Origin: an uncultured Eubacteriales bacterium
GTDB taxonomy: Bacteria > Bacillota > Clostridia > Oscillospirales > CAG-272
Direction of reading: 5' to 3'
Assembly (NCBI GenBank): GCA_934393265.1
Contig: CAKRQL010000001.1
Location: forward strand, 916 to 64,915
DNA: 64,000 nt
Of this stretch, positions 1-64,000 are shown in pieces; the stretch's first letter is position 1; every line of letters starts with the position of its first letter. The notes beneath the pieces were generated by a model. The model did not search any database. It was not told the origin of the DNA and saw only the letters and a list, made by a program, of their open reading frames with translations. The translations under genes were made by a program, and so were the position numbers.

Positions 1-270
1 TGTCTCTTCTTCCGCGGAACGGTCGAAATCTTCCGCGCATATTACTACCGCGGCGGCGAATCCCGCCCGTATCCGGTATGGCAGCTCGTCATAGCTATCG
101 CCATGCTCTCATTCGGTACCTACTGCTTCGCAAAGCAACTGCTCTCCGACACGACGATACTTTGGATATTTGTTGTCTTTATACTCGTTGTCGGTGCCCT
201 GCTCATAACCTACGGTGCGGTATGCTCGCCGAAAAAGTTAAAGAAAACCAAAAATTCCAAAGAAGCCTGA
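1..270 (+). CDS. 3' end of a membrane protein (partial, enters from the left edge)
   Basis: Frame 1 is open from nt 1 to TGA at 268-270. The translation (..WQLVIAIAMLSFGTYCF..ILWIFVVFILVVGALLITYGAV..KKLKKTKNSKEA) shows two hydrophobic helices and a basic tail. It is absent from the ORF track because it has no start codon. Confidence 0.45.
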   Translation, partial: CLFFRGTVEIFRAYYYRGGESRPYPVWQLVIAIAMLSFGTYCFAKQLLSDTTILWIFVVFILVVGALLITYGAVCSPKKLKKTKNSKEA

Positions 271-291
271 CCCACATGAAAGGAGCGACAA

Positions 292-1353
292 ATGCAGGAT
301 ACCGAATACCGTGAGGCGGGCGAAGGCTCTGACTCCGGCGACGCACTCTATGGAGCTGTGCGCTCCATGCGCAGAAGCTATGCCAGGTATTTTCTCGCGC
401 TGATTGCATATACTGCCGTAGCTTATTTTGTCATTATCGCATTTGAGCTTGCAGCGATACTTATTTTCAATGCTCCGGAAATACTCAGTAACATATATGT
501 CAACTGGTTACTCAACACAGTGCCGACATATATATTCGGATTTGGAGTGTTCTACCTCATAATCCGGAAGATGAAAACCTACGGTAAAGAAAAAAGCAGG
601 ATAACCGTACCGGAATTTCTCATTCTCTTCTGCATCGCTAATCTACTCATGACCGTCGGTGCACTCATCGGGAACCTGCTCAATGCACAGATAAGCGCGC
701 TTATCGGCAAGGAGATAAAAAACGATGTCTCCGACATGATAGAGAGTACGCCGATATGGCTGATAATACTCGTCGTTGTCATCATCGGACCGCTCATCGA
801 GGAGCTTCTCTACCGTAAATTCTTCATAGATAAACTCGGGTTTTATAACGAGGGGGCGGCTATCATAACCTCCGCTCTTGCGTTCGGGCTCTTCCACGGG
901 AACTTTTATCAATTCTTCTACGCATTTCTCCTCGGAATTGTCTTAGCGGCAATATACTCAAAGACGCGAAACCTCGCATACTCTTATATCATGCACGCCC
1001 TGATAAATTTCTTCGGCTCTGTCGTCTCTATTTTTGTAATGCGAGCCTACGAGAAATACGATGAGTGCATAAAGCTCATTGAGGCGGGCAAAAAATGCGA
1101 CCCCGCCGTCCTTGCCGGAAGTGTACTGACTATTGTCTTCTACCTTATGGTTAATTACGGAACGGCGATATTCGGTTTTGTAATGCTTATCAGATGGCGA
1201 AGCAGAATATTCAGAAAACCCGACTCCGACCTCCTTGAGCTCTCTGCTCCTGATTGCAGAGCCGCCATTATGAAAAATATCGGCGTCATCGCATTTACGG
1301 TGCTCGCCGTCATACAGTTTGCTGTTGGAATTATCCAGAGTGCGCTCGCCTGA
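292..1353 (+). CDS. CPBP (CAAX/Abi) family intramembrane metalloprotease
   Basis: Polytopic membrane protein with the family motifs GPLIEELLYRKF, FGLFHGN and MHALINF. An AGGAG RBS lies upstream of the ATG. Confidence 0.8.
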   Translation: MQDTEYREAGEGSDSGDALYGAVRSMRRSYARYFLALIAYTAVAYFVIIAFELAAILIFNAPEILSNIYVNWLLNTVPTYIFGFGVFYLIIRKMKTYGKEKSRITVPEFLILFCIANLLMTVGALIGNLLNAQISALIGKEIKNDVSDMIESTPIWLIILVVVIIGPLIEELLYRKFFIDKLGFYNEGAAIITSALAFGLFHGNFYQFFYAFLLGIVLAAIYSKTRNLAYSYIMHALINFFGSVVSIFVMRAYEKYDECIKLIEAGKKCDPAVLAGSVLTIVFYLMVNYGTAIFGFVMLIRWRSRIFRKPDSDLLELSAPDCRAAIMKNIGVIAFTVLAVIQFAVGIIQSALA

Positions 1354-1543
1354 AAAGATATTCTGACATTAACGTCCCGGGATGTGATATGCACCTCCAA
1401 AAGCGTCTGACTTTTGGATGCGCTTCATTTCTCCGGGGCGTTTTCTGCTAAAAAACAACCGTTGAACACCGCTTTTTGTCTGTAATAATCGTGTCATGCC
1501 ATGCATATCATAGACTGAAAATGCTTTTTCGGAGGAAACAGAT

Positions 1544-3004
1544 ATGGCTGACAATTCTATTTATCGCGATATTGCGAAACGCACCGGGGGCGACATCTAC
1601 ATAGGAGTTGTCGGACCGGTCAGGACGGGAAAATCAACATTTATACACAGATTTCTTGAATGTGCGGTTCTGCCGAATATCGAAAACGAATACGACAGGG
1701 CGCGGACAACCGACGAGCTCCCACAGAGCGCCACCGGGAAAACCATTATGACAACGGAGCCAAAATTTGTCCCCGACGAATCCGTGCGTATAAAGCTCGG
1801 AGACGGGACGGAGTTCAATGTCAAAATGATCGACTGCGTCGGATATATGGTAGACGGCGCGCTCGGCGCCATGGAGGGCGAGGATGTACGGATGGTCAAG
1901 ACCCCATGGTCCGAGGAGGCAATGCCGTTTTCCGAGGCGGCGGAGATAGGCACCGGAAAGGTCATCGGCGACCACTCCACGATAGGAATACTTGTTACTA
2001 CCGACGGGAGCTTTACCGACATTCCGCGCGAGAGCTATATCCCCGCCGAGGAGCGCGTCGCAAAAGAGCTGTCGGAAATCGACAAGCCATACGCAATAAT
2101 ACTTAATTCAGCAACCCCCGGAAATGAGGAGACAAAACGGCTCGCCGCCTCGCTCGAAGAAAAATACGGAGTTCCGGTAGCGCTCGTCGACTGCACGAAG
2201 CTAGACCGCGAGGATGTGCGCGAGATACTCGCGCTCGTGCTCTCGGAATTTCCTGTCAGAGAAGAAATATTCCGGCTCCCGGAGTGGATAACCGTACTGC
2301 CGGAGGAGCATCGGCTCTATCGCGAGGCCATCGCGCGGATAAGTGATTTTTCGGATAAAACCGAGCGCTTCTGCGATATAGAAAAAGCCCTCGCCGAGAC
2401 CGAGGGTATTGAAAAAGTAAGCGTCGACGCCGGGGACGGAACGGCAATATTCACACTGCCGGTGCCGCGGAGCGAATTTTACGGCGTCGTAAGCGAGATG
2501 ACCGGGCTCACCGTCGGTGACGACGCGGAGCTCTTACAGTGCATCGTGAAGCTCTCCGGCGAGGCACGTGAGTACGAAAAGGTCTCCGACGCACTTCGCG
2601 ATGTGAGGGAGCGCGGATACGGAATAGTCATGCCGGAGCCCGACGAGGTCGAGCTCGAGGAACCGGAGCTCGTAAAGCAGCCGGGCGGCTGGGGTGTCAA
2701 GGTCACGGCAAGAGCCGACTCCATACACATGATAAAAGCCGGGATAGTCGCCGACTTCAGCCCCGTTGTCGGGACGCAGGAGCAGTCCGAGGAGGTCGCA
2801 AAATATCTTATCGGTGAGTTTGAGGCAGACCCGAAAAAGGTATGGCAATCAAACATGTTCGGTCGCTCGCTCTATGATTTAATAAATGACGGCATGCACG
2901 CAAAACTTGCGCACATGCCGGATGAATCGAGAGAAAAAATGGGGCAGACGCTCGAGAAGATTATCAACGAAGGGTCTAACGGGCTTATCTGTATTCTTCT
3001 CTGA
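1544..3004 (+). CDS. spoIVA: Stage IV sporulation protein A (spore coat morphogenetic ATPase)
   Basis: 486 aa. The N-terminus IYIGVVGPVRTGKSTFIHRF (Walker A) and the overall length and colinearity match SpoIVA. A GGAGGA RBS is at 1531-1536. Confidence 0.9.
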   Translation: MADNSIYRDIAKRTGGDIYIGVVGPVRTGKSTFIHRFLECAVLPNIENEYDRARTTDELPQSATGKTIMTTEPKFVPDESVRIKLGDGTEFNVKMIDCVGYMVDGALGAMEGEDVRMVKTPWSEEAMPFSEAAEIGTGKVIGDHSTIGILVTTDGSFTDIPRESYIPAEERVAKELSEIDKPYAIILNSATPGNEETKRLAASLEEKYGVPVALVDCTKLDREDVREILALVLSEFPVREEIFRLPEWITVLPEEHRLYREAIARISDFSDKTERFCDIEKALAETEGIEKVSVDAGDGTAIFTLPVPRSEFYGVVSEMTGLTVGDDAELLQCIVKLSGEAREYEKVSDALRDVRERGYGIVMPEPDEVELEEPELVKQPGGWGVKVTARADSIHMIKAGIVADFSPVVGTQEQSEEVAKYLIGEFEADPKKVWQSNMFGRSLYDLINDGMHAKLAHMPDESREKMGQTLEKIINEGSNGLICILL

Positions 3005-3019
3005 ACGTATTACAGGTGC

Positions 3020-3853
3020 TTATTCCCGGCGTCTTCCTCTGCCGGATGAGAGATACATGTCGGTGCGTACGCCGTTTGCCTCAAGGTAAGCCACGGCGTC
3101 CTCCGACCCGCTCCGCCCCGCCATGAGCATAAGATACGCGCCGCGCTTTATATCCGCATCTATGCCGAGGCCGTCAATGTGGCACTTTGCATACAGGTAC
3201 TTTCCCTTTGCCACAAGGTCATCGACATACTCCGGCGCATGATATGCGGCGATGCGGAACCAGTCAAACGCCTCGCGCCCGTCGGCATGAATTACCGAAA
3301 AGCGTGCTGCCTCATCCTGCTCTGCCACATCGGGATCGATGTATCCGTCTATCAGATTTTCGTCTCTTCTGTATTCGGGCTTGTGATAAGGAATACGCGA
3401 TATAAAGGCTATATCCGGTTCTATCATACAACCGGTGGTAAATGCCATACCGAGATAAAGCTGTGCCTCTATACACCCCGCGTCAGCCGCCGCGCGGATG
3501 TGCTCATATGCCCGGTGATAGTCCTTTGCTACCCCCTCGCCACGCATATAGAGCATGCCGAGATTATATTCCGCGTCGCCGCCATCGACATCACGGGCAA
3601 AGGAGAAAAAGCTCTTCGCCTCGTGCATATCGCACGCAACGCCTATCCCGCGGTAAAGACAATATCCGTAATTGAACGCCGCATCGGCTATCCCGTCGCG
3701 CGCGCCGTCAAGATACATCTGTGCCGCGGCGGCATAATCGCCGCGCAGATATGCGGCATTTGCTTTCGCAGTGCTGTACATTTCAAAAGACCTCTGTTTA
3801 TTAATTATCCGGGTATATATCGTGGCAGAGCTGTTTGTTTTCAGCTCTGCCAT
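3020..3853 (-). CDS. Sel1/TPR-like repeat protein
   Basis: Repeated Sel1-type units (AAFNYGYCLYRGIGVACDMHEAKSFF; AEYNLGMLYMRGEGVAKDYHRAYEHIRAAADAG; AQLYLGMAF). Confidence 0.7.
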   Translation of the reverse strand: MAELKTNSSATIYTRIINKQRSFEMYSTAKANAAYLRGDYAAAAQMYLDGARDGIADAAFNYGYCLYRGIGVACDMHEAKSFFSFARDVDGGDAEYNLGMLYMRGEGVAKDYHRAYEHIRAAADAGCIEAQLYLGMAFTTGCMIEPDIAFISRIPYHKPEYRRDENLIDGYIDPDVAEQDEAARFSVIHADGREAFDWFRIAAYHAPEYVDDLVAKGKYLYAKCHIDGLGIDADIKRGAYLMLMAGRSGSEDAVAYLEANGVRTDMYLSSGRGRRRE

Positions 3854-3864
3854 TTACCTTGATT

Positions 3865-5295
3865 TTATTTTGCCACGGTATAAGCCGTGCCTTCCTTGGT
3901 ATCGATGAGCGTCACGCCGCGCTCCGCAAGCTCTGCCCTTATTCTGTCAGCCTCCGCATAATTGCGCTCTGCCTTTGCGTTGCGGCGCGCCTCTATCATG
4001 GACTTAACATATTCGTCAAGTTCGGGATCTGCCCCGCTCTCCTCCGGCTTTTCATTTTTCCGGACAGTCTCGGCGTGCCCTATAAGATCGAGACCGAGAA
4101 CGCGGTCAAAGTCTCCTATCAGGGCAAGCTTTGTCGCGTCATTGGTTTTCAGCTTGAATACATCATAAACCGCAGTTATAGCAAGCGAGGTATTCAGGTC
4201 ATTGTCAAGTGCCTCTGTAAACCGGCTACGCCCGTCCGAAAATGCAGCGGAGTCCACCTCGCCGTCCGCCGGATTAAGCTGTGCTATTCGGGCAATGAGC
4301 TTCGAGTATGCATTCTTTGCGTTATCGAGATTATCCCACGAGAAGAGCAGGTTCTTGCGGTAATGTGACTGCAGGCAGAAGAAACGATAAACAAGCGGGT
4401 CATATCCCTTTGATTCGAGCACCGAAACGGTGAGTATGTCGCCCTTTGACTTGCTCATTTTTCCGCCCTCTGTATTGAGGTGATGAACATGGAACCAGTA
4501 ATGGCACCACTCATGCCCGAATGCAGACTCGCTCTGTGCTATCTCGTTTGTATGATGAGGAAACACATTATCTATACCGCCGCAGTGAATATCAAGATAC
4601 TCACCACAGTACTTCTCGGCGATGCAGGAGCACTCAATATGCCAGCCGGGATAGCCGACGCCGAACGGAGAATCCCATTTCAGCTCCTGCGAATCAAATT
4701 TTGACTTCGTAAACCAGAGGACGAAATCCGCCTTGTTGCGTTTATTGCTGTCCTCCTCTACCGTATCGCGGACTCCGACGGCAAGATCCTCCTCGGTGAA
4801 TCCGCCGAAAACGTAATATTTTTCGAGCTTTGAGGTGTCAAAATATATATTTCCGCCGGCATGGTATGCATAACCCTTTTCAAGAAGGGTCTCTATCATT
4901 TTTATAAACTCCGCAATACACCCGGTAGCAGGCTGGACATAGTCCGGTCTTTTTATATTGAGCTTCCTGCAATCCTCAAAAAACGCATTCGTGTAGAACT
5001 CGGCTATCTGCATTACGGACTTATGCTCGCGCTTTGCACCTTTGAGCATTTTGTCCTCTCCGGTGTCCGCGTCGCTCGTCAGGTGACCGACATCGGTGAT
5101 ATTCATAACGCGCTTTACATCATATCCCGAGTAGCGCAGGTATTTTTCAAGTACATCCTCCATTATGTAGGAGCGGAGGTTGCCGACATGCGCATAGTGA
5201 TACACCGTAGGTCCGCAGGTATACATTGATACCTTTCCCGGCTCACGAGGTGTAAACAGCTCGCGCGTTCTTGTCAGCGAATTATAAAGATACAT
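3865..5295 (-). CDS. cysS: Cysteine--tRNA ligase
   Basis: 476 aa with the class I aaRS motifs CGPTVYHYAHVGNLRSY (HIGH region) and KMSKSKG. Confidence 0.95.
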   Translation of the reverse strand: MYLYNSLTRTRELFTPREPGKVSMYTCGPTVYHYAHVGNLRSYIMEDVLEKYLRYSGYDVKRVMNITDVGHLTSDADTGEDKMLKGAKREHKSVMQIAEFYTNAFFEDCRKLNIKRPDYVQPATGCIAEFIKMIETLLEKGYAYHAGGNIYFDTSKLEKYYVFGGFTEEDLAVGVRDTVEEDSNKRNKADFVLWFTKSKFDSQELKWDSPFGVGYPGWHIECSCIAEKYCGEYLDIHCGGIDNVFPHHTNEIAQSESAFGHEWCHYWFHVHHLNTEGGKMSKSKGDILTVSVLESKGYDPLVYRFFCLQSHYRKNLLFSWDNLDNAKNAYSKLIARIAQLNPADGEVDSAAFSDGRSRFTEALDNDLNTSLAITAVYDVFKLKTNDATKLALIGDFDRVLGLDLIGHAETVRKNEKPEESGADPELDEYVKSMIEARRNAKAERNYAEADRIRAELAERGVTLIDTKEGTAYTVAK

Positions 5296-5502
5296 ATGGG
5301 TGCCTCACATAAATATATTTTACCAAGTACCGATTGTAGCAGAAATATGCCGTTTTGTCAAGGTCGGAGGTAAATATTTATTGTTCCCGCGCCCGACACG
5401 TGAAAAACGACGCGCGTGCGTGACTTTTTTTCGGTTTGGTCTTGTTTTTTTTTCGCGGTTTTGCTATCATATTATGTGTGATATTATTACTGCAATCAAG
5501 GA

Positions 5503-8500
5503 GTGTCAGAAATGGCTGATAATAAAAGCAAGAAACAGACAGCGGGCGGATATGCAGGGCTTACCGGCTTTCGCCGCGCGATTCCTATAATTCTTTTCGC
5601 ATTCTCGGTATTCATCGCGCTTTGCTTCATAACGCAGAACACGGGGACCCTCGGACAAGCCATTGCCGGTTTTCTCACCGGGCTGTTCTCATGGGCAGCT
5701 TACGGTATACCGCTGCTCCTCGCAATTCATGCAATTTTCTACCCCTCCGACTCCGGAACGCACCGCGTCATAACCCGGGTAATATTCACAGTGATAACAC
5801 TCGTGCTCATCGCCGCGCTCGCGCATACGTTCACCGTCATCGGCACGGAGCCGGTGTTCACCCCCCGCGACTTCTACGAAGCCGGAAAAAGCTGCGTCGG
5901 CGGCGGGTTTATCGGCGGTGTTGTGGCGTATGGAATACTGCGCGTTATAGGCACAGTCGGAATGATAATACTCGCGGTAGCCATGGCAGCTCTCTATGTC
6001 GCATACTGCTTCTCCGGAAAAAACAGTTCACTTAAGCGTGCGGGGCTCTCCCTGCTCTCACTCATAGTCGGATTTTTCGCTCTCATTGAAAAAGGCATAA
6101 AAAAGCTTGTCCGTCGCTCTAAGGAGAAAAATGCCGAAAAGACGAAGCGCGTCGAGAACGCAAAGAACGAAAACCTCTACGAGGATGAGTTTTTCGCGGT
6201 CGACAACGGTATGCAGGAGCTAGAGATCCCGTCTCTCAACATAAAGGAGTCGCGCGACGACGAGAGCATAGAGGCTCACCCGACGCTCCATGACACGGTA
6301 TATCCGAAGAGCGAGGTCGGCGGCGAGAACCGACCGCCACGCCGTGTCGAGACCGATTACGGAATAGGAACCGACGGCACTTCCGATGACGAAAGCGCCC
6401 ATGACGGACCGGCAGACATAATAATAGAGTCCGAAGCCGAGGCAGCCCCCGCCACGGACGGAGACGAGCGCGACGAGGCGGCAAGCGAGGTCTTCGGAAA
6501 GGACTTTGACCCCTATGACATCGACCTCTCCGCCCCGCCGAAGCAAACGACGACGCGACGCGCCGACCCCGGAGTCTCAGAATACGAGAAACCGCTCGAC
6601 GAGGTTACGGAGGAGTCACTCGCGCGTGCGCGCCGTCTCGAGGAATTCGAGAGACGCAAGGCACAGCTCCTCGGCAAACAGCCGACAACCGGCACAGCGT
6701 CCGGAGAAGCCGCAACCGGAGCCCACACCGCCGGAGCGCAGACGCATACGTCGGCACAGAGCGCGGCGACAGAGCCTCAAAAGAGCAATGACACCACCGC
6801 GACAGCAACCGAAAAGAAGAACGAAAGCCCCGCCGGGGGCGGTGGAGAGCTGTCACGCGAGGAGCAGATAGCGAAAGCACGCAATTTCCGCCCGGACGGT
6901 GCGCCCCAGCGTGCCTTCCCCGGTCGCTCACAGCCGAATTACACGCCGGATATGCAGGGGAGCGGCAGCTTCTCCGCTTCTCCGCTCGACGCTGAGACCG
7001 GGTGTACAAATGACGACATAAAGAACATACTCGCAGGCAAATCCGACGACGCGGAGGCACCGGAGGACGGCGAAACAATGGAGTTCGGCAAGGCGGAGCC
7101 GGTGGCAAGCGAGCCGCCAGTCAGAGCCGAGGATTTCAACGTTGATGAATTTTTAGGCAGATACGGTACGCAGACCGACGCATCGCAAAGCGCCGCGGCA
7201 GCAAGGAGGGATGTGCCCCCCGCCACAGGTACGGACGGTACCACGATGAGCTTTGGCTACGAGCCTGCAAGAAACACCTATGCCCCTCCGACAACCGAGG
7301 GCGCGACAACCGGGTATGAGCGCCGCACCTCAGACTATCGCCCGGATAACGACACGGCAGGCACACATGCCGAAGAAACGCAGGCACAGCCGACGGGCGG
7401 AGCCGCGACCGTAAGCTCCGCAAGAGACGGAATGTCATATATCCGCACCGCAAGGTTTGTATCATCCATGACGGCAGAGCCGGAAAAACCGGAGCCCGAG
7501 AAAACCGTTATAAAGGATTTTAAGCCCGCATCCGAAATCCTCACCGAGCTGCCGGAGAGGAAGCAGGAGGCAGCCGATACGGAGGACAAGCAGGAAGATG
7601 CCCCTGCCCTGCGCATTGAGCGCTCAAAGGTCGGAGACAGCTTATCTGCCCCGGCTGTCAGTGCGCCGGAGGAGGAAGATGTGCCCGAAATGACGGAAGA
7701 GGACGAGCCGGAAGAGGACGAAGAGGACGCAACCGGGCTCGACAGCTATACCGAGGATGTCCCGGAGGCGGAGGAGATCCCCCCGGAAAAGCAGAATCCG
7801 GACATACTGGATTACAGAAAGCGCTTTACGATATTCTCCGACAGCGCGCCGGAGAATAAGCAGAGCGATAACGGAGCGAGCGGCGGGCTCGACTTTGAGC
7901 CCGGCGACGATTTTGAAATAAGCACCGACGGCGATAAAGACGAGACTGACGACGACGAAAATGCCGACAGCAACGGCACAGATGACAGCGACGCGGAATA
8001 TATCGACGAGCCGGAGGACGAAATCGAAGAGAATGACAGTGACGAGACGGACGACGAAACGGATGAATATGACGATGAGCCGGATGAAGAGGACGCGGAG
8101 GACGATCTACCCCCGTTTGACAATGCAAAGGATGTAAGCACCCCCGCAAAGGAGGTCAGCGCCGCGCCCGACTACTCGAACTATGCCCCGCCCCCGCTCA
8201 CACTGCTTAAAGCTCCGCCGGAGGTCGACGACTCCGACGCCACGGAGGAGATACAGCGCAATTCCGAAAAGCTCATAGACACGCTCGCCTCCTTTAACGT
8301 CAATGCATCAATCAAGGGCGTCGACCGCGGGCCGCGTATCACAAGATACGAGGTTGTCCCCGCAAGAGGCGTCAAGGTCAGCCAGGTAACGAGCCTGTTT
8401 GACGATATAACGATGAACCTTGCCTCCGAGGGAATACGCATGGAGGCACCCATACCCGGGCAGTCCGCCATAGGCTTTGAGATACCGAATGCTCACCCTG

Positions 8501-9678
8501 CGACGGTTTTCCTCCGCTCACTTATCGAGAGCGACGAGTTCTCCACCGCGAAGTCGAACACCTTCTCCTGTATAGGAAAGGATGTAACCGGAAACCCTGT
8601 GTTCTTCGATATTGCAAAGGCGCCGCACCTGCTGATAGCCGGTGCAACCGGTATGGGTAAGTCGGTATGTATAAACTCTATTCTTGTCAGCATGCTGTGT
8701 AAGGCAAGACCGGACGAGCTGAAGCTGATACTTGTCGACCCGAAGAAGGTCGAGTTCCAGGTCTATGAAAAGATACCTCACCTGCTCGTCCCCGTCGTGA
8801 CGGATGTCAAACAGGCGGCAGGCGCGCTCTCATGGGCTTGCGAACAGATGGAAAAGCGGTACGAGCTCATGATGAGCATTGCCGTAAGAAATATCGACGC
8901 CTACAACGAGCGCGTCGCAGACGACCCGTCGCTCGGCGAGCCGATGACAAAGATAGTGATAGTAATCGACGAGCTTAACGACCTCATGATGGCGGCGCGC
9001 GACCCGGTCGAGGGACTGATAACCCGCCTTGCCCAGAAAGCGAGAGCCGCGGGAATACACCTGATAATCGGTACACAGCGCCCGTCGGTAAACGTCATAA
9101 CCGGCGTTATAAAGGCGAACATTCCGTCAAGACTTTCATGCAAGGTCTCCTCGAACGTCGACTCGCGCACCATTATAGAGCAGGCAGGAGCCGAAAAGCT
9201 CCTCGACAAGGGCGACGCGCTCTTCTGGCCCGTCGGAAAGCCTAAGCCGCTCCGCGTACAGTGCGCGTTCGTCTCCGATAAGGAGGTCGAGGCGGTCATG
9301 AAGTACCTCTGCTCGCAGTCCACCGGCAACACGTACAGCGAGGAGATACTCGCTGAAATCAACTCTGCGGCGCAGAAATGCATGGCACCGAAGAAGGGCA
9401 AGGAGTCCTACGACGAGGACGGCGAGGACGGCGCAGGCTCCGACGGATATTACAACGACCAGAAGTTTATCGAGGCGGTCGAAATCGCGGTACGCTCAAA
9501 GAAAATCTCGACAAGCCTTCTTCAGCGCAGACTCAGCATAGGCTACAGCAAGGCGGCAAAATATATCGATGTCATGGAGGACCTCGGCATAGTCTCCGAG
9601 CCCAACGGACAGAAGCCGCGCGACGTACTCATTGATATGGACGAATGGAAGGAGAGGCTCTCCCGCTACGAGTCCTGA
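5503..9678 (+). CDS. ftsK: DNA translocase FtsK/SpoIIIE with an unusually long disordered linker
   Basis: N-terminal TM helices, a C-terminal motor with Walker A GATGMGKSVCINS, and a gamma winged-helix domain (KISTSLLQRRLSIGYSKAAKYIDVMEDLGIV). RBS is AAGGAG. Total length 1391 aa. Confidence 0.9.
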   Translation: MSEMADNKSKKQTAGGYAGLTGFRRAIPIILFAFSVFIALCFITQNTGTLGQAIAGFLTGLFSWAAYGIPLLLAIHAIFYPSDSGTHRVITRVIFTVITLVLIAALAHTFTVIGTEPVFTPRDFYEAGKSCVGGGFIGGVVAYGILRVIGTVGMIILAVAMAALYVAYCFSGKNSSLKRAGLSLLSLIVGFFALIEKGIKKLVRRSKEKNAEKTKRVENAKNENLYEDEFFAVDNGMQELEIPSLNIKESRDDESIEAHPTLHDTVYPKSEVGGENRPPRRVETDYGIGTDGTSDDESAHDGPADIIIESEAEAAPATDGDERDEAASEVFGKDFDPYDIDLSAPPKQTTTRRADPGVSEYEKPLDEVTEESLARARRLEEFERRKAQLLGKQPTTGTASGEAATGAHTAGAQTHTSAQSAATEPQKSNDTTATATEKKNESPAGGGGELSREEQIAKARNFRPDGAPQRAFPGRSQPNYTPDMQGSGSFSASPLDAETGCTNDDIKNILAGKSDDAEAPEDGETMEFGKAEPVASEPPVRAEDFNVDEFLGRYGTQTDASQSAAAARRDVPPATGTDGTTMSFGYEPARNTYAPPTTEGATTGYERRTSDYRPDNDTAGTHAEETQAQPTGGAATVSSARDGMSYIRTARFVSSMTAEPEKPEPEKTVIKDFKPASEILTELPERKQEAADTEDKQEDAPALRIERSKVGDSLSAPAVSAPEEEDVPEMTEEDEPEEDEEDATGLDSYTEDVPEAEEIPPEKQNPDILDYRKRFTIFSDSAPENKQSDNGASGGLDFEPGDDFEISTDGDKDETDDDENADSNGTDDSDAEYIDEPEDEIEENDSDETDDETDEYDDEPDEEDAEDDLPPFDNAKDVSTPAKEVSAAPDYSNYAPPPLTLLKAPPEVDDSDATEEIQRNSEKLIDTLASFNVNASIKGVDRGPRITRYEVVPARGVKVSQVTSLFDDITMNLASEGIRMEAPIPGQSAIGFEIPNAHPATVFLRSLIESDEFSTAKSNTFSCIGKDVTGNPVFFDIAKAPHLLIAGATGMGKSVCINSILVSMLCKARPDELKLILVDPKKVEFQVYEKIPHLLVPVVTDVKQAAGALSWACEQMEKRYELMMSIAVRNIDAYNERVADDPSLGEPMTKIVIVIDELNDLMMAARDPVEGLITRLAQKARAAGIHLIIGTQRPSVNVITGVIKANIPSRLSCKVSSNVDSRTIIEQAGAEKLLDKGDALFWPVGKPKPLRVQCAFVSDKEVEAVMKYLCSQSTGNTYSEEILAEINSAAQKCMAPKKGKESYDEDGEDGAGSDGYYNDQKFIEAVEIAVRSKKISTSLLQRRLSIGYSKAAKYIDVMEDLGIVSEPNGQKPRDVLIDMDEWKERLSRYES

Positions 9679-9703
9679 CACGACGACACGAAAGGAATGC
9701 AGA

Positions 9704-9841
9704 ATGATCAACCTAAGGCAGACCGGCGGCTATGACGCGGACGAGCTTATAGCCGCTGTCGAGGTGCCCACCTCCGCCGGAATACGCCTCAGCGAGATAA
9801 CCCCGGCGGAAGCCGAATGGCTCACGGAGTACACAAAATGA
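9704..9841 (+). CDS. Hypothetical small protein (45 aa)
   Basis: ATG preceded by AAAGGAA. Its stop overlaps a downstream in-frame ATG (ATGA). No recognisable domain. Confidence 0.25.
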   Translation: MINLRQTGGYDADELIAAVEVPTSAGIRLSEITPAEAEWLTEYTK

Positions 9842-9999
9842 ACGAAAACGAATATACTGCGGCGGGCAAAGACGCCGCGGACTCTCCGGCGATACCGGGA
9901 CATAACTGTGACGGATGCGTCAATTACGCGCTCTGCCACCCGGAGAGCCATAAAAAAAACGGCGGGTCGTCAGTCGACGGTCCGCAGGAGGAAAATAAC

Positions 10000-10539
10000 A
10001 TGACAGTTGTAATGCTTGCAGACGGATTTGAAGAGATCGAGGCATTGACCCCAGTCGATGTGCTCCGCCGTGCGGGGCTCACCGTCCGTACCGCCGGAGT
10101 CGGCGGACGGGTCATAACCGGATCTCACGGTATATCGGTAGCCTGCGACATGACGGAGGACGAGGTACGCGCGGAGGATGTCGATCTCCTGCTCCTGCCC
10201 GGGGGGATGCCGGGCGCAAAAAATCTCGACGCATCACCCGCCGTCGACAGGCTCATACGGGAGGTAAATGCCCGCGGCGGTCGCCTCGCGGCGATATGTG
10301 CCGCACCGTTTATACTCGGGCGGCGGGGGCTCCTCTCCGGAAAAAATGCTACCTGTTACCCCGGGTTTGAGGGGGAGCTCACGGGTGCACACCTCTCCGC
10401 CCTGCCCGTCGTGACCGACGGAAATATAACAACGGCAAAGGGCATGGGCGTCGCGCTCGATTTTGCACTTGAGCTTGTCCGTGTACTCCTCCCTGGCGAT
10501 GCCTCAAAGAAAATCGCCGACTCTGTACAGAAGCAATAA
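10000..10539 (+). CDS. DJ-1/PfpI family protein
   Basis: MTVVMLADGFEEIEALTPVDVLRRAG is the typical N-terminus and AAICAAPFILG is the nucleophile-elbow Cys. A GGAGGA RBS 9 nt upstream supports a start at 10000 rather than 9817. Confidence 0.85.
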   Translation: MTVVMLADGFEEIEALTPVDVLRRAGLTVRTAGVGGRVITGSHGISVACDMTEDEVRAEDVDLLLLPGGMPGAKNLDASPAVDRLIREVNARGGRLAAICAAPFILGRRGLLSGKNATCYPGFEGELTGAHLSALPVVTDGNITTAKGMGVALDFALELVRVLLPGDASKKIADSVQKQ

Positions 10540-10552
10540 GGACAACACAAAA

Positions 10553-11200
10553 ATGGTTATCGAAAACAGCAGCACGAATATCGCCTACCGCTGTCCCGCG
10601 TGCGGGACACTTACCGTCGGGTTTGTCGGGAGGTTTGCCCTCTCTGCCGACATGGTGCGCCTCCGTTGTCACTGCGGGAAATCGGCGGCGGATATAAAAA
10701 TCGGAAATGACGGAAAGCTTCGGCTCTCCGTCCCCTGCATTTTCTGCAATCAGAACCACGCTTATACCGTATCGCAGAGCATTTTCTTCGGTCGTGACCT
10801 CTTTCTTCTCAACTGTCCGTATTCAAACATGGACATCTGCTTTATCGGCAAAATGGAGAAGATAGAAAAAGAAGCGGAGAGGACGGGCACAGAGCTCGAG
10901 CGCCTTATGGCCGACCTCGGAGCCGAGGAGATCGGTGACATGCAGCCGCAGGAGCTCGACCCCTCTGACATCCTGCCTGACGCGCAGGTGTACGACATCG
11001 TCCGCTTCACCCTCCGGGAGCTTGAGGAGGAGGGCAACATAGACTGCCCGTGCCACGCCGGGAGCGGTTATGACATACGCTACACCGACGGGGGCGTGCA
11101 GATATTCTGTCCGCACTGCGGGGCGAGCCATGACATAAAAGCAATGACGGAATCTCAAGCCGAGGACTTTGCCACCGTTGACAGAATAACTTTGAAATAG
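10553..11200 (+). CDS. Hypothetical Cys-rich (double zinc-ribbon-like) protein
   Basis: CPACG..CHCG..CIFC in the N-terminal half and CPCH..CPHCG in the C-terminal half. Start chosen at MVIENSS, which has an AAGGA RBS. Confidence 0.55.
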   Translation: MVIENSSTNIAYRCPACGTLTVGFVGRFALSADMVRLRCHCGKSAADIKIGNDGKLRLSVPCIFCNQNHAYTVSQSIFFGRDLFLLNCPYSNMDICFIGKMEKIEKEAERTGTELERLMADLGAEEIGDMQPQELDPSDILPDAQVYDIVRFTLRELEEEGNIDCPCHAGSGYDIRYTDGGVQIFCPHCGASHDIKAMTESQAEDFATVDRITLK

Positions 11201-11776
11201 CTATACTCCATAGTAGTCCCGGATACCGCGGTATATACCGATCGCAAAGAGATTCGGCGAATATGCCATGAGCTCTGCCTCGTATTTATTAGTGATAAAT
11301 CCCATTTCCACTATTACGGCGGGCATTTTCGTTCTCTTCAGGACATAGAGCCCCGGACGATATACTATCCCCCGGTTGTGGAGCCCTGTGACAAGCGCAA
11401 GCTGCGCAAGAATACTCTCACCGAGGGCTACGGCAGCTGTTGCACCCGGTCCGTAAACAAGAGCCTCCGAGCCGTTGGCGTCCGGATTTTCCGACGCATT
11501 GGTATGGATCGACACAAACGCATCTGCGCCCCATGTATTCGCCTCTCTTATGCGGGCTGTCAGGCTCGACTGATTATCCGTGCCGAGTATTGTATCGGGA
11601 TCAGGTCGCGAGAGGCGCGGGGCGAAGCTTCCGTTTTCCGAAAGGTACCCGTAAAGGAGATCCCCGACGCGATAGGTTATATCCTGCTCGTAAAATCCGT
11701 TCCCCTCTGCGCCGGTGTTGTACCCGCGCGGATTGTGTCCCTGGTCTATGTATATTTTGATTGCCATACTGCCCAT
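11201..11776 (-). CDS. N-acetylmuramoyl-L-alanine amidase (Amidase_3 family)
   Basis: IYIDQGHNP, AFVSIHTNA and PAVIVEMGFITN are typical Amidase_3 zinc-site and fold motifs. Confidence 0.85.
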   Translation of the reverse strand: MGSMAIKIYIDQGHNPRGYNTGAEGNGFYEQDITYRVGDLLYGYLSENGSFAPRLSRPDPDTILGTDNQSSLTARIREANTWGADAFVSIHTNASENPDANGSEALVYGPGATAAVALGESILAQLALVTGLHNRGIVYRPGLYVLKRTKMPAVIVEMGFITNKYEAELMAYSPNLFAIGIYRGIRDYYGV

Positions 11777-11833
11777 CCCTTTTACTTTTTATGGGTTCAG
11801 GTACAGTATATGCGGGAGGTAATAAGCCGTTAC

Positions 11834-12571
11834 ATGAAAAAAATACTGTCGGGTCTGCGGCGCGCCGTCGACGACTATACGATGATAGATGACGGCGACC
11901 TCATCGCCGTCGGGCTCTCAGGCGGGAAGGACTCAATGACGCTTATCCGCGCGCTCGCAGAGCTGCGGAAATTCTACCCGCGGAAATTCGATGTTATCGG
12001 AATAAATATCGACATGGGCTTTGACTCCCACACCCCGTCTGACCTTGCCGACTTCTGCCATGACGCCGGGGTCAGCTACCGGACTGTCAGAACAGATATT
12101 GCAAAAATTGTCTTTGACATAAGGCAAGAGACGAACCCCTGCTCGCTCTGCTCCCGTATGCGGCGCGGCGCGCTCTATTCGGAGGCAGAGGCGGTCGGCG
12201 CGCGCAAGCTCGCGCTCGGGCATCATGCGGACGACATAGTCGAGACATTTATGATGAATATGCTGTTCGGCTCCCGGCTCTCGACCTTCTCTCCCGTGAC
12301 GCGCCTTGACGGGCGGGACCTCACGCTGATACGCCCGATGATCTATATAAAGGAATGTGATATAATTTCCTACGCTAAGAAAGCCGCCCTCCCGGTTATA
12401 AAGTCACTCTGCCCCGAGGATCACGCGACAGAGCGGGAGAGAATGAAAGCGACACTGTCCGCACTCGAATCCGACTACCCGCACGCGAGGGAAAGAATTT
12501 TCCGCGCGATATGCGAAAGAGGGCTCGACGGATATAAAATCCCGTCAAAATCCGAAAGGCACATATACTGA
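11834..12571 (+). CDS. TtcA-family PP-loop ATPase (tRNA 2-thiocytidine-type thiolase)
   Basis: PP-loop SGGKDS and the PCSLCSRMRRGALY motif. Start set at MKKILSG. An alternative ATG is at 11810. The track ORF start at 11378 overlaps the amidase on the other strand. Confidence 0.85.
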   Translation: MKKILSGLRRAVDDYTMIDDGDLIAVGLSGGKDSMTLIRALAELRKFYPRKFDVIGINIDMGFDSHTPSDLADFCHDAGVSYRTVRTDIAKIVFDIRQETNPCSLCSRMRRGALYSEAEAVGARKLALGHHADDIVETFMMNMLFGSRLSTFSPVTRLDGRDLTLIRPMIYIKECDIISYAKKAALPVIKSLCPEDHATERERMKATLSALESDYPHARERIFRAICERGLDGYKIPSKSERHIY

Positions 12572-12575
12572 AAAA

Positions 12576-12668
12576 AGAGCCCTGCACAGGCTGTCTGCCG
12601 TACCGTCATCCGGAAATTTCCGGCTCACTGCGGTACCGCGCCCCTGCATGGCTCTTTTTTCTTTTTTC
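12576..12668. terminator. Long imperfect hairpin between convergent genes, flanked by A- and T-runs
   Basis: AGAGCCCTGCA...(inner perfect palindrome CCGGAAATTTCCGG)...TGCATGGCTCT followed by TTTTTTCTTTTTT and preceded by AAAAAA. Confidence 0.55.
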
Positions 12669-12692
12669 CGTAGGAAAGCTGTCTTTCATTTC

Positions 12693-13628
12693 TCACCGTG
12701 AAAGACGGGTATTTGAGTGCGGAGGGAGAACGCGCGGCTCACCATCGCATTTCACATAAACGGCAATATCCGCAGGATTTACAAGCCAACTGCTGTCCGA
12801 CGCAGAGCAGGCTGCGGAAGCCGCCGCTGCATACGCGAATATCGCGGCTACCGTATCGGTATAATACTCCCCGCTATGTCTCACAGCGGAGCCGACAAAG
12901 GAGCCGAGGCGCGCCCAACCGTCATCCGAGTCGTAATCGGAGGAATGGACACCGAGACAGAAAAATTTCATCTCCCCGTCGTCCGGAAAGTCAAAATACC
13001 GCTCCGAAACCTCGGAGAGCCGGTCATGCCCTACTGTGTACACCCAGTCCATAGGGTCAGGCATGGAGAAGCCGTCGTTACCGCACTCCGGTCCGGTTCT
13101 GCGTATGTCTCTGTAGCCGCGGGCGCGGACAAGCTCCGGCACCGGGGCGGGCTGGCGGAAGAAGGGATAAACGAATCCGGTGACGCTTCCCTCGCCGAAA
13201 ATATCTTCTATCCGGCGCTTGCCCTCGTCGACAAAGCGCATATAATCCTCTATCAGCGCGTCATATCTCCATCCCTGCGGATGGCGACGAAGGAGAAGCC
13301 CCGGGGTGCCGGGGACGCGGTATATTTTTTCCGGGTCGGCGCATGATTCACAGAACGTCTCATCGGTAATTGCGGCAACATACCGCTCCTCAAGGAGGTG
13401 CGGATGGTGTACGGTATGATTTGCGACGCCGTACGTGCCGTACAACCCGCGGATATAATCCTTCGTATATTTCTCAAGGTTATCCGGAACAAGATTAAAA
13501 GTTCCCTTTATTCCGGCGGGTGCTATCGCAGATATGAATTTTCTGTCGGCTCTGACATTTCCGTCGTCTATGGAGAATGTCAGGCACTTTCGCACATGTC
13601 CCGGGAAATATCCAAAATCGGTGTTCAT
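12693..13628 (-). CDS. Polysaccharide deacetylase (NodB-homology)-like protein
   Basis: FSIDDGN (motif 1-like) and ANHTVHHPH (H-x-x-x-H motif 2-like). No signal peptide is evident. Confidence 0.55.
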   Translation of the reverse strand: MNTDFGYFPGHVRKCLTFSIDDGNVRADRKFISAIAPAGIKGTFNLVPDNLEKYTKDYIRGLYGTYGVANHTVHHPHLLEERYVAAITDETFCESCADPEKIYRVPGTPGLLLRRHPQGWRYDALIEDYMRFVDEGKRRIEDIFGEGSVTGFVYPFFRQPAPVPELVRARGYRDIRRTGPECGNDGFSMPDPMDWVYTVGHDRLSEVSERYFDFPDDGEMKFFCLGVHSSDYDSDDGWARLGSFVGSAVRHSGEYYTDTVAAIFAYAAAASAACSASDSSWLVNPADIAVYVKCDGEPRVLPPHSNTRLSR

Positions 13629-13639
13629 AAGTCCTCCGT

Positions 13640-14512
13640 TCAGCGTTTTGTGCCGCCGTCGTAGTATACGACGCTCCCCGCCTCGACCGAATGGGTCAGC
13701 CAGACATTACCGCCTATCACACAGCCGTCGCCTATTTTTGTATTTCCTCCGAGTATTGTGGCGTTTGCGTAGATTATTACATTGTTGCCTATATCGGGGT
13801 GGCGCTTTATTCCCTTGACAGGGTTACCGTTTTTATCGAGCTCAAAGCTCTTCGCCCCGAGGGTAACCCCCTGATAGAGCTTCACATGCTCGCCTATTGT
13901 GGTGGTCTCACCTATTACTATACCGGTTCCGTGGTCTATGAAGAAATACTTCCCTATTTTTGCTCCGGCATGGATATCTATGCCGGTTTTTTCATGCGCG
14001 TATTCGGTCATAAGGCGCGGAATATACGGAACGCCGAGCATGTAGAAAAGGTGCGCTATTCTGTATATTGATATTGCGTAAAAGCCGGGATAGGAGAGTA
14101 TAACCTCGCCGACAGAGCGTGCGGCAGGGTCTCCCTCATAGATTGCTTCTGCATCAAGGAGAAGATTATCGCGTATCTCCGGGATAGCCGAAAGTATACG
14201 GTCACAGATCTCATCCGTATCGGTTGCAATGTGGCAGGCGGTCGGCTCGCCACCGCACCCGTCCTGCCCGCCACAGCCGACAGAGGCGCAGAAGCCTACA
14301 GCCGCCGTTGCCTCGTGCCGCATCAGGCGGTGTGCCGTATCGAATATTTCTCCCGGTGTCATCGCCCGCGCCGGGTGAAAATAGCGCGGAAACATCAGTG
14401 TCTGAAGTGTTTTTATAAGCTCTATGACATTCTTTCTCGACGGTACGGGGTGAAGAGCTGCGCCGCCGTCACCGAGAGCCTCAAGTATTCTGTTCTTTGC
14501 TTCTTCTGTCAT
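13640..14512 (-). CDS. cysE: Serine O-acetyltransferase
   Basis: [57 protein letters not shown] hexapeptide region. Start set at MTEEAKN, which has an AGGAG RBS. The track start at 14560 lacks an RBS. Confidence 0.9.
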
Positions 14513-14640
14513 TTTTTTGCTCCTGTGATATCGCGTATTTTCGGAAAAAGGGAGAGGCATGTAAAGTATGCCTCTCCCGCGTGGCAGGTGCGGTAGCCGC
14601 GCCGCCCCGTATTAATTGTATGATTTTTCCGGGTCTTATG

Positions 14641-16311
14641 TCAGTCTTTCTTCATGATGTCGGCAACAGTAGCAAGCGCCGTGCCAACAGAACCGGTCGG
14701 TGCGCCGGCTGCCGAAACCGTTGCCGCAGTGCCGCACGCGGTGCGGAACTCCGCATTTGCCGCACGGACAGCCGCATTGTAATCCGCGGTCGCCGCAGTG
14801 AGCTTTTCCTTTGCTGCAACCACCCCTGAATATGTGAGATCCGCATCTGAGAGCGACTGACTTGCGGTGACTATCGCCGCGCGGCGCTCAGAAAGCGTCT
14901 TTGCCGTCCCTATTGCGTCAACCGCGGTTATAAACTTACGGCTGTTGCCCTCGCGGCAATTTATCTTTGTTTCAGCCTCAGAGAGGAGAAGGTTGGCTTC
15001 TATAACTCCGTCTATGCCGGAGATGTTGCCCTTTTCTTTGAGAGCGTTTGCCTTGTCGACAGCCGCCTTGATAGCCGCGTAGTCACTCCCCTTTACAAGA
15101 GCTTCAAGCGGCTTTACGGCAGCGATGTAGGCTGTTGCCGCGGCGTTGGACTCCGCTATCTCTTTTTCGAGCCCGTCGATAAGTCCGCAGAGTCTCTTGA
15201 ACTCGGTGTTCGCCTTAGAGAGCTCGGGATACCTTTCAGAAAGTGCGTCACGATAGGTTTTGCAGTCCTCTATGTTGCTTTTCTTTGCGCTGTAATAGGA
15301 GGTATATGTAGCCTTTGTAACGAGAGACTCAAGCTCGGGAAGAGAATTAACAAAGTAGAAGGAGGTCATCGCGGTCATGCAGTCCTCATTCTCTGTCGTG
15401 AAGTTATACTTGTTGACAAGGGCGGACATAACGTCCGTAACCTTCTGACGGAACACATCGTTTGTCGAAGCGTCGTATGCCGTCATCATCTCTATAACGA
15501 GCGCCTCCACCTCTCTCTGCATCGCGTCACCGGCAACGCTTCTTATGAAGGAGCCGTCATAGACCGCGACATTGTCAAGCATGGTAACCGTCTTTGCAAC
15601 GGAGCCATACTCCTGTCTTTTAGCGGTTCCGACCCTTATGACATCCGCCTTTACAAACTCCGGCGCATCCTCGGTAACGGTGGCTACCTCTGCGCCTTCT
15701 GCATCAAAGAGCGTCGCGGTATATTTTCCGGTCTCATAATCCATGTGGAAAGAGAGCGAATACCATGCTCCGGCAGTCAGGGAAACGCCCTCGACAGCCA
15801 CAAGCTCTCCGTTCACCATACGGCGGAAACCGGGTATGTTTTTGTTTGTACCGACGGTGACAAGCTCGTATTTTTTCTGAATTCCGTCATCGTCAAGGTC
15901 GTTCGTCACAAGGACGACATGTACGGTACCGCCGCCATTGGGCTTATCTGCCTGTGTATCATCTGTACTGAAATCAAACGATACGCCTATTCCCCTTGTG
16001 TAGGAGCCGACGGACACCTTGAACTCCGCCGCAACAGCCTTTACATTATTCGGAGGAGCTATTTTGAACACATGGTTTCCGTCAATCTCGGTAACAGTGA
16101 ACGCATCGTTAGCCGGCTCATAGATATCCGCGCTCTGATACGGGTTGTCTGTATCCTCAAAATCAAGCACGGTGTACTGAAGATTTTCGTAGTACTCAAG
16201 CGCAAGAGACGGGTCGATCTCATCCTCCTGCGCATACGCCCCCAGCGAGAACGCCGAGAGAATCACCGCAACGGCGGTGAGCAGAAGGAATAGCTTCGCG
16301 AATCTTTTCAT
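14641..16311 (-). CDS. Secreted hypothetical protein (signal peptide; beta-rich N-terminal half, Ala-rich helical C-terminal half)
   Basis: MKRFAKLFLLLTAVAVILSAFSLGAYAQ signal peptide and an AGGGAG RBS. No domain recognised. Confidence 0.7.
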   Translation of the reverse strand: MKRFAKLFLLLTAVAVILSAFSLGAYAQEDEIDPSLALEYYENLQYTVLDFEDTDNPYQSADIYEPANDAFTVTEIDGNHVFKIAPPNNVKAVAAEFKVSVGSYTRGIGVSFDFSTDDTQADKPNGGGTVHVVLVTNDLDDDGIQKKYELVTVGTNKNIPGFRRMVNGELVAVEGVSLTAGAWYSLSFHMDYETGKYTATLFDAEGAEVATVTEDAPEFVKADVIRVGTAKRQEYGSVAKTVTMLDNVAVYDGSFIRSVAGDAMQREVEALVIEMMTAYDASTNDVFRQKVTDVMSALVNKYNFTTENEDCMTAMTSFYFVNSLPELESLVTKATYTSYYSAKKSNIEDCKTYRDALSERYPELSKANTEFKRLCGLIDGLEKEIAESNAAATAYIAAVKPLEALVKGSDYAAIKAAVDKANALKEKGNISGIDGVIEANLLLSEAETKINCREGNSRKFITAVDAIGTAKTLSERRAAIVTASQSLSDADLTYSGVVAAKEKLTAATADYNAAVRAANAEFRTACGTAATVSAAGAPTGSVGTALATVADIMKKD

Positions 16312-16547
16312 ATCAAATCTCCCTTTTTGTGTGACTGGAATGTATCTTTATTCATATCAATTATATCATCACGCGCCGAAAAAATCAACACGGCAAATAT
16401 GGCAAATTTTCGTCTTTCCTTTTGTGCTCTTTGTACAATGTCGCTCGTTTTTTTGGTGTGCGCGAGCGTGCGCGACGGTTCATGGAGCGGATTTTTGCAA
16501 ACGGCGTGGGGCGTGTAGCAAAAAAGCGTTTTTTTTGCTATTTTTTA

Positions 16548-16576
16548 TTGATTTTTCGGTTTCGGTATGATAGAAT
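16548..16576 (+). promoter_or_regulatory. Sigma-A-type promoter of the helicase gene
   Basis: TTGATT, 17 nt, TAGAAT, with TG at the extended -10 position (TATGATAGAAT). Confidence 0.45.
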
Positions 16577-16700
16577 AATATGTAGGCTTTTATTCACGCG
16601 GCTGTACCATTGGGTGCAAACGCGGTCATATCATATGAATTCCGGGCTTTCAGCCTTTACATAAATCTGGGGATGCCCCCCAAAAAACGGAGGCAATACG

Positions 16701-19700
16701 GTGGCAAAAAGCATTTACACAAGATACAAAGAGCGCCTCATTGAGATAGGCGGAAACAACCGCTGTCTCTATCTCAAAAGCGCCGCCAGAAGAAACGCAT
16801 ACGACATCGGGCGTCTGCTCGAGGGTCGGAACAAAAAGATAGAAGAATTCGGCGATTTTCTGTGGACGAAAAACAGATATCCGCTGACGCTCATAAATAA
16901 CCGTGAAAAGAAAGAGATCCTTGAAAATCTCGACATACAAGCCCGCCTCGAAAAGCGGAGCACCGATGTATCTGCTCTCACCGGCGAGGAGGCGCAGCGC
17001 GCACAGGCAAAGAACGACAGAATCCGCCGCGAGGAGAGCTCCCGCGCGATAGAGGCGGAAATAAAGAAGATAAAGGACCTGAAGCGCGAGATCGAGGAGA
17101 TAGAAAAGGAGACCGGGCGATATGAGCTCTATCTCGGTTATCCCTTTGTTTTCGGCGCGATAAATCAGGGACCCACAAAGACATTCATCAAGGCGCCCCT
17201 GCTCCTCTTTCCCATAAAAATAGACCTTCCGGACGAGAACACGGTGGAGATAAGCATAAACGAAGCCGAAAAGATACGGATAAACAACGCGCTCGTTTTT
17301 GCATATGCCCAGTCGAAAAAGCTGAATATAGAGCAGCTTGAGCTCGAATTTGACGATATGAGCCGCTTCGGCAGTATCGGCGACATAGTGAAATATCTTG
17401 ACAGTGCTCATATACATATCGACTGCTCGGAGTCAAACAACATATTCAACTATCAGCGTTTCAAGGAGCCGGGACCGAAGTCCGAGCTCTCTGTGCGCTA
17501 TGCGGCTATAATCGGGCGTTTCCCTCTCTCAAACTCGATATACAACGACTACACCGACCTTGAAAAAAAGAAGCTTACAAACGATGCGATAAACGAGCTG
17601 CTCCGCCCGTCATCGGTAAAGCGGCGCGGACGAACAAAGACTAAAAAGAATACGCGCGGAGAGCTCCCGAACAGTTATATTGTAAAACAGCTCGACTATG
17701 CGCAGTCGGAGGTCGTGCGCCGCGTCGACGAAAACGGCAACATGGTCATATACGGACCTCCCGGAACCGGAAAATCGCAGACAATAGTCAATGTCATCAC
17801 CGACGCGATATGCAAAAACAAGCGCGTCCTCGTCGTCTCACAGAAGAAAGCCGCGCTGGATGTCGTTTACAACCGTCTCGGCGTCCTCAACGAGAAGGCG
17901 ATGTACATAACCGAAGAGACAAAGGAAAAGGCATCGTTCTATGATCGCTGTCTGTCCGCACATCAGAAGGACCAGATAGAGAGCCTCGCCGACGTTCCGG
18001 CAATGGAACGCGAATACAATGAGCTCCAGAGCAAGATAAATGCCGAGGTTGCATCTCTTCAGACGATATTTGATCTCCTCAACAAAAAGCGCCCGTTCGG
18101 ATTATCCCTCGCGGAGATGTACGCATCCTCTTCCATGCTTGCGAAAAACACAAACGAGTATGCAGTGTATCTCAAAATGATAGACGACCCGCAGATAATG
18201 GCACTCGACTACAAGCAGCTCTCGGACGCGCTCTTTGTGATAAAGTCAAAAAATCTCGCGAACCTCTATTACAATTATATAGAAGATAAAGAGCAGAACC
18301 CCGTAATCGACTACATGAAGCCGGATTTAGATATCCGCACGCTCAGCGAGGTCAAGGGAAAGCTCGAGGATCTGCAGAAATCGCGCAGAGGGCTTTTCAA
18401 CACCGCGAAATATCCCTATTACCGTCAGGTGCTCGCATACTACTACGAGATAAACGACGCTGAGTCACTCGACAGAGTCGTCAACCTGCAATGCAAATTC
18501 AGGTACGGAAAGAAGCTGTTTGTAGGAAAGCAGAGAAATCAGATACGCGAAGAGTTTGTGAACACTGCGGCTGCAATACGCGCCTTTGTAAAGGAATATG
18601 ATTGCCTGCACTCCGTGCTCTCGGACGACGGATATCTCGCCGTCATAGATAATATACTCCGTGGCAACACGAGTTACACAAGGCTTGTTCGCGAGGCACT
18701 CGACAACTACATATCCCTGCGGGATGTCAACAACCTCCTCGAAAGTCTCGACACAAACAAGCTTCTGATACTCAACTTTGCCTACACGATAAGCAAAAGC
18801 TACGCAAACTACACCGATATAATAGACAAGTTCCTTGAAATACGAATATATGACGAGGTCCTGCGCTATGAGGACGAATGTAAGGGAGACCTTGCAAAGC
18901 TCGTAGACTATCAGAACATTACATCGCGCATATCCGCCCTGCAGGAGCAGCAGCTCGCGGTCGCAAACAAGCTCTGCGCCGGGAAGAACAGCCGCGAATA
19001 CGACGCGCTGTTTGAAAAGGCGGTAAACCGCAAGGACTATCTTTATCAGATCTCAAAGAAACAGAAGTACTGGCCGATACGAAAGACGATGGATGTTTAC
19101 TCCGACTTCATACTCTGTCTATTCCCCTGCTGGCTGCTATCACCCGAGAATGTCTCTTCCCTGCTCCCGCTGAAGAAGAATATGTTTGATATTGTTATAT
19201 TTGACGAGGCATCGCAGGTATTTATCGAAAGCACGATTCCGACAATCTATCGCGGAAAGAACATAGTCGTCGCGGGAGATGCAAAGCAGCTCCGCCCGTC
19301 TGCAACATTCATGAAGCGGTATCTCGGTGCCGACCCCGAAAACGAGGAGGACTACTCGGTACAGGCGGCGTTGGAGGTTGAGTCACTCCTTGACCTTGCG
19401 GTCGCAAGATACGGGAGCGCAAACCTTACCTACCACTACCGCTCAAAGAACAGCGAACTCATAGACTTTTCAAACAGCGCATTCTACCAGACCGAGCTGC
19501 GCATAGCGCCGAATATCTCAAAGAACCGCCTGTCGCGTCCTATCGAGCGCTATAAGGTCGCGGGAAAATGGATAGACAGGAAGAATGTGCAGGAGGCGAA
19601 GAAGGTCGTAGAGCTCCTATCCGAAATCTTCCGCACACGGAAGAACAACGAGAGTATAGGAATTATTACCTTCAACAGTGAACAGTGCAGCTGTATATCC

Positions 19701-20516
19701 GACGCCATAGATCGCGAGGCGGCGAAAAATCCGGACTTCCGCTCCGCGTATATAAAAGAGTCTTACAGAATAGACAACGGCGAGGACTGCAGTATATTCG
19801 TAAAGAATCTCGAAAACGTACAGGGTGATGAGCGCGATATAATCATATTCTCCATAGGCTATGCTGAAAACGAGCTGGGTAAGGTCTACACGTCCTTCGG
19901 CTCTCTCTCTTCGGAGGGCGGTGAGAACCGGCTCAACGTTGCCATAACCCGTGCAAAATCAAAGATAATAGTCGTCACAAGCATCGAGCCCGAGGCACTT
20001 AAGGTCGATACCGCAAAGAACCTCGGACCCAAGCTTCTGCAGAAGTATCTCATGTACGTCAGAGCCGTTTCTGCCGGAAATATTGATGTCGTAAAGACGA
20101 TACTCGCAGAGCTCGACCCTAAGGAGACAAAGGCAAACAGCGTGCTTACCTCCTCTCTACCCATTGAATTGCAGATGAAGGAGCGGCTCGAGAAGCTTGG
20201 CTACAAGGTCGACACCGCGCTGGGCAACCGGAACAACCGCATATCGCTCGCGGTATATGATGAGAAGCAGGACCGTTATCTTGTCGGCGTAGAGCTCGAC
20301 ACGGACGCCACGGCATCCTCTGAGTCGATACTGGAGCGCGATGTGTACAAGCCGAAGTTCCTCGAGGCACGCGGATGGACGATTATGCGCGTCTGGTGCC
20401 GCGACTGGTGGCTCTCACCGCAGAAGGTCATCAAGGCTATTGCGGCGACAGCCGACAGAAACGCCGGTAAGAAACCGGCGAAGGAAACGAAAGATACCGC
20501 CAGAGAAGCAATATAA
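16701..20516 (+). CDS. SF1 (Upf1-like) helicase with a DUF4011-like N-terminus and a C-terminal Vsr/DUF559-like nuclease fold
   Basis: GTG start after ACGGAGG. Motifs: Walker A VIYGPPGTGKSQT, IFDEASQ, QGDERDIIIFS, LNVAITRAK. The C-terminus reads GVELD..ERDVYKPKFLEARGWTIMRVWCRDWW. Confidence 0.85.
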   Translation: MAKSIYTRYKERLIEIGGNNRCLYLKSAARRNAYDIGRLLEGRNKKIEEFGDFLWTKNRYPLTLINNREKKEILENLDIQARLEKRSTDVSALTGEEAQRAQAKNDRIRREESSRAIEAEIKKIKDLKREIEEIEKETGRYELYLGYPFVFGAINQGPTKTFIKAPLLLFPIKIDLPDENTVEISINEAEKIRINNALVFAYAQSKKLNIEQLELEFDDMSRFGSIGDIVKYLDSAHIHIDCSESNNIFNYQRFKEPGPKSELSVRYAAIIGRFPLSNSIYNDYTDLEKKKLTNDAINELLRPSSVKRRGRTKTKKNTRGELPNSYIVKQLDYAQSEVVRRVDENGNMVIYGPPGTGKSQTIVNVITDAICKNKRVLVVSQKKAALDVVYNRLGVLNEKAMYITEETKEKASFYDRCLSAHQKDQIESLADVPAMEREYNELQSKINAEVASLQTIFDLLNKKRPFGLSLAEMYASSSMLAKNTNEYAVYLKMIDDPQIMALDYKQLSDALFVIKSKNLANLYYNYIEDKEQNPVIDYMKPDLDIRTLSEVKGKLEDLQKSRRGLFNTAKYPYYRQVLAYYYEINDAESLDRVVNLQCKFRYGKKLFVGKQRNQIREEFVNTAAAIRAFVKEYDCLHSVLSDDGYLAVIDNILRGNTSYTRLVREALDNYISLRDVNNLLESLDTNKLLILNFAYTISKSYANYTDIIDKFLEIRIYDEVLRYEDECKGDLAKLVDYQNITSRISALQEQQLAVANKLCAGKNSREYDALFEKAVNRKDYLYQISKKQKYWPIRKTMDVYSDFILCLFPCWLLSPENVSSLLPLKKNMFDIVIFDEASQVFIESTIPTIYRGKNIVVAGDAKQLRPSATFMKRYLGADPENEEDYSVQAALEVESLLDLAVARYGSANLTYHYRSKNSELIDFSNSAFYQTELRIAPNISKNRLSRPIERYKVAGKWIDRKNVQEAKKVVELLSEIFRTRKNNESIGIITFNSEQCSCISDAIDREAAKNPDFRSAYIKESYRIDNGEDCSIFVKNLENVQGDERDIIIFSIGYAENELGKVYTSFGSLSSEGGENRLNVAITRAKSKIIVVTSIEPEALKVDTAKNLGPKLLQKYLMYVRAVSAGNIDVVKTILAELDPKETKANSVLTSSLPIELQMKERLEKLGYKVDTALGNRNNRISLAVYDEKQDRYLVGVELDTDATASSESILERDVYKPKFLEARGWTIMRVWCRDWWLSPQKVIKAIAATADRNAGKKPAKETKDTAREAI

Positions 20517-20559
20517 AAAGTGCTCCCCCGGATGCCGTCACAGGCGTCTTGGGGAGCAC
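20512..20559 (-). terminator. Rho-independent terminator (minus-strand orientation)
   Basis: GTGCTCCCC..GGGGAGCAC 9-bp stem. The minus-strand transcript continues with TTTTTATAT. Confidence 0.55.
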
Positions 20560-20572
20560 AATCAATATATGT

Positions 20573-20686
20573 TCAGTCCAATACTATACTCTTTTTTCCG
20601 TTTTTCTTTCGCGGATATTCTCTGATACTGGTGACAAAAATTATAAGGAAAAGCAATACAAACAAAATGATGTAAAGGCTATCCAT
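20573..20686 (-). CDS. Candidate small membrane peptide (37 aa)
   Basis: My own translation is MDSLYIILFVLLFLIIFVTSIREYPRKKNGKKSIVLD. A GGGAGGAG RBS lies directly upstream and the terminator at 20512-20559 is downstream. It is too short for the supplied track. Confidence 0.4.
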   Translation of the reverse strand: MDSLYIILFVLLFLIIFVTSIREYPRKKNGKKSIVLD

Positions 20687-20738
20687 TTCTCCTCCCTCAC
20701 ATTTTGCCGCAAGCCCGGTTTTGTCCGTCCGTGAGATT

Positions 20739-21617
20739 TTACTCCTGCTTTGCGGTACTGCACTCCATGTCTCCGAGCTTTCTGTATGCCAAAGGGCTCA
20801 TGCCTATATATGATTTGAATATGCGATGAAAATAGTTTACATTGCAAAAGCCGACATCATCGGCTATTTTCTGCATTGCGTCCTTTGTGTAGACAAGACG
20901 ATACAGCGCCGCATTTACGCGCTCGCCGTTTATATAATCAACCGGGGTCTTCCCCAGTGTGTCCTTGAACATCTTCGTAAAGTAGTCCGGCGAGACGCTT
21001 ATCATACCGGCGAGCTGCTCTATGTACAATTTCTCCCTCGAGTGCTCCGATATATACCCGATTACCGGACGCAGGCGCAGGACATTATGGTAGACGAGCC
21101 TGTCTGACTCGTTTTTATTACTGCAATAGAACCGCAGAAGCGCGGTCATCATAAGGTATATATTCGCGCGGATCGGCAGACGGTAGCAGACATCCTTTGC
21201 AAGGTTTTCGTCGTAGGAATCCGCCAGTGCACGCTCAAGCGCCGGGTATATCGGATGCCCCTTACCGAACGACACGCAGTGATTGCGCGACTGGACATAA
21301 AACATATAAAGAATTTCAGAGTCGAACGAATACATCCCCTCCTCCGGCAGCGACGCGGGAAAGAGCATACCGCGCACGGTCGCATGCTCCCCGTCCTCGG
21401 ACGCTACATAGAAAACCGTCCTCGGAGGTATATAGAGTATGTCGCCTGCTGAGCATGAAAACAGCTCGGTCCCTATGCGCACAGAGAGCTTTCCCTCTCT
21501 GATGTCAAGAAACTCCATACCGTCCTCGTTATACTTCGGTGGTATGAGCATCCCGTCTCCCGAAGCCGTATAAATTTGTACGCGGAAAAAATCTTTATCG
21601 TCCCTCATGTTTGCCAA
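20739..21617 (-). CDS. AraC family transcriptional regulator (cupin-like N-terminus plus HTH_AraC)
   Basis: C-terminal IADDVGFCNVNYFHRIFKSYIGMSPLAYRK. Confidence 0.85.
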   Translation of the reverse strand: MANMRDDKDFFRVQIYTASGDGMLIPPKYNEDGMEFLDIREGKLSVRIGTELFSCSAGDILYIPPRTVFYVASEDGEHATVRGMLFPASLPEEGMYSFDSEILYMFYVQSRNHCVSFGKGHPIYPALERALADSYDENLAKDVCYRLPIRANIYLMMTALLRFYCSNKNESDRLVYHNVLRLRPVIGYISEHSREKLYIEQLAGMISVSPDYFTKMFKDTLGKTPVDYINGERVNAALYRLVYTKDAMQKIADDVGFCNVNYFHRIFKSYIGMSPLAYRKLGDMECSTAKQE

Positions 21618-21772
21618 GCCTTTCGGAAAGTGCCTCCCGGCGTTTTATAACTGTATCTATTTTAGCAAAAATAATGTCGGATGTAAATAGAAAAAGGCGA
21701 TATTTTTGTATTTTTCCGTGAAAACGCGGTTTCTCCCGACTGAACCCTTTACCGGTTATACCACCGGAGCCT

Positions 21773-21913
21773 TCATTCCGGAATACAGTACTCGGTCTCG
21801 TCCCCGTCGAAGCTCTGACCTATCGGAATTATCGGGAGATGAACGGCGGAGGTGGATATTGCATCCGAGCCATCAAACGCTATAAATTCGGCAGTCGGTT
21901 TTTCGTATTCCAT
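21773..21913 (-). CDS. Candidate small ORF (46 aa)
   Basis: My own translation is MEYEKPTAEFIAFDGSDAISTSAVHLPIIPIGQSFDGDETEYCIPE. A GGAG RBS lies 7 nt upstream (ACGGAGCAGAATATG). It is too short for the track. Confidence 0.4.
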   Translation of the reverse strand: MEYEKPTAEFIAFDGSDAISTSAVHLPIIPIGQSFDGDETEYCIPE

Positions 21914-22066
21914 ATTCTGCTCCGTAACAAAAAGATTTGTGTAAAACTTTTTATATCATGTATAGTATTGTAGCGCAAAACAGATAAAAATGCAACACTT
22001 TTCCGGAATAATGCTTCCGTATCTGCTTAATGTAATTAAGAAAAAGAGTTTTTTTCGGAAATTCTA

Positions 22067-22095
22067 TTGCAAAATCCGGATTTTTATGATAGAAT
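22067..22095 (+). promoter_or_regulatory. Sigma-A-type promoter upstream of tRNA-Ser
   Basis: TTGCAA, 17 nt, TAGAAT, with an extended -10 TG (TATGATAGAAT). Confidence 0.5.
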
Positions 22096-22110
22096 GGGAA
22101 AGTAAGTTTG

Positions 22111-22190
22111 TACGGACAGGTATTTCGCTTCGCGAATGTTGCGAAGTGGATTCGACCTTCGGTCGAGTCTTCGATACCTTAGCCCGTATT
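22111..22190 (+). other. tRNA-Ser-derived structured leader or degenerate tRNA copy
   Basis: TACGGACAGGTAT (22111-22123) repeats the tRNA 5' end (22202-22214). CGAAGTGG is also shared. CTTCGATACCT (22169-22179) is the perfect reverse complement of tRNA nt 22209-22219. Confidence 0.4.
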
Positions 22191-22204
22191 CACAAAGTTC
22201 ATAC

Positions 22205-22293
22205 GGACAGGTATCGAAGTGGTCATAACGGCCCTGACTCGAAATCAGGTAGCCCTCACGGGCTCGTGGGTTCGAATCCCACCCTGTCCGCCA
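22205..22293 (+). tRNA. tRNA-Ser (anticodon CGA), CCA encoded
   Basis: Acceptor GGACAGG/CCTGTCC, anticodon arm CCTGA-CTCGAAA-TCAGG, long variable arm GCCC-TCAC-GGGC, T arm GTGGG-TTCGAAT-CCCAC, 3' GCCA. Confidence 0.9.
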
Positions 22294-22355
22294 AGGCGGG
22301 CTGTTGCATTTTTATTGCGACAGCCCTTTTATTATACCGTCGGAGGATAACTGCA

Positions 22356-22790
22356 ATGAAAATTTCATCAAAGGGGCGGTACGCTCTCCGGATGCTGCTC
22401 GACCTTGCGGAGCACCGGAACTGCGGGTGCATTGCCTTAAAGGATATTGCCGACCGGCAGGGGATATCTAAAAAGTATCTCGAACAGATAATCCCGACAT
22501 TCACAAAGTCCGGGATATTGAAAACCGTGCGCGGTCCGCAGGGTGGCTATCAGCTCACAAAATCGCCGGACAGCTGTACCGTAGGCGAAATACTCCGTCT
22601 GACGGAGGGTCCGCTCTTCCCCGTCTTATCCGACGATGATCCGGGGTCTCCCGGCTCGGGCGAGGACTTTGCCATAGCTTCAGTGTGGCAGGGGCTCAGT
22701 GATGTTGTTACGGAATATCTTGACGGCATTACATTACAGGACATAATCAACAAGCGCGGAGAGCAGACCGCAAACGACTACATAATATAA
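22356..22790 (+). CDS. Rrf2 family transcriptional regulator (CymR/IscR-like)
   Basis: MKISSKGRYALRMLLDLA..IALKDIADRQGISKKYLEQI..GPQGGYQL. Confidence 0.9.
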   Translation: MKISSKGRYALRMLLDLAEHRNCGCIALKDIADRQGISKKYLEQIIPTFTKSGILKTVRGPQGGYQLTKSPDSCTVGEILRLTEGPLFPVLSDDDPGSPGSGEDFAIASVWQGLSDVVTEYLDGITLQDIINKRGEQTANDYII

Positions 22791-22859
22791 ATATGAAAGC
22801 GACGCCGGAGAAGCAGCAAACCTCTCCGGCGTCGTATTTTACTAATTGCGCTATTCCGC

Positions 22860-23789
22860 TTACTCGGTAAACATAGGTGTTGACAGATACCTCTCGCCGG
22901 TATCCGGAAGAAGGGCGACTATAATCTTCCCTTTATTCTCCGGGCGCCTCGCGAGCTCTGCGGCAGCGAATACCGCGGCTCCGGAAGAAATTCCTACGAG
23001 GAGCCCCTCCCGCCTTGCGAGCGTCCTACCGGTCTCAAAGGCGTCCTCGTTTTCAACGGTGATGATTTCGTCGTATACCTTCGTATTGAGAGTGTCCGGG
23101 ACAAATCCGGCGCCTATGCCCTGAATTTTATGGGGTCCGGGTGTGCCCTTTGAGAGGACGGGAGAGCCTGCCGGCTCTACGGCGACGACCTTTACTCCGG
23201 GATTTTTGCTCTTCAGGTATTTTCCTACGCCCGAGAGGGTGCCGCCTGTGCCGACGCCGGCTACAAATATATCAACCTTTCCGTCGGTATCGTTCCATAT
23301 CTCGGGTCCCGTGGTGCGAAAATGCGCCTCCGGGTTTGCCATATTGGTAAATTGGCTCGGAATAAAGCTGCCGGGGGTCCCGTCGGCGAGCTCCTGCGCC
23401 TTTGCGATAGCGCCCTTCATTCCCTTTGCTCCCTCGGTCAGAACTATGCTTGCGCCGTAAGCCTTCAGAAGATTTCTGCGCTCGACGCTCATCGTCTCCG
23501 GCATTGTAAGGATAACCTTATACCCTCTCGATGCGGCGACGGCAGCAAGTCCTATACCGGTGTTTCCGCTCGTCGGCTCTATGATAACAGCACCCGGTTT
23601 CAGAAGTCCCCTGCTCTCCGCGTCGTCAAGCATTGCCTTTGCAATTCTGTCCTTTACGCTCCCGGCGGGGTTGAAATACTCGAGCTTTCCGTACACATCT
23701 GCGCCGAGGTGATGGTCGTTTATATAATTTGTGAGCTTCATCAGCGGTGTTCCGCCTATGAGGTCTGTAATTCTGTCATATGTTTTCAT
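22860..23789 (-). CDS. cysK: Cysteine synthase A (O-acetylserine sulfhydrylase)
   Basis: 309 aa with NPAGSVKDR (PLP lysine) and [14 protein letters not shown] is AAGGAG. Confidence 0.95.
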
Positions 23790-23911
23790 GATTGTTATCT
23801 CCTTATCTCGTTTTTATCCCTTGATTTACGGACTTATCGTTTTTCGGTTACCACAATGTCAACATCGGAAATCCTTGTGAATCTCTCTCATTAATTTGTC
23901 CCCCGCTAATT

Positions 23912-23932
23912 AACCGATATAACATATCGGTT
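23912..23932. promoter_or_regulatory. Perfect palindrome at the predicted cysK transcription start (candidate operator)
   Basis: AACCGATAT-AAC-ATATCGGTT (9-bp arms), immediately downstream of the -10 of the cysK promoter. Confidence 0.4.
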
Positions 23933-23940
23933 TTGTAGGT

Positions 23941-23969
23941 ATTATAGCATACATGCCTTTTTTTGTCAA
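23941..23969 (-). promoter_or_regulatory. Sigma-A promoter of cysK
   Basis: The minus strand reads TTGACA, 17 nt, TATAAT (consensus hexamers). Confidence 0.6.
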
Positions 23970-23989
23970 GTGAAACGGAGAAAAATACC

Positions 23990-24043
23990 GAAAAAAAATA
24001 AAACCGGCTGCCGCGAAGGGGCATAACCACCCCGCGACAGCCG
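23990..24043 (-). terminator. Rho-independent terminator after the heparinase-like gene
   Basis: GC-rich imperfect stem CCGGCTGCCGCGAAGGGG/CCCCGCGACAGCCG. The minus-strand transcript continues with TTTTATTTTTTTT. Confidence 0.6.
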
Positions 24044-24117
24044 CAAAAGCCGGATTATTTTCAGTATTCCGCATTTTTTTGATGTTGCCAAAGGCTGTCA
24101 ATCCGCCCCCCTTTCCG

Positions 24118-25932
24118 TCACGATGTGAAGGTGAGAGTGAATTTTCCTTCCTTTATTTTCTTTCTGAGGTGTATGCGCCAGAGGGTCTCGCTCTTCCAGT
24201 TTCTCTTCATTCTGTCATCATTCACCAAAAACTCCTCTACCTCTATTGCGAGCGAGGGGTCGAAGGTCATAGTGACGCCCTCCGGCAGTGCAACGGAGTT
24301 TCCGTTTACGGTCGGCGCCGCACAGGTCATGATATGGAAGTCAACCTCCTTTTCACTGTCGAGAGAAAGCGCATCGGTGACTGTGACGGTGCCTCCGGAG
24401 AGCGCGCAGGAACGGACGTAGGAGATTATGCCCGCCTCAGCCGGATAGGCTCCGCGGAGCTCCTCACTGAGCGCCCCTGTCTCCTCGTTATATTTCTCGT
24501 CAGATGCGCGGAAGCCTCTGCCCTGCCGCTCTGCCACTCCGCCGATGTCAGGGAGATTATGATAAGATGACTGCATGAACCAGAGCTTATATCTGTCCTT
24601 GGAGAAGGTCTGCCTTGTGTAGGTGCCGACGCCGGTATCTATTACAACCGGATTTCCGTTACGGTAAATTATAAAGTTACCTATATCATTATGGTTGTGG
24701 CTCTCGTCGTTATGTCCGCCTTTCATGGCAAGGAACATACCGACGGCGGAGTCAGTGCTCTCGCGGGCAGTCATAACGCCGAGACCGGGGAGATATGCCT
24801 TTGTCACAACATGGCACTCCGGCTTCGTTTTTACAGCCGGGGTCATAAGGTTGCGGAGAACGCGGTACATGTGCGACTGACTGAAGAAGAACGCGCCGGT
24901 ATACGAATATCCGTCGCCGAGCGAGCAGAGAGACTCTGAACCGCATTTCTCACCCCAGCGGCGGAGCAGTGCCCCGTCCATATGACAGAACGGGTCGTTA
25001 TCCGCGAAGTTCACCGCGCGATCACCGTTTATATTGATAACGACGGCATACTCGCCTATTTTGCGAACGGCGGGGTCATCATAAAGATTTGCCCTGCCGC
25101 CTGTGATGTCGAATATCAGCTCAAGGCAGTCGAAGAACGACGCGCCGGCGGCGCCAAAATATCCCGGTCCCTCGTCACATCCGCCGTCCTCCGGGTAGTT
25201 CATTATCCAGTTATCGAGATAACGCATGGCGCGGGTAAGGAACATGTTTCTGCGGTAGCTGTCGCGGACGGTGAGCCCCATGACAATAAGAGCGTTTGAA
25301 ATTATCCACGGGTTCCAGTTGTTGACTGTTCTTCCGCTGTTGCCTGTCCACCAGAAATCGCTGACAAGGAACGGGGTCACAAGGCGCTTATCAAGCGTCC
25401 AGAGAATTTTTTCGCATATAGCGGGAGATATTGTGTCTAGCGCATCGTGGCAGAGGTAATACGCCATAGCGAGGTCGGCAGAGGTCGTCGCGCCGAAGAG
25501 CGCGATTCCGTGCATACGGTCGCCGAACACCTTAGGCACACCGGGCTCGCCGTACAGCGGAGCCAGATAGGAATGTGCGGGAAGGAGCCATGTGCTCTCC
25601 TCAAGTATCGCCCAGATGACATCCGCGAGCTTCTCGGTAAATCTTCCCTTTCTCTCATAGCTCTCCGCATACATCAGAGCTATCAGCATATCACGGCGGG
25701 TGAAGTAAAGGCTCTCAAAGTTTTCGCGGTTGCCGTTCACCGAAAACTCACAGTACAGGGACAGCGGGAGAAACGGAATATCCTGCGTAAGCGCGCGCTC
25801 TGCTTTTTCCATTACCGTTTTCATTTTTTCGGGGTCAAGAGTTATCTTTCCGACATCGGACGCGAGGCGGAAATCGTCATACGGGAGCGCGGGCATCCCG
25901 TAAAGACCATGCTTTTCAAAAATTCTGTCCAT
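24118..25932 (-). CDS. Heparinase II/III-like (polysaccharide lyase-like) protein
   Basis: 604 aa. The GGHNDESHNHNDIGNFIIY segment resembles the heparinase II/III C-terminal signature. The protein is alpha/alpha-toroid-like in length and has no signal peptide. Confidence 0.55.
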   Translation of the reverse strand: MDRIFEKHGLYGMPALPYDDFRLASDVGKITLDPEKMKTVMEKAERALTQDIPFLPLSLYCEFSVNGNRENFESLYFTRRDMLIALMYAESYERKGRFTEKLADVIWAILEESTWLLPAHSYLAPLYGEPGVPKVFGDRMHGIALFGATTSADLAMAYYLCHDALDTISPAICEKILWTLDKRLVTPFLVSDFWWTGNSGRTVNNWNPWIISNALIVMGLTVRDSYRRNMFLTRAMRYLDNWIMNYPEDGGCDEGPGYFGAAGASFFDCLELIFDITGGRANLYDDPAVRKIGEYAVVININGDRAVNFADNDPFCHMDGALLRRWGEKCGSESLCSLGDGYSYTGAFFFSQSHMYRVLRNLMTPAVKTKPECHVVTKAYLPGLGVMTARESTDSAVGMFLAMKGGHNDESHNHNDIGNFIIYRNGNPVVIDTGVGTYTRQTFSKDRYKLWFMQSSYHNLPDIGGVAERQGRGFRASDEKYNEETGALSEELRGAYPAEAGIISYVRSCALSGGTVTVTDALSLDSEKEVDFHIMTCAAPTVNGNSVALPEGVTMTFDPSLAIEVEEFLVNDDRMKRNWKSETLWRIHLRKKIKEGKFTLTFTS

Positions 25933-26179
25933 AATTTTTCCCTCTCTTATTCTTTCTCAAAAAATATTTCTTTTTACTGCGACAAGACAGCTGCAACCGT
26001 TCAGGTCGTCGGGGAAAAAATATTACCCCCCGTCCGGAACATAGTCGTCCCCGGCTCATGACCCGTGTATGAGTGTTATATAAAGGCGCCGACACGTTTT
26101 TTCTGCTTACCAGTCAAATTTCATTAACATCGGGTGTATTAAATGTGTGCTGTACGCGCCGCATTTCCCCGACACCCCG

Positions 26180-26208
26180 ATTATATAATATACACGAATG
26201 AATGTCAA
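26180..26208 (-). promoter_or_regulatory. Sigma-A promoter about 240 nt upstream of the heparinase-like gene
   Basis: The minus strand reads TTGACA, 17 nt, TATAAT. Confidence 0.5.
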
Positions 26209-26212
26209 GAAC

Positions 26213-26239
26213 AAAAGGAGCCCTCGCGGACTCCTTTTT
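26213..26239 (-). terminator. Terminator after the 112-aa ORF (A/T-flanked hairpin)
   Basis: AAAAGGAGCC-CTCGCG-GACTCCTTTTT. Confidence 0.55.
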
Positions 26240-26249
26240 ATGTTCTGTA

Positions 26250-26588
26250 TCAGAATTCCTCCTGGGAGGATTTGTGCTCCTCATCCTCATCTGCCTCGGG
26301 GAGAATCTCCTTACCGGGAATTACTATTCCCTTTTTCATGGCGCGGAGGTTTTCCTCCTCCTTCTCCGCCCTGATGCGCTCCCTTGCCGTTCTCTCCGCC
26401 TCTATATCGGCGAGTATCTCCGGAGAAAGCGTGCCGTCTGTCAGCGTCATGTAATTTTCAAAAACATCCGGATATACAAATATCTTCTGAAACTTATCAA
26501 ATTTTACAGTGATATACTTCCCGTTTTTGGACACCACATGTCCCGCGCCGAACGACTTATGCATTACCGCCAAATTGTCGAATAGCAT
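26250..26588 (-). CDS. Hypothetical protein (N-terminal Tudor/DUF3553-like beta segment, acidic tail)
   Basis: VMHKSFGAGHVVSKNGKYITVKFDK resembles the VxHxxFGxGxV...I.V.F module seen at UvrD/PcrA C-termini. This rests on my recollection only. Confidence 0.5.
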   Translation of the reverse strand: MLFDNLAVMHKSFGAGHVVSKNGKYITVKFDKFQKIFVYPDVFENYMTLTDGTLSPEILADIEAERTARERIRAEKEEENLRAMKKGIVIPGKEILPEADEDEEHKSSQEEF

Positions 26589-26773
26589 GCGTTATATTAC
26601 CTCTTTATGATTAGTGTATAAATTTATCCTCTGTATAAAGCGTGCACTATTGTAGCAGATAATTGTTTCAAAAGTATGAACAAAACAAATCTTTTATTTT
26701 TATTTTAGAGATAAACATACACTTTATACCAGTCTATTATGCGAGTGAGGAAAAATGTGTGCCCAAAAGCAAT

Positions 26774-26806
26774 AAAAAGCCGCGCGAAAATCATCTTCCG
26801 CGCGGC
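26774..26806 (-). terminator. Rho-independent terminator downstream of gpmI
   Basis: GCCGCGCG..CGCGCGGC stem. The minus-strand transcript continues with TTTTTATTGCTTTT. Confidence 0.6.
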
Positions 26807-26833
26807 TACTGAAATTAAATTTTAGTTTTTATA

Positions 26834-26884
26834 TATATACGGCAAGTCCCGTGAACGGCGATTATTACCGAATCTGCGACGCCG
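26834..26884. repeat. Direct repeat, copy 1 (51 nt)
   Basis: TATATACGGCAAGTCCCGTGAACGGCGATTATTACCGAATCTG is identical to copy 2 over 43 nt, and the next 8 nt differ at 2 positions. Confidence 0.85.
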
Positions 26885-26939
26885 TCCGGCAAAACAGATT
26901 CGAGGAAGAATTGTCTGTTTGCGGGGCGACAGCCGTATT

Positions 26940-26990
26940 TATATACGGCAAGTCCCGTGAACGGCGATTATTACCGAATCTGTGAAGCCG
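26940..26990. repeat. Direct repeat, copy 2 (51 nt), abutting the gpmI stop codon
   Basis: Same sequence as 26834-26884, with a 106-bp period. Confidence 0.85.
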
Positions 26991-26992
26991 GA

Positions 26993-28642
26993 TCAGAGCT
27001 CTACCATGGATTCGTCCCACATCTGCGGCGCCTCATATCCGAGAAGATTTACCGTAGTTGCAGCGACGGAGGAGAGACCGAAGTCACCTCTCCCGACCTT
27101 TACACGGTACTTATCCGATGTGAAGTTGTCGTAGACTATGAACGGAACGGGGTTCAGAGTATGGCTGGTTTTCGCCTTAGGGCTACCGTCCTTGTTGTGC
27201 TTCGCCTCTCCGGTCTTTTTGTCTATCTCGTACATCTCATCCGCGTTTCCGTGATCGGCGGTTATGAGAGCGGCACCGTGCAGCTCGTCAACCACGCGGA
27301 GAAGGCGCGCAAGCTGAAGGTCAAGAGCCTCCATCGAGCACTCCGTCGCCGGGAAGGAGCCGGTGTGCCCCACCATATCCCCGTTCGGAAAATTGACGCG
27401 GAGGTATTTATACTTTCCGGAGCGCAGACACTCTATAAGCTTATCGGTTATCTCCGCACACTTCATCCACGGGCGCTGTTCAAACGGGACGACATCGGAG
27501 GGAACCTCTATATACGTTTCGAGCTCCTCGGAGAATTTACCGGACCTGTTACCGTTCCAGAAGTAGGTTACGTGCCCGAATTTCTGTGTCTCGGAGATTG
27601 CAAGCTCGTTTATTCCGGCGGATACAAGATACTCTGTCTGAGTATTCGTTATCTCCGGGGGATTTACAAGATAGTTATGCGGTACATGGAGGTCGCCGTC
27701 ATACTCAAGCATACCGGCATAAAGGACATCGGGGACGCGCTTGCGGTCGAATTTATCAAAGTCAGCCCCGCCCTCAAACGCCTTTGAGATCTCTATCGCA
27801 CGGTCACCGCGGAAGTTGAAGAACACGACGCTGTCGCCGTCCTCAATGGTTCCGACCGGCTTCCCGTCCTTTGCTATAACGAACGGAGGAAGGTCCTGGT
27901 CTATGACATGATACTCGTCACGGTAGGTCTTTACCGCGTCCTCTGCGGTGGCAAACTGCCGCCCCTCGCCGAGAACATGTGTCTCCCAACCGAGCTTTAC
28001 CATATTCCAGTTAGCCTCGTATCTGTCCATGGTTATCTGCATTCGCCCGCCGCCGGAGGCTATCATAACATCGAAATCCGGCGAACGGAGACCGTCAAGG
28101 AACTCCTCAAAAGGACGGATATATTCAAGTGCGCTCGTCTCCCCGACATCGCGCCCGTCAAGGAGAATGTGTATTCTCACGCGGTGAGTGCCCTCGGTCT
28201 TTGCCTCTGTAACCATAGCCTTCAGGTGGTCGATATGAGAATGAACGTTTCCGTCGGAGAAAAGCCCTATGAAGTGAAGCGTGCCGCCGTTTGCGACGCG
28301 GGCGGTAAGCGACTTCCATGTTTCCGACTCAAATATCTTGCCGGATGCAATTGAATTTGAAACGAGCTTCGCGCCCTGTGCAAACACCTGACCGGAGCCG
28401 AGAGCGTTATGCCCCACTTCCGAGTTTCCCATATCGTCGTCCGTCGGTAGACCTACTGCCGTGCCGTGCGCCTTTATCGCAAGGTGCGGATAGTCTCGCA
28501 TAAGACGGTCGAGGGTCGGGGTATCTGCCGCCATAACCGCGTTTCCGTCCTTATTCTTCGAGAGACCGACGCCGTCCATAACGATGGTGAGAAGGGGTCC
28601 CTCAACTCCGGAAAATTTAGATGATTTTTTGAGCTGTACCAT
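26993..28642 (-). CDS. gpmI: 2,3-bisphosphoglycerate-independent phosphoglycerate mutase (long form)
   Basis: LLTIVMDGVGL..EVGHNALGSG..ITADHGNADEM are typical iPGAM motifs. Start set at MVQLKK. An alternative ATG is at 28657. Confidence 0.9.
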   Translation of the reverse strand: MVQLKKSSKFSGVEGPLLTIVMDGVGLSKNKDGNAVMAADTPTLDRLMRDYPHLAIKAHGTAVGLPTDDDMGNSEVGHNALGSGQVFAQGAKLVSNSIASGKIFESETWKSLTARVANGGTLHFIGLFSDGNVHSHIDHLKAMVTEAKTEGTHRVRIHILLDGRDVGETSALEYIRPFEEFLDGLRSPDFDVMIASGGGRMQITMDRYEANWNMVKLGWETHVLGEGRQFATAEDAVKTYRDEYHVIDQDLPPFVIAKDGKPVGTIEDGDSVVFFNFRGDRAIEISKAFEGGADFDKFDRKRVPDVLYAGMLEYDGDLHVPHNYLVNPPEITNTQTEYLVSAGINELAISETQKFGHVTYFWNGNRSGKFSEELETYIEVPSDVVPFEQRPWMKCAEITDKLIECLRSGKYKYLRVNFPNGDMVGHTGSFPATECSMEALDLQLARLLRVVDELHGAALITADHGNADEMYEIDKKTGEAKHNKDGSPKAKTSHTLNPVPFIVYDNFTSDKYRVKVGRGDFGLSSVAATTVNLLGYEAPQMWDESMVEL

Positions 28643-28703
28643 ATTTCTGCCTTTCATTTTGTATGAAAAATATAATTTTATTAGCTACTTAATACGTGGG
28701 GCG

Positions 28704-30698
28704 TCAGATATCCGCATCCTTCATATAGAGATGCCCGAACTCGGTTATATATCGTTTTCTCTCCTGGAGTGCATCACCGAGAAGAACATCGAACATGCGG
28801 GCGGTCTCCTCTGCGTCTGCCGGGGTGACGGCTACCAGCCGCCGTGTCTGCGGGCACATCGTCGTTCGCCACATCATATCCGGGTCGTTTTCTCCGAGCC
28901 CCTTTGAGCGCTGGAGCTTATACTTTTTGCCGCCGAGCTTCGATATTATTTCCGCTTTCTCCGGCTCATTATATGCAAAGTATGTGTCCTGCCCGCAGGT
29001 TATCTCAAAGAGCGGTGACTCGGCTATAAATATCTTTCCCTCGTTTATAAGCGTCGGGAGCAGACGGTAAAACATCGTCAGAAGAAGCGTCCTTATCTGA
29101 AAGCCGTCCTCGTCCGCATCCGTGCATATAATTATTTTGTTCCATTTAAGCGCACCTATATCAAAGGTTGCGAGCTCGGATTTCTTTGCCTTTACCTCAA
29201 CCCCGCAGCCTATAACCTTCAGCAGGTCTACGATTATATCGCTCGAGAATATCTTGTCGTACGTGCTCTTCATACAGTTAAGAGTTTTTCCTCTTACCGG
29301 GATTATCGCCTGGAACTCGGCATTTCTGCCAAGCTTACAGCTCGACATAGCCGAATCTCCCTCGACGATATACACCTCGCGCACGGCAGGGTCCTTTGAC
29401 CGGCAGGGTACGAACTTCTCCACCCTGTTCGAGACATCCATATTTCCGGCGAGCTTTTTCTTTATATCCACCTTCGTCCGCTCTGCAGACTCGCGGGCGC
29501 GCTTGTTGACAAGCACCTGGTTAATTATCGTCTGTGCCGTCGTCTGGTTCTCGGTCAGATATATCTCAAGATTAGTCTTTATAAAGTCGGTGAGTGCCTT
29601 CTGTATAAATGCGTTTGTTATTGCCTTTTTAGTCTGGTTCTCGTACGAGGTCTGTGTTGACGCTGAGTTGACTATAACGGCGAGGTTGTCCGATATATCC
29701 TGAAAGGATATTTTCGACTCGTTTTTCGTGTATTTGTTCTGCGCCTTTATGTATTTGTCTATCGCATAAGTAAATGCGTTGCGCACCGCCTTATCCGGGG
29801 CTCCGCCGTACTCAAGAAACGAGGAGTTATGATAGTACTCTGCCATTCCGGATTTTGCAAAGCAGAAGGTTACCTCGGCTTTCAGCTTATAATCCGGCAT
29901 ATCCTCTCTGTCGCGTCCCTTGGTTTCAAGGCGCCAGAGGACCGGGGCGGTTGTCGCTATCCCCTCGGTTATCTCGGCGATATAGTCGGCGACGCCGTTC
30001 TGATAAAAGTACTCGGAGGTCTCGATTTTCCCCCGCTCTCCCTCCACCTCGAGGATGAAATGTATTCCGGCGTTTACAAATGCCTGCCTGCGCAGGGTTG
30101 CCGAAAGAAACTCGACGGGTATATCTATTTCCTTGAATACCTCTAGGTCGGGGCGCCAGCGGATTATCGAGCCGGTCTTTTTTCCGCTCTTCGCATCTAT
30201 ATCGCGGACGCGGAGCTCCCCCTTCGGCTTTCCCTTACGGAAGCTCATCTCGGAGACCGTCTTTCCGTTATAGGACGCGACCTCCATATACTCGCTCGAG
30301 TACTGGGTTGCCGTGGCGCCGAGACCGTTCAGTCCGAGGGAAAACTCATAAGCAGAGTTTCCGTCATTGTTATCGTATTTTCCGCCGGCGTAGAGCTCGC
30401 AGAAAACGAGCTCCCAGTTCCAGCGCTTCTCTTTTTCGTTATATCCGAGGGGGACGCCGCGCCCGAAGTCCTCTACCTCTATCGACAGGTCGCGGTACTT
30501 CTTCACTATTATCTTCGTTCCGTAGCCCTCGCGCGCCTCATCGACCGCGTTTGCAAGTATCTCTATGAACGAATGCTGACACCCCGTAAGGTCGTCCGAG
30601 CCGAATATAACCGCCGGGCGTTTTCTTACTCTGTCCGCGCCCTTCAGCGATTTTATACTCTGGTCGTTATATGCTTTTCTGTCGGTTTTTGTCGCCAT
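28704..30698 (-). CDS. Type IIA DNA topoisomerase subunit B (GyrB/ParE family, divergent)
   Basis: GHKL ATPase N-terminus (VRKRPAVIFGS..EILANAVDE), Toprim EGDSA, and KGLGE. No A subunit is adjacent. Confidence 0.85.
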   Translation of the reverse strand: MATKTDRKAYNDQSIKSLKGADRVRKRPAVIFGSDDLTGCQHSFIEILANAVDEAREGYGTKIIVKKYRDLSIEVEDFGRGVPLGYNEKEKRWNWELVFCELYAGGKYDNNDGNSAYEFSLGLNGLGATATQYSSEYMEVASYNGKTVSEMSFRKGKPKGELRVRDIDAKSGKKTGSIIRWRPDLEVFKEIDIPVEFLSATLRRQAFVNAGIHFILEVEGERGKIETSEYFYQNGVADYIAEITEGIATTAPVLWRLETKGRDREDMPDYKLKAEVTFCFAKSGMAEYYHNSSFLEYGGAPDKAVRNAFTYAIDKYIKAQNKYTKNESKISFQDISDNLAVIVNSASTQTSYENQTKKAITNAFIQKALTDFIKTNLEIYLTENQTTAQTIINQVLVNKRARESAERTKVDIKKKLAGNMDVSNRVEKFVPCRSKDPAVREVYIVEGDSAMSSCKLGRNAEFQAIIPVRGKTLNCMKSTYDKIFSSDIIVDLLKVIGCGVEVKAKKSELATFDIGALKWNKIIICTDADEDGFQIRTLLLTMFYRLLPTLINEGKIFIAESPLFEITCGQDTYFAYNEPEKAEIISKLGGKKYKLQRSKGLGENDPDMMWRTTMCPQTRRLVAVTPADAEETARMFDVLLGDALQERKRYITEFGHLYMKDADI

Positions 30699-30734
30699 TT
30701 TCCGCCCCTGCCATTCTTCTTGCTATCACGAGAT

Positions 30735-30763
30735 ATTTTAGCACGAATATTTTACTTTGTCAA
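30735..30763 (-). promoter_or_regulatory. Candidate sigma-A promoter for the topoisomerase gene (inside the 3' end of the upstream gene)
   Basis: The minus strand reads TTGACA, 17 nt, TAAAAT. Confidence 0.4.
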
Positions 30764-31933
30764 GTTTTCTCCGCGTGCGCTCCCGCCTATTATCCGGGAG
30801 ACGAGAGTACGCCGCACCTTCATTGCCCCCTTCGGGCAGAACTCCTGACAGCAGAAGCAGCGTATGCATTTTTTTCTGTTTATTTTTGCCTTGCCCCGCA
30901 CCATTCTGATAGCCGACGCCGGGCATATGGAGCCGCACTTGTTACAGCCGACGCATTTCTTTTTATCGAGCCCGGGCTTCGCCGAAAGGAGCCCCGCCGT
31001 GACACCTGCAAATATGTTCCGAATGACATTGTCCGACGTGCCTCGGAAGTGGAGACTATGTCGCGTAGCGATGTTCTTGTAATCACTGATTTTGAAGTCA
31101 TCAACATTTCCGAAAATTGAAATATCGGATATATTTTCCGGCAGAGAGCCCCGGTTGCGGGCGGCAAGCAGAGTCGGCACATCCTCCGGCGTCAGCCCTA
31201 TCACAGACGCGGCGACCGCGTCAAGCATCGGCATGGAGCGCGAGGCGAGAATGGCACCTATCGGGCGCGGGGTACCCGCCGTGGGTCCGTTACCCTCCAT
31301 GCCTATCACGGCGTCACATATTGTGAGCTCCGGGTGAAAGTACTCGCCGAGGTCGAGTATCATATCGGCAAACCGCTCATAGCTCGGGTAGCGGAAATGG
31401 TACTCCGGTTTTACTATCCCGGGGACCGTGCCGAACATATTTTTAGACGCGCAGGAGAGACCCATCATTCCGTGCGTTTTCAGTTTACAGAGATTTATTA
31501 CAGCGTCCGCCTTATCGAGGTAGGCGGTATAGAGAAATTCGTGTGCCGCCCTCGCCCCCGGGTACTCTGCCTGTCCCTCCGAAAAATCGGTATTCAGCGT
31601 CGCGCCGTACTTCTCGCACTCGTGCATACCGGTGAGGTTATATATTCTGCCTACGGCAGCCTGATTGTAGAGCCCGCCCGGGGAGTCCCCGACTATCACG
31701 GAGGCGCCGAGCTCCCGCAAAATATCGCAGACGGCGCAGACCACCGCCGGGTGCGTCGTCGCCGCCTTATCCGGCTTTTCTCCGCTCACAAGATTTACTT
31801 TCAGGGCGACGGTCATTCCGGGCTTTACGAATCCGAAGCCGCCGACAGCCTCTGCCGCCGCGAGAACAGCTGCGCGAACCGCCGGAAAATCGTAGCTCCG
31901 GCACTCTGTTATCGAAACATCATATTTTTCCAT
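30752..31933 (-). CDS. DUF362 domain protein with a C-terminal 2x[4Fe-4S] ferredoxin domain
   Basis: CVGCNKCGSICP and CIRCFCCQEFCP. Start set at MEKYDVS, which has a GGAGAA RBS. Confidence 0.8.
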   Translation of the reverse strand: MEKYDVSITECRSYDFPAVRAAVLAAAEAVGGFGFVKPGMTVALKVNLVSGEKPDKAATTHPAVVCAVCDILRELGASVIVGDSPGGLYNQAAVGRIYNLTGMHECEKYGATLNTDFSEGQAEYPGARAAHEFLYTAYLDKADAVINLCKLKTHGMMGLSCASKNMFGTVPGIVKPEYHFRYPSYERFADMILDLGEYFHPELTICDAVIGMEGNGPTAGTPRPIGAILASRSMPMLDAVAASVIGLTPEDVPTLLAARNRGSLPENISDISIFGNVDDFKISDYKNIATRHSLHFRGTSDNVIRNIFAGVTAGLLSAKPGLDKKKCVGCNKCGSICPASAIRMVRGKAKINRKKCIRCFCCQEFCPKGAMKVRRTLVSRIIGGSARGENLTK

Positions 31934-32114
31934 AGAATTTCTCCGGTAGCCGTGCAACCGGAATGGCGGCGCGGCATATCATATTTATAGGCTTTATACT
32001 GTCTGCCGCGCCGATATAAGCATCGAAAAAAAGCGCGACGCTTATATTGTAGCATACTTTTTGGAAAAACGCCATAGCTATTCGGAAAAATCAGCGGCGG
32101 TAACGGAGGTACAT

Positions 32115-32960
32115 ATGGAGGGTTACGCATACTATAACGGAGTATTTGCCCCTGCGGACGAGATAAGAGTCCCATTGACGGACAGGGCGCTCTTCTTCGG
32201 TGACGGGGTGTACGATGCGGCGGTCGGTTACCGTGGCAGAATATACAGATATGAGGATCACATGGCGCGACTTCTCGGCAATGCGCGGCGGGTCGGGCTC
32301 CCGCTCCCGGTATCTGAATGTGAGTTACGGGAGATAATACAAAAGGTTTGCGCGGAATGTGCCACGCCGTTCTTTCTCTACGTTCAGCTCTCGCGCTACT
32401 CCGACGAGAGGGTGCATGCCTACCCTGATACGGAACGGGCAAATCTGCTCGTAATGGCAAGAAAATTTGCATTTCCCGATAAAAATTCAAAGCAGAGACT
32501 GATAACGGTTAATGACGAGCGGCACACAATGTGCGACGTCAAGACCCTGTGTCTGCTCCCGGCGGTGCTCGCGGCAAAGGAAGCAGAGCGGCACGGTGCG
32601 ACGGAGGCAGTGTTTCACCGCGGGGTGCGAGTCACGGAATGTGCGCACTCAAATATCGCGATAATCCTGCGGGGCGAGGTTGTGACGCACCCACTCTCCC
32701 CGTTTATTCTCCCCGGCGTGACGCGGGCGCGGATGATAGCGTCCTGTGCCCGGCTCGGCATACCTGTCCGGGAGCGGGCGTTCACGCTCCCGGAGCTGTT
32801 CTCTGCGGACGAGGTGATAATAACCTCGACCACAAAGGTCGCCCTCGCGGCAGAGAGCGTCGACGGCGTGACTGTCGGGGGGCGGGAGCCGGAGCTGCTC
32901 TCATCACTCATCGGTGACATGCGGGCGGAGGTCTCGGCGGAAATAGCCTACCCGCTCTGA
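32115..32960 (+). CDS. Class IV aminotransferase (D-amino-acid or branched-chain type)
   Basis: MEGYAYYNGVFAPADEIRVPLTDRALFFGDGVYD is a typical fold-type IV N-terminus. A GGAGGT RBS is present. Confidence 0.8.
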   Translation: MEGYAYYNGVFAPADEIRVPLTDRALFFGDGVYDAAVGYRGRIYRYEDHMARLLGNARRVGLPLPVSECELREIIQKVCAECATPFFLYVQLSRYSDERVHAYPDTERANLLVMARKFAFPDKNSKQRLITVNDERHTMCDVKTLCLLPAVLAAKEAERHGATEAVFHRGVRVTECAHSNIAIILRGEVVTHPLSPFILPGVTRARMIASCARLGIPVRERAFTLPELFSADEVIITSTTKVALAAESVDGVTVGGREPELLSSLIGDMRAEVSAEIAYPL

Positions 32961-33060
32961 GCATAATACGCACCGCGCGGCACTGCGCCGACTATGCCCG
33001 TGGACGGCTATGGCACGTCAAAAGGAATAATATGTAAGAAATTAAAAATCTTTTGTTTAA

Positions 33061-33074
33061 TTAGCTTATGCTAA
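33061..33074. promoter_or_regulatory. Palindrome TTAGC-TTAT-GCTAA (same arms as the heme-operon boxes)
   Basis: Perfect 5-bp arms with a 4-nt spacer, about 210 nt upstream of the first hydrogenase gene. Confidence 0.3.
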
Positions 33075-33094
33075 TGCGTTTTTACGGCATTTTT

Positions 33095-33112
33095 TTGTTA
33101 AAAAAATAACAT
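33095..33112. promoter_or_regulatory. Rex-box-like site
   Basis: TTGTTAAAAAAATAACAT against the clostridial Rex consensus as I recall it (TTGTTAAnnnnTTAACAA), with 2 mismatches in the right half. Confidence 0.3.
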
Positions 33113-33283
33113 TTTTCTCGGAAAAGGTATTGAAAACAGAGTAGTTCTGTGATAACATATAAGGGATGTGTTCGTGCGGATGCGGGCGCACCCCTTTATT
33201 TTGCGCCGAGGTATATCACTTCTGATATTACCACTATGCAATCCCCCGCCCGCGCAGCATAAATTAAGGAGGATTTCTTCAAG

Positions 33284-33781
33284 ATGCTGAAAAAACATTC
33301 AGGCATACCATTTAACGGAACCCCGGAGCAGAAAGCAAAGCTCGACGCCGTTATCGCCGCGAACAGGCATGACAAGAGCCGTCTGATGGCAGTCATGCAG
33401 GAGGCGCAGGCGATCTACGGGTATCTCCCGCTCGAGGTACAGAACGCGATAGCCGAGGGAATGGACATTCCGCTCGAAAAGGTATACGGCGTTTCAACCT
33501 TCTATGCACAATTTTCCCTCTCGCCTAAGGGCGGATATCATATCTCCGTCTGCCTCGGCACGGCGTGCTACGTCAAGGGCTCCGGTCAGATATATGACAA
33601 GCTTCAGGAGGTGCTCGGCATCGGAGGCGATGAGTGCACTCCCGACAGAAGATTTTCCCTCTCTGCCTGCCGTTGCATCGGCGCGTGCGGTCTCGCACCC
33701 GTTCTGACGGTCAACGAAGAGGTCTACGGCAGACTCACAGCCGATGATGTCGCCGGAATAATCGAAAAGTACAGGGACTGA
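33284..33781 (+). CDS. NuoE/HydC-like [2Fe-2S] subunit of a multimeric [FeFe] hydrogenase
   Basis: Thioredoxin-like ferredoxin: SVCLGTACYVKG..SACRCIGACGLAPV. RBS is AAGGAGGA. Confidence 0.85.
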   Translation: MLKKHSGIPFNGTPEQKAKLDAVIAANRHDKSRLMAVMQEAQAIYGYLPLEVQNAIAEGMDIPLEKVYGVSTFYAQFSLSPKGGYHISVCLGTACYVKGSGQIYDKLQEVLGIGGDECTPDRRFSLSACRCIGACGLAPVLTVNEEVYGRLTADDVAGIIEKYRD

Positions 33782-33793
33782 TAGGAGGAAAGC

Positions 33794-35704
33794 ATGAAAA
33801 CCGTAAACGAACTCAACGCGGCGCGCGCCGCCGCACTTAAAAAGGTTGTGCTCCGCAAGGGTGCGGAAGCGCTCTCCGGTAACGTATCCTCCGATTATAA
33901 GTACACCGTACTTGTCTGCGGTGGAACCGGCTGTACCTCCTCGCACAGCCACGACATAGTCGAAAAGCTGAAGAGCGAGGTCGCGGCATGCGGAATAGAA
34001 AAGGACGTGCAGATAATAATGACCGGTTGCTTCGGTCTCTGCGCACTCGGTCCCATTATGATAGTCTACCCGGAGGGGTGCTTCTACTCCACCGTCAAGG
34101 TTGAGGAGATCCCGCAGATAGTGCGTGAGCATCTTGTCGCCGGAAATCCCGTAAAGGAGCTGCTGTACAACGAGACGGTTGCTGCGGACGGCAGCATAAA
34201 GTCGCTTAATGAAACCGACTTCTACAAAAAGCAGATCCGCGTGGCGCTCCGTAACTGCGGAGTCATAAACCCCGAGGATATCGACGAATACATAGCCGTT
34301 GACGGATACCAGGCACTCGCAAAGGTGTTAACGGAGTACAAGCCCGAGGATGTAATAAAGGTAATTACCGACTCCGGACTTCGCGGCAGGGGCGGCGGAG
34401 GCTTCCCCACCGGACGTAAATGGGCACTCTGCGCTCCCAACAAGGCGCCGCAGAAGTATGTCGTCTGCAACGCGGACGAGGGCGATCCCGGAGCGTTCAT
34501 GGACCGCTCTGTCCTTGAGGGCGACCCGCACTGCATAATCGAAGCAATGGCAATCGCAGGATATGCGATAGGCGCCACAAAGGGCTTCGTATATGTGCGT
34601 GCGGAATACCCGATAGCCGTAAACCGCCTCCAGATAGCGATTGACGAGGCGCGCGAGGCTGGCATACTCGGCAAGAATATATTCGGCAGCGGATTTGACT
34701 TTGACATGGAGATAAGACTCGGCGCCGGTGCGTTCGTCTGCGGCGAGGAAACCGCGCTCATGACCTCTATCGAGGGTAACCGCGGAGAGCCGAGACCGAG
34801 ACCGCCCTACCCCGCAGTCAAGGGACTGTTCAACTCTCCTACTGTTGAAAACAACGTTGAGACGTTTGCAAATGTTCCGCAGATAATCCTCCGCGGCGCA
34901 GAATGGTTCGCATCTATGGGTACCGAAAAATCCAAGGGCACGAAGGTGTTCGCCCTCGGAGGAAAGATAAAGCACACCGGACTTGTTGAGATACCGATGG
35001 GCACGACGCTCGATGAAATAATCAACGAGATAGGCGGCGGTATTCCGAACGGAAAGAAATTCAAGGCGGCGCAGACCGGAGGTCCCTCCGGCGGATGTAT
35101 CCCCGCGAGCCTCATAAACACCGAGGTCGACTACGACAACCTCGTATCTCTCGGCTGTATGATGGGCTCCGGCGGACTTATCGTCATGGACGAGGACACA
35201 TGCATGGTCGATATGGCGAAGTTTTTCCTTGAATTCACGGTAGACGAGTCCTGCGGTAAGTGCACGCCCTGCCGCGTCGGAACACGGAGACTCCTTGAGC
35301 TGCTCACAAAGATAACCAACGGCGAAGGAACCCTCGAGGACCTCGACAGGCTCGAGAACCTCTGCCACTACATAAAGGCAAACTCCCTCTGCGGTCTCGG
35401 ACAGACGGCGCCGAACCCGGTGCTCGCCACCCTGAAGTTCTTCCGCGACGAGTATGTCGCGCACGTCGTCGACAAAAAGTGCCCCGCCGGGGTCTGCAAG
35501 CACCTGCTCCGCTACTCTATCGACCGTGAAAAGTGCATAGGCTGCGGAAAGTGTGCGAGAAACTGCCCGATGGAGGCTATCCACAAGACCGACTATATCG
35601 CTCCCGGACATAAGCTCCCCTCTTATGAGATTGACACTGCAAAATGCGTTAAGTGCGGCGCATGTCTCTCAGGTTGCAAGTTCGGCGCTATATCAAAGGC
35701 TTAA
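33794..35704 (+). CDS. NuoF/HydB-like flavoprotein subunit (NAD(H)/FMN-binding, Fe-S)
   Basis: GLRGRGGGGFPTGRKW, ESCGKCTPCR and C-terminal 2x[4Fe-4S] CxxCxxCxxxCP motifs. Confidence 0.9.
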   Translation: MKTVNELNAARAAALKKVVLRKGAEALSGNVSSDYKYTVLVCGGTGCTSSHSHDIVEKLKSEVAACGIEKDVQIIMTGCFGLCALGPIMIVYPEGCFYSTVKVEEIPQIVREHLVAGNPVKELLYNETVAADGSIKSLNETDFYKKQIRVALRNCGVINPEDIDEYIAVDGYQALAKVLTEYKPEDVIKVITDSGLRGRGGGGFPTGRKWALCAPNKAPQKYVVCNADEGDPGAFMDRSVLEGDPHCIIEAMAIAGYAIGATKGFVYVRAEYPIAVNRLQIAIDEAREAGILGKNIFGSGFDFDMEIRLGAGAFVCGEETALMTSIEGNRGEPRPRPPYPAVKGLFNSPTVENNVETFANVPQIILRGAEWFASMGTEKSKGTKVFALGGKIKHTGLVEIPMGTTLDEIINEIGGGIPNGKKFKAAQTGGPSGGCIPASLINTEVDYDNLVSLGCMMGSGGLIVMDEDTCMVDMAKFFLEFTVDESCGKCTPCRVGTRRLLELLTKITNGEGTLEDLDRLENLCHYIKANSLCGLGQTAPNPVLATLKFFRDEYVAHVVDKKCPAGVCKHLLRYSIDREKCIGCGKCARNCPMEAIHKTDYIAPGHKLPSYEIDTAKCVKCGACLSGCKFGAISKA

Positions 35705-35718
35705 CGGAGGGTTGAATT

Positions 35719-37470
35719 ATGGATATGATAAATGTAAAGGTAAACGGCATCGCCGTTTCGGTGCCGAAGGGCGCAACTATTCTTGAAGCGGCACGCCGCG
35801 CCGGGGTCGAAATTCCGACGCTCTGCTATATGAAAGAAAAGAACGAGATAGGCGCCTGCCGTATCTGCGTTGTCGAAGCCACCGGCGCGCGCGGTCTTGT
35901 CACCGCCTGCGTCTACCCCTGCACGGACGGCATGGAGATAAAGACGAACACGGAAAAGGTCCGTGCCGCAAGACGTACCACTCTCGAGCTCATTCTTTCA
36001 ACCCACGACAAGAACTGTCTCTCCTGCGTCCGCTCCACAAACTGCGAGCTTCAGAAGCTCTGCCTTGAATACGGGGTTGATTCTCACGCATTTGATGGCT
36101 TCAAGCCGCATTATGAAATTGACTATTCCGCCCCGCACCTTGTGCGCGATAACAACAAGTGCATACTTTGCCGCAGGTGCGTCGCCGCCTGCCGCGAGCA
36201 GTATGTTTCGGTAATAGGCGCAAATAACAGAGGTATCGACACCTGCATAGGTCAGGCGTTTGACATGCCACTGAATGACACGCCGTGTATCTCCTGCGGT
36301 CAGTGCACAGTCGTATGTCCGACCGGCGCACTCGTTGAGCGGGACGACACAGACAAGGTATGGGCGGCACTCGCCGATCCGACAAAGCATGTTGTGGTTC
36401 AGACCGCTCCTTCAATCCGTGCGACCCTCGGCGAATGCTTCGGCATGGAGATAGGCACGAATGTTGAGGGCAAGATGGTTGCCGCGCTCCGCCGTCTCGG
36501 CTTTGAAAAGGTATTTGATACCGATACAGCCGCGGACTTCACGATCGTTGAGGAGGCTACCGAGCTTCTTGAGCGCGTCGAGGACGGCGGTGTGCTCCCG
36601 ATGATAACCTCCTGCTCTCCCGGATGGGTCAAGTTCTGCGAGTATTACTACCCGGATATGCTCCCCCACCTCTCGAGCTGTAAGTCTCCCCAGCAGATGG
36701 GCGGCGCGCTCATAAAAACCTACTGGGCTGACAAGATGGGCTATAACCCCGAGGATATATTCGTTGTCTCTGTAATGCCCTGCACCGCTAAGAAATTCGA
36801 GGTCGGAAGAGACGACATGTCCGCCGCCGGAGACGGTATTGCGGATGTTGATGTCGCCCTCACTACCCGCGAGCTCTCGCGCATGATAATGAGAGCCGGA
36901 ATTAAGTTCACTGCTCTTCCCGATGAGGAATTTGATGCGCCCCTCGGCGCGGACACCGGCGCAGCCGTCATATTCGGCGCCACCGGAGGAGTTATGGAGG
37001 CGGCACTCCGCACAGCGAATGACGTTCTCACCGGGCGCGACAATGAATCGGTCGAGTTCCACGAGGTCAGAGGCACGGCCGGTATCAAGGAAGCAAGCTA
37101 TGACATCGCCGGAAAAACGATAAAGGTATGTGTTGCCTCCGGTGCTGCGGCGGCAAAGGTCGTTATGGACAGAATTGCCTCCGGCAAGGCGGACTGGACC
37201 TTCGTTGAAATAATGGGCTGCCCGGGCGGATGCGTCAACGGCGGCGGTCAGCCGATACAGCCGCAGTATATACGCGACACGGTAGACCTTAAGAGTGTGC
37301 GTGCAAAGGCACTGTATGACCAGGACCGCGAAATGCCGCTCCGTAAGTCTCACCAGAACCCGGTTGTCACCGAGGTATATGCGACCTATTTCGGCGGCGG
37401 GTACGGCTGTGAGCGGGCACATCATGCGCTGCACACCTCGTATGTGGCACGGAAGAGATATATAAAATAA
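35719..37470 (+). CDS. hydA: [FeFe] hydrogenase catalytic subunit (HydA, multimeric/bifurcating type)
   Basis: N-terminal 2Fe-2S and 4Fe-4S domains. H-cluster motifs are ITSCSPGW (variant L1), MPCTAKKFE (L2) and EIMGCPGGCVNGGGQP (L3). Confidence 0.9.
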   Translation: MDMINVKVNGIAVSVPKGATILEAARRAGVEIPTLCYMKEKNEIGACRICVVEATGARGLVTACVYPCTDGMEIKTNTEKVRAARRTTLELILSTHDKNCLSCVRSTNCELQKLCLEYGVDSHAFDGFKPHYEIDYSAPHLVRDNNKCILCRRCVAACREQYVSVIGANNRGIDTCIGQAFDMPLNDTPCISCGQCTVVCPTGALVERDDTDKVWAALADPTKHVVVQTAPSIRATLGECFGMEIGTNVEGKMVAALRRLGFEKVFDTDTAADFTIVEEATELLERVEDGGVLPMITSCSPGWVKFCEYYYPDMLPHLSSCKSPQQMGGALIKTYWADKMGYNPEDIFVVSVMPCTAKKFEVGRDDMSAAGDGIADVDVALTTRELSRMIMRAGIKFTALPDEEFDAPLGADTGAAVIFGATGGVMEAALRTANDVLTGRDNESVEFHEVRGTAGIKEASYDIAGKTIKVCVASGAAAAKVVMDRIASGKADWTFVEIMGCPGGCVNGGGQPIQPQYIRDTVDLKSVRAKALYDQDREMPLRKSHQNPVVTEVYATYFGGGYGCERAHHALHTSYVARKRYIK

Positions 37471-37514
37471 GAATCTCCGACGCCCGCCACCGCGATATTC
37501 AGTAAGGCAAAAAA

Positions 37515-37548
37515 CTCCCCCGCACCGATCTTATTCGGTGCGGGGGAG
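37515..37548. terminator. Strong hairpin terminator between convergent hydA and the HD gene
   Basis: CTCCCCCGCACCGA-TCTTAT-TCGGTGCGGGGGAG (14-bp perfect stem), preceded by AAAAA. Confidence 0.7.
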
Positions 37549-37562
37549 CTCTGTCGTTTAGG

Positions 37563-38147
37563 TTATTTTTTCGGCGTACCCTCGAGGTAATAGGTTGCCT
37601 CGGAGTCTGCGGTTGAGAGCGCAAATGCGAGCGGGAACATCTCAAAGGCTGCAGAGACATTTCTCTCGTCCTCTGTTGAGGAATAGCCCATATGATATCG
37701 GATGGCGAAAGCCTCCTCTCTTGTCAGGCGCATAAAACCGGAGATTATGTAGACGCTCTTCTCTCCGTGACCGTACGGGAGCTTGTCGTCAAACTCAAAG
37801 GTTTCGACTCTCTGCCAGGCGCCCTTATCATCCTTGACATTGCGGAAGCCCTTTTTATAAACATCTATCTTGCAGAGGTCGTGAAGAAGGGCGGCTATCG
37901 CCACGGTTTCCTCACTGTATGAAAAGCCGAGTTTTTCCTTGACATAGGGAGAGGCGAGATAGCCCACGAGACAATCGTAAACATTCAGCGAATGGTCGCA
38001 GAGACCGCCGGCGTATGACGAGTGATAGCGGGCGGAGGCGGGCGCAGTGAAAAAGTCGGAGGAATTCAGATATTCTAGCAGCTTATCTGCCCCCTCTCTC
38101 TTGATTTTCGAGGTGAATATCTCGATAAAACGCTCTTTGGGTGTCAT
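37563..38147 (-). CDS. HD-domain phosphohydrolase
   Basis: The YHSSYAGGLCDHSLNV and LLHDLCK motifs give the H..HD..D signature. Confidence 0.75.
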   Translation of the reverse strand: MTPKERFIEIFTSKIKREGADKLLEYLNSSDFFTAPASARYHSSYAGGLCDHSLNVYDCLVGYLASPYVKEKLGFSYSEETVAIAALLHDLCKIDVYKKGFRNVKDDKGAWQRVETFEFDDKLPYGHGEKSVYIISGFMRLTREEAFAIRYHMGYSSTEDERNVSAAFEMFPLAFALSTADSEATYYLEGTPKK

Positions 38148-38163
38148 TGTATATCTCCTTTAA

Positions 38164-38658
38164 TTATATCTGCTTTTCTGTTATCAGCTCGAGCGAGGAC
38201 GGCAAGCTCTGCAGCTGCTCTGAAAGAAAGTGCGGGAAAATCTTATATTTCCCGAGCTCTGCCACCGGGAGCCACGAAAACGTCAGCTCGTCGCCGAGTT
38301 CATCCCGCCGTGTGAAGCTATCGCCGCGGGAGACGAGTGCCGGAGAGTCTGCTGACACAAGAAAGTATATTCCTATCTCATGCGTCGGAGTACCGCGGAG
38401 TGGGTCGTGAAAGTAATTCTGACACACCCATAACGGGCGGATTATCTCCGGGAAGAAGCCCATTTCCTCCGAGAACTCCCGCACGAGGGCGTCCTCTGCC
38501 CTCTCATGCAGGTGCACCCTGCCGCCGGGAAAATAGAAATAGTCGGAGTGTGAATCCTGCATTGCAAGGACCCTGCCGTCATTTATCACAATGCCGCAGA
38601 CGCGGTAATTGAACTTTCCGTCTGTATTATAATATGTAATATCCATAACCCGCTCCAA
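38164..38658 (-). CDS. NUDIX hydrolase
   Basis: Nudix box GRVHLHERAEDALVREFSEEMGF fits Gx5Ex7REUxEExGU. Confidence 0.85.
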   Translation of the reverse strand: MERVMDITYYNTDGKFNYRVCGIVINDGRVLAMQDSHSDYFYFPGGRVHLHERAEDALVREFSEEMGFFPEIIRPLWVCQNYFHDPLRGTPTHEIGIYFLVSADSPALVSRGDSFTRRDELGDELTFSWLPVAELGKYKIFPHFLSEQLQSLPSSLELITEKQI

Positions 38659-38739
38659 TCATTTTCATATCAATTTTACACCAAAGCGGCGGAATAGTCA
38701 ACCCGGATTGATTTTTTATTAAAAAAACTCCAAAAGATA

Positions 38740-38768
38740 TTGACAAAGCTCTTTTTCTGTGATATTAT
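38740..38768 (+). promoter_or_regulatory. Sigma-A promoter of the tRNA-Gly/tRNA-Arg pair
   Basis: TTGACA, 17 nt, TATTAT. Confidence 0.55.
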
Positions 38769-38788
38769 ATTAGGGCTGACAAAAAGAC

Positions 38789-38862
<74 letters not shown>

Positions 38863-38866
38863 GTAT

Positions 38867-38942
38867 GCGCCCATAGCTCAGTGGATAGAGTGCCCGGCTA
38901 CGAACCGGTAGGTCGAAGGTTCGAATCCTCCTGGGCGCGCCA
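38867..38942 (+). tRNA. tRNA-Arg (anticodon ACG), CCA encoded
   Basis: Acceptor GCGCCCA/TGGGCGC, anticodon loop CTACGAA, T loop TTCGAAT. Two stem positions (27-43 and 50-64) look mismatched by eye. Confidence 0.8.
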
Positions 38943-38944
38943 GA

Positions 38945-38973
38945 ATACCCCCGCCCGACGGCGGGGGTATTTT
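38945..38973 (+). terminator. Rho-independent terminator after the tRNA pair
   Basis: ATACCCCCGCC-CGAC-GGCGGGGGTAT followed by TTT. Confidence 0.8.
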
Positions 38974-39012
38974 GCGCGCACAGGACTATGACGAGAAACT
39001 GCACCAAAGGTG

Positions 39013-39084
39013 CGAAGGTTCGTAAGCATCCGCAGGATGCGCCCCCCGGTTTCGCGTCAGCGAAAGCCGGTACCCTCCTGGGCG
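39013..39084 (+). pseudogene. tRNA-Arg 3'-end fragment interrupted by a 51-nt structured insert
   Basis: CGAAGGTTCG and CCTCCTGGGCG match the T-arm and acceptor 3' half of the adjacent tRNA-Arg. They are separated by 51 nt containing the hairpins GCATCC-GCA-GGATGC and CCGGTTTCGC..GCGAAAGCCGG. No 5' half is present. Confidence 0.5.
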
Positions 39085-39093
39085 TGCCCCATA

Positions 39094-39124
39094 GAAAAAA
39101 GCACCCCGTAGGGGGTGCTTTTTC
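39094..39124. terminator. Bidirectional terminator
   Basis: AAAAAA-AGCACCCC-GTAG-GGGGTGCT-TTTTT. Confidence 0.75.
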
Positions 39125-39126
39125 TA

Positions 39127-39555
39127 TCAGCTTTTTTTATTACGCTTAAGATCGGCGCGGAAGAGCTCGGAAATATCGTCCTCATCCATAAAAGGATAGA
39201 GCGCGTCGATATTGATGTCATAATCACTGTTTTCACAGTACTTTTCGACAACCTTTTTCATGCACTCCGACGACACGAACGGCAGGCAGGATTCGTCCAG
39301 AACTCCGCCGTCAAGCTTTTTCAGAAAGGCCTCGTCCATAATCTTTTCGGACATAAACGGATAACATTCCGCGCTGTCAAAATTGATTTTGCCGGGGTTT
39401 TCGGCGGCGTATTCCATAAGCCTTTTCAGCGCGTCGTCCTCAAGAAACGGCAGCGCTTTTCTGATGTCAAAATCCACATCGCCGGCGATAACCGAATCGA
39501 CTAATTCCTCAAGAGCCTGTTTGTTCAGAAAAGGCAGCATGTTTTCAATGTTCAT
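39127..39555 (-). CDS. Hypothetical acidic helical-repeat protein (five LPF/YPF-led repeats of about 26-30 aa)
   Basis: The repeats begin MLPFLNKQALEEL, LPFLEDDALKRL, YPFMSEKIMDEAF, LPFVSSECMKKV and YPFMDEDDISELF. Confidence 0.6.
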   Translation of the reverse strand: MNIENMLPFLNKQALEELVDSVIAGDVDFDIRKALPFLEDDALKRLMEYAAENPGKINFDSAECYPFMSEKIMDEAFLKKLDGGVLDESCLPFVSSECMKKVVEKYCENSDYDINIDALYPFMDEDDISELFRADLKRNKKS

Positions 39556-39588
39556 AGTTCACCTCTCATTTTTTAATTTCGTTTTCGG

Positions 39589-40053
39589 TCACCGAATGTG
39601 ACGAGGCTGTTTTTTGCCGAAAAGAAAAATCTGCTCTTCCGGTGTCAGCTTTTGCCGAAGGCGCGGAAGATCTGCGGACAGTTTCTCTTCCCTGACAGCG
39701 CGCAGGAGCATAATCCGCTCCTGCGGCATAAATACATTGAAATTACCCACAAAATCATACGGACAGCGACCAGAGATTATTTCCTTTACAACATAGGTTC
39801 TGCTGTGACCCGCAAATATGTTTTTTGCGGTCGGGTCGACGGGTCTGCCCAAAAGCAAGAGTTCCTCAAAACCGATGTCAAAAAGACTGCACAGTTCTGC
39901 CAGATTTTCAACCGTCGGCATCGCCTCACCCTGCTCCCACCGGGATATTGCCTGATGTGTTACACCCAGTATTTCGGCGAGCGAGTCCTGACTGTAACCG
40001 AGTTTCTGGCGCCGCTCTCTTATTCCGCTCCCTATTGCCTTGAAATCAAGCAT
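39589..40053 (-). CDS. XRE-family HTH transcriptional regulator with a C-terminal extension
   Basis: IRERRQKLGYSQDSLAEILGVTHQAISRWEQGEAMP. Start set at MLDFKAIG, which has a GAGGAGG RBS. Confidence 0.8.
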   Translation of the reverse strand: MLDFKAIGSGIRERRQKLGYSQDSLAEILGVTHQAISRWEQGEAMPTVENLAELCSLFDIGFEELLLLGRPVDPTAKNIFAGHSRTYVVKEIISGRCPYDFVGNFNVFMPQERIMLLRAVREEKLSADLPRLRQKLTPEEQIFLFGKKQPRHIR

Positions 40054-40216
40054 GTTTACCTCCTCGTTTTCGGATAAGTCAATATTAACGCATTTCCCAT
40101 CAGCTTTCAAGCAACCGTAAGTTGCAGGCTGAAAAAACCGCCGCCGACATTGACTGCTCCGGAAGAATGATATAACCTTTTTTCGGCTTTCATGCTGCTA
40201 TATCTCATAAATAATA

Positions 40217-40252
40217 CGACATCCGCGGCTCTTACCGGGCGCGCGGATGTCG
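40217..40252 (-). terminator. Hairpin downstream of the lipoprotein gene
   Basis: CGACATCCGCG..CGCGGATGTCG (11-bp stem). The minus-strand tail TATTATTTATG is only moderately T-rich. Confidence 0.4.
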
Positions 40253-40303
40253 CTTTACATTGTGCGGCGGCACAATATTTCACTGTTTCGCCGTGATTAT
40301 CTT

Positions 40304-42010
40304 TTAATCGGTGCTTTCCTCTTTTCTGTATCCGCACACGGTGCAGGTATTGCCGTCGGCATAGTCGTGCGCATCGTAATCAAAGTTTTCGTTTCTGCAC
40401 TCGCCGCACTTATGCCAATGCGAATATTCGTTATACTCCCATTCGTCAAGCGGTATATGCTCAAACGCTATCTCCTCGTCATGATACGCTCCGTCATAGA
40501 GAACTGTATAAACCTGCCCGCCCTCGCAGAGGAATGACGAATAACCGGTTACAGCCTCGCCGTTCACTTTCAAAAGCTCATAATGCAGAAAGCTCCCGAA
40601 TCTCGGATAAAACCGCTCGCCAGCCTGCCAGAGGTAGGCAATCTGCAATACCGTAATTTCCTCGCCGTTATCATTTATCCTTGAGAACAGCGTAAGAACG
40701 ACGGACATATCCTCGGGAGGAGCGAAGCGGAGATATATATCGTTTGTCTCCTCTGTTGCCATGACGCTCTCAAATCTCTGCGTCCTCTCTTTATCGGTAT
40801 AAAACTCAAATGCCGGAATTTCATCATACTTCCCGACAAAGCTCCCGATGCGGGAGGCGAGCGCCGCGCTGAGCATCTCCGCCGTCACGGTCGCGCCCAT
40901 CAGGGCGTCGTCAAAGACAATTACGGTATCACAGCCCTCGATATGTATCATAAAGTCGGCATAATACGCATCTGTCGGCTGAACGCCGCTGATATCAACG
41001 CCGTCAAAGGTCTCTGTATCAAAGTCATACGATATTTCCGCCGTGCGGACAAGTCTGTCGTCATAATTCTTCTTCGGGTCCTCGTATCTGCCGCTGTCTT
41101 TAATATCGCTCGTGACATTTGTAAGTCTGCCGTCAAGGACGGTCAGCAAAATGACGGTATTTGCCGTAAACTCATACTCCTCATTCGTCTCGTTGTCGGT
41201 ATCCTTACCCGTGTGCTCAGCGGATATTGCGAGAGTTACGGAGCCGTCCTCGTTTCGTGTAAAGGTTATACTGTCCGGCTCTCCTACATTTTCGGTAAAG
41301 AACGCGCGTATTCCCGCAATAAGGGACGCGAGGTCGTCGCCGTTTTCGACGCCGCAATCGTCAAGCATTTCGGCAGGGGTGTAGTTCGTAATTTCATTGT
41401 TCTTTATATAATTCGGGCTCACATAATATGCCGACTCGACCATTTTGCCGTCATCATCCGGCTGTACCGTATAAAGAAGAGCGCGCGGGAAGCTCGCGCC
41501 GGAGACGGGCTTCAGAAGAAGCACGGTTCTCTCCGAAAGGACCGGTCCGCCCTCAAAGGTATATCCCTCGGATATCATAAAATATCTGCCCGCGGGGTCA
41601 TAGGACTCATGGCGGATATTTCTGTGCCGGTCGTCTCCGTCAGTATACTCCTCGGTAAAGCGGGTTGTATAAATACCCGAGTAAGCAATGGTGCCGTCTC
41701 TGCCGGCTATCCAGTATAGGGCGTTCTCCTCATCGGTATACTCTTCTTCCCTTCCGCAGACAGAGCATTTCTTCATTTTCCCGTTATTCCCGTATGTATG
41801 CTTGCTCTCACCGTAACGGTGCTCGCCGCACGCCCTGCAGCCGAGCCAATGCGCCTCGGCGTTGCTCTCATACACTCCGTTTGCCTCATGGGTATCCGTA
41901 TTGTCTCCGTTTTTTTCGTCGTCTCCGTCCCCGCCGCAGGCGACAAGGAGCGAAAGCGAAACGGCGAGCATAAACGCAGCAACAATAAAAATCCATAGCT
42001 TCTTTTTCAT
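40304..42010 (-). CDS. Lipoprotein of unknown function
   Basis: Lipobox LSLLVACGG after MKKKLWIFIVAAFMLAV. HW..C..CG..H......C..CG modules occur near both termini. Confidence 0.75.
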   Translation of the reverse strand: MKKKLWIFIVAAFMLAVSLSLLVACGGDGDDEKNGDNTDTHEANGVYESNAEAHWLGCRACGEHRYGESKHTYGNNGKMKKCSVCGREEEYTDEENALYWIAGRDGTIAYSGIYTTRFTEEYTDGDDRHRNIRHESYDPAGRYFMISEGYTFEGGPVLSERTVLLLKPVSGASFPRALLYTVQPDDDGKMVESAYYVSPNYIKNNEITNYTPAEMLDDCGVENGDDLASLIAGIRAFFTENVGEPDSITFTRNEDGSVTLAISAEHTGKDTDNETNEEYEFTANTVILLTVLDGRLTNVTSDIKDSGRYEDPKKNYDDRLVRTAEISYDFDTETFDGVDISGVQPTDAYYADFMIHIEGCDTVIVFDDALMGATVTAEMLSAALASRIGSFVGKYDEIPAFEFYTDKERTQRFESVMATEETNDIYLRFAPPEDMSVVLTLFSRINDNGEEITVLQIAYLWQAGERFYPRFGSFLHYELLKVNGEAVTGYSSFLCEGGQVYTVLYDGAYHDEEIAFEHIPLDEWEYNEYSHWHKCGECRNENFDYDAHDYADGNTCTVCGYRKEESTD

Positions 42011-42040
42011 ATAGTGTCTCCTTTTTTGTTTTTACGGTTA

Positions 42041-42733
42041 TTATTGCGTGGTGTCCGAAAATCTGAAATCAAACCTCATCTCAAGCATTGAAAAAAGCTG
42101 TAGCATTACGGCAGAGGCAGTTGCCTCGATATCCATATTCATGACGGTCTCTATCGCCGCATCAGCCACATCGCGCGGGACGTGATAAACATCAAGCGCC
42201 ATGCGAAGAAAACGCGCCGTTTTCTTTTTCAGGGTGAAATACATATCACAGCGGCGGAGCATGAACGAGCGCATCATGCCGGAGGAGCCTATCTCTGCCT
42301 CGTAAAAATCGCACTCGCCCCAGTCCTCATTATATCGTGAGAAAAATTTCGCGTTTTCCCTTGCCGTCTTTTGACATATATATTCACATATTTCCGGCTG
42401 TGTGTATGCCTCCGCATATATTTCCCGGAGGCTCTCCCGAGACTCGGTTATAGCTAACTGTATCGCAGTCTCGACGGCGTAGACAAGCACGCCGTCTCCT
42501 ACCGGGAGGCGCGAGCGCGCCATTGCAAACTGGTTATCAAACATGAACTCCACAAGGGCGGACAGTACCCCGTCCTTCGTATGAAATGCGTTCTGAAACG
42601 TTCCTGCGGAGACATCCGCCTCGCGGATTATATCCATCATTGTGGTCTGTCTGAAGCCGCGCTCTATAAACATGCGTACACATGCGGAGAGTATGCGCTT
42701 TTTCGGGTCCTTTACCTCTTCTCTTGAAATCAT
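42041..42733 (-). CDS. TetR/AcrR family transcriptional regulator
   Basis: KKRILSACVRMFIERGFRQTTMMDIIREADVSAGTFQNAF. RBS is GGGAGG. Confidence 0.85.
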   Translation of the reverse strand: MISREEVKDPKKRILSACVRMFIERGFRQTTMMDIIREADVSAGTFQNAFHTKDGVLSALVEFMFDNQFAMARSRLPVGDGVLVYAVETAIQLAITESRESLREIYAEAYTQPEICEYICQKTARENAKFFSRYNEDWGECDFYEAEIGSSGMMRSFMLRRCDMYFTLKKKTARFLRMALDVYHVPRDVADAAIETVMNMDIEATASAVMLQLFSMLEMRFDFRFSDTTQ

Positions 42734-42763
42734 TTTGCCTCCCGCGCTTTAATTTATATATTA

Positions 42764-42804
42764 GGTTGCAACCCAATTATAGCATACCCATCTCCGGAAT
42801 ACAA
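42764..42804 (-). promoter_or_regulatory. Promoter of the TetR-lipoprotein operon with a palindrome over the start site
   Basis: The minus strand reads TTGTAT, 17 nt, TATAAT, followed immediately by the perfect palindrome GGTTGCAACC (42764-42773). Confidence 0.45.
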
Positions 42805-42876
42805 GAGAAAAATAAAAAAATGCGGCTGTTATCCGGTCTCGCCGGGCAACAGCCGTGTCGGGTACAGATATTCGGG

Positions 42877-43728
42877 TCACAAAGGACAGTTATCCCCGCG
42901 CAACGTAACGGTCATGCTCTCCCCCGTCGCCGGATGCGGAAACGTCATAGAAGTGCAACGGAGGGAGAAGGTCTCGCCCGGGAGGGCTGTCCCGTACATT
43001 GCGTCTGCATACAGGGGGTGTCCTATATAAGCCATATGGACGCGGATCTGATGCGTCCGGCCGGTATGGGGTCGGATGGTGCAGATACAGCCGCCGGGAC
43101 ACACCGTACGGACGCTGTAATCGGTCACGGACGGTCTGCCGTCTGCTCTGACCGTTCTCTTCTGCGAATCCGGCGTCTCCCTCTCTATCGGCGCGTCAAC
43201 CCTGCCGGATGTAGGCGTAGGTACACCGACAAGGCGCGCGGTGTAGGTTTTGGAAAACTCCCCGTTTTTCATGGCTCTGCCGAGGAGGGTCGCGCTTATC
43301 ATATCCTTTGATATAAGGACGAGCCCGGAGGTATCGCGATCAAGCCGGTTTACGGCGCGAAAAACGAACTGCCCGCCCATATAGAACGACACCGCCTCTG
43401 CCAGTGTTGTTATGTGGTTTCCGCGTGACGGGTGCGTCGGCACACCGGAGGGCTTATCAACGCATAAAATATAATCGTCCTCGTAGACTATCCGGAGCGG
43501 CACATCGGCGGGGGTGACATTCTCGCTGTTCTCCTCCGGGAGGCTTATCTCTATCATATCGCCGGGAGAAAGCGCGGCGCGGACGGTCACGACCTCGCCG
43601 TTTTTCCGGATGCCTCCGTATTTCACGCGCTTTATAACCGTGCCGGAGAGACACAGCACACGGCGCAGATATGCGTCGACAGTCCCGCTATCTGTCAGAT
43701 GATCGACCGTAAAGCTGTATTCGCGCAT
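42877..43728 (-). CDS. RluA-family pseudouridine synthase
   Basis: An S4-like N-terminus followed by the catalytic VNRLDRDTSGLVLISK motif. Confidence 0.9.
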   Translation of the reverse strand: MREYSFTVDHLTDSGTVDAYLRRVLCLSGTVIKRVKYGGIRKNGEVVTVRAALSPGDMIEISLPEENSENVTPADVPLRIVYEDDYILCVDKPSGVPTHPSRGNHITTLAEAVSFYMGGQFVFRAVNRLDRDTSGLVLISKDMISATLLGRAMKNGEFSKTYTARLVGVPTPTSGRVDAPIERETPDSQKRTVRADGRPSVTDYSVRTVCPGGCICTIRPHTGRTHQIRVHMAYIGHPLYADAMYGTALPGETFSLRCTSMTFPHPATGESMTVTLRGDNCPL

Positions 43729-43877
43729 ACCCTCACCTCCCCATGAAAAATCATGTGTATATTATACATCGGCGGCACAGGCAAGTCAAGCGCGGAGTAT
43801 TCTGTGCTACTTCTGTTAGCACGCATAGATATATAAAAGCATAAATTAATAGTGCAAAGGCAAAGTACTACGGTTTC

Positions 43878-43894
43878 TGCAACCCGAGGTTGCA
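43878..43894. promoter_or_regulatory. Perfect 17-bp palindrome upstream of the HTH-glmM promoter
   Basis: TGCAACC-CGA-GGTTGCA. Confidence 0.35.
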
Positions 43895-43915
43895 AAAATA
43901 TATATTTCAAGTTGC

Positions 43916-43944
43916 TTGTAAATACGGGCGGTTATTGGTATAAT
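43916..43944 (+). promoter_or_regulatory. Sigma-A promoter of glmM
   Basis: TTGTAA, 17 nt, TATAAT, with an extended -10 (TGGTATAAT). Confidence 0.5.
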
Positions 43945-43985
43945 ATAACTGTGAAATAATTATGAAAATTAAAAGGCGGTTTTAT

Positions 43986-45599
43986 ATGACACTCGGAAAA
44001 AAGATAACCGAGCTCCGGCGCTCTGCCGGAATGTCGCAGGAGGAGCTGGCAGAACGGCTCGACGTCTCGCGACAGGCAATCTCAAAATGGGAGATGGACC
44101 AGGCACAGCCGCAGACAGACAAGCTGCTCGCACTCTCGGACCTGTTCTCCGTCAGCACCGACAGGCTACTTCGTAACAGTGAGGAGCTCCGGCAGGAGGG
44201 ACGCGGGGCGGGAAGATATTTCGGTACCGACGGCTTTCGCGGCGAGGCTAACATAACGCTCACGTCGATGCAGGCATACCGCGTCGGTCGCTTTCTCGGC
44301 TGGTACTACTCTTCCCCGCTGTCCGGGGCTGTGCACGGAGGACACCGCGTCCGTATCGTTATAGGCAAGGACACGCGGCGCTCAAGCTATATGCTCGAAT
44401 ACTCTATTGTCGCGGGAATAACAGCCTCCGGAGCCGATGCCTACATGCTCCATGTTACGACTACGCCGAGCGTTTCCTATGTGACACGTCAGGAGGACTT
44501 TGACTGCGGGGTTATGATAACCGCGTCGCACAACCCATACACCGACAACGGAATAAAGGTGATAAACAGGTTCGGCGAAAAGCTCGACGACAGGACGGCG
44601 GCACTGATTGAGGATTATATTGACGGCGACCTCTCCCCTCTCGGTTTTCCCGGAGATGAGCTCCCGCTCGCCACAGGGGAGAAAATCGGGCGGATAATCG
44701 ACCATGTAGCCGGGCGCAACCGCTACATCGGTTATCTTATATCACTCGCCTCAAACTCCTATCGCGACCTGCGGATAGGTATCGACTGTTCAAACGGGGC
44801 GGCATGGAACATCGCGCCCTCTGTATTCGGGGCTCTCGGCGCGCGGCTTTATATTATCGGCGACACGCCGGACGGACTGAACATCAACCGTGACTGCGGA
44901 TCTACACACATTGAAAATCTCCGACAGGCTGTGCGCGCGCAGAAGCTCGACATCGGGTTTGCCTTTGACGGTGACGCTGACAGGTGTATCGCCGTGGACG
45001 GCGGCGGAAATGTGGTCGACGGGGATAAAATAATGTATATTCTCGCGCAGAGGCTACGCCGCCTGGGTATGCTCGCCGACGACACGGTGGTGGCGACGGT
45101 GATGTCCAACAGCGGTTTCTTCAAGAGCCTTGAGCGCGCGGGAATGAAGTGTGTACAAACGGCGGTCGGCGACCGGTTCGTATACGAGAGGATGCAGAAA
45201 GACGGGTACTCCATAGGCGGTGAGCAATCCGGTCATATAATACTCCGCAAATACGCGACGACGGGCGACGGAATACTCACGGCAATAATGCTAACGGAGG
45301 AGGTATGCGACAGGAAAACCCCGCTTGCAGAGCTCGCCGCCCCGGTGACCCTCTACCCCCAGTACACCGTAAATATAAAGGTAAAGGATAAGGACGCCGT
45401 TATGACGGACAGGTGCGTCACCGAGGCACTCAACCGCGTCAACGCTCTTATCGGCGGGAACGGGAGAGTTCTTCTCAGAAAGAGCGGAACAGAGCCGGTA
45501 ATCAGGGTTATGACAGAGACGGAAGCACTCGGAAAATGTAAGGAATACGCTAATATTGTCGCAGACGCGATAAAAGCGGGAGGATACGGAATTGAATAA
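43986..45599 (+). CDS. glmM: Phosphoglucosamine mutase with an N-terminal XRE-type HTH domain (fusion)
   Basis: N-terminal LGKKITELRRSAGMSQEELAERLDVSRQAISKWEMDQAQP, then RYFGTDGFRGEAN and ITASHNPYTDNGIKV (active-site Ser). One uninterrupted frame, with no start codon near the junction. Confidence 0.85.
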   Translation: MTLGKKITELRRSAGMSQEELAERLDVSRQAISKWEMDQAQPQTDKLLALSDLFSVSTDRLLRNSEELRQEGRGAGRYFGTDGFRGEANITLTSMQAYRVGRFLGWYYSSPLSGAVHGGHRVRIVIGKDTRRSSYMLEYSIVAGITASGADAYMLHVTTTPSVSYVTRQEDFDCGVMITASHNPYTDNGIKVINRFGEKLDDRTAALIEDYIDGDLSPLGFPGDELPLATGEKIGRIIDHVAGRNRYIGYLISLASNSYRDLRIGIDCSNGAAWNIAPSVFGALGARLYIIGDTPDGLNINRDCGSTHIENLRQAVRAQKLDIGFAFDGDADRCIAVDGGGNVVDGDKIMYILAQRLRRLGMLADDTVVATVMSNSGFFKSLERAGMKCVQTAVGDRFVYERMQKDGYSIGGEQSGHIILRKYATTGDGILTAIMLTEEVCDRKTPLAELAAPVTLYPQYTVNIKVKDKDAVMTDRCVTEALNRVNALIGGNGRVLLRKSGTEPVIRVMTETEALGKCKEYANIVADAIKAGGYGIE

Positions 45600-46263
45600 A
45601 GGAGACATACGCACATCAGCCCTGTTTGACTGCAGGACGGAATATCTCCGTGAGCTGTTTTCAAAGCATGAATATCCGTGGGAAATGCTCGCGGAGCTGA
45701 AAGAATATATCGAAAAAGTGATAGAACGCGGGCTCCCCGGCTATCACCTCATCTCCGAGGGCGTCCTCGTCGGCGAGGATGTGAAAATCTACCCGACGGC
45801 GACGATAGAGCCGCCCGCCGTTATCGGCAGCGGGAGCGTGGTGCGCCCCGGGGCATATATCCGCGGCTCGGTTATCACGGGAAGAGGCTGCGTTATAGGA
45901 AATTCAAGCGAGCTGAAAAACTGCGTACTGCTTGACGGAGTGCAGGCACCGCACTACAACTACATCGGCGACTCTGTCCTCGGAAACCTTGCGCACATGG
46001 GTGCGGGGAGCATTTGCTCAAACCTCAAATCCGACGGGCACGCGGTCGTTATACACGGTGACAAGGAATATGAGACCGGGCTACGGAAGCTCGGGGCAAT
46101 TCTTGCGGACGGGGCAGATATCGGCTGCGGCTCGGTTCTTAACCCGGGGACGGTCGTCGGAAAAAACACATCGGTCTACCCGCTTACTCCCCTGCGCGGG
46201 GTCTATCCCTCCGACGCGATAGTCAAGGGGACGGGCACCGTAGTTCCGAGAGAAAAGAGATAA
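45592..46263 (+). CDS. Left-handed beta-helix (hexapeptide) acyltransferase, GlmU C-terminal-domain-like
   Basis: TTG start after GGGAGGA, overlapping the glmM stop. Hexapeptide repeats run through IGSGSVVRPGAYIRGSVITGRGCVIGNSSELKNCVLLDG... Confidence 0.7.
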   Translation: MNKGDIRTSALFDCRTEYLRELFSKHEYPWEMLAELKEYIEKVIERGLPGYHLISEGVLVGEDVKIYPTATIEPPAVIGSGSVVRPGAYIRGSVITGRGCVIGNSSELKNCVLLDGVQAPHYNYIGDSVLGNLAHMGAGSICSNLKSDGHAVVIHGDKEYETGLRKLGAILADGADIGCGSVLNPGTVVGKNTSVYPLTPLRGVYPSDAIVKGTGTVVPREKR

Positions 46264-46288
46264 AGCAGTAACGAAAAAGACAAAAACA

Positions 46289-46338
46289 AGACGGACAGCG
46301 GTGCACTGCACTACAGTCCGTCTCTTTTTTCTTTTTTC
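46289..46338 (+). terminator. Rho-independent terminator
   Basis: AGACGGAC..GTCCGTCT followed by CTTTTTTCTTTTTT. Confidence 0.6.
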
Positions 46339-46362
46339 AGGCTCCGGAGCCTGGCTTTATTC

Positions 46363-46385
46363 CCGCCCCCGGTTTCCGGGGGCGG
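46363..46385 (-). terminator. GC-rich hairpin just downstream of the giant gene
   Basis: CCGCCCCCGG-TTT-CCGGGGGCGG. No clear U-tract follows. Confidence 0.4.
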
Positions 46386-46403
46386 TATTCCGGCTTTGCA
46401 GTC

Positions 46404-49400
46404 TTATCTGTACTGCTCCGCTTTTCCGCCGGCAAGAGTTATCATCTTGACAGCCTGAATGGAATATTTATCAGCCTCTATGGTCAGTGCCTTTGTCATC
46501 ACGCCTCCGGCAAGAACCTTTATTCTGCCTGCGTTCTTCGGGATGAGGCGCTTTTCCTTCAGCGACTCGAGAGTTACAAGCTCGCCGTCGTCATAATTAT
46601 CGCAGATCGTGCCGATGTTTATCTCGACAAGCTTACCGCTTCTTATTTCGATGGGGGCTATCTTCTCAAGGCTCTGCTCCGCCTCCTCGTCGGAGAGCCG
46701 TATATCAGCCTCCTCGGAGCTTATGAACACATGCGCGGGCTCCTCGGCTACGGGGTCTTCAACCTGTGCGGGCTCCTCGACTACGGGCTCTTCAGCCTGT
46801 GCGGGCTCCTCGACTACGGGTTCTTCGACCTGCGCGGGCTCCTCGGCTACGGGCTCTTCAGCCTGTGCGGGCTCCTCGGCTACGGGCTCTTCAGCCTGTG
46901 CGGGCTCCTCGGTCTTCTTCTCGTTGTCATCTGTCTCATGCGAGCCTATGAAGTCGCCGACATCGACCTTAATGATGCTCTCGTCTCCGTCGAGCTTTAC
47001 ACCCGCGGGAAGTATGAGCTTCACAAGCTTCTTTGCAACGAGCTGTTCATTCGTCTCGTACGGCATGTGGTAATCGACATTCGCGGGCTTGCCGAGCGGG
47101 AGCTCAAGCTTGCGCATAAGCTCCTCTATGAGTTCAAGCGCGTACTTCAACGAGCGGTTGGAGCGCACCTTGATCATCATAGGAGTTACATCAAACTTCG
47201 GCTTTCCGGAAACATCGGTGAAGTGATACTTGTTGACATTGTAATCCTTCGGGTCAAGTGCAAGATAAAGCATGAGAGCCTTACCCTTTGCGTTTATTCT
47301 CGCTATCGGGTCGCGCGACTTATTGAAGGACTCAATGTTCCAGCTCATTCTCGCCTTGATGCCCTTATAGGAGAGCAGCGTGTTCTTGATTACGGTGTAG
47401 TAATCCTGAAGCGAGCTGTCGCCCTGAATGAGTCTCGACATGAAGGAGCTGCGGTATCTTACAGGGACTAACTCACCGTTTATAAGTCTGTGGTCAGCGT
47501 CCACAAACGCGCCCGGCGCGTCCTCTCCGACGATTATCTTCGATTTACCCTTAGGCTCGGTCGCCTCTGCCACGGGTTCATCAACCTGTGCGGGCGTCTC
47601 CTCGACTATGGGCTCATCTATCTGTACTGCGGGTTCCCCGGCAGTCTGCGGCTCGCCGAACGTATCAGCGGGATTGAAGGGCTCGGTTCCGCTCACTCTC
47701 ACAAGGTCGCGGGCTATAAGCTCCTCTCTCGTCTCATACGGCAGGCTGAACACCTCGGATACCGTCGGCTCTGCATTTGTTACTGCACCCTTGCGCTCAA
47801 GCATGAGGACAAGAAGCTCCTTCGCATACTTCGCCTTTCTCTGAGAGGTAAGGCGGAGCATCATCGGCGTCGCGGCGTACTTCTTTATGCCGGACAGATC
47901 CTCGCCGCGGTACTTTGTTTCCGCAAATTCGTTCGGGTCAAGAGCAAAGGTCATGCAGAGTCTCTTTCCGCGGAAGAACAGATACGAAAGTGCATCTCTT
48001 CCGGTATTGACACGCACATGCTTCCAGCTCTCGCGTCTCTTGACATTCTTGTAGCTGTCAATGAGGTCGCAGATCTCGCCGAACCAGCTCTGTGTCTCCG
48101 CGCTCGACTGAATGAGCTTTGCACGGAAGCTGTAATTGTAGCGGATGCGCATTGCCTTACCGTCTATGTAAGTGACGACAACATCCTGCTCCTCTTCCTC
48201 GGTCACAGGGGGCTCTGCCTCCTCGGTCTCGGGCTCCTCTTCGTCAGATGCGGGAGCGATTACAGCGAGCTGCTCGGGCTCCTCCGCAGGTGCGGGAGCT
48301 TCCTCAACCTCGGGTTCTGCTTCGGTTTCGGGTTCAACCTCGGGCTCGGGCTCCTCTGCAGGTGCGGGAGCTTCCTCAACCTCGGGCTCAGGCTCTACCT
48401 CGGTTTCGGGTTCAACCACGGGCTCGGGCTCTGCCTCGGTTTCGGGCTCAACCTCGGGCTCGGTTATCTCCTCTGCCTCCGGAGCTGTCTCGGGCTCGGG
48501 CTCCGGCTCGTTCTCCGCCTGCTCTTCCTTCGGCTCCTCGGGCTCGGGCTTATTGTTGTGCTTGATAACAAGAAGTATTATCGCTATTATCAGAAGCACT
48601 GCCACTATGATAAGCGGGATTATCCACCACGGGAATCCGGCGGTCTCGGGCACAACCTCCGTCACCTCAACTATCGCATATATCGAGAAGTGCGGCGTTT
48701 CAAAGACCATGTAATTTCCGTCGCGGGTCGCGTCCATATCCGTGACATTTCCGTCATCGGATATATGAATAACCTTGAGATTCTTATCGCGGAGGTTTGC
48801 GGGGATAAGCAGGCGAACGCCGTAATTGCCGCTCGGAAGCGTCTGCATCGCTCCTCCGAAGGAGAAGTAAATGTCATACGCCGCCGCAACACGACCGGTA
48901 TATCCGTCCGGGAACTTTATTCCCGAGAGGTCGGCATTGGAATAATCGGAGGTCTTATCTACCGTATCAAGAACGAAGTTTTCGTTGATATCACTGTCGG
49001 ATATAACGGTGACAAGCTCGTTTCTGAATTCCTTTTTCGTCCCGAACGGGAGTATCGTCAGGGTAGCCGTCATGTCCGGGATAGGAGCGTGTTCATCATC
49101 TCCGGTGAACTTCGCCGTAAAGACGTAGCTGCCGGGAAGCATTCCCGCCTCGCCTGTTATCTCCACGGTAACACCGTCCGGAAGAGTTCCGGTTATCTTC
49201 AGATAATGCGGAAGTCCGTCATACGCAATAACGAGGTCCTCGAACTTCACACCGCTCATATCATAAGCGGGCTTGCCCTCTATGCGCCAGCTAAGATCTG
49301 CCGGGAGATTCTCGAGCTCGTAGTTCTTGCTGTCGTATCCGGTAAAGGTAACGCTTGCGGTATATTCGCCGGAGGCGGTCGCGCTGTTGCCGGTGTACTC

Positions 49401-52400
49401 TGCCACAAGACCGTATCCGTCCGGAATATTCTCAAGGGTTACGGTATGCGCCTTTCCGTCATAGTCAAACGGATTGGTGTAGCTCCACGTAACGCCGGAG
49501 AGGTCGATCTTCGCCTTTGCTATCGTCCATGTCAGAGTAGTCTGAATATTATCTGAGAGGGTGTAATTCTGAGAGTCGTACGCAAGTATTGCCGTTGCAC
49601 TGTACGGACCCGCGTCGGTTGCGGTATTATCCCGGTAGGTAGCGGTGACGCCGTCGGGAAAGTTAATGAGCTCAACGGTATGTACGCTTCCGTCATAGGT
49701 GAAGGGGTTGGTGTAGCTCCACTTCACATCCGACATATCAATCTGAGCCTTGTTTATCGTCCACGACAGGTCAGCTACGTTATTGTTCGCAAGCTCATAG
49801 TTGTCAGCGTCGTAGGCGAAAACTGCCTTTGCGGTATAGGTCCCTGCATTTGTTCCCTTATCCCCGGTGATTGTCGCTGTGACAAGCTCCGGAAGATTTT
49901 CAAGAGTTACGGTATGCTCGGTTCCATTATAAGTGAAGGGATTTGTGTAGCTCCACTTCACACCCGACATATCAATCTGAGCCTTGTTTATCGTCCACGA
50001 CAGGTCGACAATGTTGTTGTTCGCAAGCTCATAGTTGTCAGCGTCGTAGGTGAAAACTGCCTTTGCGGTATAGGTCCCTGCATTTGTTCCCTTGTCTCCG
50101 GTGAATGTCGCTGTGACAAGCTCCGGAAGATTTTCAAGGGTTACGGTATGCTCGGTTCCATTATAAGTAAAGGGATTTGTGTAGCTCCACTTCACATCCG
50201 ACATATCAATCTGAGCCTTGTTTATCGTCCACGACAGGTCGTCGACGGTATTCGTCAGCTCGTAGTTATCAGCGTCGTAGGTGAAAACTGCCTTTGCGGT
50301 ATAGGTCCCTGCATTCGTTCCCTTATCCCCAGTGATTGTCGCTGTGACAAGCTCCGGAAGATTTTCAAGGGTTACGGTATGCTCGGTTCCGTCATAGGTA
50401 AAGGGATTTGTGTAGCTCCACTTCACCGCAGACATGTCTATACTGCCCTTCCCTATCCCGACGATTATCTCGCGGGAGGTCACAGCACTTACACCCGAGA
50501 CGGAGGTGAGAGATACCTCGCAGGTGTAGACACCGCTGTCCGCGACGGTCGTAAGATCAAGATAAGATTTTGTTGCGCCGTCGATGAGTATGCCGTCCTT
50601 ATACCATTTGTAGGCAAAATGCGGGTCCTGCACTGCGACAGAAGCCCTCACAAATATACGGTGAGACGTGCCGTCGTACTTTACATTGACGTCACCGCTG
50701 TCGGTGAGCTCAATGCCGAGGAGAACGGGAGTAAGAGCCACATCCGCATCCGGCATCTCGGTAACGGAATTTCCGTCAGCGTCAACCCATCCGAGAACGG
50801 TGAGTCCCTCTATCCCCGGAGCGAAGAGCCCTATATCGGCACCCGCAGGAAGAACGCCTTGACGGATAGTCCTGCCGTTATACACATACTCAACCTTGTT
50901 TACCCTCGGAGCCTCTACCGTCACATCAACGGCAAGGTTTATTTCGGTCTCACGGAAGAAGGAGGCGATGAGCGCCGCCTTCGACGCGCTTATCGGCTCG
51001 AGGAGCTTCTCGACATTTACGGTGAAGCTTCCCTTTGCGGAGAACACGCCGCTGCCCTTATAGAAGTCCATAACGGTTACCGTGCGGTACTTCTCGGGAA
51101 GCATCTCAAAGTAGGTCTCAAACATGCGGCAAAGCTTATTGTAGTAACGCTCGTATTCCGCAACCTTTGCAACTATCTGCTCGTTTGTAAGGTTGTCAAA
51201 ATCAATTCTTCCGGCGAAGAGCTTCTTGCACTCCTCTATGTACTTGTTCCCGCTCTGGAGCGCGCCCTCAAAGTCCACCTTACGGAGGAGCTCAAGGACA
51301 TCGTCAAACGTCAGAGTCTCGTAGAACGCATACATCTCGTCGCCGTCCTTTGTAAGAGCGGCAAAGAGCTTGTTCTTCAGATTGTCGGAGAGTTTCGTCG
51401 TGTCGCATGCACGGAGAAGAAGCTCCGAGAGCTTCATGGGCATATTCACGCCTATGACATACGCACCGTCGCTGCCACGGGAGACGGAGAGATGATCGGC
51501 TATCAGCTTCATTCCCTCTCTTATTCTCGTGCAGTCTCCGTCAAACCCGATTGTAAAGGAGAGGTTGCGCACACCAAACAGAGTGTCAAGCGAGATCTGC
51601 CATGTCAGGTTCATCTCGCTGTCCGACATAACCGCAATCTCAGAGGGTTTCGGAAGGTTGGAAATGAGGGTCTTCAGCGAGGATATATTGAAGTATCCCT
51701 GCGAATAGACGTCAAGCCCGTCAACACTCAGGGCATTTACGGCTGTGATAAGGTTACGGAGAGTGTAGACGGTCTTGTCAACCGCACCTTCGGCACCTGC
51801 GGAGTCGCTCTCCGCCTTTTTAACGGCGTCGGTGACCTTTGTCACAAGTGCTTCCTTCTCCTCTTCCGTGCCCTCTATGAGGTCGGAGGCATAGACCTTA
51901 TCCCAATTTATCGCGAGGAGCTCCTCGTATGTGAAGCCTGTCTCGGCGAGAAGGGGCATTAAGGTGTTCACATCAACATCGTTTACCGATCTGATGTTGT
52001 ACTTCGACAGTATACCGCGTATCCAGTCGGTATTCGTTATCTCACTGTCGGGTACGTCGGAGGTCGTCGTCCCCGCGGGATACTTATCGGTATTCTCGCG
52101 GATTATCGTTTCCTTGACCTCCTCCTTGACAGACGCCTTGAGCTCTTCCTTGTCTCCGACCACTATCTTCGTGAGCACCGAAGTTATATGGTCCTTGAGA
52201 ACCGAAATGTCACTGCGCGTCAGGTCAAAATAGGATTTCACGCTCGGATTGAGCGTGACGGTGAGTCTGCCCTCGGTATAGTCGATGGTATACCACTTCG
52301 TCTCGTCGTGTTCATCCTGCGATGTATCACCGGGCGCGGCGAACGACACAGCGGCGAAAGACGCGAAAACCATCAGAGCCATGAGCAGAGCCAGCACCGT

Positions 52401-52427
52401 TGCTTTGAGCTTTGTGAGTTTTTTCAT
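46404..52427 (-). CDS. Giant (2007 aa) single-pass envelope protein: signal peptide, repeat-rich ectodomain, TM helix, long cytoplasmic tail ending in a uL15-like domain
   Basis: Signal peptide [30 protein letters not shown]. Six tandem MBG-like domains of about 77 aa (..YDG..HTVT...G.NAGTY...). TM helix [24 protein letters not shown] (nt ~48564-48635). The tail holds E/P-rich spacers, two paralogous ~150-aa modules and a C-terminal uL15-like segment. Confidence 0.85.
46735..46912. repeat. 33-bp in-frame tandem repeat (5 full copies plus a partial), encoding [11 protein letters not shown] units
   Basis: GCGGGCTCCTCGGCTACGGGCTCTTCAGCCTGT-type units start at 46735, 46768, 46801, 46834 and 46867. 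Confidence 0.9.
49060..50441. repeat. In-frame tandem domain repeats of about 231-237 bp (six units; three nearly identical)
   Basis: The motif ..GTGTAGCTCCACTTCAC..GACATATCAATCTGAGCCTTGTTTATCGTCCACGACAGGTC recurs at about 49700, 49934 and 50168 (234-bp period). More diverged units flank them. Confidence 0.85.
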
Positions 52428-52502
52428 TACCTTACCTCTCTATAAAGTCATAATTTTACTCATCGCGCGGGGCTATGCGCCCGCACTATTATGCTGATTA
52501 TT

Positions 52503-52531
52503 ATTATAGCAGTGATTGTGTGCAAAATCAA
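52503..52531 (-). promoter_or_regulatory. Sigma-A promoter of the giant gene
   Basis: The minus strand reads TTGATT, 17 nt, TATAAT. Confidence 0.5.
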
Positions 52532-52540
52532 GGGGATAGA

Positions 52541-52601
52541 ATAAAAAAGACACGCCCCTGCCGCTTTTTTCGGTAATCCGTACAAAGCGGGGGCATGTCT
52601 T
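52541..52601 (-). terminator. Terminator after the 1080-aa gene
   Basis: AAGACACGCCCC..GGGGCATGTCTT (one mismatch). The minus-strand transcript continues with TTTTTTAT. Confidence 0.55.
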
Positions 52602-52632
52602 TTGTTGAAATGTGCTCAATATGGGGGTATTT

Positions 52633-55600
52633 TTAATCACGGGGTACCCCATTTTTCCTGTCGGAGGAAAGCTTTTTCCTCTTCCGCGCACCGAAAATCA
52701 ATATGGCGCCGGATGGTATCAGCCCGAAAATCGACACGCCCCCCACCGCAATGGCTGTAAGGAAGAGGCGTTTCAGCCTGTCGGAGAGCACTATTCCCGG
52801 CTCCGGCTCACGCTCTATGGGTATACCCGTGTACACGGCAGTGTAAATCATATCGCCGGTTACGGGGCGGACCTCCTCCGACCATCCGTCGAAAGTATAC
52901 GTGTATTCTCCGTCAGCTATCTTTTTCGGGTTCTCCGGCGCGGTCGGCATATCGCCGTAGCAGAGCACCTGTCGCTTCAGCACTCTGCCGTCGGACATGA
53001 ACACTATCATATACTCCTGCTTAACGGCGGTGGCTGCTATACTCACGGCGGACTCCGGCATTATAAACGAGCCACCGGTAAATACCGTCTCGCGCCCGTC
53101 GGGGCGTATTACGCTCATGTAAAGAAGCTTTATTCCGTCAGGTACCTGCACGGACACCGGCACAGGCTCACCGGGATAGGCGTATCGGAGGGCTACCGAA
53201 ATGCCGACGAGATCACCGGGTATCACATTCACCGGGTACTCCGCATTGAAGGAGTATTCCGCCCCGAAAGTCGCCTGAAATGACACACGCTCCCCGTCCT
53301 TTGAGAATTTCACATAGCTTCTGCCCCCATCGCCGTCCGGCACGGACAGGCGGAGCTCCGGAAGGTCGGTATCCTCCGGCACGGAGAGCGTGGCTTTCAG
53401 TGCAACGTCGCATACCCCGCCGTCAGCGTCAAGAACGGACAGCGCATAGCGTTTTCTTCCGGTCTGTGATGCCGATACCGATACACGGATGCGGGGTGTC
53501 CCCTCCTCTGCCACACGGCGCAACTCCGATGGGCGGAGCGTCAGCGTGCAGTCCCGGAGCTTCAGCACAAGCTGTCTTGTGCCGTCCCATATACGGAAAA
53601 ACCCCGAAAGATCGACCTCCCTGTCGCCCGTCTGTGTACAGTCAACGGTATACGATGCAGCGTCCTCTGCTATTTCCGCCCCTCCGCTGCTGAGCGGTAT
53701 GAGATAGCCTACCGAGAAAACGGCGGTATATTCGCGCGCTCCCGTGACGGGCTCCGGCTCCGGAGCAAAGCCCGTGAAGGTATAGCAGTAGCTCCCCTCA
53801 GGCGCCTTTTCCGGCGGCACGGGGCAGGTCGGCATATCGCCCCATTTCACCGACACGACAGTTCTCTTTCCGTCTGCCGTCCAGCCTATATCGTAGTAAT
53901 TATATTCAATGTCAAACTCCGGGTAAAGCTTCATATCCTGCCACACCGCTGAGAGGTCTGCCGGATTTCCGTCCTCGTCCACCCAACGGGAGAAGGTATA
54001 GCTCCCCCGCGCGTCATCCGCCTTTTTCGGCAGGTCACCGGAGAAACCGGCGTAGGTCCCGCTGTCAAGCGTGGTTCTGTATATCTCGGTGCCGTCATGT
54101 GAGAAGAAGCGGACGGTCACCTCTTTTGCGCCGAATACCGATTTTGTAAGCGAGGTTACGGCGGTATAATGCGCGTCTGCCGCAAGCTCCTCACGCGGGG
54201 ATATTTCCCCGCTTTTGCGTGCGGAAACAAGCGAGGTTACGACGGTGTCGGGTACATACGGCTCCGGCGGGTCGCCGGGGTCGGAGACAAAGGGCGGCTC
54301 TTCCGGTTCCTTCACCGCTTCTGGCTCCTCCGGCTTCTCCACCGGCTCAGGTGCAATAGGTTCGTTTACCGGGGGCGGCGCCGTCGGCTTCTCCACCGTT
54401 TCGGGCTTTGTCGGCTCTCCCACCGGGGTGGGATATCCGTCGGAGAGCGGAGCGGCACTGCTGTTATCCGTATAATAGCTCTTGTTTTCAAGAATTTCTC
54501 TTACGCTGACACTGTCAACCGTCCAGGACATGTTATATACTCTCGCGCCGGAGGAGTCTCTGACCTCGCCGTCCGACAGAGCGTTTACGGTAAGAATAAG
54601 CTGTGCAAGAAGTATCCGGTATTTTCTGTCCTTGCCGTCGCTTATTATGCTCCCTCGGATTTTCCCGGAATAGAGCGTGTCAAGTGAGCGAAGGAGCTTC
54701 GTAAAGTTTGCGCGTAAAAGGTCATAGTTCGTCGTATAGAAATGATACTTCTGTTCCTCGTTGGTTATCGAGCGGTACTCTGTCATGAGCTCGCGCAATA
54801 TGGTCGTGGACTCTCCCGCCGCGTCTATTACCGCGGGGTCGGCGTAGAAAGGAGCGGCAGTGAACGCGGATTTGTTTTCAATAACGCTGTCTACCGTGCT
54901 CCCCATTACTGCGTCGTAGAGTGTTCTCCCATCGGTCATCGGGAGGTACACAAGCTCAAAGCCCGCGAGCTGGTGACGCGCCGTCTCAAGCGCCGAGAGA
55001 TAGTTGTTGTACTTTGTCAGTGCCGACTCGTAGGTTTTCATCTCCGAGAGATAAGCGAGATACACAGAATAATCGGTATTATATTTTTCAAGTGCCGAAA
55101 GGTACTCGCGGTACCTTATCATATCGGCGGAGTACTCCTCCATGTCCGAAAGATAAGCGTTATAATCCGCAAGGCTCTCGTCATACTCCGCTTTCGCCGC
55201 AAGGTAGGCAGAATATATCTCATATTCGGCAAGATAACGCGAGCGTGCGTCAAGGTAATTCTCATATTCCGAGAGTGCGGAACGGTACTCTGCCTCGCGC
55301 ACGCGATACTCCTCCTCGCGGCGGGCTATCTCGCTCTCCCACTCTGCGGCATCGTTGTAAGCGAGGTTAAGAAGCCGATTCGCAACGCTCCTCGGTATTG
55401 TCAGTGTCGTTCTGTACCCCGCCGTAACGGTAAGCTCCGGCGACTCGGAAACGTTTTCAAAGGTCGCCGTATATCCGCCCTCGCTCTCCTTTGCCGCGAC
55501 GGTCTCCCCCGAGAGGGTGAAGCTGTCCGGCGTCCATACAACAGTCACACCGTCCGATGAGACATACTCATATCTTTCGGCGTACACGGTAAGGGTCTTA

Positions 55601-55875
55601 TCCTCCTCGTGATAATACACGCTTACGTACCTTGTCGAAATGCGGTCGTCGTATCGGAGTACGGTATCACAGTAACGCTCGAGATAGACCCGCTCGGTAT
55701 CAGTCACGGTAAATCCCATAACCCGTGTGAGTATATCCGCCGCAGTAAGAGTCACATTTCCTGTCTGACCCGGAACGGAATAATCAAGCCCGGCGGAAGC
55801 GATTGGCGATAAAAAAACGAAAAAAACGGAGCAAAGCACGAGAAACAGCGCAACGCAGATTGTGTTCTTCTTCAT
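52633..55875 (-). CDS. Large type I membrane-anchored surface protein with Tyr-periodic helical repeats and Listeria-Bacteroides (Flg_new/InlB B-repeat-like) domains
   Basis: Signal peptide MKKNTICVALFLVLCSVFFVFLSPIASA after a GGAGGGG RBS. Proline-rich spacer. YTFSRW/YTFTGF/YTFDGW beta-repeat signatures. C-terminal TM helix plus RKRKK stop-transfer. No LPXTG motif. Confidence 0.85.
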   Translation of the reverse strand: MKKNTICVALFLVLCSVFFVFLSPIASAGLDYSVPGQTGNVTLTAADILTRVMGFTVTDTERVYLERYCDTVLRYDDRISTRYVSVYYHEEDKTLTVYAERYEYVSSDGVTVVWTPDSFTLSGETVAAKESEGGYTATFENVSESPELTVTAGYRTTLTIPRSVANRLLNLAYNDAAEWESEIARREEEYRVREAEYRSALSEYENYLDARSRYLAEYEIYSAYLAAKAEYDESLADYNAYLSDMEEYSADMIRYREYLSALEKYNTDYSVYLAYLSEMKTYESALTKYNNYLSALETARHQLAGFELVYLPMTDGRTLYDAVMGSTVDSVIENKSAFTAAPFYADPAVIDAAGESTTILRELMTEYRSITNEEQKYHFYTTNYDLLRANFTKLLRSLDTLYSGKIRGSIISDGKDRKYRILLAQLILTVNALSDGEVRDSSGARVYNMSWTVDSVSVREILENKSYYTDNSSAAPLSDGYPTPVGEPTKPETVEKPTAPPPVNEPIAPEPVEKPEEPEAVKEPEEPPFVSDPGDPPEPYVPDTVVTSLVSARKSGEISPREELAADAHYTAVTSLTKSVFGAKEVTVRFFSHDGTEIYRTTLDSGTYAGFSGDLPKKADDARGSYTFSRWVDEDGNPADLSAVWQDMKLYPEFDIEYNYYDIGWTADGKRTVVSVKWGDMPTCPVPPEKAPEGSYCYTFTGFAPEPEPVTGAREYTAVFSVGYLIPLSSGGAEIAEDAASYTVDCTQTGDREVDLSGFFRIWDGTRQLVLKLRDCTLTLRPSELRRVAEEGTPRIRVSVSASQTGRKRYALSVLDADGGVCDVALKATLSVPEDTDLPELRLSVPDGDGGRSYVKFSKDGERVSFQATFGAEYSFNAEYPVNVIPGDLVGISVALRYAYPGEPVPVSVQVPDGIKLLYMSVIRPDGRETVFTGGSFIMPESAVSIAATAVKQEYMIVFMSDGRVLKRQVLCYGDMPTAPENPKKIADGEYTYTFDGWSEEVRPVTGDMIYTAVYTGIPIEREPEPGIVLSDRLKRLFLTAIAVGGVSIFGLIPSGAILIFGARKRKKLSSDRKNGVPRD
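54985..55308. repeat. 51-bp (17-aa) in-frame periodic repeat, about 6 units, Tyr at positions 1, 8 and 15
   Basis: YRVREAEYRSALSEYEN / YLDARSRYLAEYEIYSA / YLAAKAEYDESLADYNA / YLSDMEEYSADMIRYRE / YLSALEKYNTDYSVYLA / YLSEMKTYESALTKYNN / YLSALE. Confidence 0.8.
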
Positions 55876-56011
55876 ATTCCCCTCCGTTTTTCTTATTTTA
55901 GAGTATTTTATCACAGAATGTATAACGAAGTCAAGGGCGCGAAGACGGCAATTGTAAACAATAATGTAAATTTATTAAGGAAGAAAATCGCCCTGCCCCG
56001 CCGCGGAACGG

Positions 56012-56040
56012 AAAAAGCGGGTGCCGCATTCGGCGCCCGC
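56012..56040 (-). terminator. Terminator after the yitT-like gene
   Basis: GCGGGTGCCG-CATT-CGGCGCCCGC. The minus-strand transcript continues with TTTTTCC. Confidence 0.55.
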
Positions 56041-56052
56041 TCTCACAGAGGA

Positions 56053-57060
56053 TTATCTTCTGAATTTACCGATTATTTCATTAACCGTTCCTATATAGGC
56101 AAAGGTGTTCGGATATTTGCTTATTATATTTTTGAATTTCACCACCTGCCGCGGCTGTATGACGCAGACAAGGAGGCATCTGTTCTTATGCTCGAACATT
56201 CCCTCTGCCGGGAGGACGGTTGCCGTATGCCCGAGCTCGGAGATTATCTCCTGCGAAATCTCCTCACCGTATTCGGTCACAACCTCAAACTTCATAGCCG
56301 ACTTTGCACCGCACATAATAGTATCGGATGTGTGAGTTGAGACGAACATGTAGATAAGGGCTAAGAATATCGGCATGAGATTATCGTTGTATACGAATAC
56401 CGAAACGCCGACTATCACAAGATTCACGATGAATATAAGCGTCGGCACGCTCTTGCCCGGGTTCTTCGTCTGGATGGCGGCGGCAATAATATCCGCGCCG
56501 CCGGTAGAGGAATTCACACCGAGGGCAAGGGAGAGGCTTATACCGTATGTGACGCCGCCGAAGAGTGCGCAGACGATACGTGTCCCTATATCCCCGGAGG
56601 GAACGGTGGAAGCATGGCAAATCGTGAATACATATTTCGGGTCTATGATGTTATCGACCAGAAATAGGGCTATCATCATGAGTGCCGACTCAACAAGCGT
56701 GCTTACGAGAAACTCTTTTGAGAGCCGCTTCATTGTAAAGAGTGCGAGCGGCACATTTATGAGCAGAAGCAGCACAGAGCTGAAATCAAACTGTCCGACG
56801 CTCGTATCAACATTCAGAAGGTGCTTCACCATAGCGATAATTCCGCCGACGCCGCCGGGGGCGAACTGTGCGGGCGCTATAAAATAGTGGAAGCCGACGG
56901 CATAAATTACCGCCGCGAGCAGGAGATAAACGCCGCACTTTATATGCTGTGCACGCGGGCTCCTCTGCCGGATTACGAATATTTCCCGCTCCGGTCTGTC
57001 CGGCGTCTCCTCGTGGTCGTGGTGCTCACTCTGTACATTCTGTATAAGTTCAGGTATCAT
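56053..57060 (-). CDS. YitT-family membrane protein (DUF2179 C-terminal domain)
   Basis: The FAPGGVGGIIAMV and GGADIIAAAI membrane core plus a C-terminal TVLPAEGMFEHKNRCLLVCVIQPRQVVKFKNII domain. The start is uncertain (57060 or 57156). Confidence 0.8.
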   Translation of the reverse strand: MIPELIQNVQSEHHDHEETPDRPEREIFVIRQRSPRAQHIKCGVYLLLAAVIYAVGFHYFIAPAQFAPGGVGGIIAMVKHLLNVDTSVGQFDFSSVLLLLINVPLALFTMKRLSKEFLVSTLVESALMMIALFLVDNIIDPKYVFTICHASTVPSGDIGTRIVCALFGGVTYGISLSLALGVNSSTGGADIIAAAIQTKNPGKSVPTLIFIVNLVIVGVSVFVYNDNLMPIFLALIYMFVSTHTSDTIMCGAKSAMKFEVVTEYGEEISQEIISELGHTATVLPAEGMFEHKNRCLLVCVIQPRQVVKFKNIISKYPNTFAYIGTVNEIIGKFRR

Positions 57061-57408
57061 ATTTTTTGACTTCCCCTTCGGAAGAGTGATTTTTATTTTC
57101 CATGCCGGACTATTATACTCCTTTCCCAGACTATTTTCAAGTAGTGAAACAAACATTTTTGCCGTCTTTTGCGAATTGTATAAATTATGCAGAACCGGTT
57201 TTAGCTTTTTGCATGTATCGGTGCAAATATGTTATGTTTTATTTACATTTTACGCATCCGATTATATCTTTATATTGGTAGTTTCTTGTTTTCTCCCGAA
57301 ATATACTCGCCGAATGTAGATAAAAATATCAACCAAAGTCCGGGTGCTTGACATATTGCAAAAAAAAAGCGACTCGCAAAAACTTTCTGAAAATTCTGAA
57401 AAATCCAC

Positions 57409-57437
57409 TTGACAAGCGGTTTTCCGTATGCTATACT
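57409..57437 (+). promoter_or_regulatory. Sigma-A promoter of the heme-type operon
   Basis: TTGACA, 17 nt, TATACT. Confidence 0.6.
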
Positions 57438-57448
57438 TTTCCCGTTGA

Positions 57449-57464
57449 GTTAGCATAGGCTAAC
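57449..57464. promoter_or_regulatory. Operator-like palindrome 1
   Basis: GTTAGC-ATAG-GCTAAC, 12 nt downstream of the -10. Confidence 0.5.
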
Positions 57465-57529
57465 GTTAATGTCGGCACAAGGACGAGGATTTTATTCCTG
57501 CCGGTACCGGCTTATTTTTCAGAACAACG

Positions 57530-57545
57530 GTTAGCGTATGCTAAC
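57530..57545. promoter_or_regulatory. Operator-like palindrome 2
   Basis: GTTAGC-GTAT-GCTAAC, just upstream of the AAGGAG RBS of the first gene. Confidence 0.5.
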
Positions 57546-57565
57546 TTATAAAAGGAGCAAAAAAA

Positions 57566-58120
57566 ATGAGTACCCTTACCGAAAAAGAAAATCAGTCAGA
57601 CCTCTCAAAAACAGTCGTTATAATCTTCTCCACCATTACGGGGAACGCCTACAAGCTCGCCGCCGCGGCGGCGGAGGCAGTGCCGGATCATGTGGGTCCC
57701 TACAACATCCGCTACATAACCGATGAGGTTATAGAAAAATTCGACACATTTGTCCTCTCCTACTGGTGCAACCACGGGACGGCGGACGACGACACAATAG
57801 AGCTCATATCCCGTATGCGTGGAAAGAGGCTTATAGTTATCGGCACGCTCGGCGTCGCGACGGACACGGCGCATGCCAAAAAGGTGTGCGAGAATGTCAT
57901 AGCACTCGCCTCTGAGCACAATACCCTGCTCGGTCACTATCTCTGTCGCGGCAGCATAGACCTGCGCCGCACGTTCGCAAGAACAAGAATCCCCGAGGGC
58001 GAAAAGGGGCATCTTTCCATGGAGCGTTTTGAAAAGCAGAAGGAATCTCTCGGTCATCCGAACGCCGGGGAGCTCGCAGGGGCGCGGGAGGCAGTCCGGG
58101 AGTTTCTTGAAAAAGCATGA
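57566..58120 (+). CDS. Flavodoxin-like protein
   Basis: VVIIFSTITGNAYKLA is a flavodoxin-type N-terminal loop. The protein is 184 aa and is the first gene of the operon. Confidence 0.7.
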   Translation: MSTLTEKENQSDLSKTVVIIFSTITGNAYKLAAAAAEAVPDHVGPYNIRYITDEVIEKFDTFVLSYWCNHGTADDDTIELISRMRGKRLIVIGTLGVATDTAHAKKVCENVIALASEHNTLLGHYLCRGSIDLRRTFARTRIPEGEKGHLSMERFEKQKESLGHPNAGELAGAREAVREFLEKA

Positions 58121-59169
58121 AAAAAGAAGGCGTCATAAATAACATCCCGAGAGCTTCCGCAGTGTCTCCCGTCTCCGTCGGGCGAAAAATTTCACGGCTG
58201 GTCACAATCGCGGTATTCGGCGTACTATCGCTCCTCTCGGTTCTTATATGCACCGGGATAGGCAGCGTCAAGCTACCGATTGCGGACGTGGCAAAGGCGA
58301 TATTTATAGACGACGGGAGCATGGCGCGCCTGCTCGTCTGGAATCTGCGGTTTCCGCGCGTGCTTGTCGGGGGGCTCGTCGGCGTGTGCCTCTCCCTCTC
58401 CGGCTGTATACTTCAGGGAGTTATGCGCAACACGATGGCGTCGCCCTCGACGATTGGAGTTACCGGCGGGGCGAGCTTTATCGGATATCTCACGCTCGTT
58501 GCATTTCCCGCTTACTCTCACCTTCTTCCGATAGGCTCAATAATCGGCGCATTTGTGACAACCATGCTGATATATGCTCTTGCGTTTCAGCGTGGAGTCT
58601 CGCCCGTCAAGATGATACTCTCCGGTATGGCTGTGTCTGCCCTGTTCGGTGCGTTCAATGACATTATAAAGACGTTCTTCGCGTCATCTCTCGGCAACGC
58701 CTCAGGCTTTCTTGTCGGCGGACTTAACGGCGTCGGCTGGTCAAGCTTTCGTATGATTATCCCGTATGCGGCGGCAGGCATCTTCATATGTGCGTTTCTC
58801 CCTTCGAGAATGAACATACTCATGCTCGGAGATGAGACGGCAAACTCACTTGGTCTGAGAACGGAATTATTTCGCTTCTTCCTTATAGCGATATCCTCAC
58901 TGCTTGCAGGTGCGGCGATTTCGGTCGCCGGGCTTATCAGCTTTGTCGGGCTCGTTGTACCTCATATTGCAAGGCTGCTCGTCGGCTCGGACTACAAGTA
59001 TCTCTTCCCCGCCTCGGCGTTGCTCGGTTTCTCTCTCGTCTGTATCTGTGACACGGTGGGGCGGGTAATTCTCCCACCCGGTGAGATGCCGGTCAGTATT
59101 ATTCTTTCATTCATCGGTGCGCCGTTCTTTCTGTATCTTCTGCGCACACGCGAGGGAAAGAGGGGGTGA
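58117..59169 (+). CDS. FecCD-family ABC permease (iron-siderophore/heme/B12 type)
   Basis: About 10 TM helices. RFPRVLVGGLVG and GPIGFVGL-like (ISFVGLVVPHIARLLVG) motifs. ATGA overlap with the upstream gene. Confidence 0.9.
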   Translation: MKKEGVINNIPRASAVSPVSVGRKISRLVTIAVFGVLSLLSVLICTGIGSVKLPIADVAKAIFIDDGSMARLLVWNLRFPRVLVGGLVGVCLSLSGCILQGVMRNTMASPSTIGVTGGASFIGYLTLVAFPAYSHLLPIGSIIGAFVTTMLIYALAFQRGVSPVKMILSGMAVSALFGAFNDIIKTFFASSLGNASGFLVGGLNGVGWSSFRMIIPYAAAGIFICAFLPSRMNILMLGDETANSLGLRTELFRFFLIAISSLLAGAAISVAGLISFVGLVVPHIARLLVGSDYKYLFPASALLGFSLVCICDTVGRVILPPGEMPVSIILSFIGAPFFLYLLRTREGKRG

Positions 59170-59173
59170 GATA

Positions 59174-59965
59174 ATGTATTTCGGATTTCAGGACATTTAT
59201 GCTTCCTACGGCAAAAAAGAGATACTCCGCGGGCTGACGCTCGATATTCCGCGCGGAAAGATAGTAACACTTATCGGACAAAACGGATGCGGGAAGTCCA
59301 CCCTCTTAAAAACAGTCTCAAAGGCAGTTATACCGAAGAGTGGCAAAGTAGTATATCTTGACAAAAAGCTCTCGTCATATCCTCCAAAGCAGCTTGCGCA
59401 GAAGATTGCATATCTCTCACAGGTGCATGAGTCACCTCCTGACATAGATGTCAGAACGCTCGTTTCTTACGGCAGATTCCCCCACTCACGCTTCGGGCGC
59501 GGGCTGACGGCGGAGGACGGAGAGATAATTGACCGCGCGCTCGCCCTCACGGGGCTCACACATCTGAAAGACCGTATTCTGGCTACCCTCTCCGGCGGAG
59601 AGCGACAGCGGGCATGGATAGCCATGACGATAGCACAGGAGCCGGAAATACTCATTCTCGACGAGCCGACAACATATCTCGATATCAGCTACCAGGTCGA
59701 GGTGCTCGAGCTTGTACAGCGGCTGAACCGCGAGCTTGGTATCACGATTGTCATGGTTCTGCATGACATCAATCTTGCTGCCCGTTACTCTGATTATTTA
59801 GCGGCGATACGCGACGGAATCCTATTTACGAAGGGGACTCCGGAGGATGTTGTGACGGAGGAAAATCTCAGAAGCATTTTCAAGATTGAGGCTGCCGTTT
59901 ACCGCGATCTGATACACGGGTGCCCATATTTTATTCCGCAAAGGACAACCTTTGATATAAAGTAA
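59174..59965 (+). CDS. ABC transporter ATP-binding protein (FepC/HmuV-like)
   Basis: Walker A GQNGCGKSTLLK, signature LSGGERQR, Walker B ILILDEPT. Start set at MYFGFQD. Confidence 0.9.
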   Translation: MYFGFQDIYASYGKKEILRGLTLDIPRGKIVTLIGQNGCGKSTLLKTVSKAVIPKSGKVVYLDKKLSSYPPKQLAQKIAYLSQVHESPPDIDVRTLVSYGRFPHSRFGRGLTAEDGEIIDRALALTGLTHLKDRILATLSGGERQRAWIAMTIAQEPEILILDEPTTYLDISYQVEVLELVQRLNRELGITIVMVLHDINLAARYSDYLAAIRDGILFTKGTPEDVVTEENLRSIFKIEAAVYRDLIHGCPYFIPQRTTFDIK

Positions 59966-59985
59966 AAGAACAGGAGAAAACAAAA

Positions 59986-61140
59986 ATGAAGAAAATCTTT
60001 GCACTGCTTCTCTGCCTCTGCCTGCTGGCAGGCGCGCTCACCGCATGTAGAAGTACAACGCCGGACGGCGGGGGCAACAAGGCTGACAACGGGGACAACA
60101 AGCAAGACAGCAACGGGAACAACACTCCGTCCGACGGAAATGATGACGGCAACGAGGCACTCAAAGCCGCGCTCAGAGCCGAATTTCTAAAGAGCGCGGA
60201 TGAGGTAACCGTCAGCGACGACTCCGTTACCTTCAAGGATGCGACATCCACCGACGGCTCTACCGTTACGGTAAAGAAAAATCCCGGCAAGGTAGTAAAT
60301 CTCTACGGCAGCTTCACCACTCTCTGGTACGAGGCCGGCGGCACAGTCATCGGATGCATAGGCGGCGACAGCTCGCAGGCATTGTACGTAGAATACATAG
60401 GAAGAGACATCACGACAGACGATGGCATGACGGTGGTTGCCACATCCTCTGCCGGAAAGAGGTGGGACACCGAGAACATAATTTCACTCAAGCCTGATCT
60501 CATCATCTGCTCCACGGCTATGAGCGGATATTCCACAATCAATGGTCCGGCAACGGAGGCGGGAATACGTGTTATCGCCGTCAATTATGACGATTTCTCT
60601 GATTATCTCAAATGGTTCAAGGTATTCTGCAATCTCTCCGGTCACGCCGAGCTCTGGGACAGCGTCGCCATGAAGGCTCTCAATGATGTCGTCGATGTAC
60701 TCTGTGAGATACCCGACGGAAATGCCCCGCGCGTATTCAGCATGTTCTCGAATGCTAAAGCCCTTGAAGCCAACACCTCCATGACGGTTGTCGGCGGGAT
60801 GATCGGCGCAATGAAGGCGCACAACATCGTCGACGACTGGGAGAATGCCGCAGGTGACGACCGCCTGACGATAAACCTTGAGACCGTATTTGCGGCAAAT
60901 CCGGATATTATTATAATTCAGTGCCACGCGGGGACCGACGTTGCGAGAGAGCAGGTCGAGGCTACATACGGAGACAACCCGGTCTGGCAGTCGCTGAATG
61001 CGGTGAAAAACGGAAAGGTATTTTATCTTGAAAAGTCGCTCTTCCATAACAAGCCGAACAGTCGCTTTGCGGTAGCGTATCAGCGGCTCGCGGAAATTCT
61101 TTATCCAGATGTCAGCTTCTCTTTCAAGAGCGAGGGCTGA
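59986..61140 (+). CDS. ABC substrate-binding lipoprotein (Peripla_BP_2 class)
   Basis: Lipobox LLAGALTAC, a low-complexity N/D/G linker, then a class III binding-protein fold (PDLIICS, NPDIIIIQ). Confidence 0.85.
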   Translation: MKKIFALLLCLCLLAGALTACRSTTPDGGGNKADNGDNKQDSNGNNTPSDGNDDGNEALKAALRAEFLKSADEVTVSDDSVTFKDATSTDGSTVTVKKNPGKVVNLYGSFTTLWYEAGGTVIGCIGGDSSQALYVEYIGRDITTDDGMTVVATSSAGKRWDTENIISLKPDLIICSTAMSGYSTINGPATEAGIRVIAVNYDDFSDYLKWFKVFCNLSGHAELWDSVAMKALNDVVDVLCEIPDGNAPRVFSMFSNAKALEANTSMTVVGGMIGAMKAHNIVDDWENAAGDDRLTINLETVFAANPDIIIIQCHAGTDVAREQVEATYGDNPVWQSLNAVKNGKVFYLEKSLFHNKPNSRFAVAYQRLAEILYPDVSFSFKSEG

Positions 61141-62393
61141 TGTTTACCGAGCGGTATAAAAGCCACCACGACGCATCGCGTAACCTCAAAAGCCGCTACA
61201 CCTCCGGCACCGCGGGAGCAGATTATCTCTCCGCGGTGCTCGCCGGAGAGGCACAAAGCCGCCGTGTAATTTATCTTCACGTTCCGTTTTGCAACAAGGT
61301 TTGCTCGTTCTGCCCTTTTCACCGTCCGGATGAACTGAACCGGCGGGAATATCACAGGTATCTCATAGACGCGATACGAAAGGTGCAGGATTACCCGTAC
61401 ATGCGTGCGCCGATTGACGCTGTAAACTTCGGAGGCGGGACGCCGACATCGCTCTCCCCTGCGCAGATGAAAGCCGTACTTTCGGAGCTGCATAACAGCT
61501 TTCAGGTAGCTCCGGGCGCGGAGATCAGCGTCGAGACCTCAGCTACCGGGCTCTCCGACGAGATGATAGATGTTCTCCTTGACGGCGGTGTCAACCGTCT
61601 GTCCGTGGGAATACAAACCTTTGACGACGGGGCGCGCCGCCTGCTCGGCCGGAGGGGCGACGGAGAATTTGCCGCGTCCCGCGTGGCGGCGGCTATCCGC
61701 GCCGGAATACGGAATACGAGCGTCGACCTGATATACAACTATCCGGGGCAGACGAATGAGCAGCTGCAGGCGGATATCCGCACTATCGCGAAGCTCGATG
61801 CTGCGGGGATTTCATTTTACTCTCTGATGCTGCATGAAAAGACCCCGCTCTACCGTCGCCTCGATGATGAGACAAAGGCTAAAATGCAGGATCTGCGCCG
61901 TGAAAAGGAGCTCTTCGACATGATTCTCGACGGGCTCGCTCCCCATGGCTACAAAATGCTTGAGCTGACGAAGCTCGTAAAGGACGGGCGCGACCGGTAT
62001 GACTATATGGAAATACGGCACAGCGGCGGGAGCTGCATTGCGCTCGGTCATGGTGCGGGAGGCAACATAGAAAACTATTTCTACCACAATTCGGACACTG
62101 TGCCGGATATTTCGGAGAATGTGCGTATATGCTCACGCGGGCGTGTTCTGCTCCCGGAATTCAGGGTTCTCGACTCGCTTATCTATGCCCTGCAAAAGGG
62201 GCGCGCGCGTCTCGCACCATACTCGGAGCAGCTCGGAACTGACCTATTATCTATCTTCGGCGAAAAGCTCTCGCTCTTTTCGGAAGGGGGCTTTGTACAG
62301 GTCGACGGCGACGAGCTTACCCTGACGCGCGACGGCGCATTTTTCGGCAACAATATTATTTCGGAACTTATAGGCTGCATTACAGGCTGCTGA
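61140..62393 (+). CDS. HemN-family radical SAM enzyme, ChuW/HutW-like (candidate anaerobic heme-degrading methyltransferase)
   Basis: IYLHVPFCNKVCSFCPF (CxxxCxxC) and GGGTPT. 417 aa, embedded in a heme/iron-type ABC operon. Confidence 0.7.
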   Translation: MFTERYKSHHDASRNLKSRYTSGTAGADYLSAVLAGEAQSRRVIYLHVPFCNKVCSFCPFHRPDELNRREYHRYLIDAIRKVQDYPYMRAPIDAVNFGGGTPTSLSPAQMKAVLSELHNSFQVAPGAEISVETSATGLSDEMIDVLLDGGVNRLSVGIQTFDDGARRLLGRRGDGEFAASRVAAAIRAGIRNTSVDLIYNYPGQTNEQLQADIRTIAKLDAAGISFYSLMLHEKTPLYRRLDDETKAKMQDLRREKELFDMILDGLAPHGYKMLELTKLVKDGRDRYDYMEIRHSGGSCIALGHGAGGNIENYFYHNSDTVPDISENVRICSRGRVLLPEFRVLDSLIYALQKGRARLAPYSEQLGTDLLSIFGEKLSLFSEGGFVQVDGDELTLTRDGAFFGNNIISELIGCITGC

Positions 62394-62416
62394 AAAATCA
62401 AGGAAAGGAGCGGAAC

Positions 62417-62773
62417 ATGGAGCTTCATGCATCGGGAGAGGATTATCTGGAGGCGGTACTGATTATTGAGGAAAAGCATGGTGCGGCGCGCGCTGTCGAT
62501 ATTGCAGAGCACCTCGGAGTAAGCAAGCCGAGCGTCAGCCGCGCCGTTTCGCTTCTTAGGGAGGGCGGATTTCTGCGCTCGGCGGGCAATTTTCTCTATC
62601 TCACAGACGAGGGGCGGCAGGTCGCCGAAAAGATATATGAGCGGCACTGTTTTTTCAAGCGGCGGCTCATGGACGCGGGAGTTGACGAACGGACAGCCGA
62701 CAAGGAAGCCTGCCTGCTCGAGCACAGTCTGTCCGACGACAGCTTTGAAAAGCTGAAAAAGACCGCTACATAG
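62417..62773 (+). CDS. DtxR/MntR-family metal-dependent regulator (short form)
   Basis: SGEDYLEAVLIIEEKHGAARAVDIAEHLGVSKPSVSRAVSLLREGGFL. RBS is AAAGGAG. Confidence 0.8.
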   Translation: MELHASGEDYLEAVLIIEEKHGAARAVDIAEHLGVSKPSVSRAVSLLREGGFLRSAGNFLYLTDEGRQVAEKIYERHCFFKRRLMDAGVDERTADKEACLLEHSLSDDSFEKLKKTAT

Positions 62774-62787
62774 GCGGGAAAGATAAA

Positions 62788-62820
62788 ATCAGCCGGGGGT
62801 GACCCGGCTGATTTTTATTT
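62788..62820 (+). terminator. Rho-independent terminator of the operon
   Basis: ATCAGCCGGG-GGTGA-CCCGGCTGAT followed by TTTTATTT. Confidence 0.8.
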
Positions 62821-63015
62821 AGTTATGTAAGGTGTTCCGTATCTTGCGTAGTATTCTCCGGGGTGTCGGTTAAATCCAAATTCAAAAGACCCGCGTCATT
62901 CTTTTTTGCAGAAGAAAGTGCTCACAACGCATAAACGTTTTTTCGGCACTCAATTAACAGATTGGGAATTTTCCGAAACCGACAAAGCATTAGCACGGCA
63001 CTTGAAAAAAAGTAT

Positions 63016-63090
63016 AAAAAAACAAAAAAAGAAGATAGACCAGTCGGGAGTTACCCGGGTGACCAATGTTTCAGGTCTCATCTATCTTCT
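63016..63090 (-). ncRNA. Candidate small RNA A (closed hairpin plus U-tract)
   Basis: The predicted start (7th nt after the -10) is the first base of the 10-bp closing stem AGAAGATAGA/TCTATCTTCT (63030-63039 with 63081-63090). The interior is 41 nt. The minus-strand 3' tail is TTTTTTGTTTTTTT. Confidence 0.45.
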
Positions 63091-63197
63091 GCATATAGTA
63101 TACGCTACATTCTCGCAAAAGTCAACACTTAATTTTGAAAATCATCCCGGGGTGCGCAACCCGATATGATAAATATATTTGAAAGGACAAAGAAAAA
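63082..63197. repeat. Long conserved module, copy 1 (stem 3' arm, promoter, core, 5' region of the small ORF)
   Basis: Matches 63887-64000 with 3 differences over about 114 nt (805-bp period). Confidence 0.9.
63097..63125 (-). promoter_or_regulatory. Sigma-A promoter of candidate sRNA A
   Basis: The minus strand reads TTGACT, 17 nt (TTTGCGAGAATGTAGCG), TATACT. Confidence 0.55.
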
Positions 63198-63440
63198 ATG
63201 GCAGTAAAAAAGCGGTGGTTTCACAGAAAACGGACTTCTAAAAATCGCAAGCAGTATAGTGCTGCGGAAAAATTGGCTTATTATGAAAAGATGTCCGAAA
63301 AGCTCGGTCATGACTATGAATATGCGCATGACTCAAAATCCGCCTATTCTGTAGGTCATTATCAGGGGGCGAGTACCGCCTATCGAGATGTTACTTATGT
63401 CGGTACATATAACCCGATTTACACACTCGGACACTACTGA
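63198..63440 (+). CDS. Candidate small basic Tyr/His-rich protein (80 aa)
   Basis: MAVKKRWFHRKRTSKNRKQYSAAEKLAYYEKMSEKLGHDYEYAHDSKSAYSVGHYQGASTAYRDVTYVGTYNPIYTLGHY. A GAAAGGA RBS lies about 10 nt upstream. The 5' region is conserved in the next module copy. No plus-strand promoter was found. Confidence 0.4.
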   Translation: MAVKKRWFHRKRTSKNRKQYSAAEKLAYYEKMSEKLGHDYEYAHDSKSAYSVGHYQGASTAYRDVTYVGTYNPIYTLGHY

Positions 63441-63617
63441 CGGAGCGGAGAACATCAAGCTGAAACATAACATCGATAAAAATGACAACCGGGACTGCTA
63501 CATCAGACCTGTGGCTCAGATAGACAATAAAGAAAATTTTGAAGCTCCAAAGAAAAAATACCGGATACATGACAAAGATAAAACTTTGCTCGCAAAGCTT
63601 CTCGGCATGTTCCGGTG

Positions 63618-63690
63618 AAATAGAAAAAGGAAACGACCGCCATACAGCGCACTGCCACATCCGGATTTCTCCGGCAGACCCATCGTTTCC
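63618..63690 (-). ncRNA. Candidate small RNA B (closed hairpin plus U-tract)
   Basis: 8-bp closing stem GGAAACGA/TCGTTTCC (63629-63636 with 63683-63690), a 46-nt interior with the inner hairpin CCGGA-GAAA-TCCGG, and a minus-strand tail TTTTTCTATTT. Confidence 0.45.
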
Positions 63691-63697
63691 GTATCGT

Positions 63698-63726
63698 ATT
63701 TTATCATAGGTTTTCGCAAAAGTCAA
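63698..63726 (-). promoter_or_regulatory. Sigma-A promoter of candidate sRNA B
   Basis: The minus strand reads TTGACT, 17 nt (TTTGCGAAAACCTATGA), TAAAAT, with an extended -10 TG. Confidence 0.55.
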
Positions 63727-63767
63727 TACTTAATTTGAAAATCATTCCGGGGTGCGCAACCCGATAT
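63714..63767. repeat. 54-55-nt core element, copy 2
   Basis: TCGCAAAAGTCAATACTTAATTTGAAAATCATTCCGGGGTGCGCAACCCGATAT. The other copies are at 63113-63167 and 63918-63971. Confidence 0.9.
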
Positions 63768-63823
63768 AAGACTGGTCTTTTTCTTCAGAAGACCGCGCTG
63801 TTGTCCGGCATCACATAAAGAAG

Positions 63824-63895
63824 TATAAAAAAAGAAGATAGGCGAGGGGCGTATCTCATCCCCGTGGCGGTAAAACCGACCTACACCTATCTTCT
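63824..63895 (-). ncRNA. Candidate small RNA C (closed hairpin plus U-tract)
   Basis: 10-bp closing stem AGAAGATAGG/CCTATCTTCT (63833-63842 with 63886-63895). The 43-nt interior is unrelated to that of sRNA A. The minus-strand tail is TTTTTTATAC. Confidence 0.45.
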
Positions 63896-64000
63896 GCATA
63901 TAGTATACGCTACATTTTCGCAAAAGTCAACACTTAATTTGAAAATCATTCCGGGGTGCGCAACCCGATATGATAAATATATTTGAAAGGACAAAGAAAA
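63887..64000. repeat. Long conserved module, copy 2 (truncated by the window edge)
   Basis: Near-identical to 63082-63197. It ends at ...GAAAGGACAAAGAAAA, exactly where the small-ORF ATG would follow. Confidence 0.9.
63902..63930 (-). promoter_or_regulatory. Sigma-A promoter of candidate sRNA C
   Basis: The minus strand reads TTGACT, 17 nt (TTTGCGAAAATGTAGCG), TATACT. Confidence 0.55.

Follow-up and report, generated by a model that had tools for sequence, protein, structure and literature searches.

Why does a giant surface protein end in a piece of a ribosomal protein? The question is raised by a reading frame with an ATG start, found in the ORF listing of a 64-kb window (the whole stretch of DNA analysed) from an uncultured gut Clostridium, whose product is a giant, adhesin-like surface protein with type I membrane topology. 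A sequence-only reading had described a protein of 2007 aa with a signal peptide, an ectodomain of about 1230 aa, one transmembrane (TM) helix and a tail of about 715 aa. This layout was borne out, with an ectodomain of 1234 aa (residues 31-1264) followed, after the single TM helix, by a tail of 719 aa (residues 1289-2007) (Table 1). An exact-sequence look-up with the 2007-aa protein matched no record. P0174, a protein of 1957 aa from an independent assembly, is 82-90% identical and has the identical domain order, which is also kept by orthologs at no fewer than 29 genome loci from different MAGs.

Table 1. Features of the gene and its upstream region (window coordinates).
Feature	Residues	Position	Strand	Description or basis
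Upstream co-oriented gene		52633..55914	(-)	1093 aa, signal peptide and C-terminal TM
Promoter-like site		52503..52531	(-)	TTGATT-17-TATAAT with extended TG, within the 205 bp that precede the gene; based on the consensus alone
Whole gene		46404..52427	(-)	type I membrane protein of 2007 aa; stop codon 46404-46406; ORF list
Signal peptide	1-30	52338..52427	(-)	K-rich n-region, hydrophobic core, SFA then A; hydropathy scan and sequence reading
N-terminal ectodomain region	31-560	50748..52337	(-)	without a Pfam family
Ig-like segment	600-650	50478..50630	(-)	sub-threshold Pfam Ig_2
Six tandem ~78-aa MBG-like repeats	663-1126	49050..50441	(-)	jackhmmer self-search, TRF
Juxtamembrane ectodomain	1131-1264	48636..49037	(-)	conserved 20-residue motif
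Single TM helix, then KHNNK	1265-1288	48564..48635	(-)	hydropathy maximum 3.66
Acidic E/P-rich disordered linker 1	1289-1419	48171..48563	(-)	net charge -52; composition
Module 1	1420-1585	47673..48170	(-)	net +8, pI 9.5; DUF5655/YjbR-like fold
Acidic linker 2	1586-1647	47487..47672	(-)	net -11
Module 2	1648-1812	46992..47486	(-)	net +11, pI 9.7; DUF5655/YjbR-like fold
Acidic linker 3	1813-1900	46728..46991	(-)	net -28; includes 11-residue repeats
Acidic pre-domain, family-specific	1901-1930	46638..46727	(-)	two short helices; net -6
uL15 C-terminal-domain paralog	1931-2007	46407..46637	(-)	PF00828, PDB profile, hhalign, Foldseek; extreme C-terminus

Ectodomain, membrane anchor and linkers

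The first 30 residues (MKKLTKLK...SFA, then APGD) resemble a signal peptide. The region that follows, up to residue 560, matched nothing significant in Pfam and is kept at 28-35% identity in 32 of 80 related loci. The Ig-like segment scores 25.3 bits against Pfam Ig_2 (E 1.9e-5), below the cut-off of 27. Behind it, a jackhmmer self-search resolved six units of about 78 aa between residues 663 and 1126, and in the DNA TRF reports a 234-nt unit in 3.2 copies with 92% matches. The six tandem domains of the sequence-only reading were thus recovered, whereas the MBG-like label that it gave them is sub-threshold against the MBG models (PF18676/PF18887), with MBG_2 reaching 17.3 bits (E 0.0072) against a cut-off of 25 and MBG_3 an E-value of 0.29. 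The repeat array supports the further proposal of an adhesin-like array outside the cell. With MBG/Ig-repeat surface proteins of Firmicutes the protein shares a signal peptide, a long ectodomain with tandem beta-rich repeats (~78 aa each) and, behind it, a C-terminal membrane anchor, but it has no conserved LPXTG signal, and 719 aa of cytoplasmic tail stand where those proteins have a short basic stop-transfer tail.

The juxtamembrane ectodomain keeps 40-56% identity in 35 loci, and its motif stands before the TM helix in most relatives. Besides the signal peptide, the 24 residues of the TM helix are the sole hydrophobic segment in the hydropathy scan, and the K/R cluster that follows them is family-wide. 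From a signal peptide and a single TM helix it follows that the modules and the uL15-like domain are cytoplasmic, as had been proposed; relatives whose sole TM helix is N-terminal agree, as they carry no positive charge before the helix and a K/R cluster after it. In every architecture examined, the predicted side for the tail domains is the cytoplasm. Sortase (LPXTG) processing was rejected because VPETAG, which precedes the TM helix, is not kept in orthologs; nor is the sequence after the helix a short basic tail. No cleavage or sorting motif beside the TM helix is conserved across relatives.

Within the tail, folded domains alternate with acidic linkers. The E/P-rich spacer and the 11-letter repeats described earlier are both present: the spacer is linker 1, which contains degenerate 18-72-nt repeats in TRF, and the 11-letter repeats are a 33-nt unit in 5.4 copies at 46735-46912.

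The uL15-derived end and the paired modules

That the last 75 or so residues match the C-terminal half of ribosomal protein uL15 had been suggested by eye, and four kinds of comparison agree with it. PF00828 (Ribosomal_L27A) matches residues 1935-2004 over all of its profile (positions 1-72 of 72; E 1.7e-11, 44.8 bits, cut-off 21.5), and a scan of the tail by itself raises the score to 52.1 bits. The family profile finds residues 70-144 of Enterococcus faecalis uL15 among PDB sequences (E 4.4e-17), and hhalign aligns the domain to residues 72-145 of Bacillus subtilis uL15 with 98.3% probability and 32% identity. An AF2 model of the domain (pLDDT 88) has only uL15 chains as its top Foldseek matches, at probability 1.00 and with a best rmsd of 1.0 A over 74 columns, so that the lack of any profile or structural match, named beforehand as grounds for dropping the claim, is not what was found. 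The best matches are uL15 proteins of Firmicutes. A separate homolog search with B. subtilis uL15 returned close Bacillus relatives only.

Nevertheless, the 2007-aa protein is not ribosomal uL15 and cannot replace it: the rRNA-threading N-terminal half is absent, and the equivalog model for rplO, TIGR01071, reaches 40.5 bits where 77.95 are required, with only positions 71-143 of its 144 matched. Both RplO and the tail end in the domain, homologous in sequence and fold over uL15 residues ~70-145. In uL15, however, this is preceded by a basic, G/R/K-rich extension of about 70 aa that threads into 23S rRNA, whereas here the acidic pre-domain (-6 over 30 aa) occupies its place, behind a linker of net charge -28. 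The motif of this pre-domain, (H)V.A..AD...SDEEAE, is kept across the family and modelled at pLDDT 87-92. Instead of a free-standing product of about 145 aa from the spc operon, the domain belongs to a membrane protein with non-ribosomal neighbours, and a second uL15-like ORF is absent from the 64-kb window. Its charge is mildly positive (net +2); the family's C-terminal domains have a median pI of 9.3, and those of E. faecalis and Listeria uL15 are net 0. The family-specific invariant residues LARG, TK/DK and KMI differ from canonical uL15.

The two paralogous modules reported at nt ~47690-48175 and ~47010-47500 were confirmed at nearly the same coordinates (Table 1). They share 36% identity over 158 aa (E 2e-34), and the module HMM finds module 1 at E 2.2e-59. 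Module 2 is modelled by AF2 with a pLDDT of 95.4 and a pTM of 0.88 as a helix/antiparallel-sheet/helix (alpha+beta) sandwich. Its top PDB matches in Foldseek are YjbR (2fki) and DUF1801/YdhG-like proteins (2oc6 and 9t2w) at probability 0.94-0.97, with no match at E <= 1e-3 and TM-scores of 0.38-0.57 (0.50-0.57 for these proteins when normalised by target). The top viral (BFVD) matches are DUF5655 phage proteins at probability 1.00 (E 2e-4 and 1.3e-3); E-values across the fold searches were modest, from 2e-4 to 3e-2. The models thus place the modules in the fold of the YjbR/DUF1801/DUF5655 ('double-wing'-type) group, a link at the level of fold only. Compared with that group, the modules are longer (about 165 aa; a hairpin is added at the N-terminus and a helix-strand at the C-terminus), tandem, membrane-anchored and separated by acidic spacers.

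At the sequence level, neither module of the 2007-aa protein matched Pfam at E <= 10. Across the family, DUF5655 matched 3 of 45 modules (best E 0.039), no single module passing a Pfam threshold, and in P0121, a five-module relative, its summed E-value is 3.6e-17. The module profile found nothing among PDB sequences, and a PHROGs search gave noise only. The PADLOC model PDC-S18 does match both modules (E 6.3e-12 and 1.7e-8), once per module and only over positions ~195-327, its C-terminal ~120 positions. The N-terminal ~190 positions of the model have no counterpart, and the 2007-aa protein was therefore rejected as a whole PDC-S18 single-gene system. The earlier label of unknown modules needs amending, since with their recognisable fold and PDC-S18 match they are not fold-orphans. 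Modules of the family, which have a median pI of 9.2, form a large, uncharacterised group without a Pfam entry. A profile link between the module and a neighbouring membrane-tethered protein with a faint Pfam YjbR match at locus L084 was discarded at an hhalign probability of 1.7%.

Distribution, architectures and gene neighbourhood

A genome scan with an alignment of the C-terminal domain found the tail in no fewer than 573 species-representative genomes, every one of them from uncultured gut Clostridia. The protein is therefore no one-off. Giant ectodomains are common among its relatives: of 39 complete genes, 29 have the tail on an ectodomain of 1550-2640 aa. The module alone defines about 3,580 protein clusters. 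The acidic spacers, modules, pre-domain and uL15-like domain, hereafter the cassette, are anchored behind near-zero ectodomains, short ectodomains or ectodomains of up to about 2600 aa (complete genes), and apparently also on a polytopic protein. Many members have an N-terminal TM helix only and virtually no extracellular part. In a split form, seen on three contigs, the gene for a soluble module-plus-C-terminal-domain protein of 336 aa lies directly upstream of that for a surface protein of 1198 aa, which has a signal peptide and, at its C-terminal end, a TM helix. Other module-plus-C-terminal-domain proteins are apparently soluble, and module-only tails stop right after the module. These comparisons establish the identities of the cassette's domains, its cytoplasmic location, its portability and its wide distribution.

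Soluble multi-module relatives carry partial matches to DUF2357, the N-terminal domain of McrC (PMC11090510). They were not accepted as McrBC systems, given the partial match and the lack of an McrB gene in the one neighbourhood read, and the segment serves here as a weak hint only. An apparent fusion with an ABC permease (P0045) was likewise set aside, as it was seen on one contig of 3.2 kb only, where the permease match stays below threshold.

A tblastn search of phage and plasmid records with the module returned nothing, and a scan of 2.9 million viral contigs yielded one locus; the family is therefore cellular, not mobile. Across many species it lies in conserved chromosomal synteny and not in variable islands. 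The 1093-aa gene stands immediately upstream on the same strand in 24 related loci, with 33-36% identity over about 1000 aa; its product has no Pfam family and is a likely partner. The genes around the 2007-aa protein in the window encode a surface protein, YitT, a hexapeptide transferase and an HTH-PGM fusion. A 191-aa protein with two TM helices is a conserved neighbour in 54 loci; being absent from the window and mostly convergent, it was taken as synteny and not as an operon partner. The neighbourhoods point to envelope proteins only, not to translation or nucleic-acid metabolism, and no protease is among the conserved neighbours. P0094, a soluble relative, adjoins a gene matching PDC-M26A.

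Database names for the family are automatic, either 'uL15 family ribosomal protein' or 'hypothetical'. Literature searches on uL15 fusions, PF00828, DUF5655 and PDC-S18 found no study of the family, in keeping with the earlier statement that no characterised protein of this architecture was known.

Possible roles of the cassette

Our tentative reading, plausible but short of probable, is that the tail acts as a portable, membrane-tethered cytoplasmic cassette for binding nucleic acid or ribonucleoprotein. The basic modules and the uL15-derived domain would bind nucleic acid, RNA or an RNA-protein particle being the favoured ligand, and would hold it on a flexible leash of tens of nanometres at the inner membrane face beneath the surface protein; the acidic segments may serve as entropic spacers, electrostatic competitors or both. 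This reading draws on the charge pattern of basic folded domains between linkers of -52, -11 and -28, on the rRNA binding of uL15, on the DUF2357-like segment in relatives, on the double-wing heritage of YjbR and on the cytoplasmic side, portability and cellular nature of the cassette. According to PMC7641849 (its refs 107-108), YjbR/MmcQ (PF04237) has the 'double-wing' DNA-binding fold of T4 MotA. The modules share the sandwich of the YjbR group and are basic, as double-wing proteins are. Against it count the mildly basic uL15 domain, which taken alone keeps little of the rRNA-binding surface of uL15, the envelope-type neighbourhoods, the fold-level nature of the link to YjbR/DUF5655, the sub-threshold matches of single modules and the partial DUF2357 matches; moreover, basic domains near the membrane could bind anionic lipids instead.

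Some known systems offer parallels. In FtsK/SpoIIIE, too, a long flexible, low-complexity linker joins a membrane anchor to a distal, C-terminal domain in the cytoplasm, which binds nucleic acid; the protein described here, however, has no ATPase motor, shares no homology with them and is anchored by one TM helix that follows a giant ectodomain. The window also encodes a 1391-aa FtsK with a long linker. In YidC2/Oxa1 and the ER ribosome/mRNA receptor p180, tails of membrane proteins capture ribosomes or mRNA; such tails consist of basic coiled coils or repeats instead of folded ribosomal-protein domains, and the likeness would be conceptual.

A more specific version, that the terminal domain is a functional extraribosomal uL15 paralog which, with the basic modules, tethers rRNA-containing particles or structured RNA to the inner membrane, is unlikely. 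The docked particles might be 50S subunits that lack uL15 or are still being assembled. The suggested link to the ribosome or translation is weakened by the missing rRNA-threading half and by the resident uL15, which already fills the homologous site on the mature 50S. Were such a role true, bacteria would have their own equivalent of a membrane ribosome/mRNA receptor, and the uL15/eL18 fold, which among the solved structures searched was met only in ribosomal proteins, would have its first use outside the ribosome.

Several other explanations have to be weighed. The cassette may instead be an exapted scaffold without a nucleic-acid role, whose modules and uL15 domain bind proteins, oligomerise or bind anionic lipids and so cluster, anchor or organise the surface protein from inside, for example through a cytoplasmic or membrane-associated partner. 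We regard this as possible, if doubtful. The loss of the basic extension that gives most rRNA contacts, the gain of an acidic pre-domain, the non-canonical invariants, the envelope proteins at conserved neighbouring positions (1093 aa in 24 loci, 191 aa in 54) and the tails that end right after a module all suit it. On the other hand, both domain types come from nucleic-acid-associated lineages, basic folded domains with acidic spacers are typical of nucleic-acid binders, and the 191-aa neighbour looks like a case of synteny. Membrane-level defence or exclusion, in which the cassette would bind foreign DNA or RNA entering at the envelope the modules would act like the target-recognition domain of candidate defence proteins and the surface part might be a decoy or receptor, is distinctly unlikely. 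The modules do match PDC-S18, P0094 adjoins its PDC-M26A-matching gene, the McrC-N-like segment occurs in soluble relatives and DUF5655-like folds occur in phage proteins; yet the loci lie in conserved synteny, the family is nearly absent from phages, plasmids and viral contigs, Pfam and TIGR scans found no nuclease or effector domain in the 2007-aa protein, and PDC systems are themselves only candidates.

Very unlikely, in our judgement, is transmembrane signalling, whereby engagement of the ectodomain would release or rearrange the tail (e.g., by intramembrane proteolysis) as a regulator of transcription or translation. A large sensory-looking ectodomain, one TM helix, putative nucleic-acid-binding domains and the apparently soluble members fit such a route, but the many members virtually without an extracellular part do not, and neither a conserved cleavage or sorting motif nor a conserved protease neighbour accompanies the TM helix. 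An artefact, whether an assembly chimera across the repeats or a ribosomal protein gene fused by error, is hardly credible. Near-identical 234-nt and 33-nt repeats could mislead an assembler, but the domain order recurs in P0174 and in at least 29 full-length orthologs, and the split between tail and ectodomain that had been named earlier as grounds for refutation is not seen in the sequence; moreover, the ectodomain parts are all conserved alongside the tail, and the partial, sub-threshold TIGR01071 match is not that of a whole ribosomal protein gene.

In summary, membrane proteins from hundreds of species of uncultured gut Clostridia carry the uL15/eL18 fold at their cytoplasmic end, paired with a domain family of roughly 3,600 clusters that lacks a Pfam entry. 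In databases, the label "uL15 family ribosomal protein" is attached to proteins as long as about 2,800 aa, a misannotation that can mislead further annotation as well as marker-gene analyses based on PF00828. If the binding of RNA or ribosomal particles proves true, giant surface structures would be coupled to the translation or nucleic-acid machinery of these bacteria; if the cassette does not bind RNA, a domain of ribosomal origin would clearly have been put to a new use.

Architecture of the protein and its gene

The reading frame of the window protein was unbroken, and a hydropathy scan detected just two hydrophobic segments in the product, an N-terminal signal-peptide-like segment and a single TM helix, with an ectodomain of 1234 aa and a C-terminal tail of 719 aa. 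The tail runs through an E/P spacer, module 1, a second acidic spacer, module 2, a third acidic spacer and the terminal domain, and the two modules share 36% identity over 158 aa (E 2e-34). A self-search resolved six tandem repeats of ~78 aa in the ectodomain, the first three being near-identical in DNA (234-nt unit, 92% matches). These results agree with the sequence-only reading on the reading frame, signal peptide, TM helix, repeats, modules and nucleotide coordinates; its six tandem ectodomain repeats stood, and the MBG label attached to them corresponds to a sub-threshold match only (MBG_2, E 0.0072). Two antisense ORFs of 688 and 760 aa within the gene (47490-49556 and 49680-51962, both +) were rejected as genes and are regarded as shadow ORFs, since the coding strand is repetitive and compositionally biased.

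Features of the window protein and of the gene upstream (nucleotide positions in the window; aa, residues of the protein)
Feature	Position	Strand	Description
Upstream co-oriented gene	52633-55914	-	1093-aa protein with signal peptide and C-terminal TM helix with short basic tail
uL15-tail gene	46404-52427	-	2007-aa window protein
Signal-peptide-like segment	N-terminus	-	K-rich start, hydrophobic core, SFA|APGD
Ectodomain repeats	aa 663-1126		six tandem repeats
TM helix	aa 1265-1288	-	single; followed by KHNNK
First tail spacer	N-terminal to module 1		very acidic, E/P; net -52
Module 1	aa ~1420-1585
Second acidic spacer	between modules 1 and 2
Module 2	aa ~1648-1812
Third acidic spacer	after module 2		11-aa repeat from a 33-nt unit present in 5.4 copies
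PF00828 match	aa 1935-2004		entire 72-position profile

Identity of the terminal domain and the modules

The uL15-like end of the window protein is real. PF00828 scored 44.8 bits against a cut-off of 21.5, rising to 52.1 bits when the tail was scanned by itself, and hhalign aligned the domain with residues 72-145 of the 146 of Bacillus subtilis uL15 (probability 98.3%, identity 32%). Searching PDB sequences with a profile of 33 family members retrieved Enterococcus faecalis uL15 (residues 70-144, E 4.4e-17), the remaining hits being about 60 further uL15/eL18 chains without exception. The final 123 aa, modelled with AlphaFold2 (pLDDT 88), retrieved only uL15 chains of ribosome structures, with probability 1.00, and superposed on one of them with an rmsd of 1.0 A over 74 columns. 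The match of the final ~75 aa to the C-terminal half of uL15, recognized by eye in the sequence-only reading, is borne out. Within the 123-aa stretch modelled (aa 1885-2007), K86, R90, K95, S105 and G116-G117, numbered from its first residue, are conserved across the family. Its identification as the ribosomal protein uL15 itself was rejected, as the rplO equivalog model TIGR01071 reached 40.5 bits against a cut-off of 77.95, matching model positions 71-143 only, and where uL15 has its basic N-terminal extension the family has a conserved acidic pre-domain, (H)V.A..AD...SDEEAE, which the model shows as two short helices. Across the family, the median pI of the uL15-like domain is 9.3, whereas the equivalent regions of uL15 from E. 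faecalis and Listeria carry no net charge. No second uL15-like ORF was found in the 64-kb window. A canonical rplO is expected in the spc operon of the source genome and of related ones, where its lack would be remarkable.

The modules matched no Pfam family and no PDB sequence. Modelling with AlphaFold2 from a 45-sequence alignment yielded a very confident fold (pLDDT 95.4, pTM 0.88) that is predicted to open with a beta-hairpin and helices, continue through an antiparallel sheet of four strands and a long helix, and close with a helix-strand at the C-terminus. The best structural matches in the PDB were E. coli YjbR (2fki) and the DUF1801/YdhG-like 2oc6 and 9t2w, with probabilities of 0.94-0.97, modest E-values (0.03-0.06) and TM-scores of 0.38-0.57; among predicted viral structures, the top two were DUF5655 proteins (E 2e-4 and 1.3e-3, probability 1.00). 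At the sequence level, only 3 of 45 single modules matched DUF5655, weakly (best E 0.039), and a five-module relative gave a summed E of 3.6e-17. Both window modules also matched PDC-S18, candidate-defence models of PADLOC, over their last ~120 positions (E 6.3e-12 and 1.7e-8). Modules are basic, with a family median pI of 9.2, net charges of +8 and +11 for the window copies and basic positions that are conserved, and YjbR/MmcQ proteins have been described with the 'double-wing' DNA-binding fold of T4 MotA (PMC7641849).

Soluble multi-module relatives carry a partial segment of DUF2357, the N-terminal domain of McrC (PMC11090510). One of these, in locus L081 (4379-8703), is the soluble two-module protein P0094 (weak DUF2357 match); it adjoins a 528-aa protein matching the PADLOC candidate PDC-M26A (E 2.6e-34), and both genes lie among GGDEF/EAL genes. 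No McrB-like gene was seen near P0094 in this single neighbourhood.

Distribution, topology and gene neighbourhood

With the tail as query, 664 proteins were retrieved at E <= 1e-3, from Clostridia/Oscillospiraceae MAGs and bearing only the automatic names 'uL15 family ribosomal protein' or 'hypothetical protein'. Scanning one genome per GTDB species for the motif A[VI]KMIxL[ATV]GG confirmed at least 573 loci, and the 80 loci listed all derive from uncultured Clostridia, Eubacteriales, Oscillospiraceae or 'Ruminococcus' of animal guts. Among these 80 fetched loci, 29 of the 39 complete genes encode the giant form, which runs from a large ectodomain through one TM helix to zero to two modules and has the uL15-like domain at the extreme C-terminus; these proteins span 1550-2640 aa, and nearly all start with a signal-peptide-like segment. 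All three parts of the window ectodomain are conserved in 32-35 of the 80. Over the last 123 aa, a short contig (L001) shares 96% identity with the window, and P0174, from an independent assembly, has an identical layout at 82-90% identity to the window protein. The uL15-tail protein is a family member, neither a singleton nor a chimera, and an artefact is essentially excluded. In one locus (L076, 2621-8342), the uL15-like domain occupies a separate 162-aa ORF overlapping the end of a 1788-aa ORF, probably because that MAG contains a frameshift or was misassembled there. The module profile, run as an exhaustive HMM search, found 3,580 clusters at 50% identity, 3,284 of them at E <= 1e-10. Single proteins hold up to 7 modules and reach 6,312 aa, and the uL15-like domain recurs in about 39% of the top 141 new representatives. 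Phage records, plasmid records and viral contigs are essentially devoid of the family.

In members anchored solely by an N-terminal TM helix, the N-terminus is uncharged and the helix is followed by a cluster of K/R; those with a signal peptide, short ectodomain and TM helix have K/R directly after the helix; and nearly all giant members show a 'W(W/L)WI...' helix, then KKK/RRK, then acidic D/E-P-T stretches. Because this charge pattern is consistent across members, the cassette of spacers, modules and uL15-like domain is predicted to be cytoplasmic in every architecture, in line with the sequence-only reading, which had placed the modules and the uL15-like domain inside the cell. The members compared share no LPXTG-like motif ahead of the TM helix. 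The cassette is portable, being carried by anchors with essentially no ectodomain, by short ectodomains and by giant ones, and it apparently also follows an 11-TM protein. On three contigs (L084, 6001-11903; L085; L086) it forms a separate soluble protein of 336 aa, module plus uL15-like domain, whose gene lies immediately upstream of that for a surface protein of 1198 aa with a signal peptide and a C-terminal TM helix, the next gene encoding a 426-aa N-terminally membrane-anchored protein with a faint YjbR match. The occurrence of this pair in both split and fused form speaks for a functional connection of the cassette with large surface proteins.

The 1093-aa protein is probably a surface partner of the uL15-tail protein, as its gene directly precedes the uL15-tail gene in 24 related loci. 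It matched no Pfam family and displays a striking Tyr-rich heptad-like region (...EYRSALSEYENYLDARSRYLAEYEIYSAYL...), P-rich linkers and several F/Y-x-GW repeat domains; the 205-bp gap between the two genes contains a promoter-like site. A conserved protein of ~191 aa, carrying two TM helices at its N-terminus (MKSIYLFCTK...YPLI...FSSRD...), is encoded just downstream, mostly convergently, in 54 of the 80 related loci (gene +1 of L005, for example); tblastn found no copy in the window. Downstream in the window lie two convergent genes without relation to the family, for a hexapeptide transferase and an HTH-phosphohexomutase fusion. The latter (43962-45599, +; 545 aa) joins an XRE-type HTH (HTH_3) to a complete four-domain phosphoglucomutase/phosphomannomutase (GlmM-like), an unusual pairing of regulator with enzyme.

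The window is chromosomal, with SpoIVA, FtsK/SpoIIIE, a GyrB/ParE-like protein and an [FeFe] hydrogenase as markers, and its source is a spore-forming anaerobe; SpoIVA (1544-3004, +) is complete with all three domains, and the organism is therefore an endospore former. The 1391-aa FtsK/SpoIIIE (5503-9678, +) has a very long linker, and the outlying composition at 6-10 kb (GC 0.56-0.60, AT skew up to 0.37) would fit a linker of low complexity. A 1271-aa protein (16701-20516, +) combines DUF4011, an AAA_11/AAA_12 helicase and REase_MTES_1575, a helicase-nuclease architecture typical of defence-type genes.

Possible functions of the cassette

Domain identities, cytoplasmic placement, portability and wide distribution are established for the cassette, and we infer that it may act as a membrane-tethered leash binding nucleic acid or ribonucleoprotein. 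This is the single likeliest reading, and we hold it tentatively, because both folded domain types stem from nucleic-acid-associated lineages, both are basic, and they are strung along long acidic disordered spacers. RNA or RNP is slightly favoured as the putative ligand given the uL15 origin of the terminal domain. Straightforward anchoring of ribosomes by way of the uL15 site of mature subunits is unlikely, since resident uL15 fills that site and the N-terminal extension, the source of most rRNA contacts of uL15, is absent here; docking onto uL15-free or assembling particles, or onto other RNAs, is conceivable and rather improbable.

The main rival to the leash is exaptation, in which both folds would serve protein-protein or lipid binding and organize the surface protein from inside; we consider this somewhat unlikely. 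A role in defence or exclusion, suggested by the PDC-S18 and McrC N-terminal links, appears improbable, as conserved chromosomal synteny counts against it, and signalling is more doubtful still, some members having no ectodomain at all.

Literature searches found no paper on the uL15-tail family, which public records cover under an automatic and misleading name only. Taken singly, a globular uL15 fold, a YjbR/DUF5655-like fold and a repeat-rich surface protein are known kinds. Neither their joining in one protein nor the employment of a uL15 domain outside the ribosome, on a membrane tether, has been described, and this architecture would surprise specialists on the ribosome and on the envelope.

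Follow-up and report, generated by a model that had tools for sequence, protein, structure and literature searches.

The question posed by this locus is what is specified by a group of small AT-rich repeats at the right-hand end of a 64,000-nt stretch of DNA (the window) from an uncultured Eubacteriales bacterium, each of which resembles a complete promoter followed at once by a hairpin and a U-tract, and whether these repeats act on their own or as part of a larger genetic module.

Anatomy of the three units and their integration site

Positions 63016-63971 of the window contain, on the minus strand, three units composed of TTGACT, a 17-nt spacer, TATACT or TAAAAT, a branched hairpin of 61-63 nt and a U-tract, with a 54-55-nt core common to all three adjoining each of them. 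These units had been proposed in the initial annotation, and their cores, promoters and hairpins were all located as described. The core copies at 63113-63167, 63714-63767 and 63918-63971 match exactly in both halves, with 0 such matches expected by chance in the pattern search, and the chance expectation for the unit patterns was 0 as well. All three minus-strand promoters score 10/12 with their 17-nt spacers, and the hairpins start 6-7 nt past the -10 box (A, 63090-63030; B, 63690-63629; C, 63895-63833), each followed directly by its U-run. The features of the region are the following.

62785-62815, plus strand: dtxR terminator, left border of the hot spot, outside the modules
62852-63029, plus strand: C-terminal remnant (..DWEFSETDKALARHLKKSIKK..) of a paralog-2 gene of predicted MazF fold; N-terminal part and stop codon lost
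63016-63090, minus strand: predicted sRNA A; three-way-junction hairpin 63030-63090 with two inner hairpins, U-tract 63016-63029
Within 63030-63090, minus strand: closing stem of sRNA A, AGAAGAUAGAU/GGUCUAUCUUCU
63097-63125, minus strand: promoter of sRNA A; TTGACT, 17-nt spacer, TATACT
63113-63167, no strand assigned: core 1; UP-like/-35 region of the sRNA promoter, inverted repeat CGGGG-TGCGCA-ACCCG (63148-63163), TATGAT
63198-63440, plus strand: ORF80 (MAVKKRW..YSAAEK..), gene downstream of core 1
63355-63618, plus strand: ORF76, fragment of a paralog-1 gene of predicted MazF fold, residues ~46 onwards (FTHSDTTDG..); N-terminal strand with the RKGHP motif missing
63616-63690, minus strand: predicted sRNA B; closing stem GGAAACGA/UCGUUUCC (63629-63690), inner hairpins, U-tract
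63698-63726, minus strand: promoter of sRNA B; TTGACT, 17-nt spacer, (TG)TAAAAT; alignment A2
63714-63767, no strand assigned: core 2; then a short hairpin, no ORF
63791-63832, plus strand: probable last ~12 codons of another paralog-2 gene (..RHHIKKYKKRR*), read from the sequence
63824-63895, minus strand: predicted sRNA C; closing stem of A (63833-63895), different interior, two inner hairpins, U-tract
63902-63930, minus strand: promoter of sRNA C; TTGACT, 17-nt spacer, TATACT
63918-63971, no strand assigned: core 3; then, past the window edge, a short ORF rich in Arg (MAFRNKRR..), a 3' fragment of tRNA-Lys(CTT) and the left-hand junction of a ~10-kb Rep_trans element

As the initial annotation had it, the closing stem AGAAGATAG/CTATCTTCT is common to A and C, whose interiors are unrelated, B uses another stem (GGAAACGA/TCGTTTCC), and the region is richer in AT, with a GC content of 0.37-0.46 versus 0.50-0.63 upstream. 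Fold z-scores are -3.8 for A and -3.6 for C (dG -24.4 and -29.0, respectively), and only -0.9 for B taken alone. The promoter hexamers of sRNA A are invariant in alignment A5, the distant copy in locus L095 included, and sRNA B is a B-type family member in alignment A2, scoring 122 bits with model R1; its U-tract reaches the TGA stop codon of ORF76 (63616-63618). Core 1 is a divergent control region upstream of the ORF80 RBS, and an inverted repeat of other sequence occupies the same place in L004 (module B'), L095, L086 and L092. In L095, a start resembling that of ORF80 (MAKNYSSAEK) comes after the native A-type module, and the 3' end of ORF80 in the window enters the putative toxin-gene fragment in another frame.

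The larger picture of a tandem array running off the window had to be given up. Contigs L001/L004 extend the window (window coordinate = locus coordinate + 52416), and the A/C similarity stops there ~5 nt beyond the edge, to be followed by a tRNA-Lys fragment and a Rep_trans element. The 805-bp spacing between A and C is represented by one pair of copies only and does not amount to a period. A degenerate copy suggested at 62838-62890 was not borne out: its z-score is +0.24 with no structure, it is absent from all pattern searches, and what is left is a weak resemblance by eye (TATCTTGCGTAGTAT / TCTCCGGGGTG) just upstream of frame 62852-63169. What extends from dtxR to tRNA-Lys(CTT) is instead a hot spot where ~10-kb Rep-encoding elements integrate, and the window units lie in decayed remnants of separate elements integrated at the tRNA-Lys site. 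These elements attach at the anticodon-loop region of tRNA-Lys, with junctions in tRNA-Lys and not in the hairpins. These elements encode Rep_trans or G2P rolling-circle initiators, and no integrase was found in the Rep_trans elements. Module number varies between strains, and these copy-number differences are stacked remnants holding element-gene fragments. An intact module, B', lies 4.2 kb past the window edge within the resident element, and an intact circular element has one module, tied to one gene.

Conservation, covariation and strand of the homologous units

At least 11 intact or divergent relatives show an opposite-strand promoter-hairpin-U-tract that abuts or overlaps the stop codon of a ~110-aa basic protein. 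L086, L089, L092, L095 and L098 have all retained the -35 box (TTGACT/TTGACA) with its 17-nt spacer, a -10 box (TAnnnT), the stem and the U-run, whereas beyond the -35 box their sequences are unrelated. The distance from the -10 box to the stem is fixed at 6-7 nt in every homologue, with differing spacer sequences. Homologous A-type units are found in L003/L005, with compensatory changes, and in native context in L095 (2608-2673). RNAalifold predicts 21 base pairs, 8 of them with double compensatory changes, and 97.3% of the alignment cells concerned are paired, against at most 56% in slid controls. The observed percentage of paired cells, both compensatory counts and the covariation score were matched by 0 of 500 shuffles, and the number of further pair types by 4 of 500. 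Stem covariation is also expected of a plain terminator; in the homologous hairpins, which are branched and 61-87 nt long, inner helices 2 and 3 covary too. In addition, L092 #1 has a separate simple terminator after its branched hairpin, so termination does not depend on the branched part.

The minus strand is favoured most clearly in the B type, whose RNA is more stable on the minus than on the plus strand in 7/7 homologues, with a consensus energy of -27.1 versus -18.9 kcal/mol for the alignment and recurrent G-U pairs that become A-C mismatches on the plus strand. For the A, C and D types the asymmetry is mixed, the plus strand giving the better fold for A' and both strands an equal one for D. 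The plus-strand hairpin is without a U-tract. Since the next RBS in L089, L092 and L098 lies at most ~45 nt from the sRNA -35 box, plus-strand transcripts probably carry the sRNA complement. The B family has the invariant unpaired bases GCAGUG and a conserved loop containing GUAU; invariant unpaired GCAGUG hints at protein binding, as a purely cis-antisense role does not need such bases. Taken together, the comparative evidence supports the earlier proposal of independent minus-strand transcripts made of little more than a hairpin, in that the units appear to behave as ~70-nt RNA genes. No relevant Rfam 15 match was obtained at E<=10 for the window region, E<=1 for L007 or E<=0.1 for L083, L086, L092 and L095, in agreement with the earlier failure to recognise a known RNA family, and no tRNA or tmRNA was called inside the modules.

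Divergence is concentrated within the hairpin. Between A and A', 22/44 interior columns differ, compared with 14/360 outside (Fisher p = 3e-15), with the inner stems kept and the flanks including the adjacent protein-coding remnant. To the left of the hairpins, the conserved AAGTATAAAAAAA stretch encodes the Lys-rich C-terminus of the partner protein and does not belong to an RNA scaffold.

The convergent partner gene and its remnants

The partner protein is basic and beta-rich, comprises 100-125 aa with a long basic N-terminal extension, and belongs to a family of 293 clusters at 50% identity for which Pfam, PHROG and PADLOC gave no matches. An AlphaFold2 model from an 80-sequence alignment (pLDDT 93.4, pTM 0.82) points to a MazF/Kid/CcdB-like three-dimensional fold: the top 50 PDB matches were MazF toxins in 50/50 cases, with TM 0.49-0.60 and a probability of 0.85-1.0 for 49/50, at Foldseek E values of 0.015-0.45 that mark a moderate fold similarity, and the best viral structural matches were PemK/MazF-type endoribonucleases. 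By sequence, PemK_toxin (PF02452) had 0 matches among the 80 family members, in which the only Pfam match at E<=0.01 was one weak SH3_CYT4 in one member; PDB entries gave no sequence match, Pfam and PADLOC no ToxN/AbiQ match, and hhalign a probability of 0.08 against E. coli MazF, B. subtilis MazF and Kid, these three sequences having been entered by hand. The protein carries an (R/H)P-beta-strand motif and a T(H)S motif, which we take as reminiscent of MazF R29-P30 and T52, a resemblance that is suggestive only.

A profile search placed a family member directly upstream of every module in L004/L083, L086-88, L089, L098, L095, L007 and L092. L095 has two paralogs, one paired with a B-type and the other with an A-type RNA, L007 has a D-type RNA with its family member, and L092 has six paralogs with a different closing stem in each. 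In L079, a related element without the partner gene, no convincing module was found (best match E = 0.04). The other protein neighbours vary by locus, with 117, 106, 79, 182 or 598 aa upstream and 100, 297, 170 or 538 aa, or minus-strand genes, downstream, and no conserved adjacent protein antitoxin (MazE/PemI-like) was found across the compared loci.

In the window these partner genes are dead. The dead partner of sRNA A corresponds to the remnant at 62852-63029; here the family profile gave E = 1.5e-9 (hmmsearch) on the stop-to-stop frame 62852-63169, whose homologous part ends at ~63029 by reading, and the remnant aligns by eye with the C-terminus (..GWNFSKEDHGIVRHYKKTYRANRK) of L095 2253-2609. 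ORF76 is the dead partner of sRNA B, with E = 4.4e-25 against the family profile (hmmsearch) and DNA 82% identical to the 3' part of an intact 112-aa gene at L004 15329-15667. The codons at 63791-63832 are probably the sole leftover of the partner gene of sRNA C, to judge from the C-termini ..RHYKKTYRANRK.. and ..RHYAKKYKKEED.. with which they may be compared. Truncated putative toxin genes beside intact sRNA genes, as seen in the window and in L005, are the decay pattern expected of toxin-antitoxin (TA) relics, and the window sRNA genes are orphans. In strain L003, closing-stem mutations occur in all three relic modules, so the relic modules may simply be decaying.

Proposed function, competing explanations and significance

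Of the functions offered in the initial annotation, the closest fit is that of an antitoxin RNA within a type I/III-like cassette, with a conserved convergent partner gene of predicted MazF-like fold. Our best reading, which we hold tentatively and at somewhat less than even confidence, is a type-I-like pair of a MazF-fold toxin and a convergent antisense sRNA, of which the window sRNA genes would be orphan antidotes; expression, toxicity and the antisense mode of action we infer, whereas the anatomy, conservation, covariation, gene linkage and predicted fold are shown by the results set out above. According to this proposal, a strong sigma-A promoter would start the minus-strand RNA at the base of the three-way-junction hairpin of ~62 nt, and the U-tract would stop it, giving an RNA of ~70-75 nt. 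Its gene would form half of a conserved two-gene module on small (~10 kb) Rep elements whose integration sites in gut Clostridia are tRNA-Lys genes, the second half being the convergent gene for the ~110-aa basic protein of predicted MazF/Kid-like fold. The mRNA of the putative toxin, with no terminator of its own, would have to traverse the hairpin region, and the abundant antisense sRNA would contact the 3' region of this mRNA loop-to-loop and then as a full duplex, lowering its level or translation as RatA does for txpA and SR4 for bsrG. A mutation in the interior alters sense and antisense strands together, so interiors can diverge fast, and diverging interiors would give each element its own specificity.

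In layout, the module resembles the Gram-positive type I systems of prophages and integrated elements, in which a cis-encoded sRNA with its own promoter and terminator converges on the toxin gene and overlaps it at the 3' end (PMC4147584, PMC6563280); the antitoxins of txpA/RatA, bsrG/SR4, yonT/SR6 and the C. difficile prophage type I systems form duplexes with the toxin mRNA (PMC4147584, PMC6563280). At the sequence level, a convergent sRNA with its own putative promoter, abutting or overlapping the stop codon, can be read in all of the at least 11 pairs. The toxins of those systems are hydrophobic peptides of <60 aa and their sRNAs measure 180-220 nt, whereas here a ~110-aa basic soluble protein of predicted MazF-like fold is paired with an RNA of ~70 nt that is essentially one branched hairpin, and the overlap does not extend beyond the stop codon and the 3' UTR. 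Nearly all known type I toxins are small hydrophobic peptides, and since SymE and RalR differ, this trait is not absolute (PMC4147584, PMC4041452). SymE/SymR and RalR/RalA, in which soluble toxins of ~60-113 aa that target nucleic acids are controlled by a small antisense RNA, provide a precedent (PMC4147584, PMC4041452). Neither of them combines a MazF fold with a 3'-convergent hairpin RNA, as SymR overlaps the 5' end and RBS of a toxin with an AbrB-like fold, and RalA pairs over 16 nt, its toxin RalR being a DNase. RalA also needs Hfq. The likeness to type II MazEF/PemIK (Kid-Kis) lies in the predicted fold (TM 0.5-0.6 to S. aureus, B. subtilis and M. tuberculosis MazF); in contrast to these, the present family has no Pfam PemK match, no profile-profile signal and no conserved adjacent protein antitoxin, and has the long basic N-terminal extension.

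Type III systems (ToxIN, CptIN, TenpIN, AbiQ) couple a Kid/MazF-like toxin fold, the core fold of ToxN, CptN and AbiQ, with a structured RNA in place of a protein antitoxin on mobile elements (PMC5086642), and the present protein is MazF-like in its predicted fold. A pair of this kind, in which the structured sRNA would bind the MazF-fold protein and block its active site as antitoxin or pseudo-substrate, with no antisense action, would account for the conserved three-way-junction architecture, for the invariant unpaired GCAGUG and GUAU-containing loop of the B family, and for each paralog having its own RNA type. We consider it rather unlikely, given that the layout is the opposite: type III antitoxins are tandem arrays of short direct repeats that precede the toxin gene on its own strand, in one operon with a single promoter and an internal terminator that attenuates it (PMC5086642), and the toxin processes the antitoxin RNA, whereas the RNA gene here is single, non-repeated, downstream, on the other strand and under its own promoter. 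Interiors of A and A' that are half different between nearly constant flanks are easier to accommodate in an antisense pair than at a protein-RNA interface, and the predicted MazF-like fold comes with no sequence match to ToxN, CptN or TenpN and none to ToxN/AbiQ in PADLOC or Pfam.

Small antisense RNAs need not serve a toxin. Lambda OOP, P22 sar, pT181 RNAI/II and ColE1 RNA I are constitutive hairpin-plus-terminator antisense RNAs of 50-110 nt from mobile elements, and in such countertranscripts the loop sequence sets specificity or incompatibility, so that interiors diverge fast. The RNA described here could be a non-toxic regulator of a phage- or plasmid-like element, made from a constitutive convergent promoter and limiting readthrough from early genes (115/117/112 aa) into structural genes or tuning a basic protein that would be a nucleic-acid-binding factor and not a toxin. 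Its convergent geometry, its size and layout, which are like those of the 77-nt OOP RNA, the divergent promoter or operator-like inverted repeat adjoining the module, and the position of the module in L004/L083, with an Xre-controlled early block on one side and genes for large membrane or secreted proteins on the other, would all suit this role. That position is not general, since the module adjoins an Xre gene in L095/L086, is present in six copies in L092 and has different downstream genes from locus to locus; it travels with the small MazF-fold gene, unlinked to rep and in several paralogous copies per element, whereas countertranscripts control replication initiators or lysogeny regulators at fixed positions. 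Several paralogous pairs per contig are typical of TA families and not of one developmental switch, and we consider a non-toxic role rather unlikely. It is improbable that the hairpin and U-tract merely terminate or insulate minus-strand transcription, with a functionless short transcript and a 'promoter' that is the -35/UP side of a bidirectional control region. Hairpin and U-tract do have the canonical make-up of intrinsic terminators, and the AAATTAAGTGTTGACTTTT motif marks strong Firmicute promoters in general, being also found before tRNA and other genes; against this stand the branched hairpins with covarying inner helices, the separate simple terminator of L092 #1 and the fixed -10-to-stem distance despite differing spacers.

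A role at the DNA level, as a folded single-strand recombination site (attC-like), an attachment site, a single-strand origin or a packaging signal, might be suspected in elements with rolling-circle initiators, where module number varies as in a cassette array and where conserved closing stems with variable interiors recall attC sites. This is very improbable: the real attachment site is in tRNA-Lys, stacked remnants explain the copy-number differences, no integron integrase was found, and the intact circular element has its one module tied to one gene; moreover, the conserved sigma-A hexamers and U-tract would be roleless in such sites, and the strand that the G-T pairs favour is the one opposite to the coding strand, which is presumably packaged. 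Integron attC sites as such were considered and rejected, the R''/R' consensus (..AAC / GTT..) not being found in the closing stems AGAAGATAG, GGAAACGG and others. The guide-RNA logic of the initial annotation, by which a variable interior on a conserved scaffold would target host genes or foreign nucleic acids in trans, is suggested by arrays of different interiors at one locus, and hardly survives. In the 64-kb window and 10 related loci, a small part of the genome, no trans complement of at least 13 nt to any interior was found apart from the homologous modules and a single 13-nt match in L079 at chance level, and no effector gene (Cas, Argonaute, IS200/605 TnpB or similar) lies nearby.

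Returning to the type-I-like pair, a further-reaching form of it, possible and yet doubtful, is a new class of RNA-controlled TA system, in which a stand-alone convergent three-way-junction sRNA of ~70 nt neutralises a MazF-fold toxin with the hypervariable interior as its specificity determinant, and in which sRNA genes that survive their toxins accumulate at the tRNA-Lys hot spot as chromosomal orphan antidotes that disarm (anti-addiction) or interfere with incoming related elements, constituting an inherited archive, in RNA genes, of earlier invaders. A pair that works as proposed would join two TA classes so far kept apart, with the toxin fold of types II and III and the layout and likely mechanism of Gram-positive type I, and it would bring a soluble, probably RNA-cleaving toxin into a class dominated by membrane peptides. 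The sRNA family, with its covariation support and absence from Rfam, is new, as are the unannotated protein family and the uncharacterised family of ~10-kb tRNA-Lys-integrating Rep elements of human-gut Clostridia. The hypervariable interior with its conserved flanks, together with the orphan sRNAs, offers a concrete test of how antisense specificity diversifies, and the chromosomal relics allow protection against related mobile elements to be tested. Should the sRNA genes alone prove real, they would still constitute a well-supported new sRNA family of mobile elements.

Promoter-hairpin units in an AT-rich segment

Each of the units A, B and C lies on the minus strand beside a copy of a repeated core, and exact matches to both core halves in the 64-kb window are confined to the sites of these three copies, none being expected by chance. 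Minus-strand promoters run out of the cores, with TTGACT, a 17-nt spacer and then TATACT, TAAAAT and TATACT, respectively, and they constitute three of the five sigma-70-like matches between 62300 and 64000, each at 10/12. A U-run directly follows the 3' side of all three hairpins.

Core copies (54-55 nt) and hairpins (each starting 6-7 nt past the -10 box) in the window
63113-63167: core copy 1
63714-63767: core copy 2
63918-63971: core copy 3
63090-63030, minus strand: hairpin A
63690-63629, minus strand: hairpin B
63895-63833, minus strand: hairpin C

The closing stem AGAAGATAG/CTATCTTCT is common to A and C, whose interiors are unrelated, and B is closed by GGAAACGA/TCGTTTCC. A and C fold far better than shuffled sequence, with z values of -3.8 and -3.6, which is not so for B taken alone (z = -0.9). 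The GC content of the unit region is 0.37-0.46 as compared to 0.50-0.63 upstream. Pattern matches, a promoter scan and folding thus reproduced the cores, promoters, hairpins, U-runs, shared A/C stem and AT-richness of the initial annotation; its degenerate copy at 62838-62890 was not recovered, with z = +0.24 and no pattern match. Elsewhere, positions 57000-57500 have a GC content of 0.36-0.37 within a stretch otherwise at 0.50-0.59, and could represent one more AT-rich segment, either inserted or intergenic.

When collections were scanned with the -35/UP half of the core (AAAAGTCAAYACTTAATTT), the only matches were strong promoters of a generic Firmicute kind, standing before tRNA and other genes, with no homologue among them, and neither the other half nor the whole core had a match in IMG/VR or JGI metagenomes. 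The 19-mer AAATTAAGTRTTGACTTTT, comprising a UP-like element and the -35 box, is present at loci L019-L077, in many Clostridia MAGs and phage contigs. Since it recurs upstream of tRNA and other genes, the sRNA promoters resemble those of stable RNAs.

The predicted sRNA and its convergent protein gene

Distant elements were reached through homologues of the 112-aa protein. On the contigs L086, L089, L092, L095 and L098, what lies past the -35 box bears no relation to the core of the window, and alignment A2 (B type) places the conserved unit on the opposite strand directly after the stop codon of the protein gene, where the series TTGACT/TTGACA, 17-nt spacer, TAnnnT, 6-7 nt, stem GGAAACGG/CCGUUUCC and U-run is kept. 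RNAalifold yields a three-way junction of 21 pairs, eight of which show changes on both sides, and 97.3% of cells are paired on this structure. None of 500 column shuffles reaches the observed percentage paired, either of two compensatory-change counts or the covariation score, and four of 500 reach the observed value for further pair types; sliding the partners brings pairing down to 31-56%. In all seven B-type homologues the minus-strand RNA is stabler than the plus-strand RNA (consensus energy -27.1 vs -18.9 kcal/mol), with several recurrent G-U pairs that are A-C mismatches on the plus strand; for the A/C/D type this asymmetry is mixed. Covariance model R1, of the B type, recovered all B modules at E<1e-21 and A/C/D modules at E = 1e-5 to 2e-2, besides finding further modules in L092. 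No module variant matched Rfam, and Rfam and ARAGORN together gave no RNA family and no tRNA-like call on the modules. Between interior A of the window and A' of strain contig L005, 22 of 44 columns differ as compared to 14 of 360 outside (p = 3e-15), with the inner stems kept by compensatory changes. The conserved GTATAAAAAAA left of the hairpins had been considered as a plus-strand -10 box and was rejected, since it codes for the partner protein's Lys-rich C-terminal end.

The native context of the A type is seen in L095, where the 112-aa protein has a paralog (HPHYVFGRVGNKYKSFGLTHT..NPNP..) whose gene stops at 2609 and is followed directly by an A-type hairpin, then minus-strand TATACT, a 17-nt spacer and TTGACT, and beyond this promoter by an inverted repeat and an ORF80-like gene. 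A family profile located a member in front of every module; in the window it matched two frames, and before C about 12 terminal codons appear to be all that is left of the partner gene.

Protein genes and their convergent sRNA modules
L004/L083 (element of the window's strain type and its circular relative): one pair, B' type
L086-L088: one pair, B type (in L088 the contig breaks off within the hairpin)
L089: one pair, B type
L098: one pair, B type
L095: two paralogs, paired with a B-type RNA and an A-type RNA, respectively
L007: gene lacking its N-terminal part, D type
L092: six paralogs, closing stems CAGAUGAG, GGAAACGG, GAAAACGG, AAGAACUCAC, GUAGAUGA and GGGAAGCAG
Window, frame 63355-63618: profile match before B, E = 4e-25, fragment
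Window, frame 62852-63169: profile match before A, E = 1.5e-9, remnant

No convincing module was found in L079, a related element without the protein gene, and protein neighbours on both sides vary between loci. Together with the presence of a member before every module, this argues that the conserved unit is a protein gene plus a convergent sRNA gene, a unit that has gone through many rounds of duplication and divergence. The proposal of independent tiny RNAs is well supported by this comparative evidence, and these are very probably real sRNA genes linked to the 112-aa protein family.

This family comprises 293 clusters at 50% identity (E<=1e-3), with no match in Pfam, PHROGs, NCBIfam, PADLOC or PDB sequences; tblastn with a member found none in PLSDB plasmids or INPHARED phages, and no locus encoding the family was found in IMG/VR. 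AlphaFold with 10 close sequences was unusable (pLDDT 49.5), and with 80 diverse members gave a confident model (pLDDT 93.4, pTM 0.82). The best 50 PDB structure matches of this model are all MazF toxins, from S. aureus, B. subtilis and M. tuberculosis and including MoxT and YdcE, with Foldseek probabilities of 0.85-1.0 in 49 of the 50, TM of 0.49-0.60 and modest E values (0.015-0.45), and the best viral-model matches are PemK/MazF-type endoribonucleases. hhalign against three approximate MazF/Kid sequences gave nothing significant. A GHP-beta-strand motif and a THS motif are nearly invariant in the family and recall R29-P30 and T52 of MazF, a likeness that is only suggestive.

Several further features accompany the modules. 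L092 carries at 1438-9700 of its 14-kb contig six MazF-fold paralogs, some truncated, each with its own convergent hairpin module, and these modules have a common repeated core of different sequence (GCATTTGTCAAGTACTTTTGCGAAAAAA..), a second example of module stacking. After every module, between the sRNA -35 box and the next plus-strand RBS, stands a GC-rich short inverted repeat, conserved in position and not in sequence (CGGGG-TGCGCA-ACCCG, CGGGT-GTGTACA-GCCCG, CACTC-TGTGCGCAG-GAGTG, GCAGG-ATTCG-CCTGC, CCCG-TTGT-CGGG), which could be an operator or a 5'-UTR hairpin; it lies at 63147-63163, 63747-63763 and 63951-63967 in the window, and in relatives at 15793-15809 of L004, 2732-2752 of L095, about 1000-1014 of L086, and 7594-7606 and 9273-9285 of L092. 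Directly downstream of cores lie two basic ORFs with common YS(A/S)xE/G-type motifs and no database match, ORF80 (63198-63440), which shares its 3' end, in a different frame, with the fragment of the putative toxin gene, and a 100-aa ORF (15851-16153 of L004). At about 990-1250 (plus strand) of L086, and likewise in L087, a promoter divergent from that of the sRNA (TTGACA, 17-nt spacer, TACAAT) precedes a leader that is long and structured, a hydrophobic ORF of 26 aa (MYITLTELVMLLTLLIAFADFIIRRK) and a terminator, an arrangement resembling that of classical type I toxin genes.

The tRNA-Lys hot spot and its elements

The window was extended by contigs encoding the same DtxR protein and ORF80 (window coordinate = L001 coordinate + 52416), its strain type being that of L001, L004, L006 and L009-L011. 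The array had been thought to run past the window edge; instead, in this strain type a short Arg-rich ORF comes after core 3, then the 3' part of tRNA-Lys(CTT) up to the anticodon loop, and an element of about 10 kb. Its gene order is a small ORF, Rep_trans (458 aa), an Xre-like repressor that alone is encoded on the other strand, then genes for proteins of 115, 117, 112, 100, 311, 173, 591 and 705 aa, and a search for its right end with the N-terminus of the 705-aa protein gave short contigs only. At the same place tRNA-Lys(CTT) is intact in L003, L005, L007 and L008. Elsewhere (L078) a 93%-identical Rep element interrupts a tRNA-Lys(TTT) fragment at that very point, and L079, a 54%-Rep relative, has the tRNA-Lys(TTT) 3' half as an attP-like site. 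The 9912-nt contig L083 has a 141-nt terminal overlap, which points to a circular form of about 9.8 kb of a close relative; this circle and the attP-like site of L079 served as stand-ins for the right junction of the resident element. Intact versus element-split tRNA-Lys, same-point insertions and a circular relative thus mark the dtxR-tRNA-Lys interval as an integration hot spot.

The DNA between dtxR and the tRNA is made up of stacked element remnants: ORF76 (63388-63618) represents the C-terminal end of the element's 112-aa gene, L005 has fragments of the 311-aa and 112-aa genes, and the module sets (A, A', B, B', C, D) vary between strains. In an intact element a single module is present, B', situated between the 112-aa gene and the gene that follows (15655-15850 of L004; 4137-4330 of L083). 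A cassette array or a set of attC-like sites was rejected, because the junctions lie in tRNA-Lys and the intervening DNA consists of element-gene fragments.

Only Rep_trans and Xre were recognised among the element proteins with Pfam, PHROG, NCBIfam and PADLOC. The uncharacterised family of about 10-kb elements (1-9912 of L083; 11690-20357 of L004) integrates at the tRNA-Lys anticodon-loop region, with a Rep of Rep_trans type, or of G2P type in L089/L092, and no integrase was seen in Rep_trans members. Besides Rep and the Xre-like repressor, the tested proteins had no Pfam/PHROGs match at E<=0.01 except a weak DUF2142 match of the ~700-aa homologue in L079; the proteins tested include 584-591-aa signal-peptide/TM and ~700-aa polytopic ones. 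Just downstream of the tRNA-Lys(CTT) terminator, L005 has a long hairpin (GACACUC..GAGUGUC) with a terminator at 11536-11665 (minus strand), duplicated in L003, L007 and L008 along with partial tRNA 3' ends (TGGTGCACCC); these repeats resemble scars of attachment sites stacked on one another, and may include another small RNA. HNH-endonuclease and aminoglycoside-phosphotransferase-family (APH) genes between dtxR and the D-type module (10434-12058 of L007, 10407-12015 of L008) indicate that the hot spot also gathers other cargo.

A candidate toxin-antitoxin-like pair

Behind a conserved promoter predicted to be strong and a covarying branched hairpin, the sRNA U-tract reaches the partner stop codon, and no terminator for the partner gene was found on the plus strand. 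The distance from the sRNA -35 box to the next RBS is no more than about 45 nt in L089, L092 and L098, and transcription on the plus strand therefore probably continues across the hairpin. The sRNA would pair to the partner mRNA in its 3' region and so reduce the level or translation of this mRNA; Gram-positive type I systems described so far all act through 3' overlap (PMC4147584). Because of the MazF-like fold, a toxin is the most economical reading of the partner. In such a cis-antisense pair each mutation would alter both partners at once, hence specificity can either drift or come under selection for differences among elements residing together; L092 has several paralogous pairs, each with a different stem, in one contig. 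In the relics protein genes are truncated and sRNA genes intact, the decay order expected of toxin-antitoxin pairs, and this order, the hypervariable interior and the paralogous pairs fit an antisense toxin-antitoxin reading. Retention of relic sRNAs may nevertheless be passive, since all three relic RNAs of strain L003 carry stem mutations.

The main rival is a type-III-like mode with binding of the RNA to the protein: ToxN-type toxins have the Kid/MazF fold (PMC5086642), and invariant unpaired bases are retained in the B family, but the gene layout here does not fit the type III definition. A trans-acting guide, the idea raised in the initial annotation, is less well supported, as a search of the 64-kb window and ten related loci gave the interiors no trans targets beyond homologous modules. 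The same holds for a DNA-level site, and conserved promoter hexamers and strand asymmetry disfavour a single-strand origin or packaging signal. Less well supported, too, are a bare terminator and a purely regulatory, OOP-like antisense RNA. A toxin-antitoxin-like nature of the sRNA-protein pair is favoured with some reserve, and a specific antisense, type-I-like mechanism is put forward only tentatively.

No description of such a pair was found in the searched literature, Rfam, Pfam or PADLOC, and it is rated here as an RNA-controlled toxin-antitoxin-like module. On the comparative evidence, the window very probably holds three sRNA genes left as orphans among element remnants at the tRNA-Lys hot spot. 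In intact elements the same RNA is paired, in a conserved convergent arrangement, with an unannotated protein for which a MazF fold is predicted.
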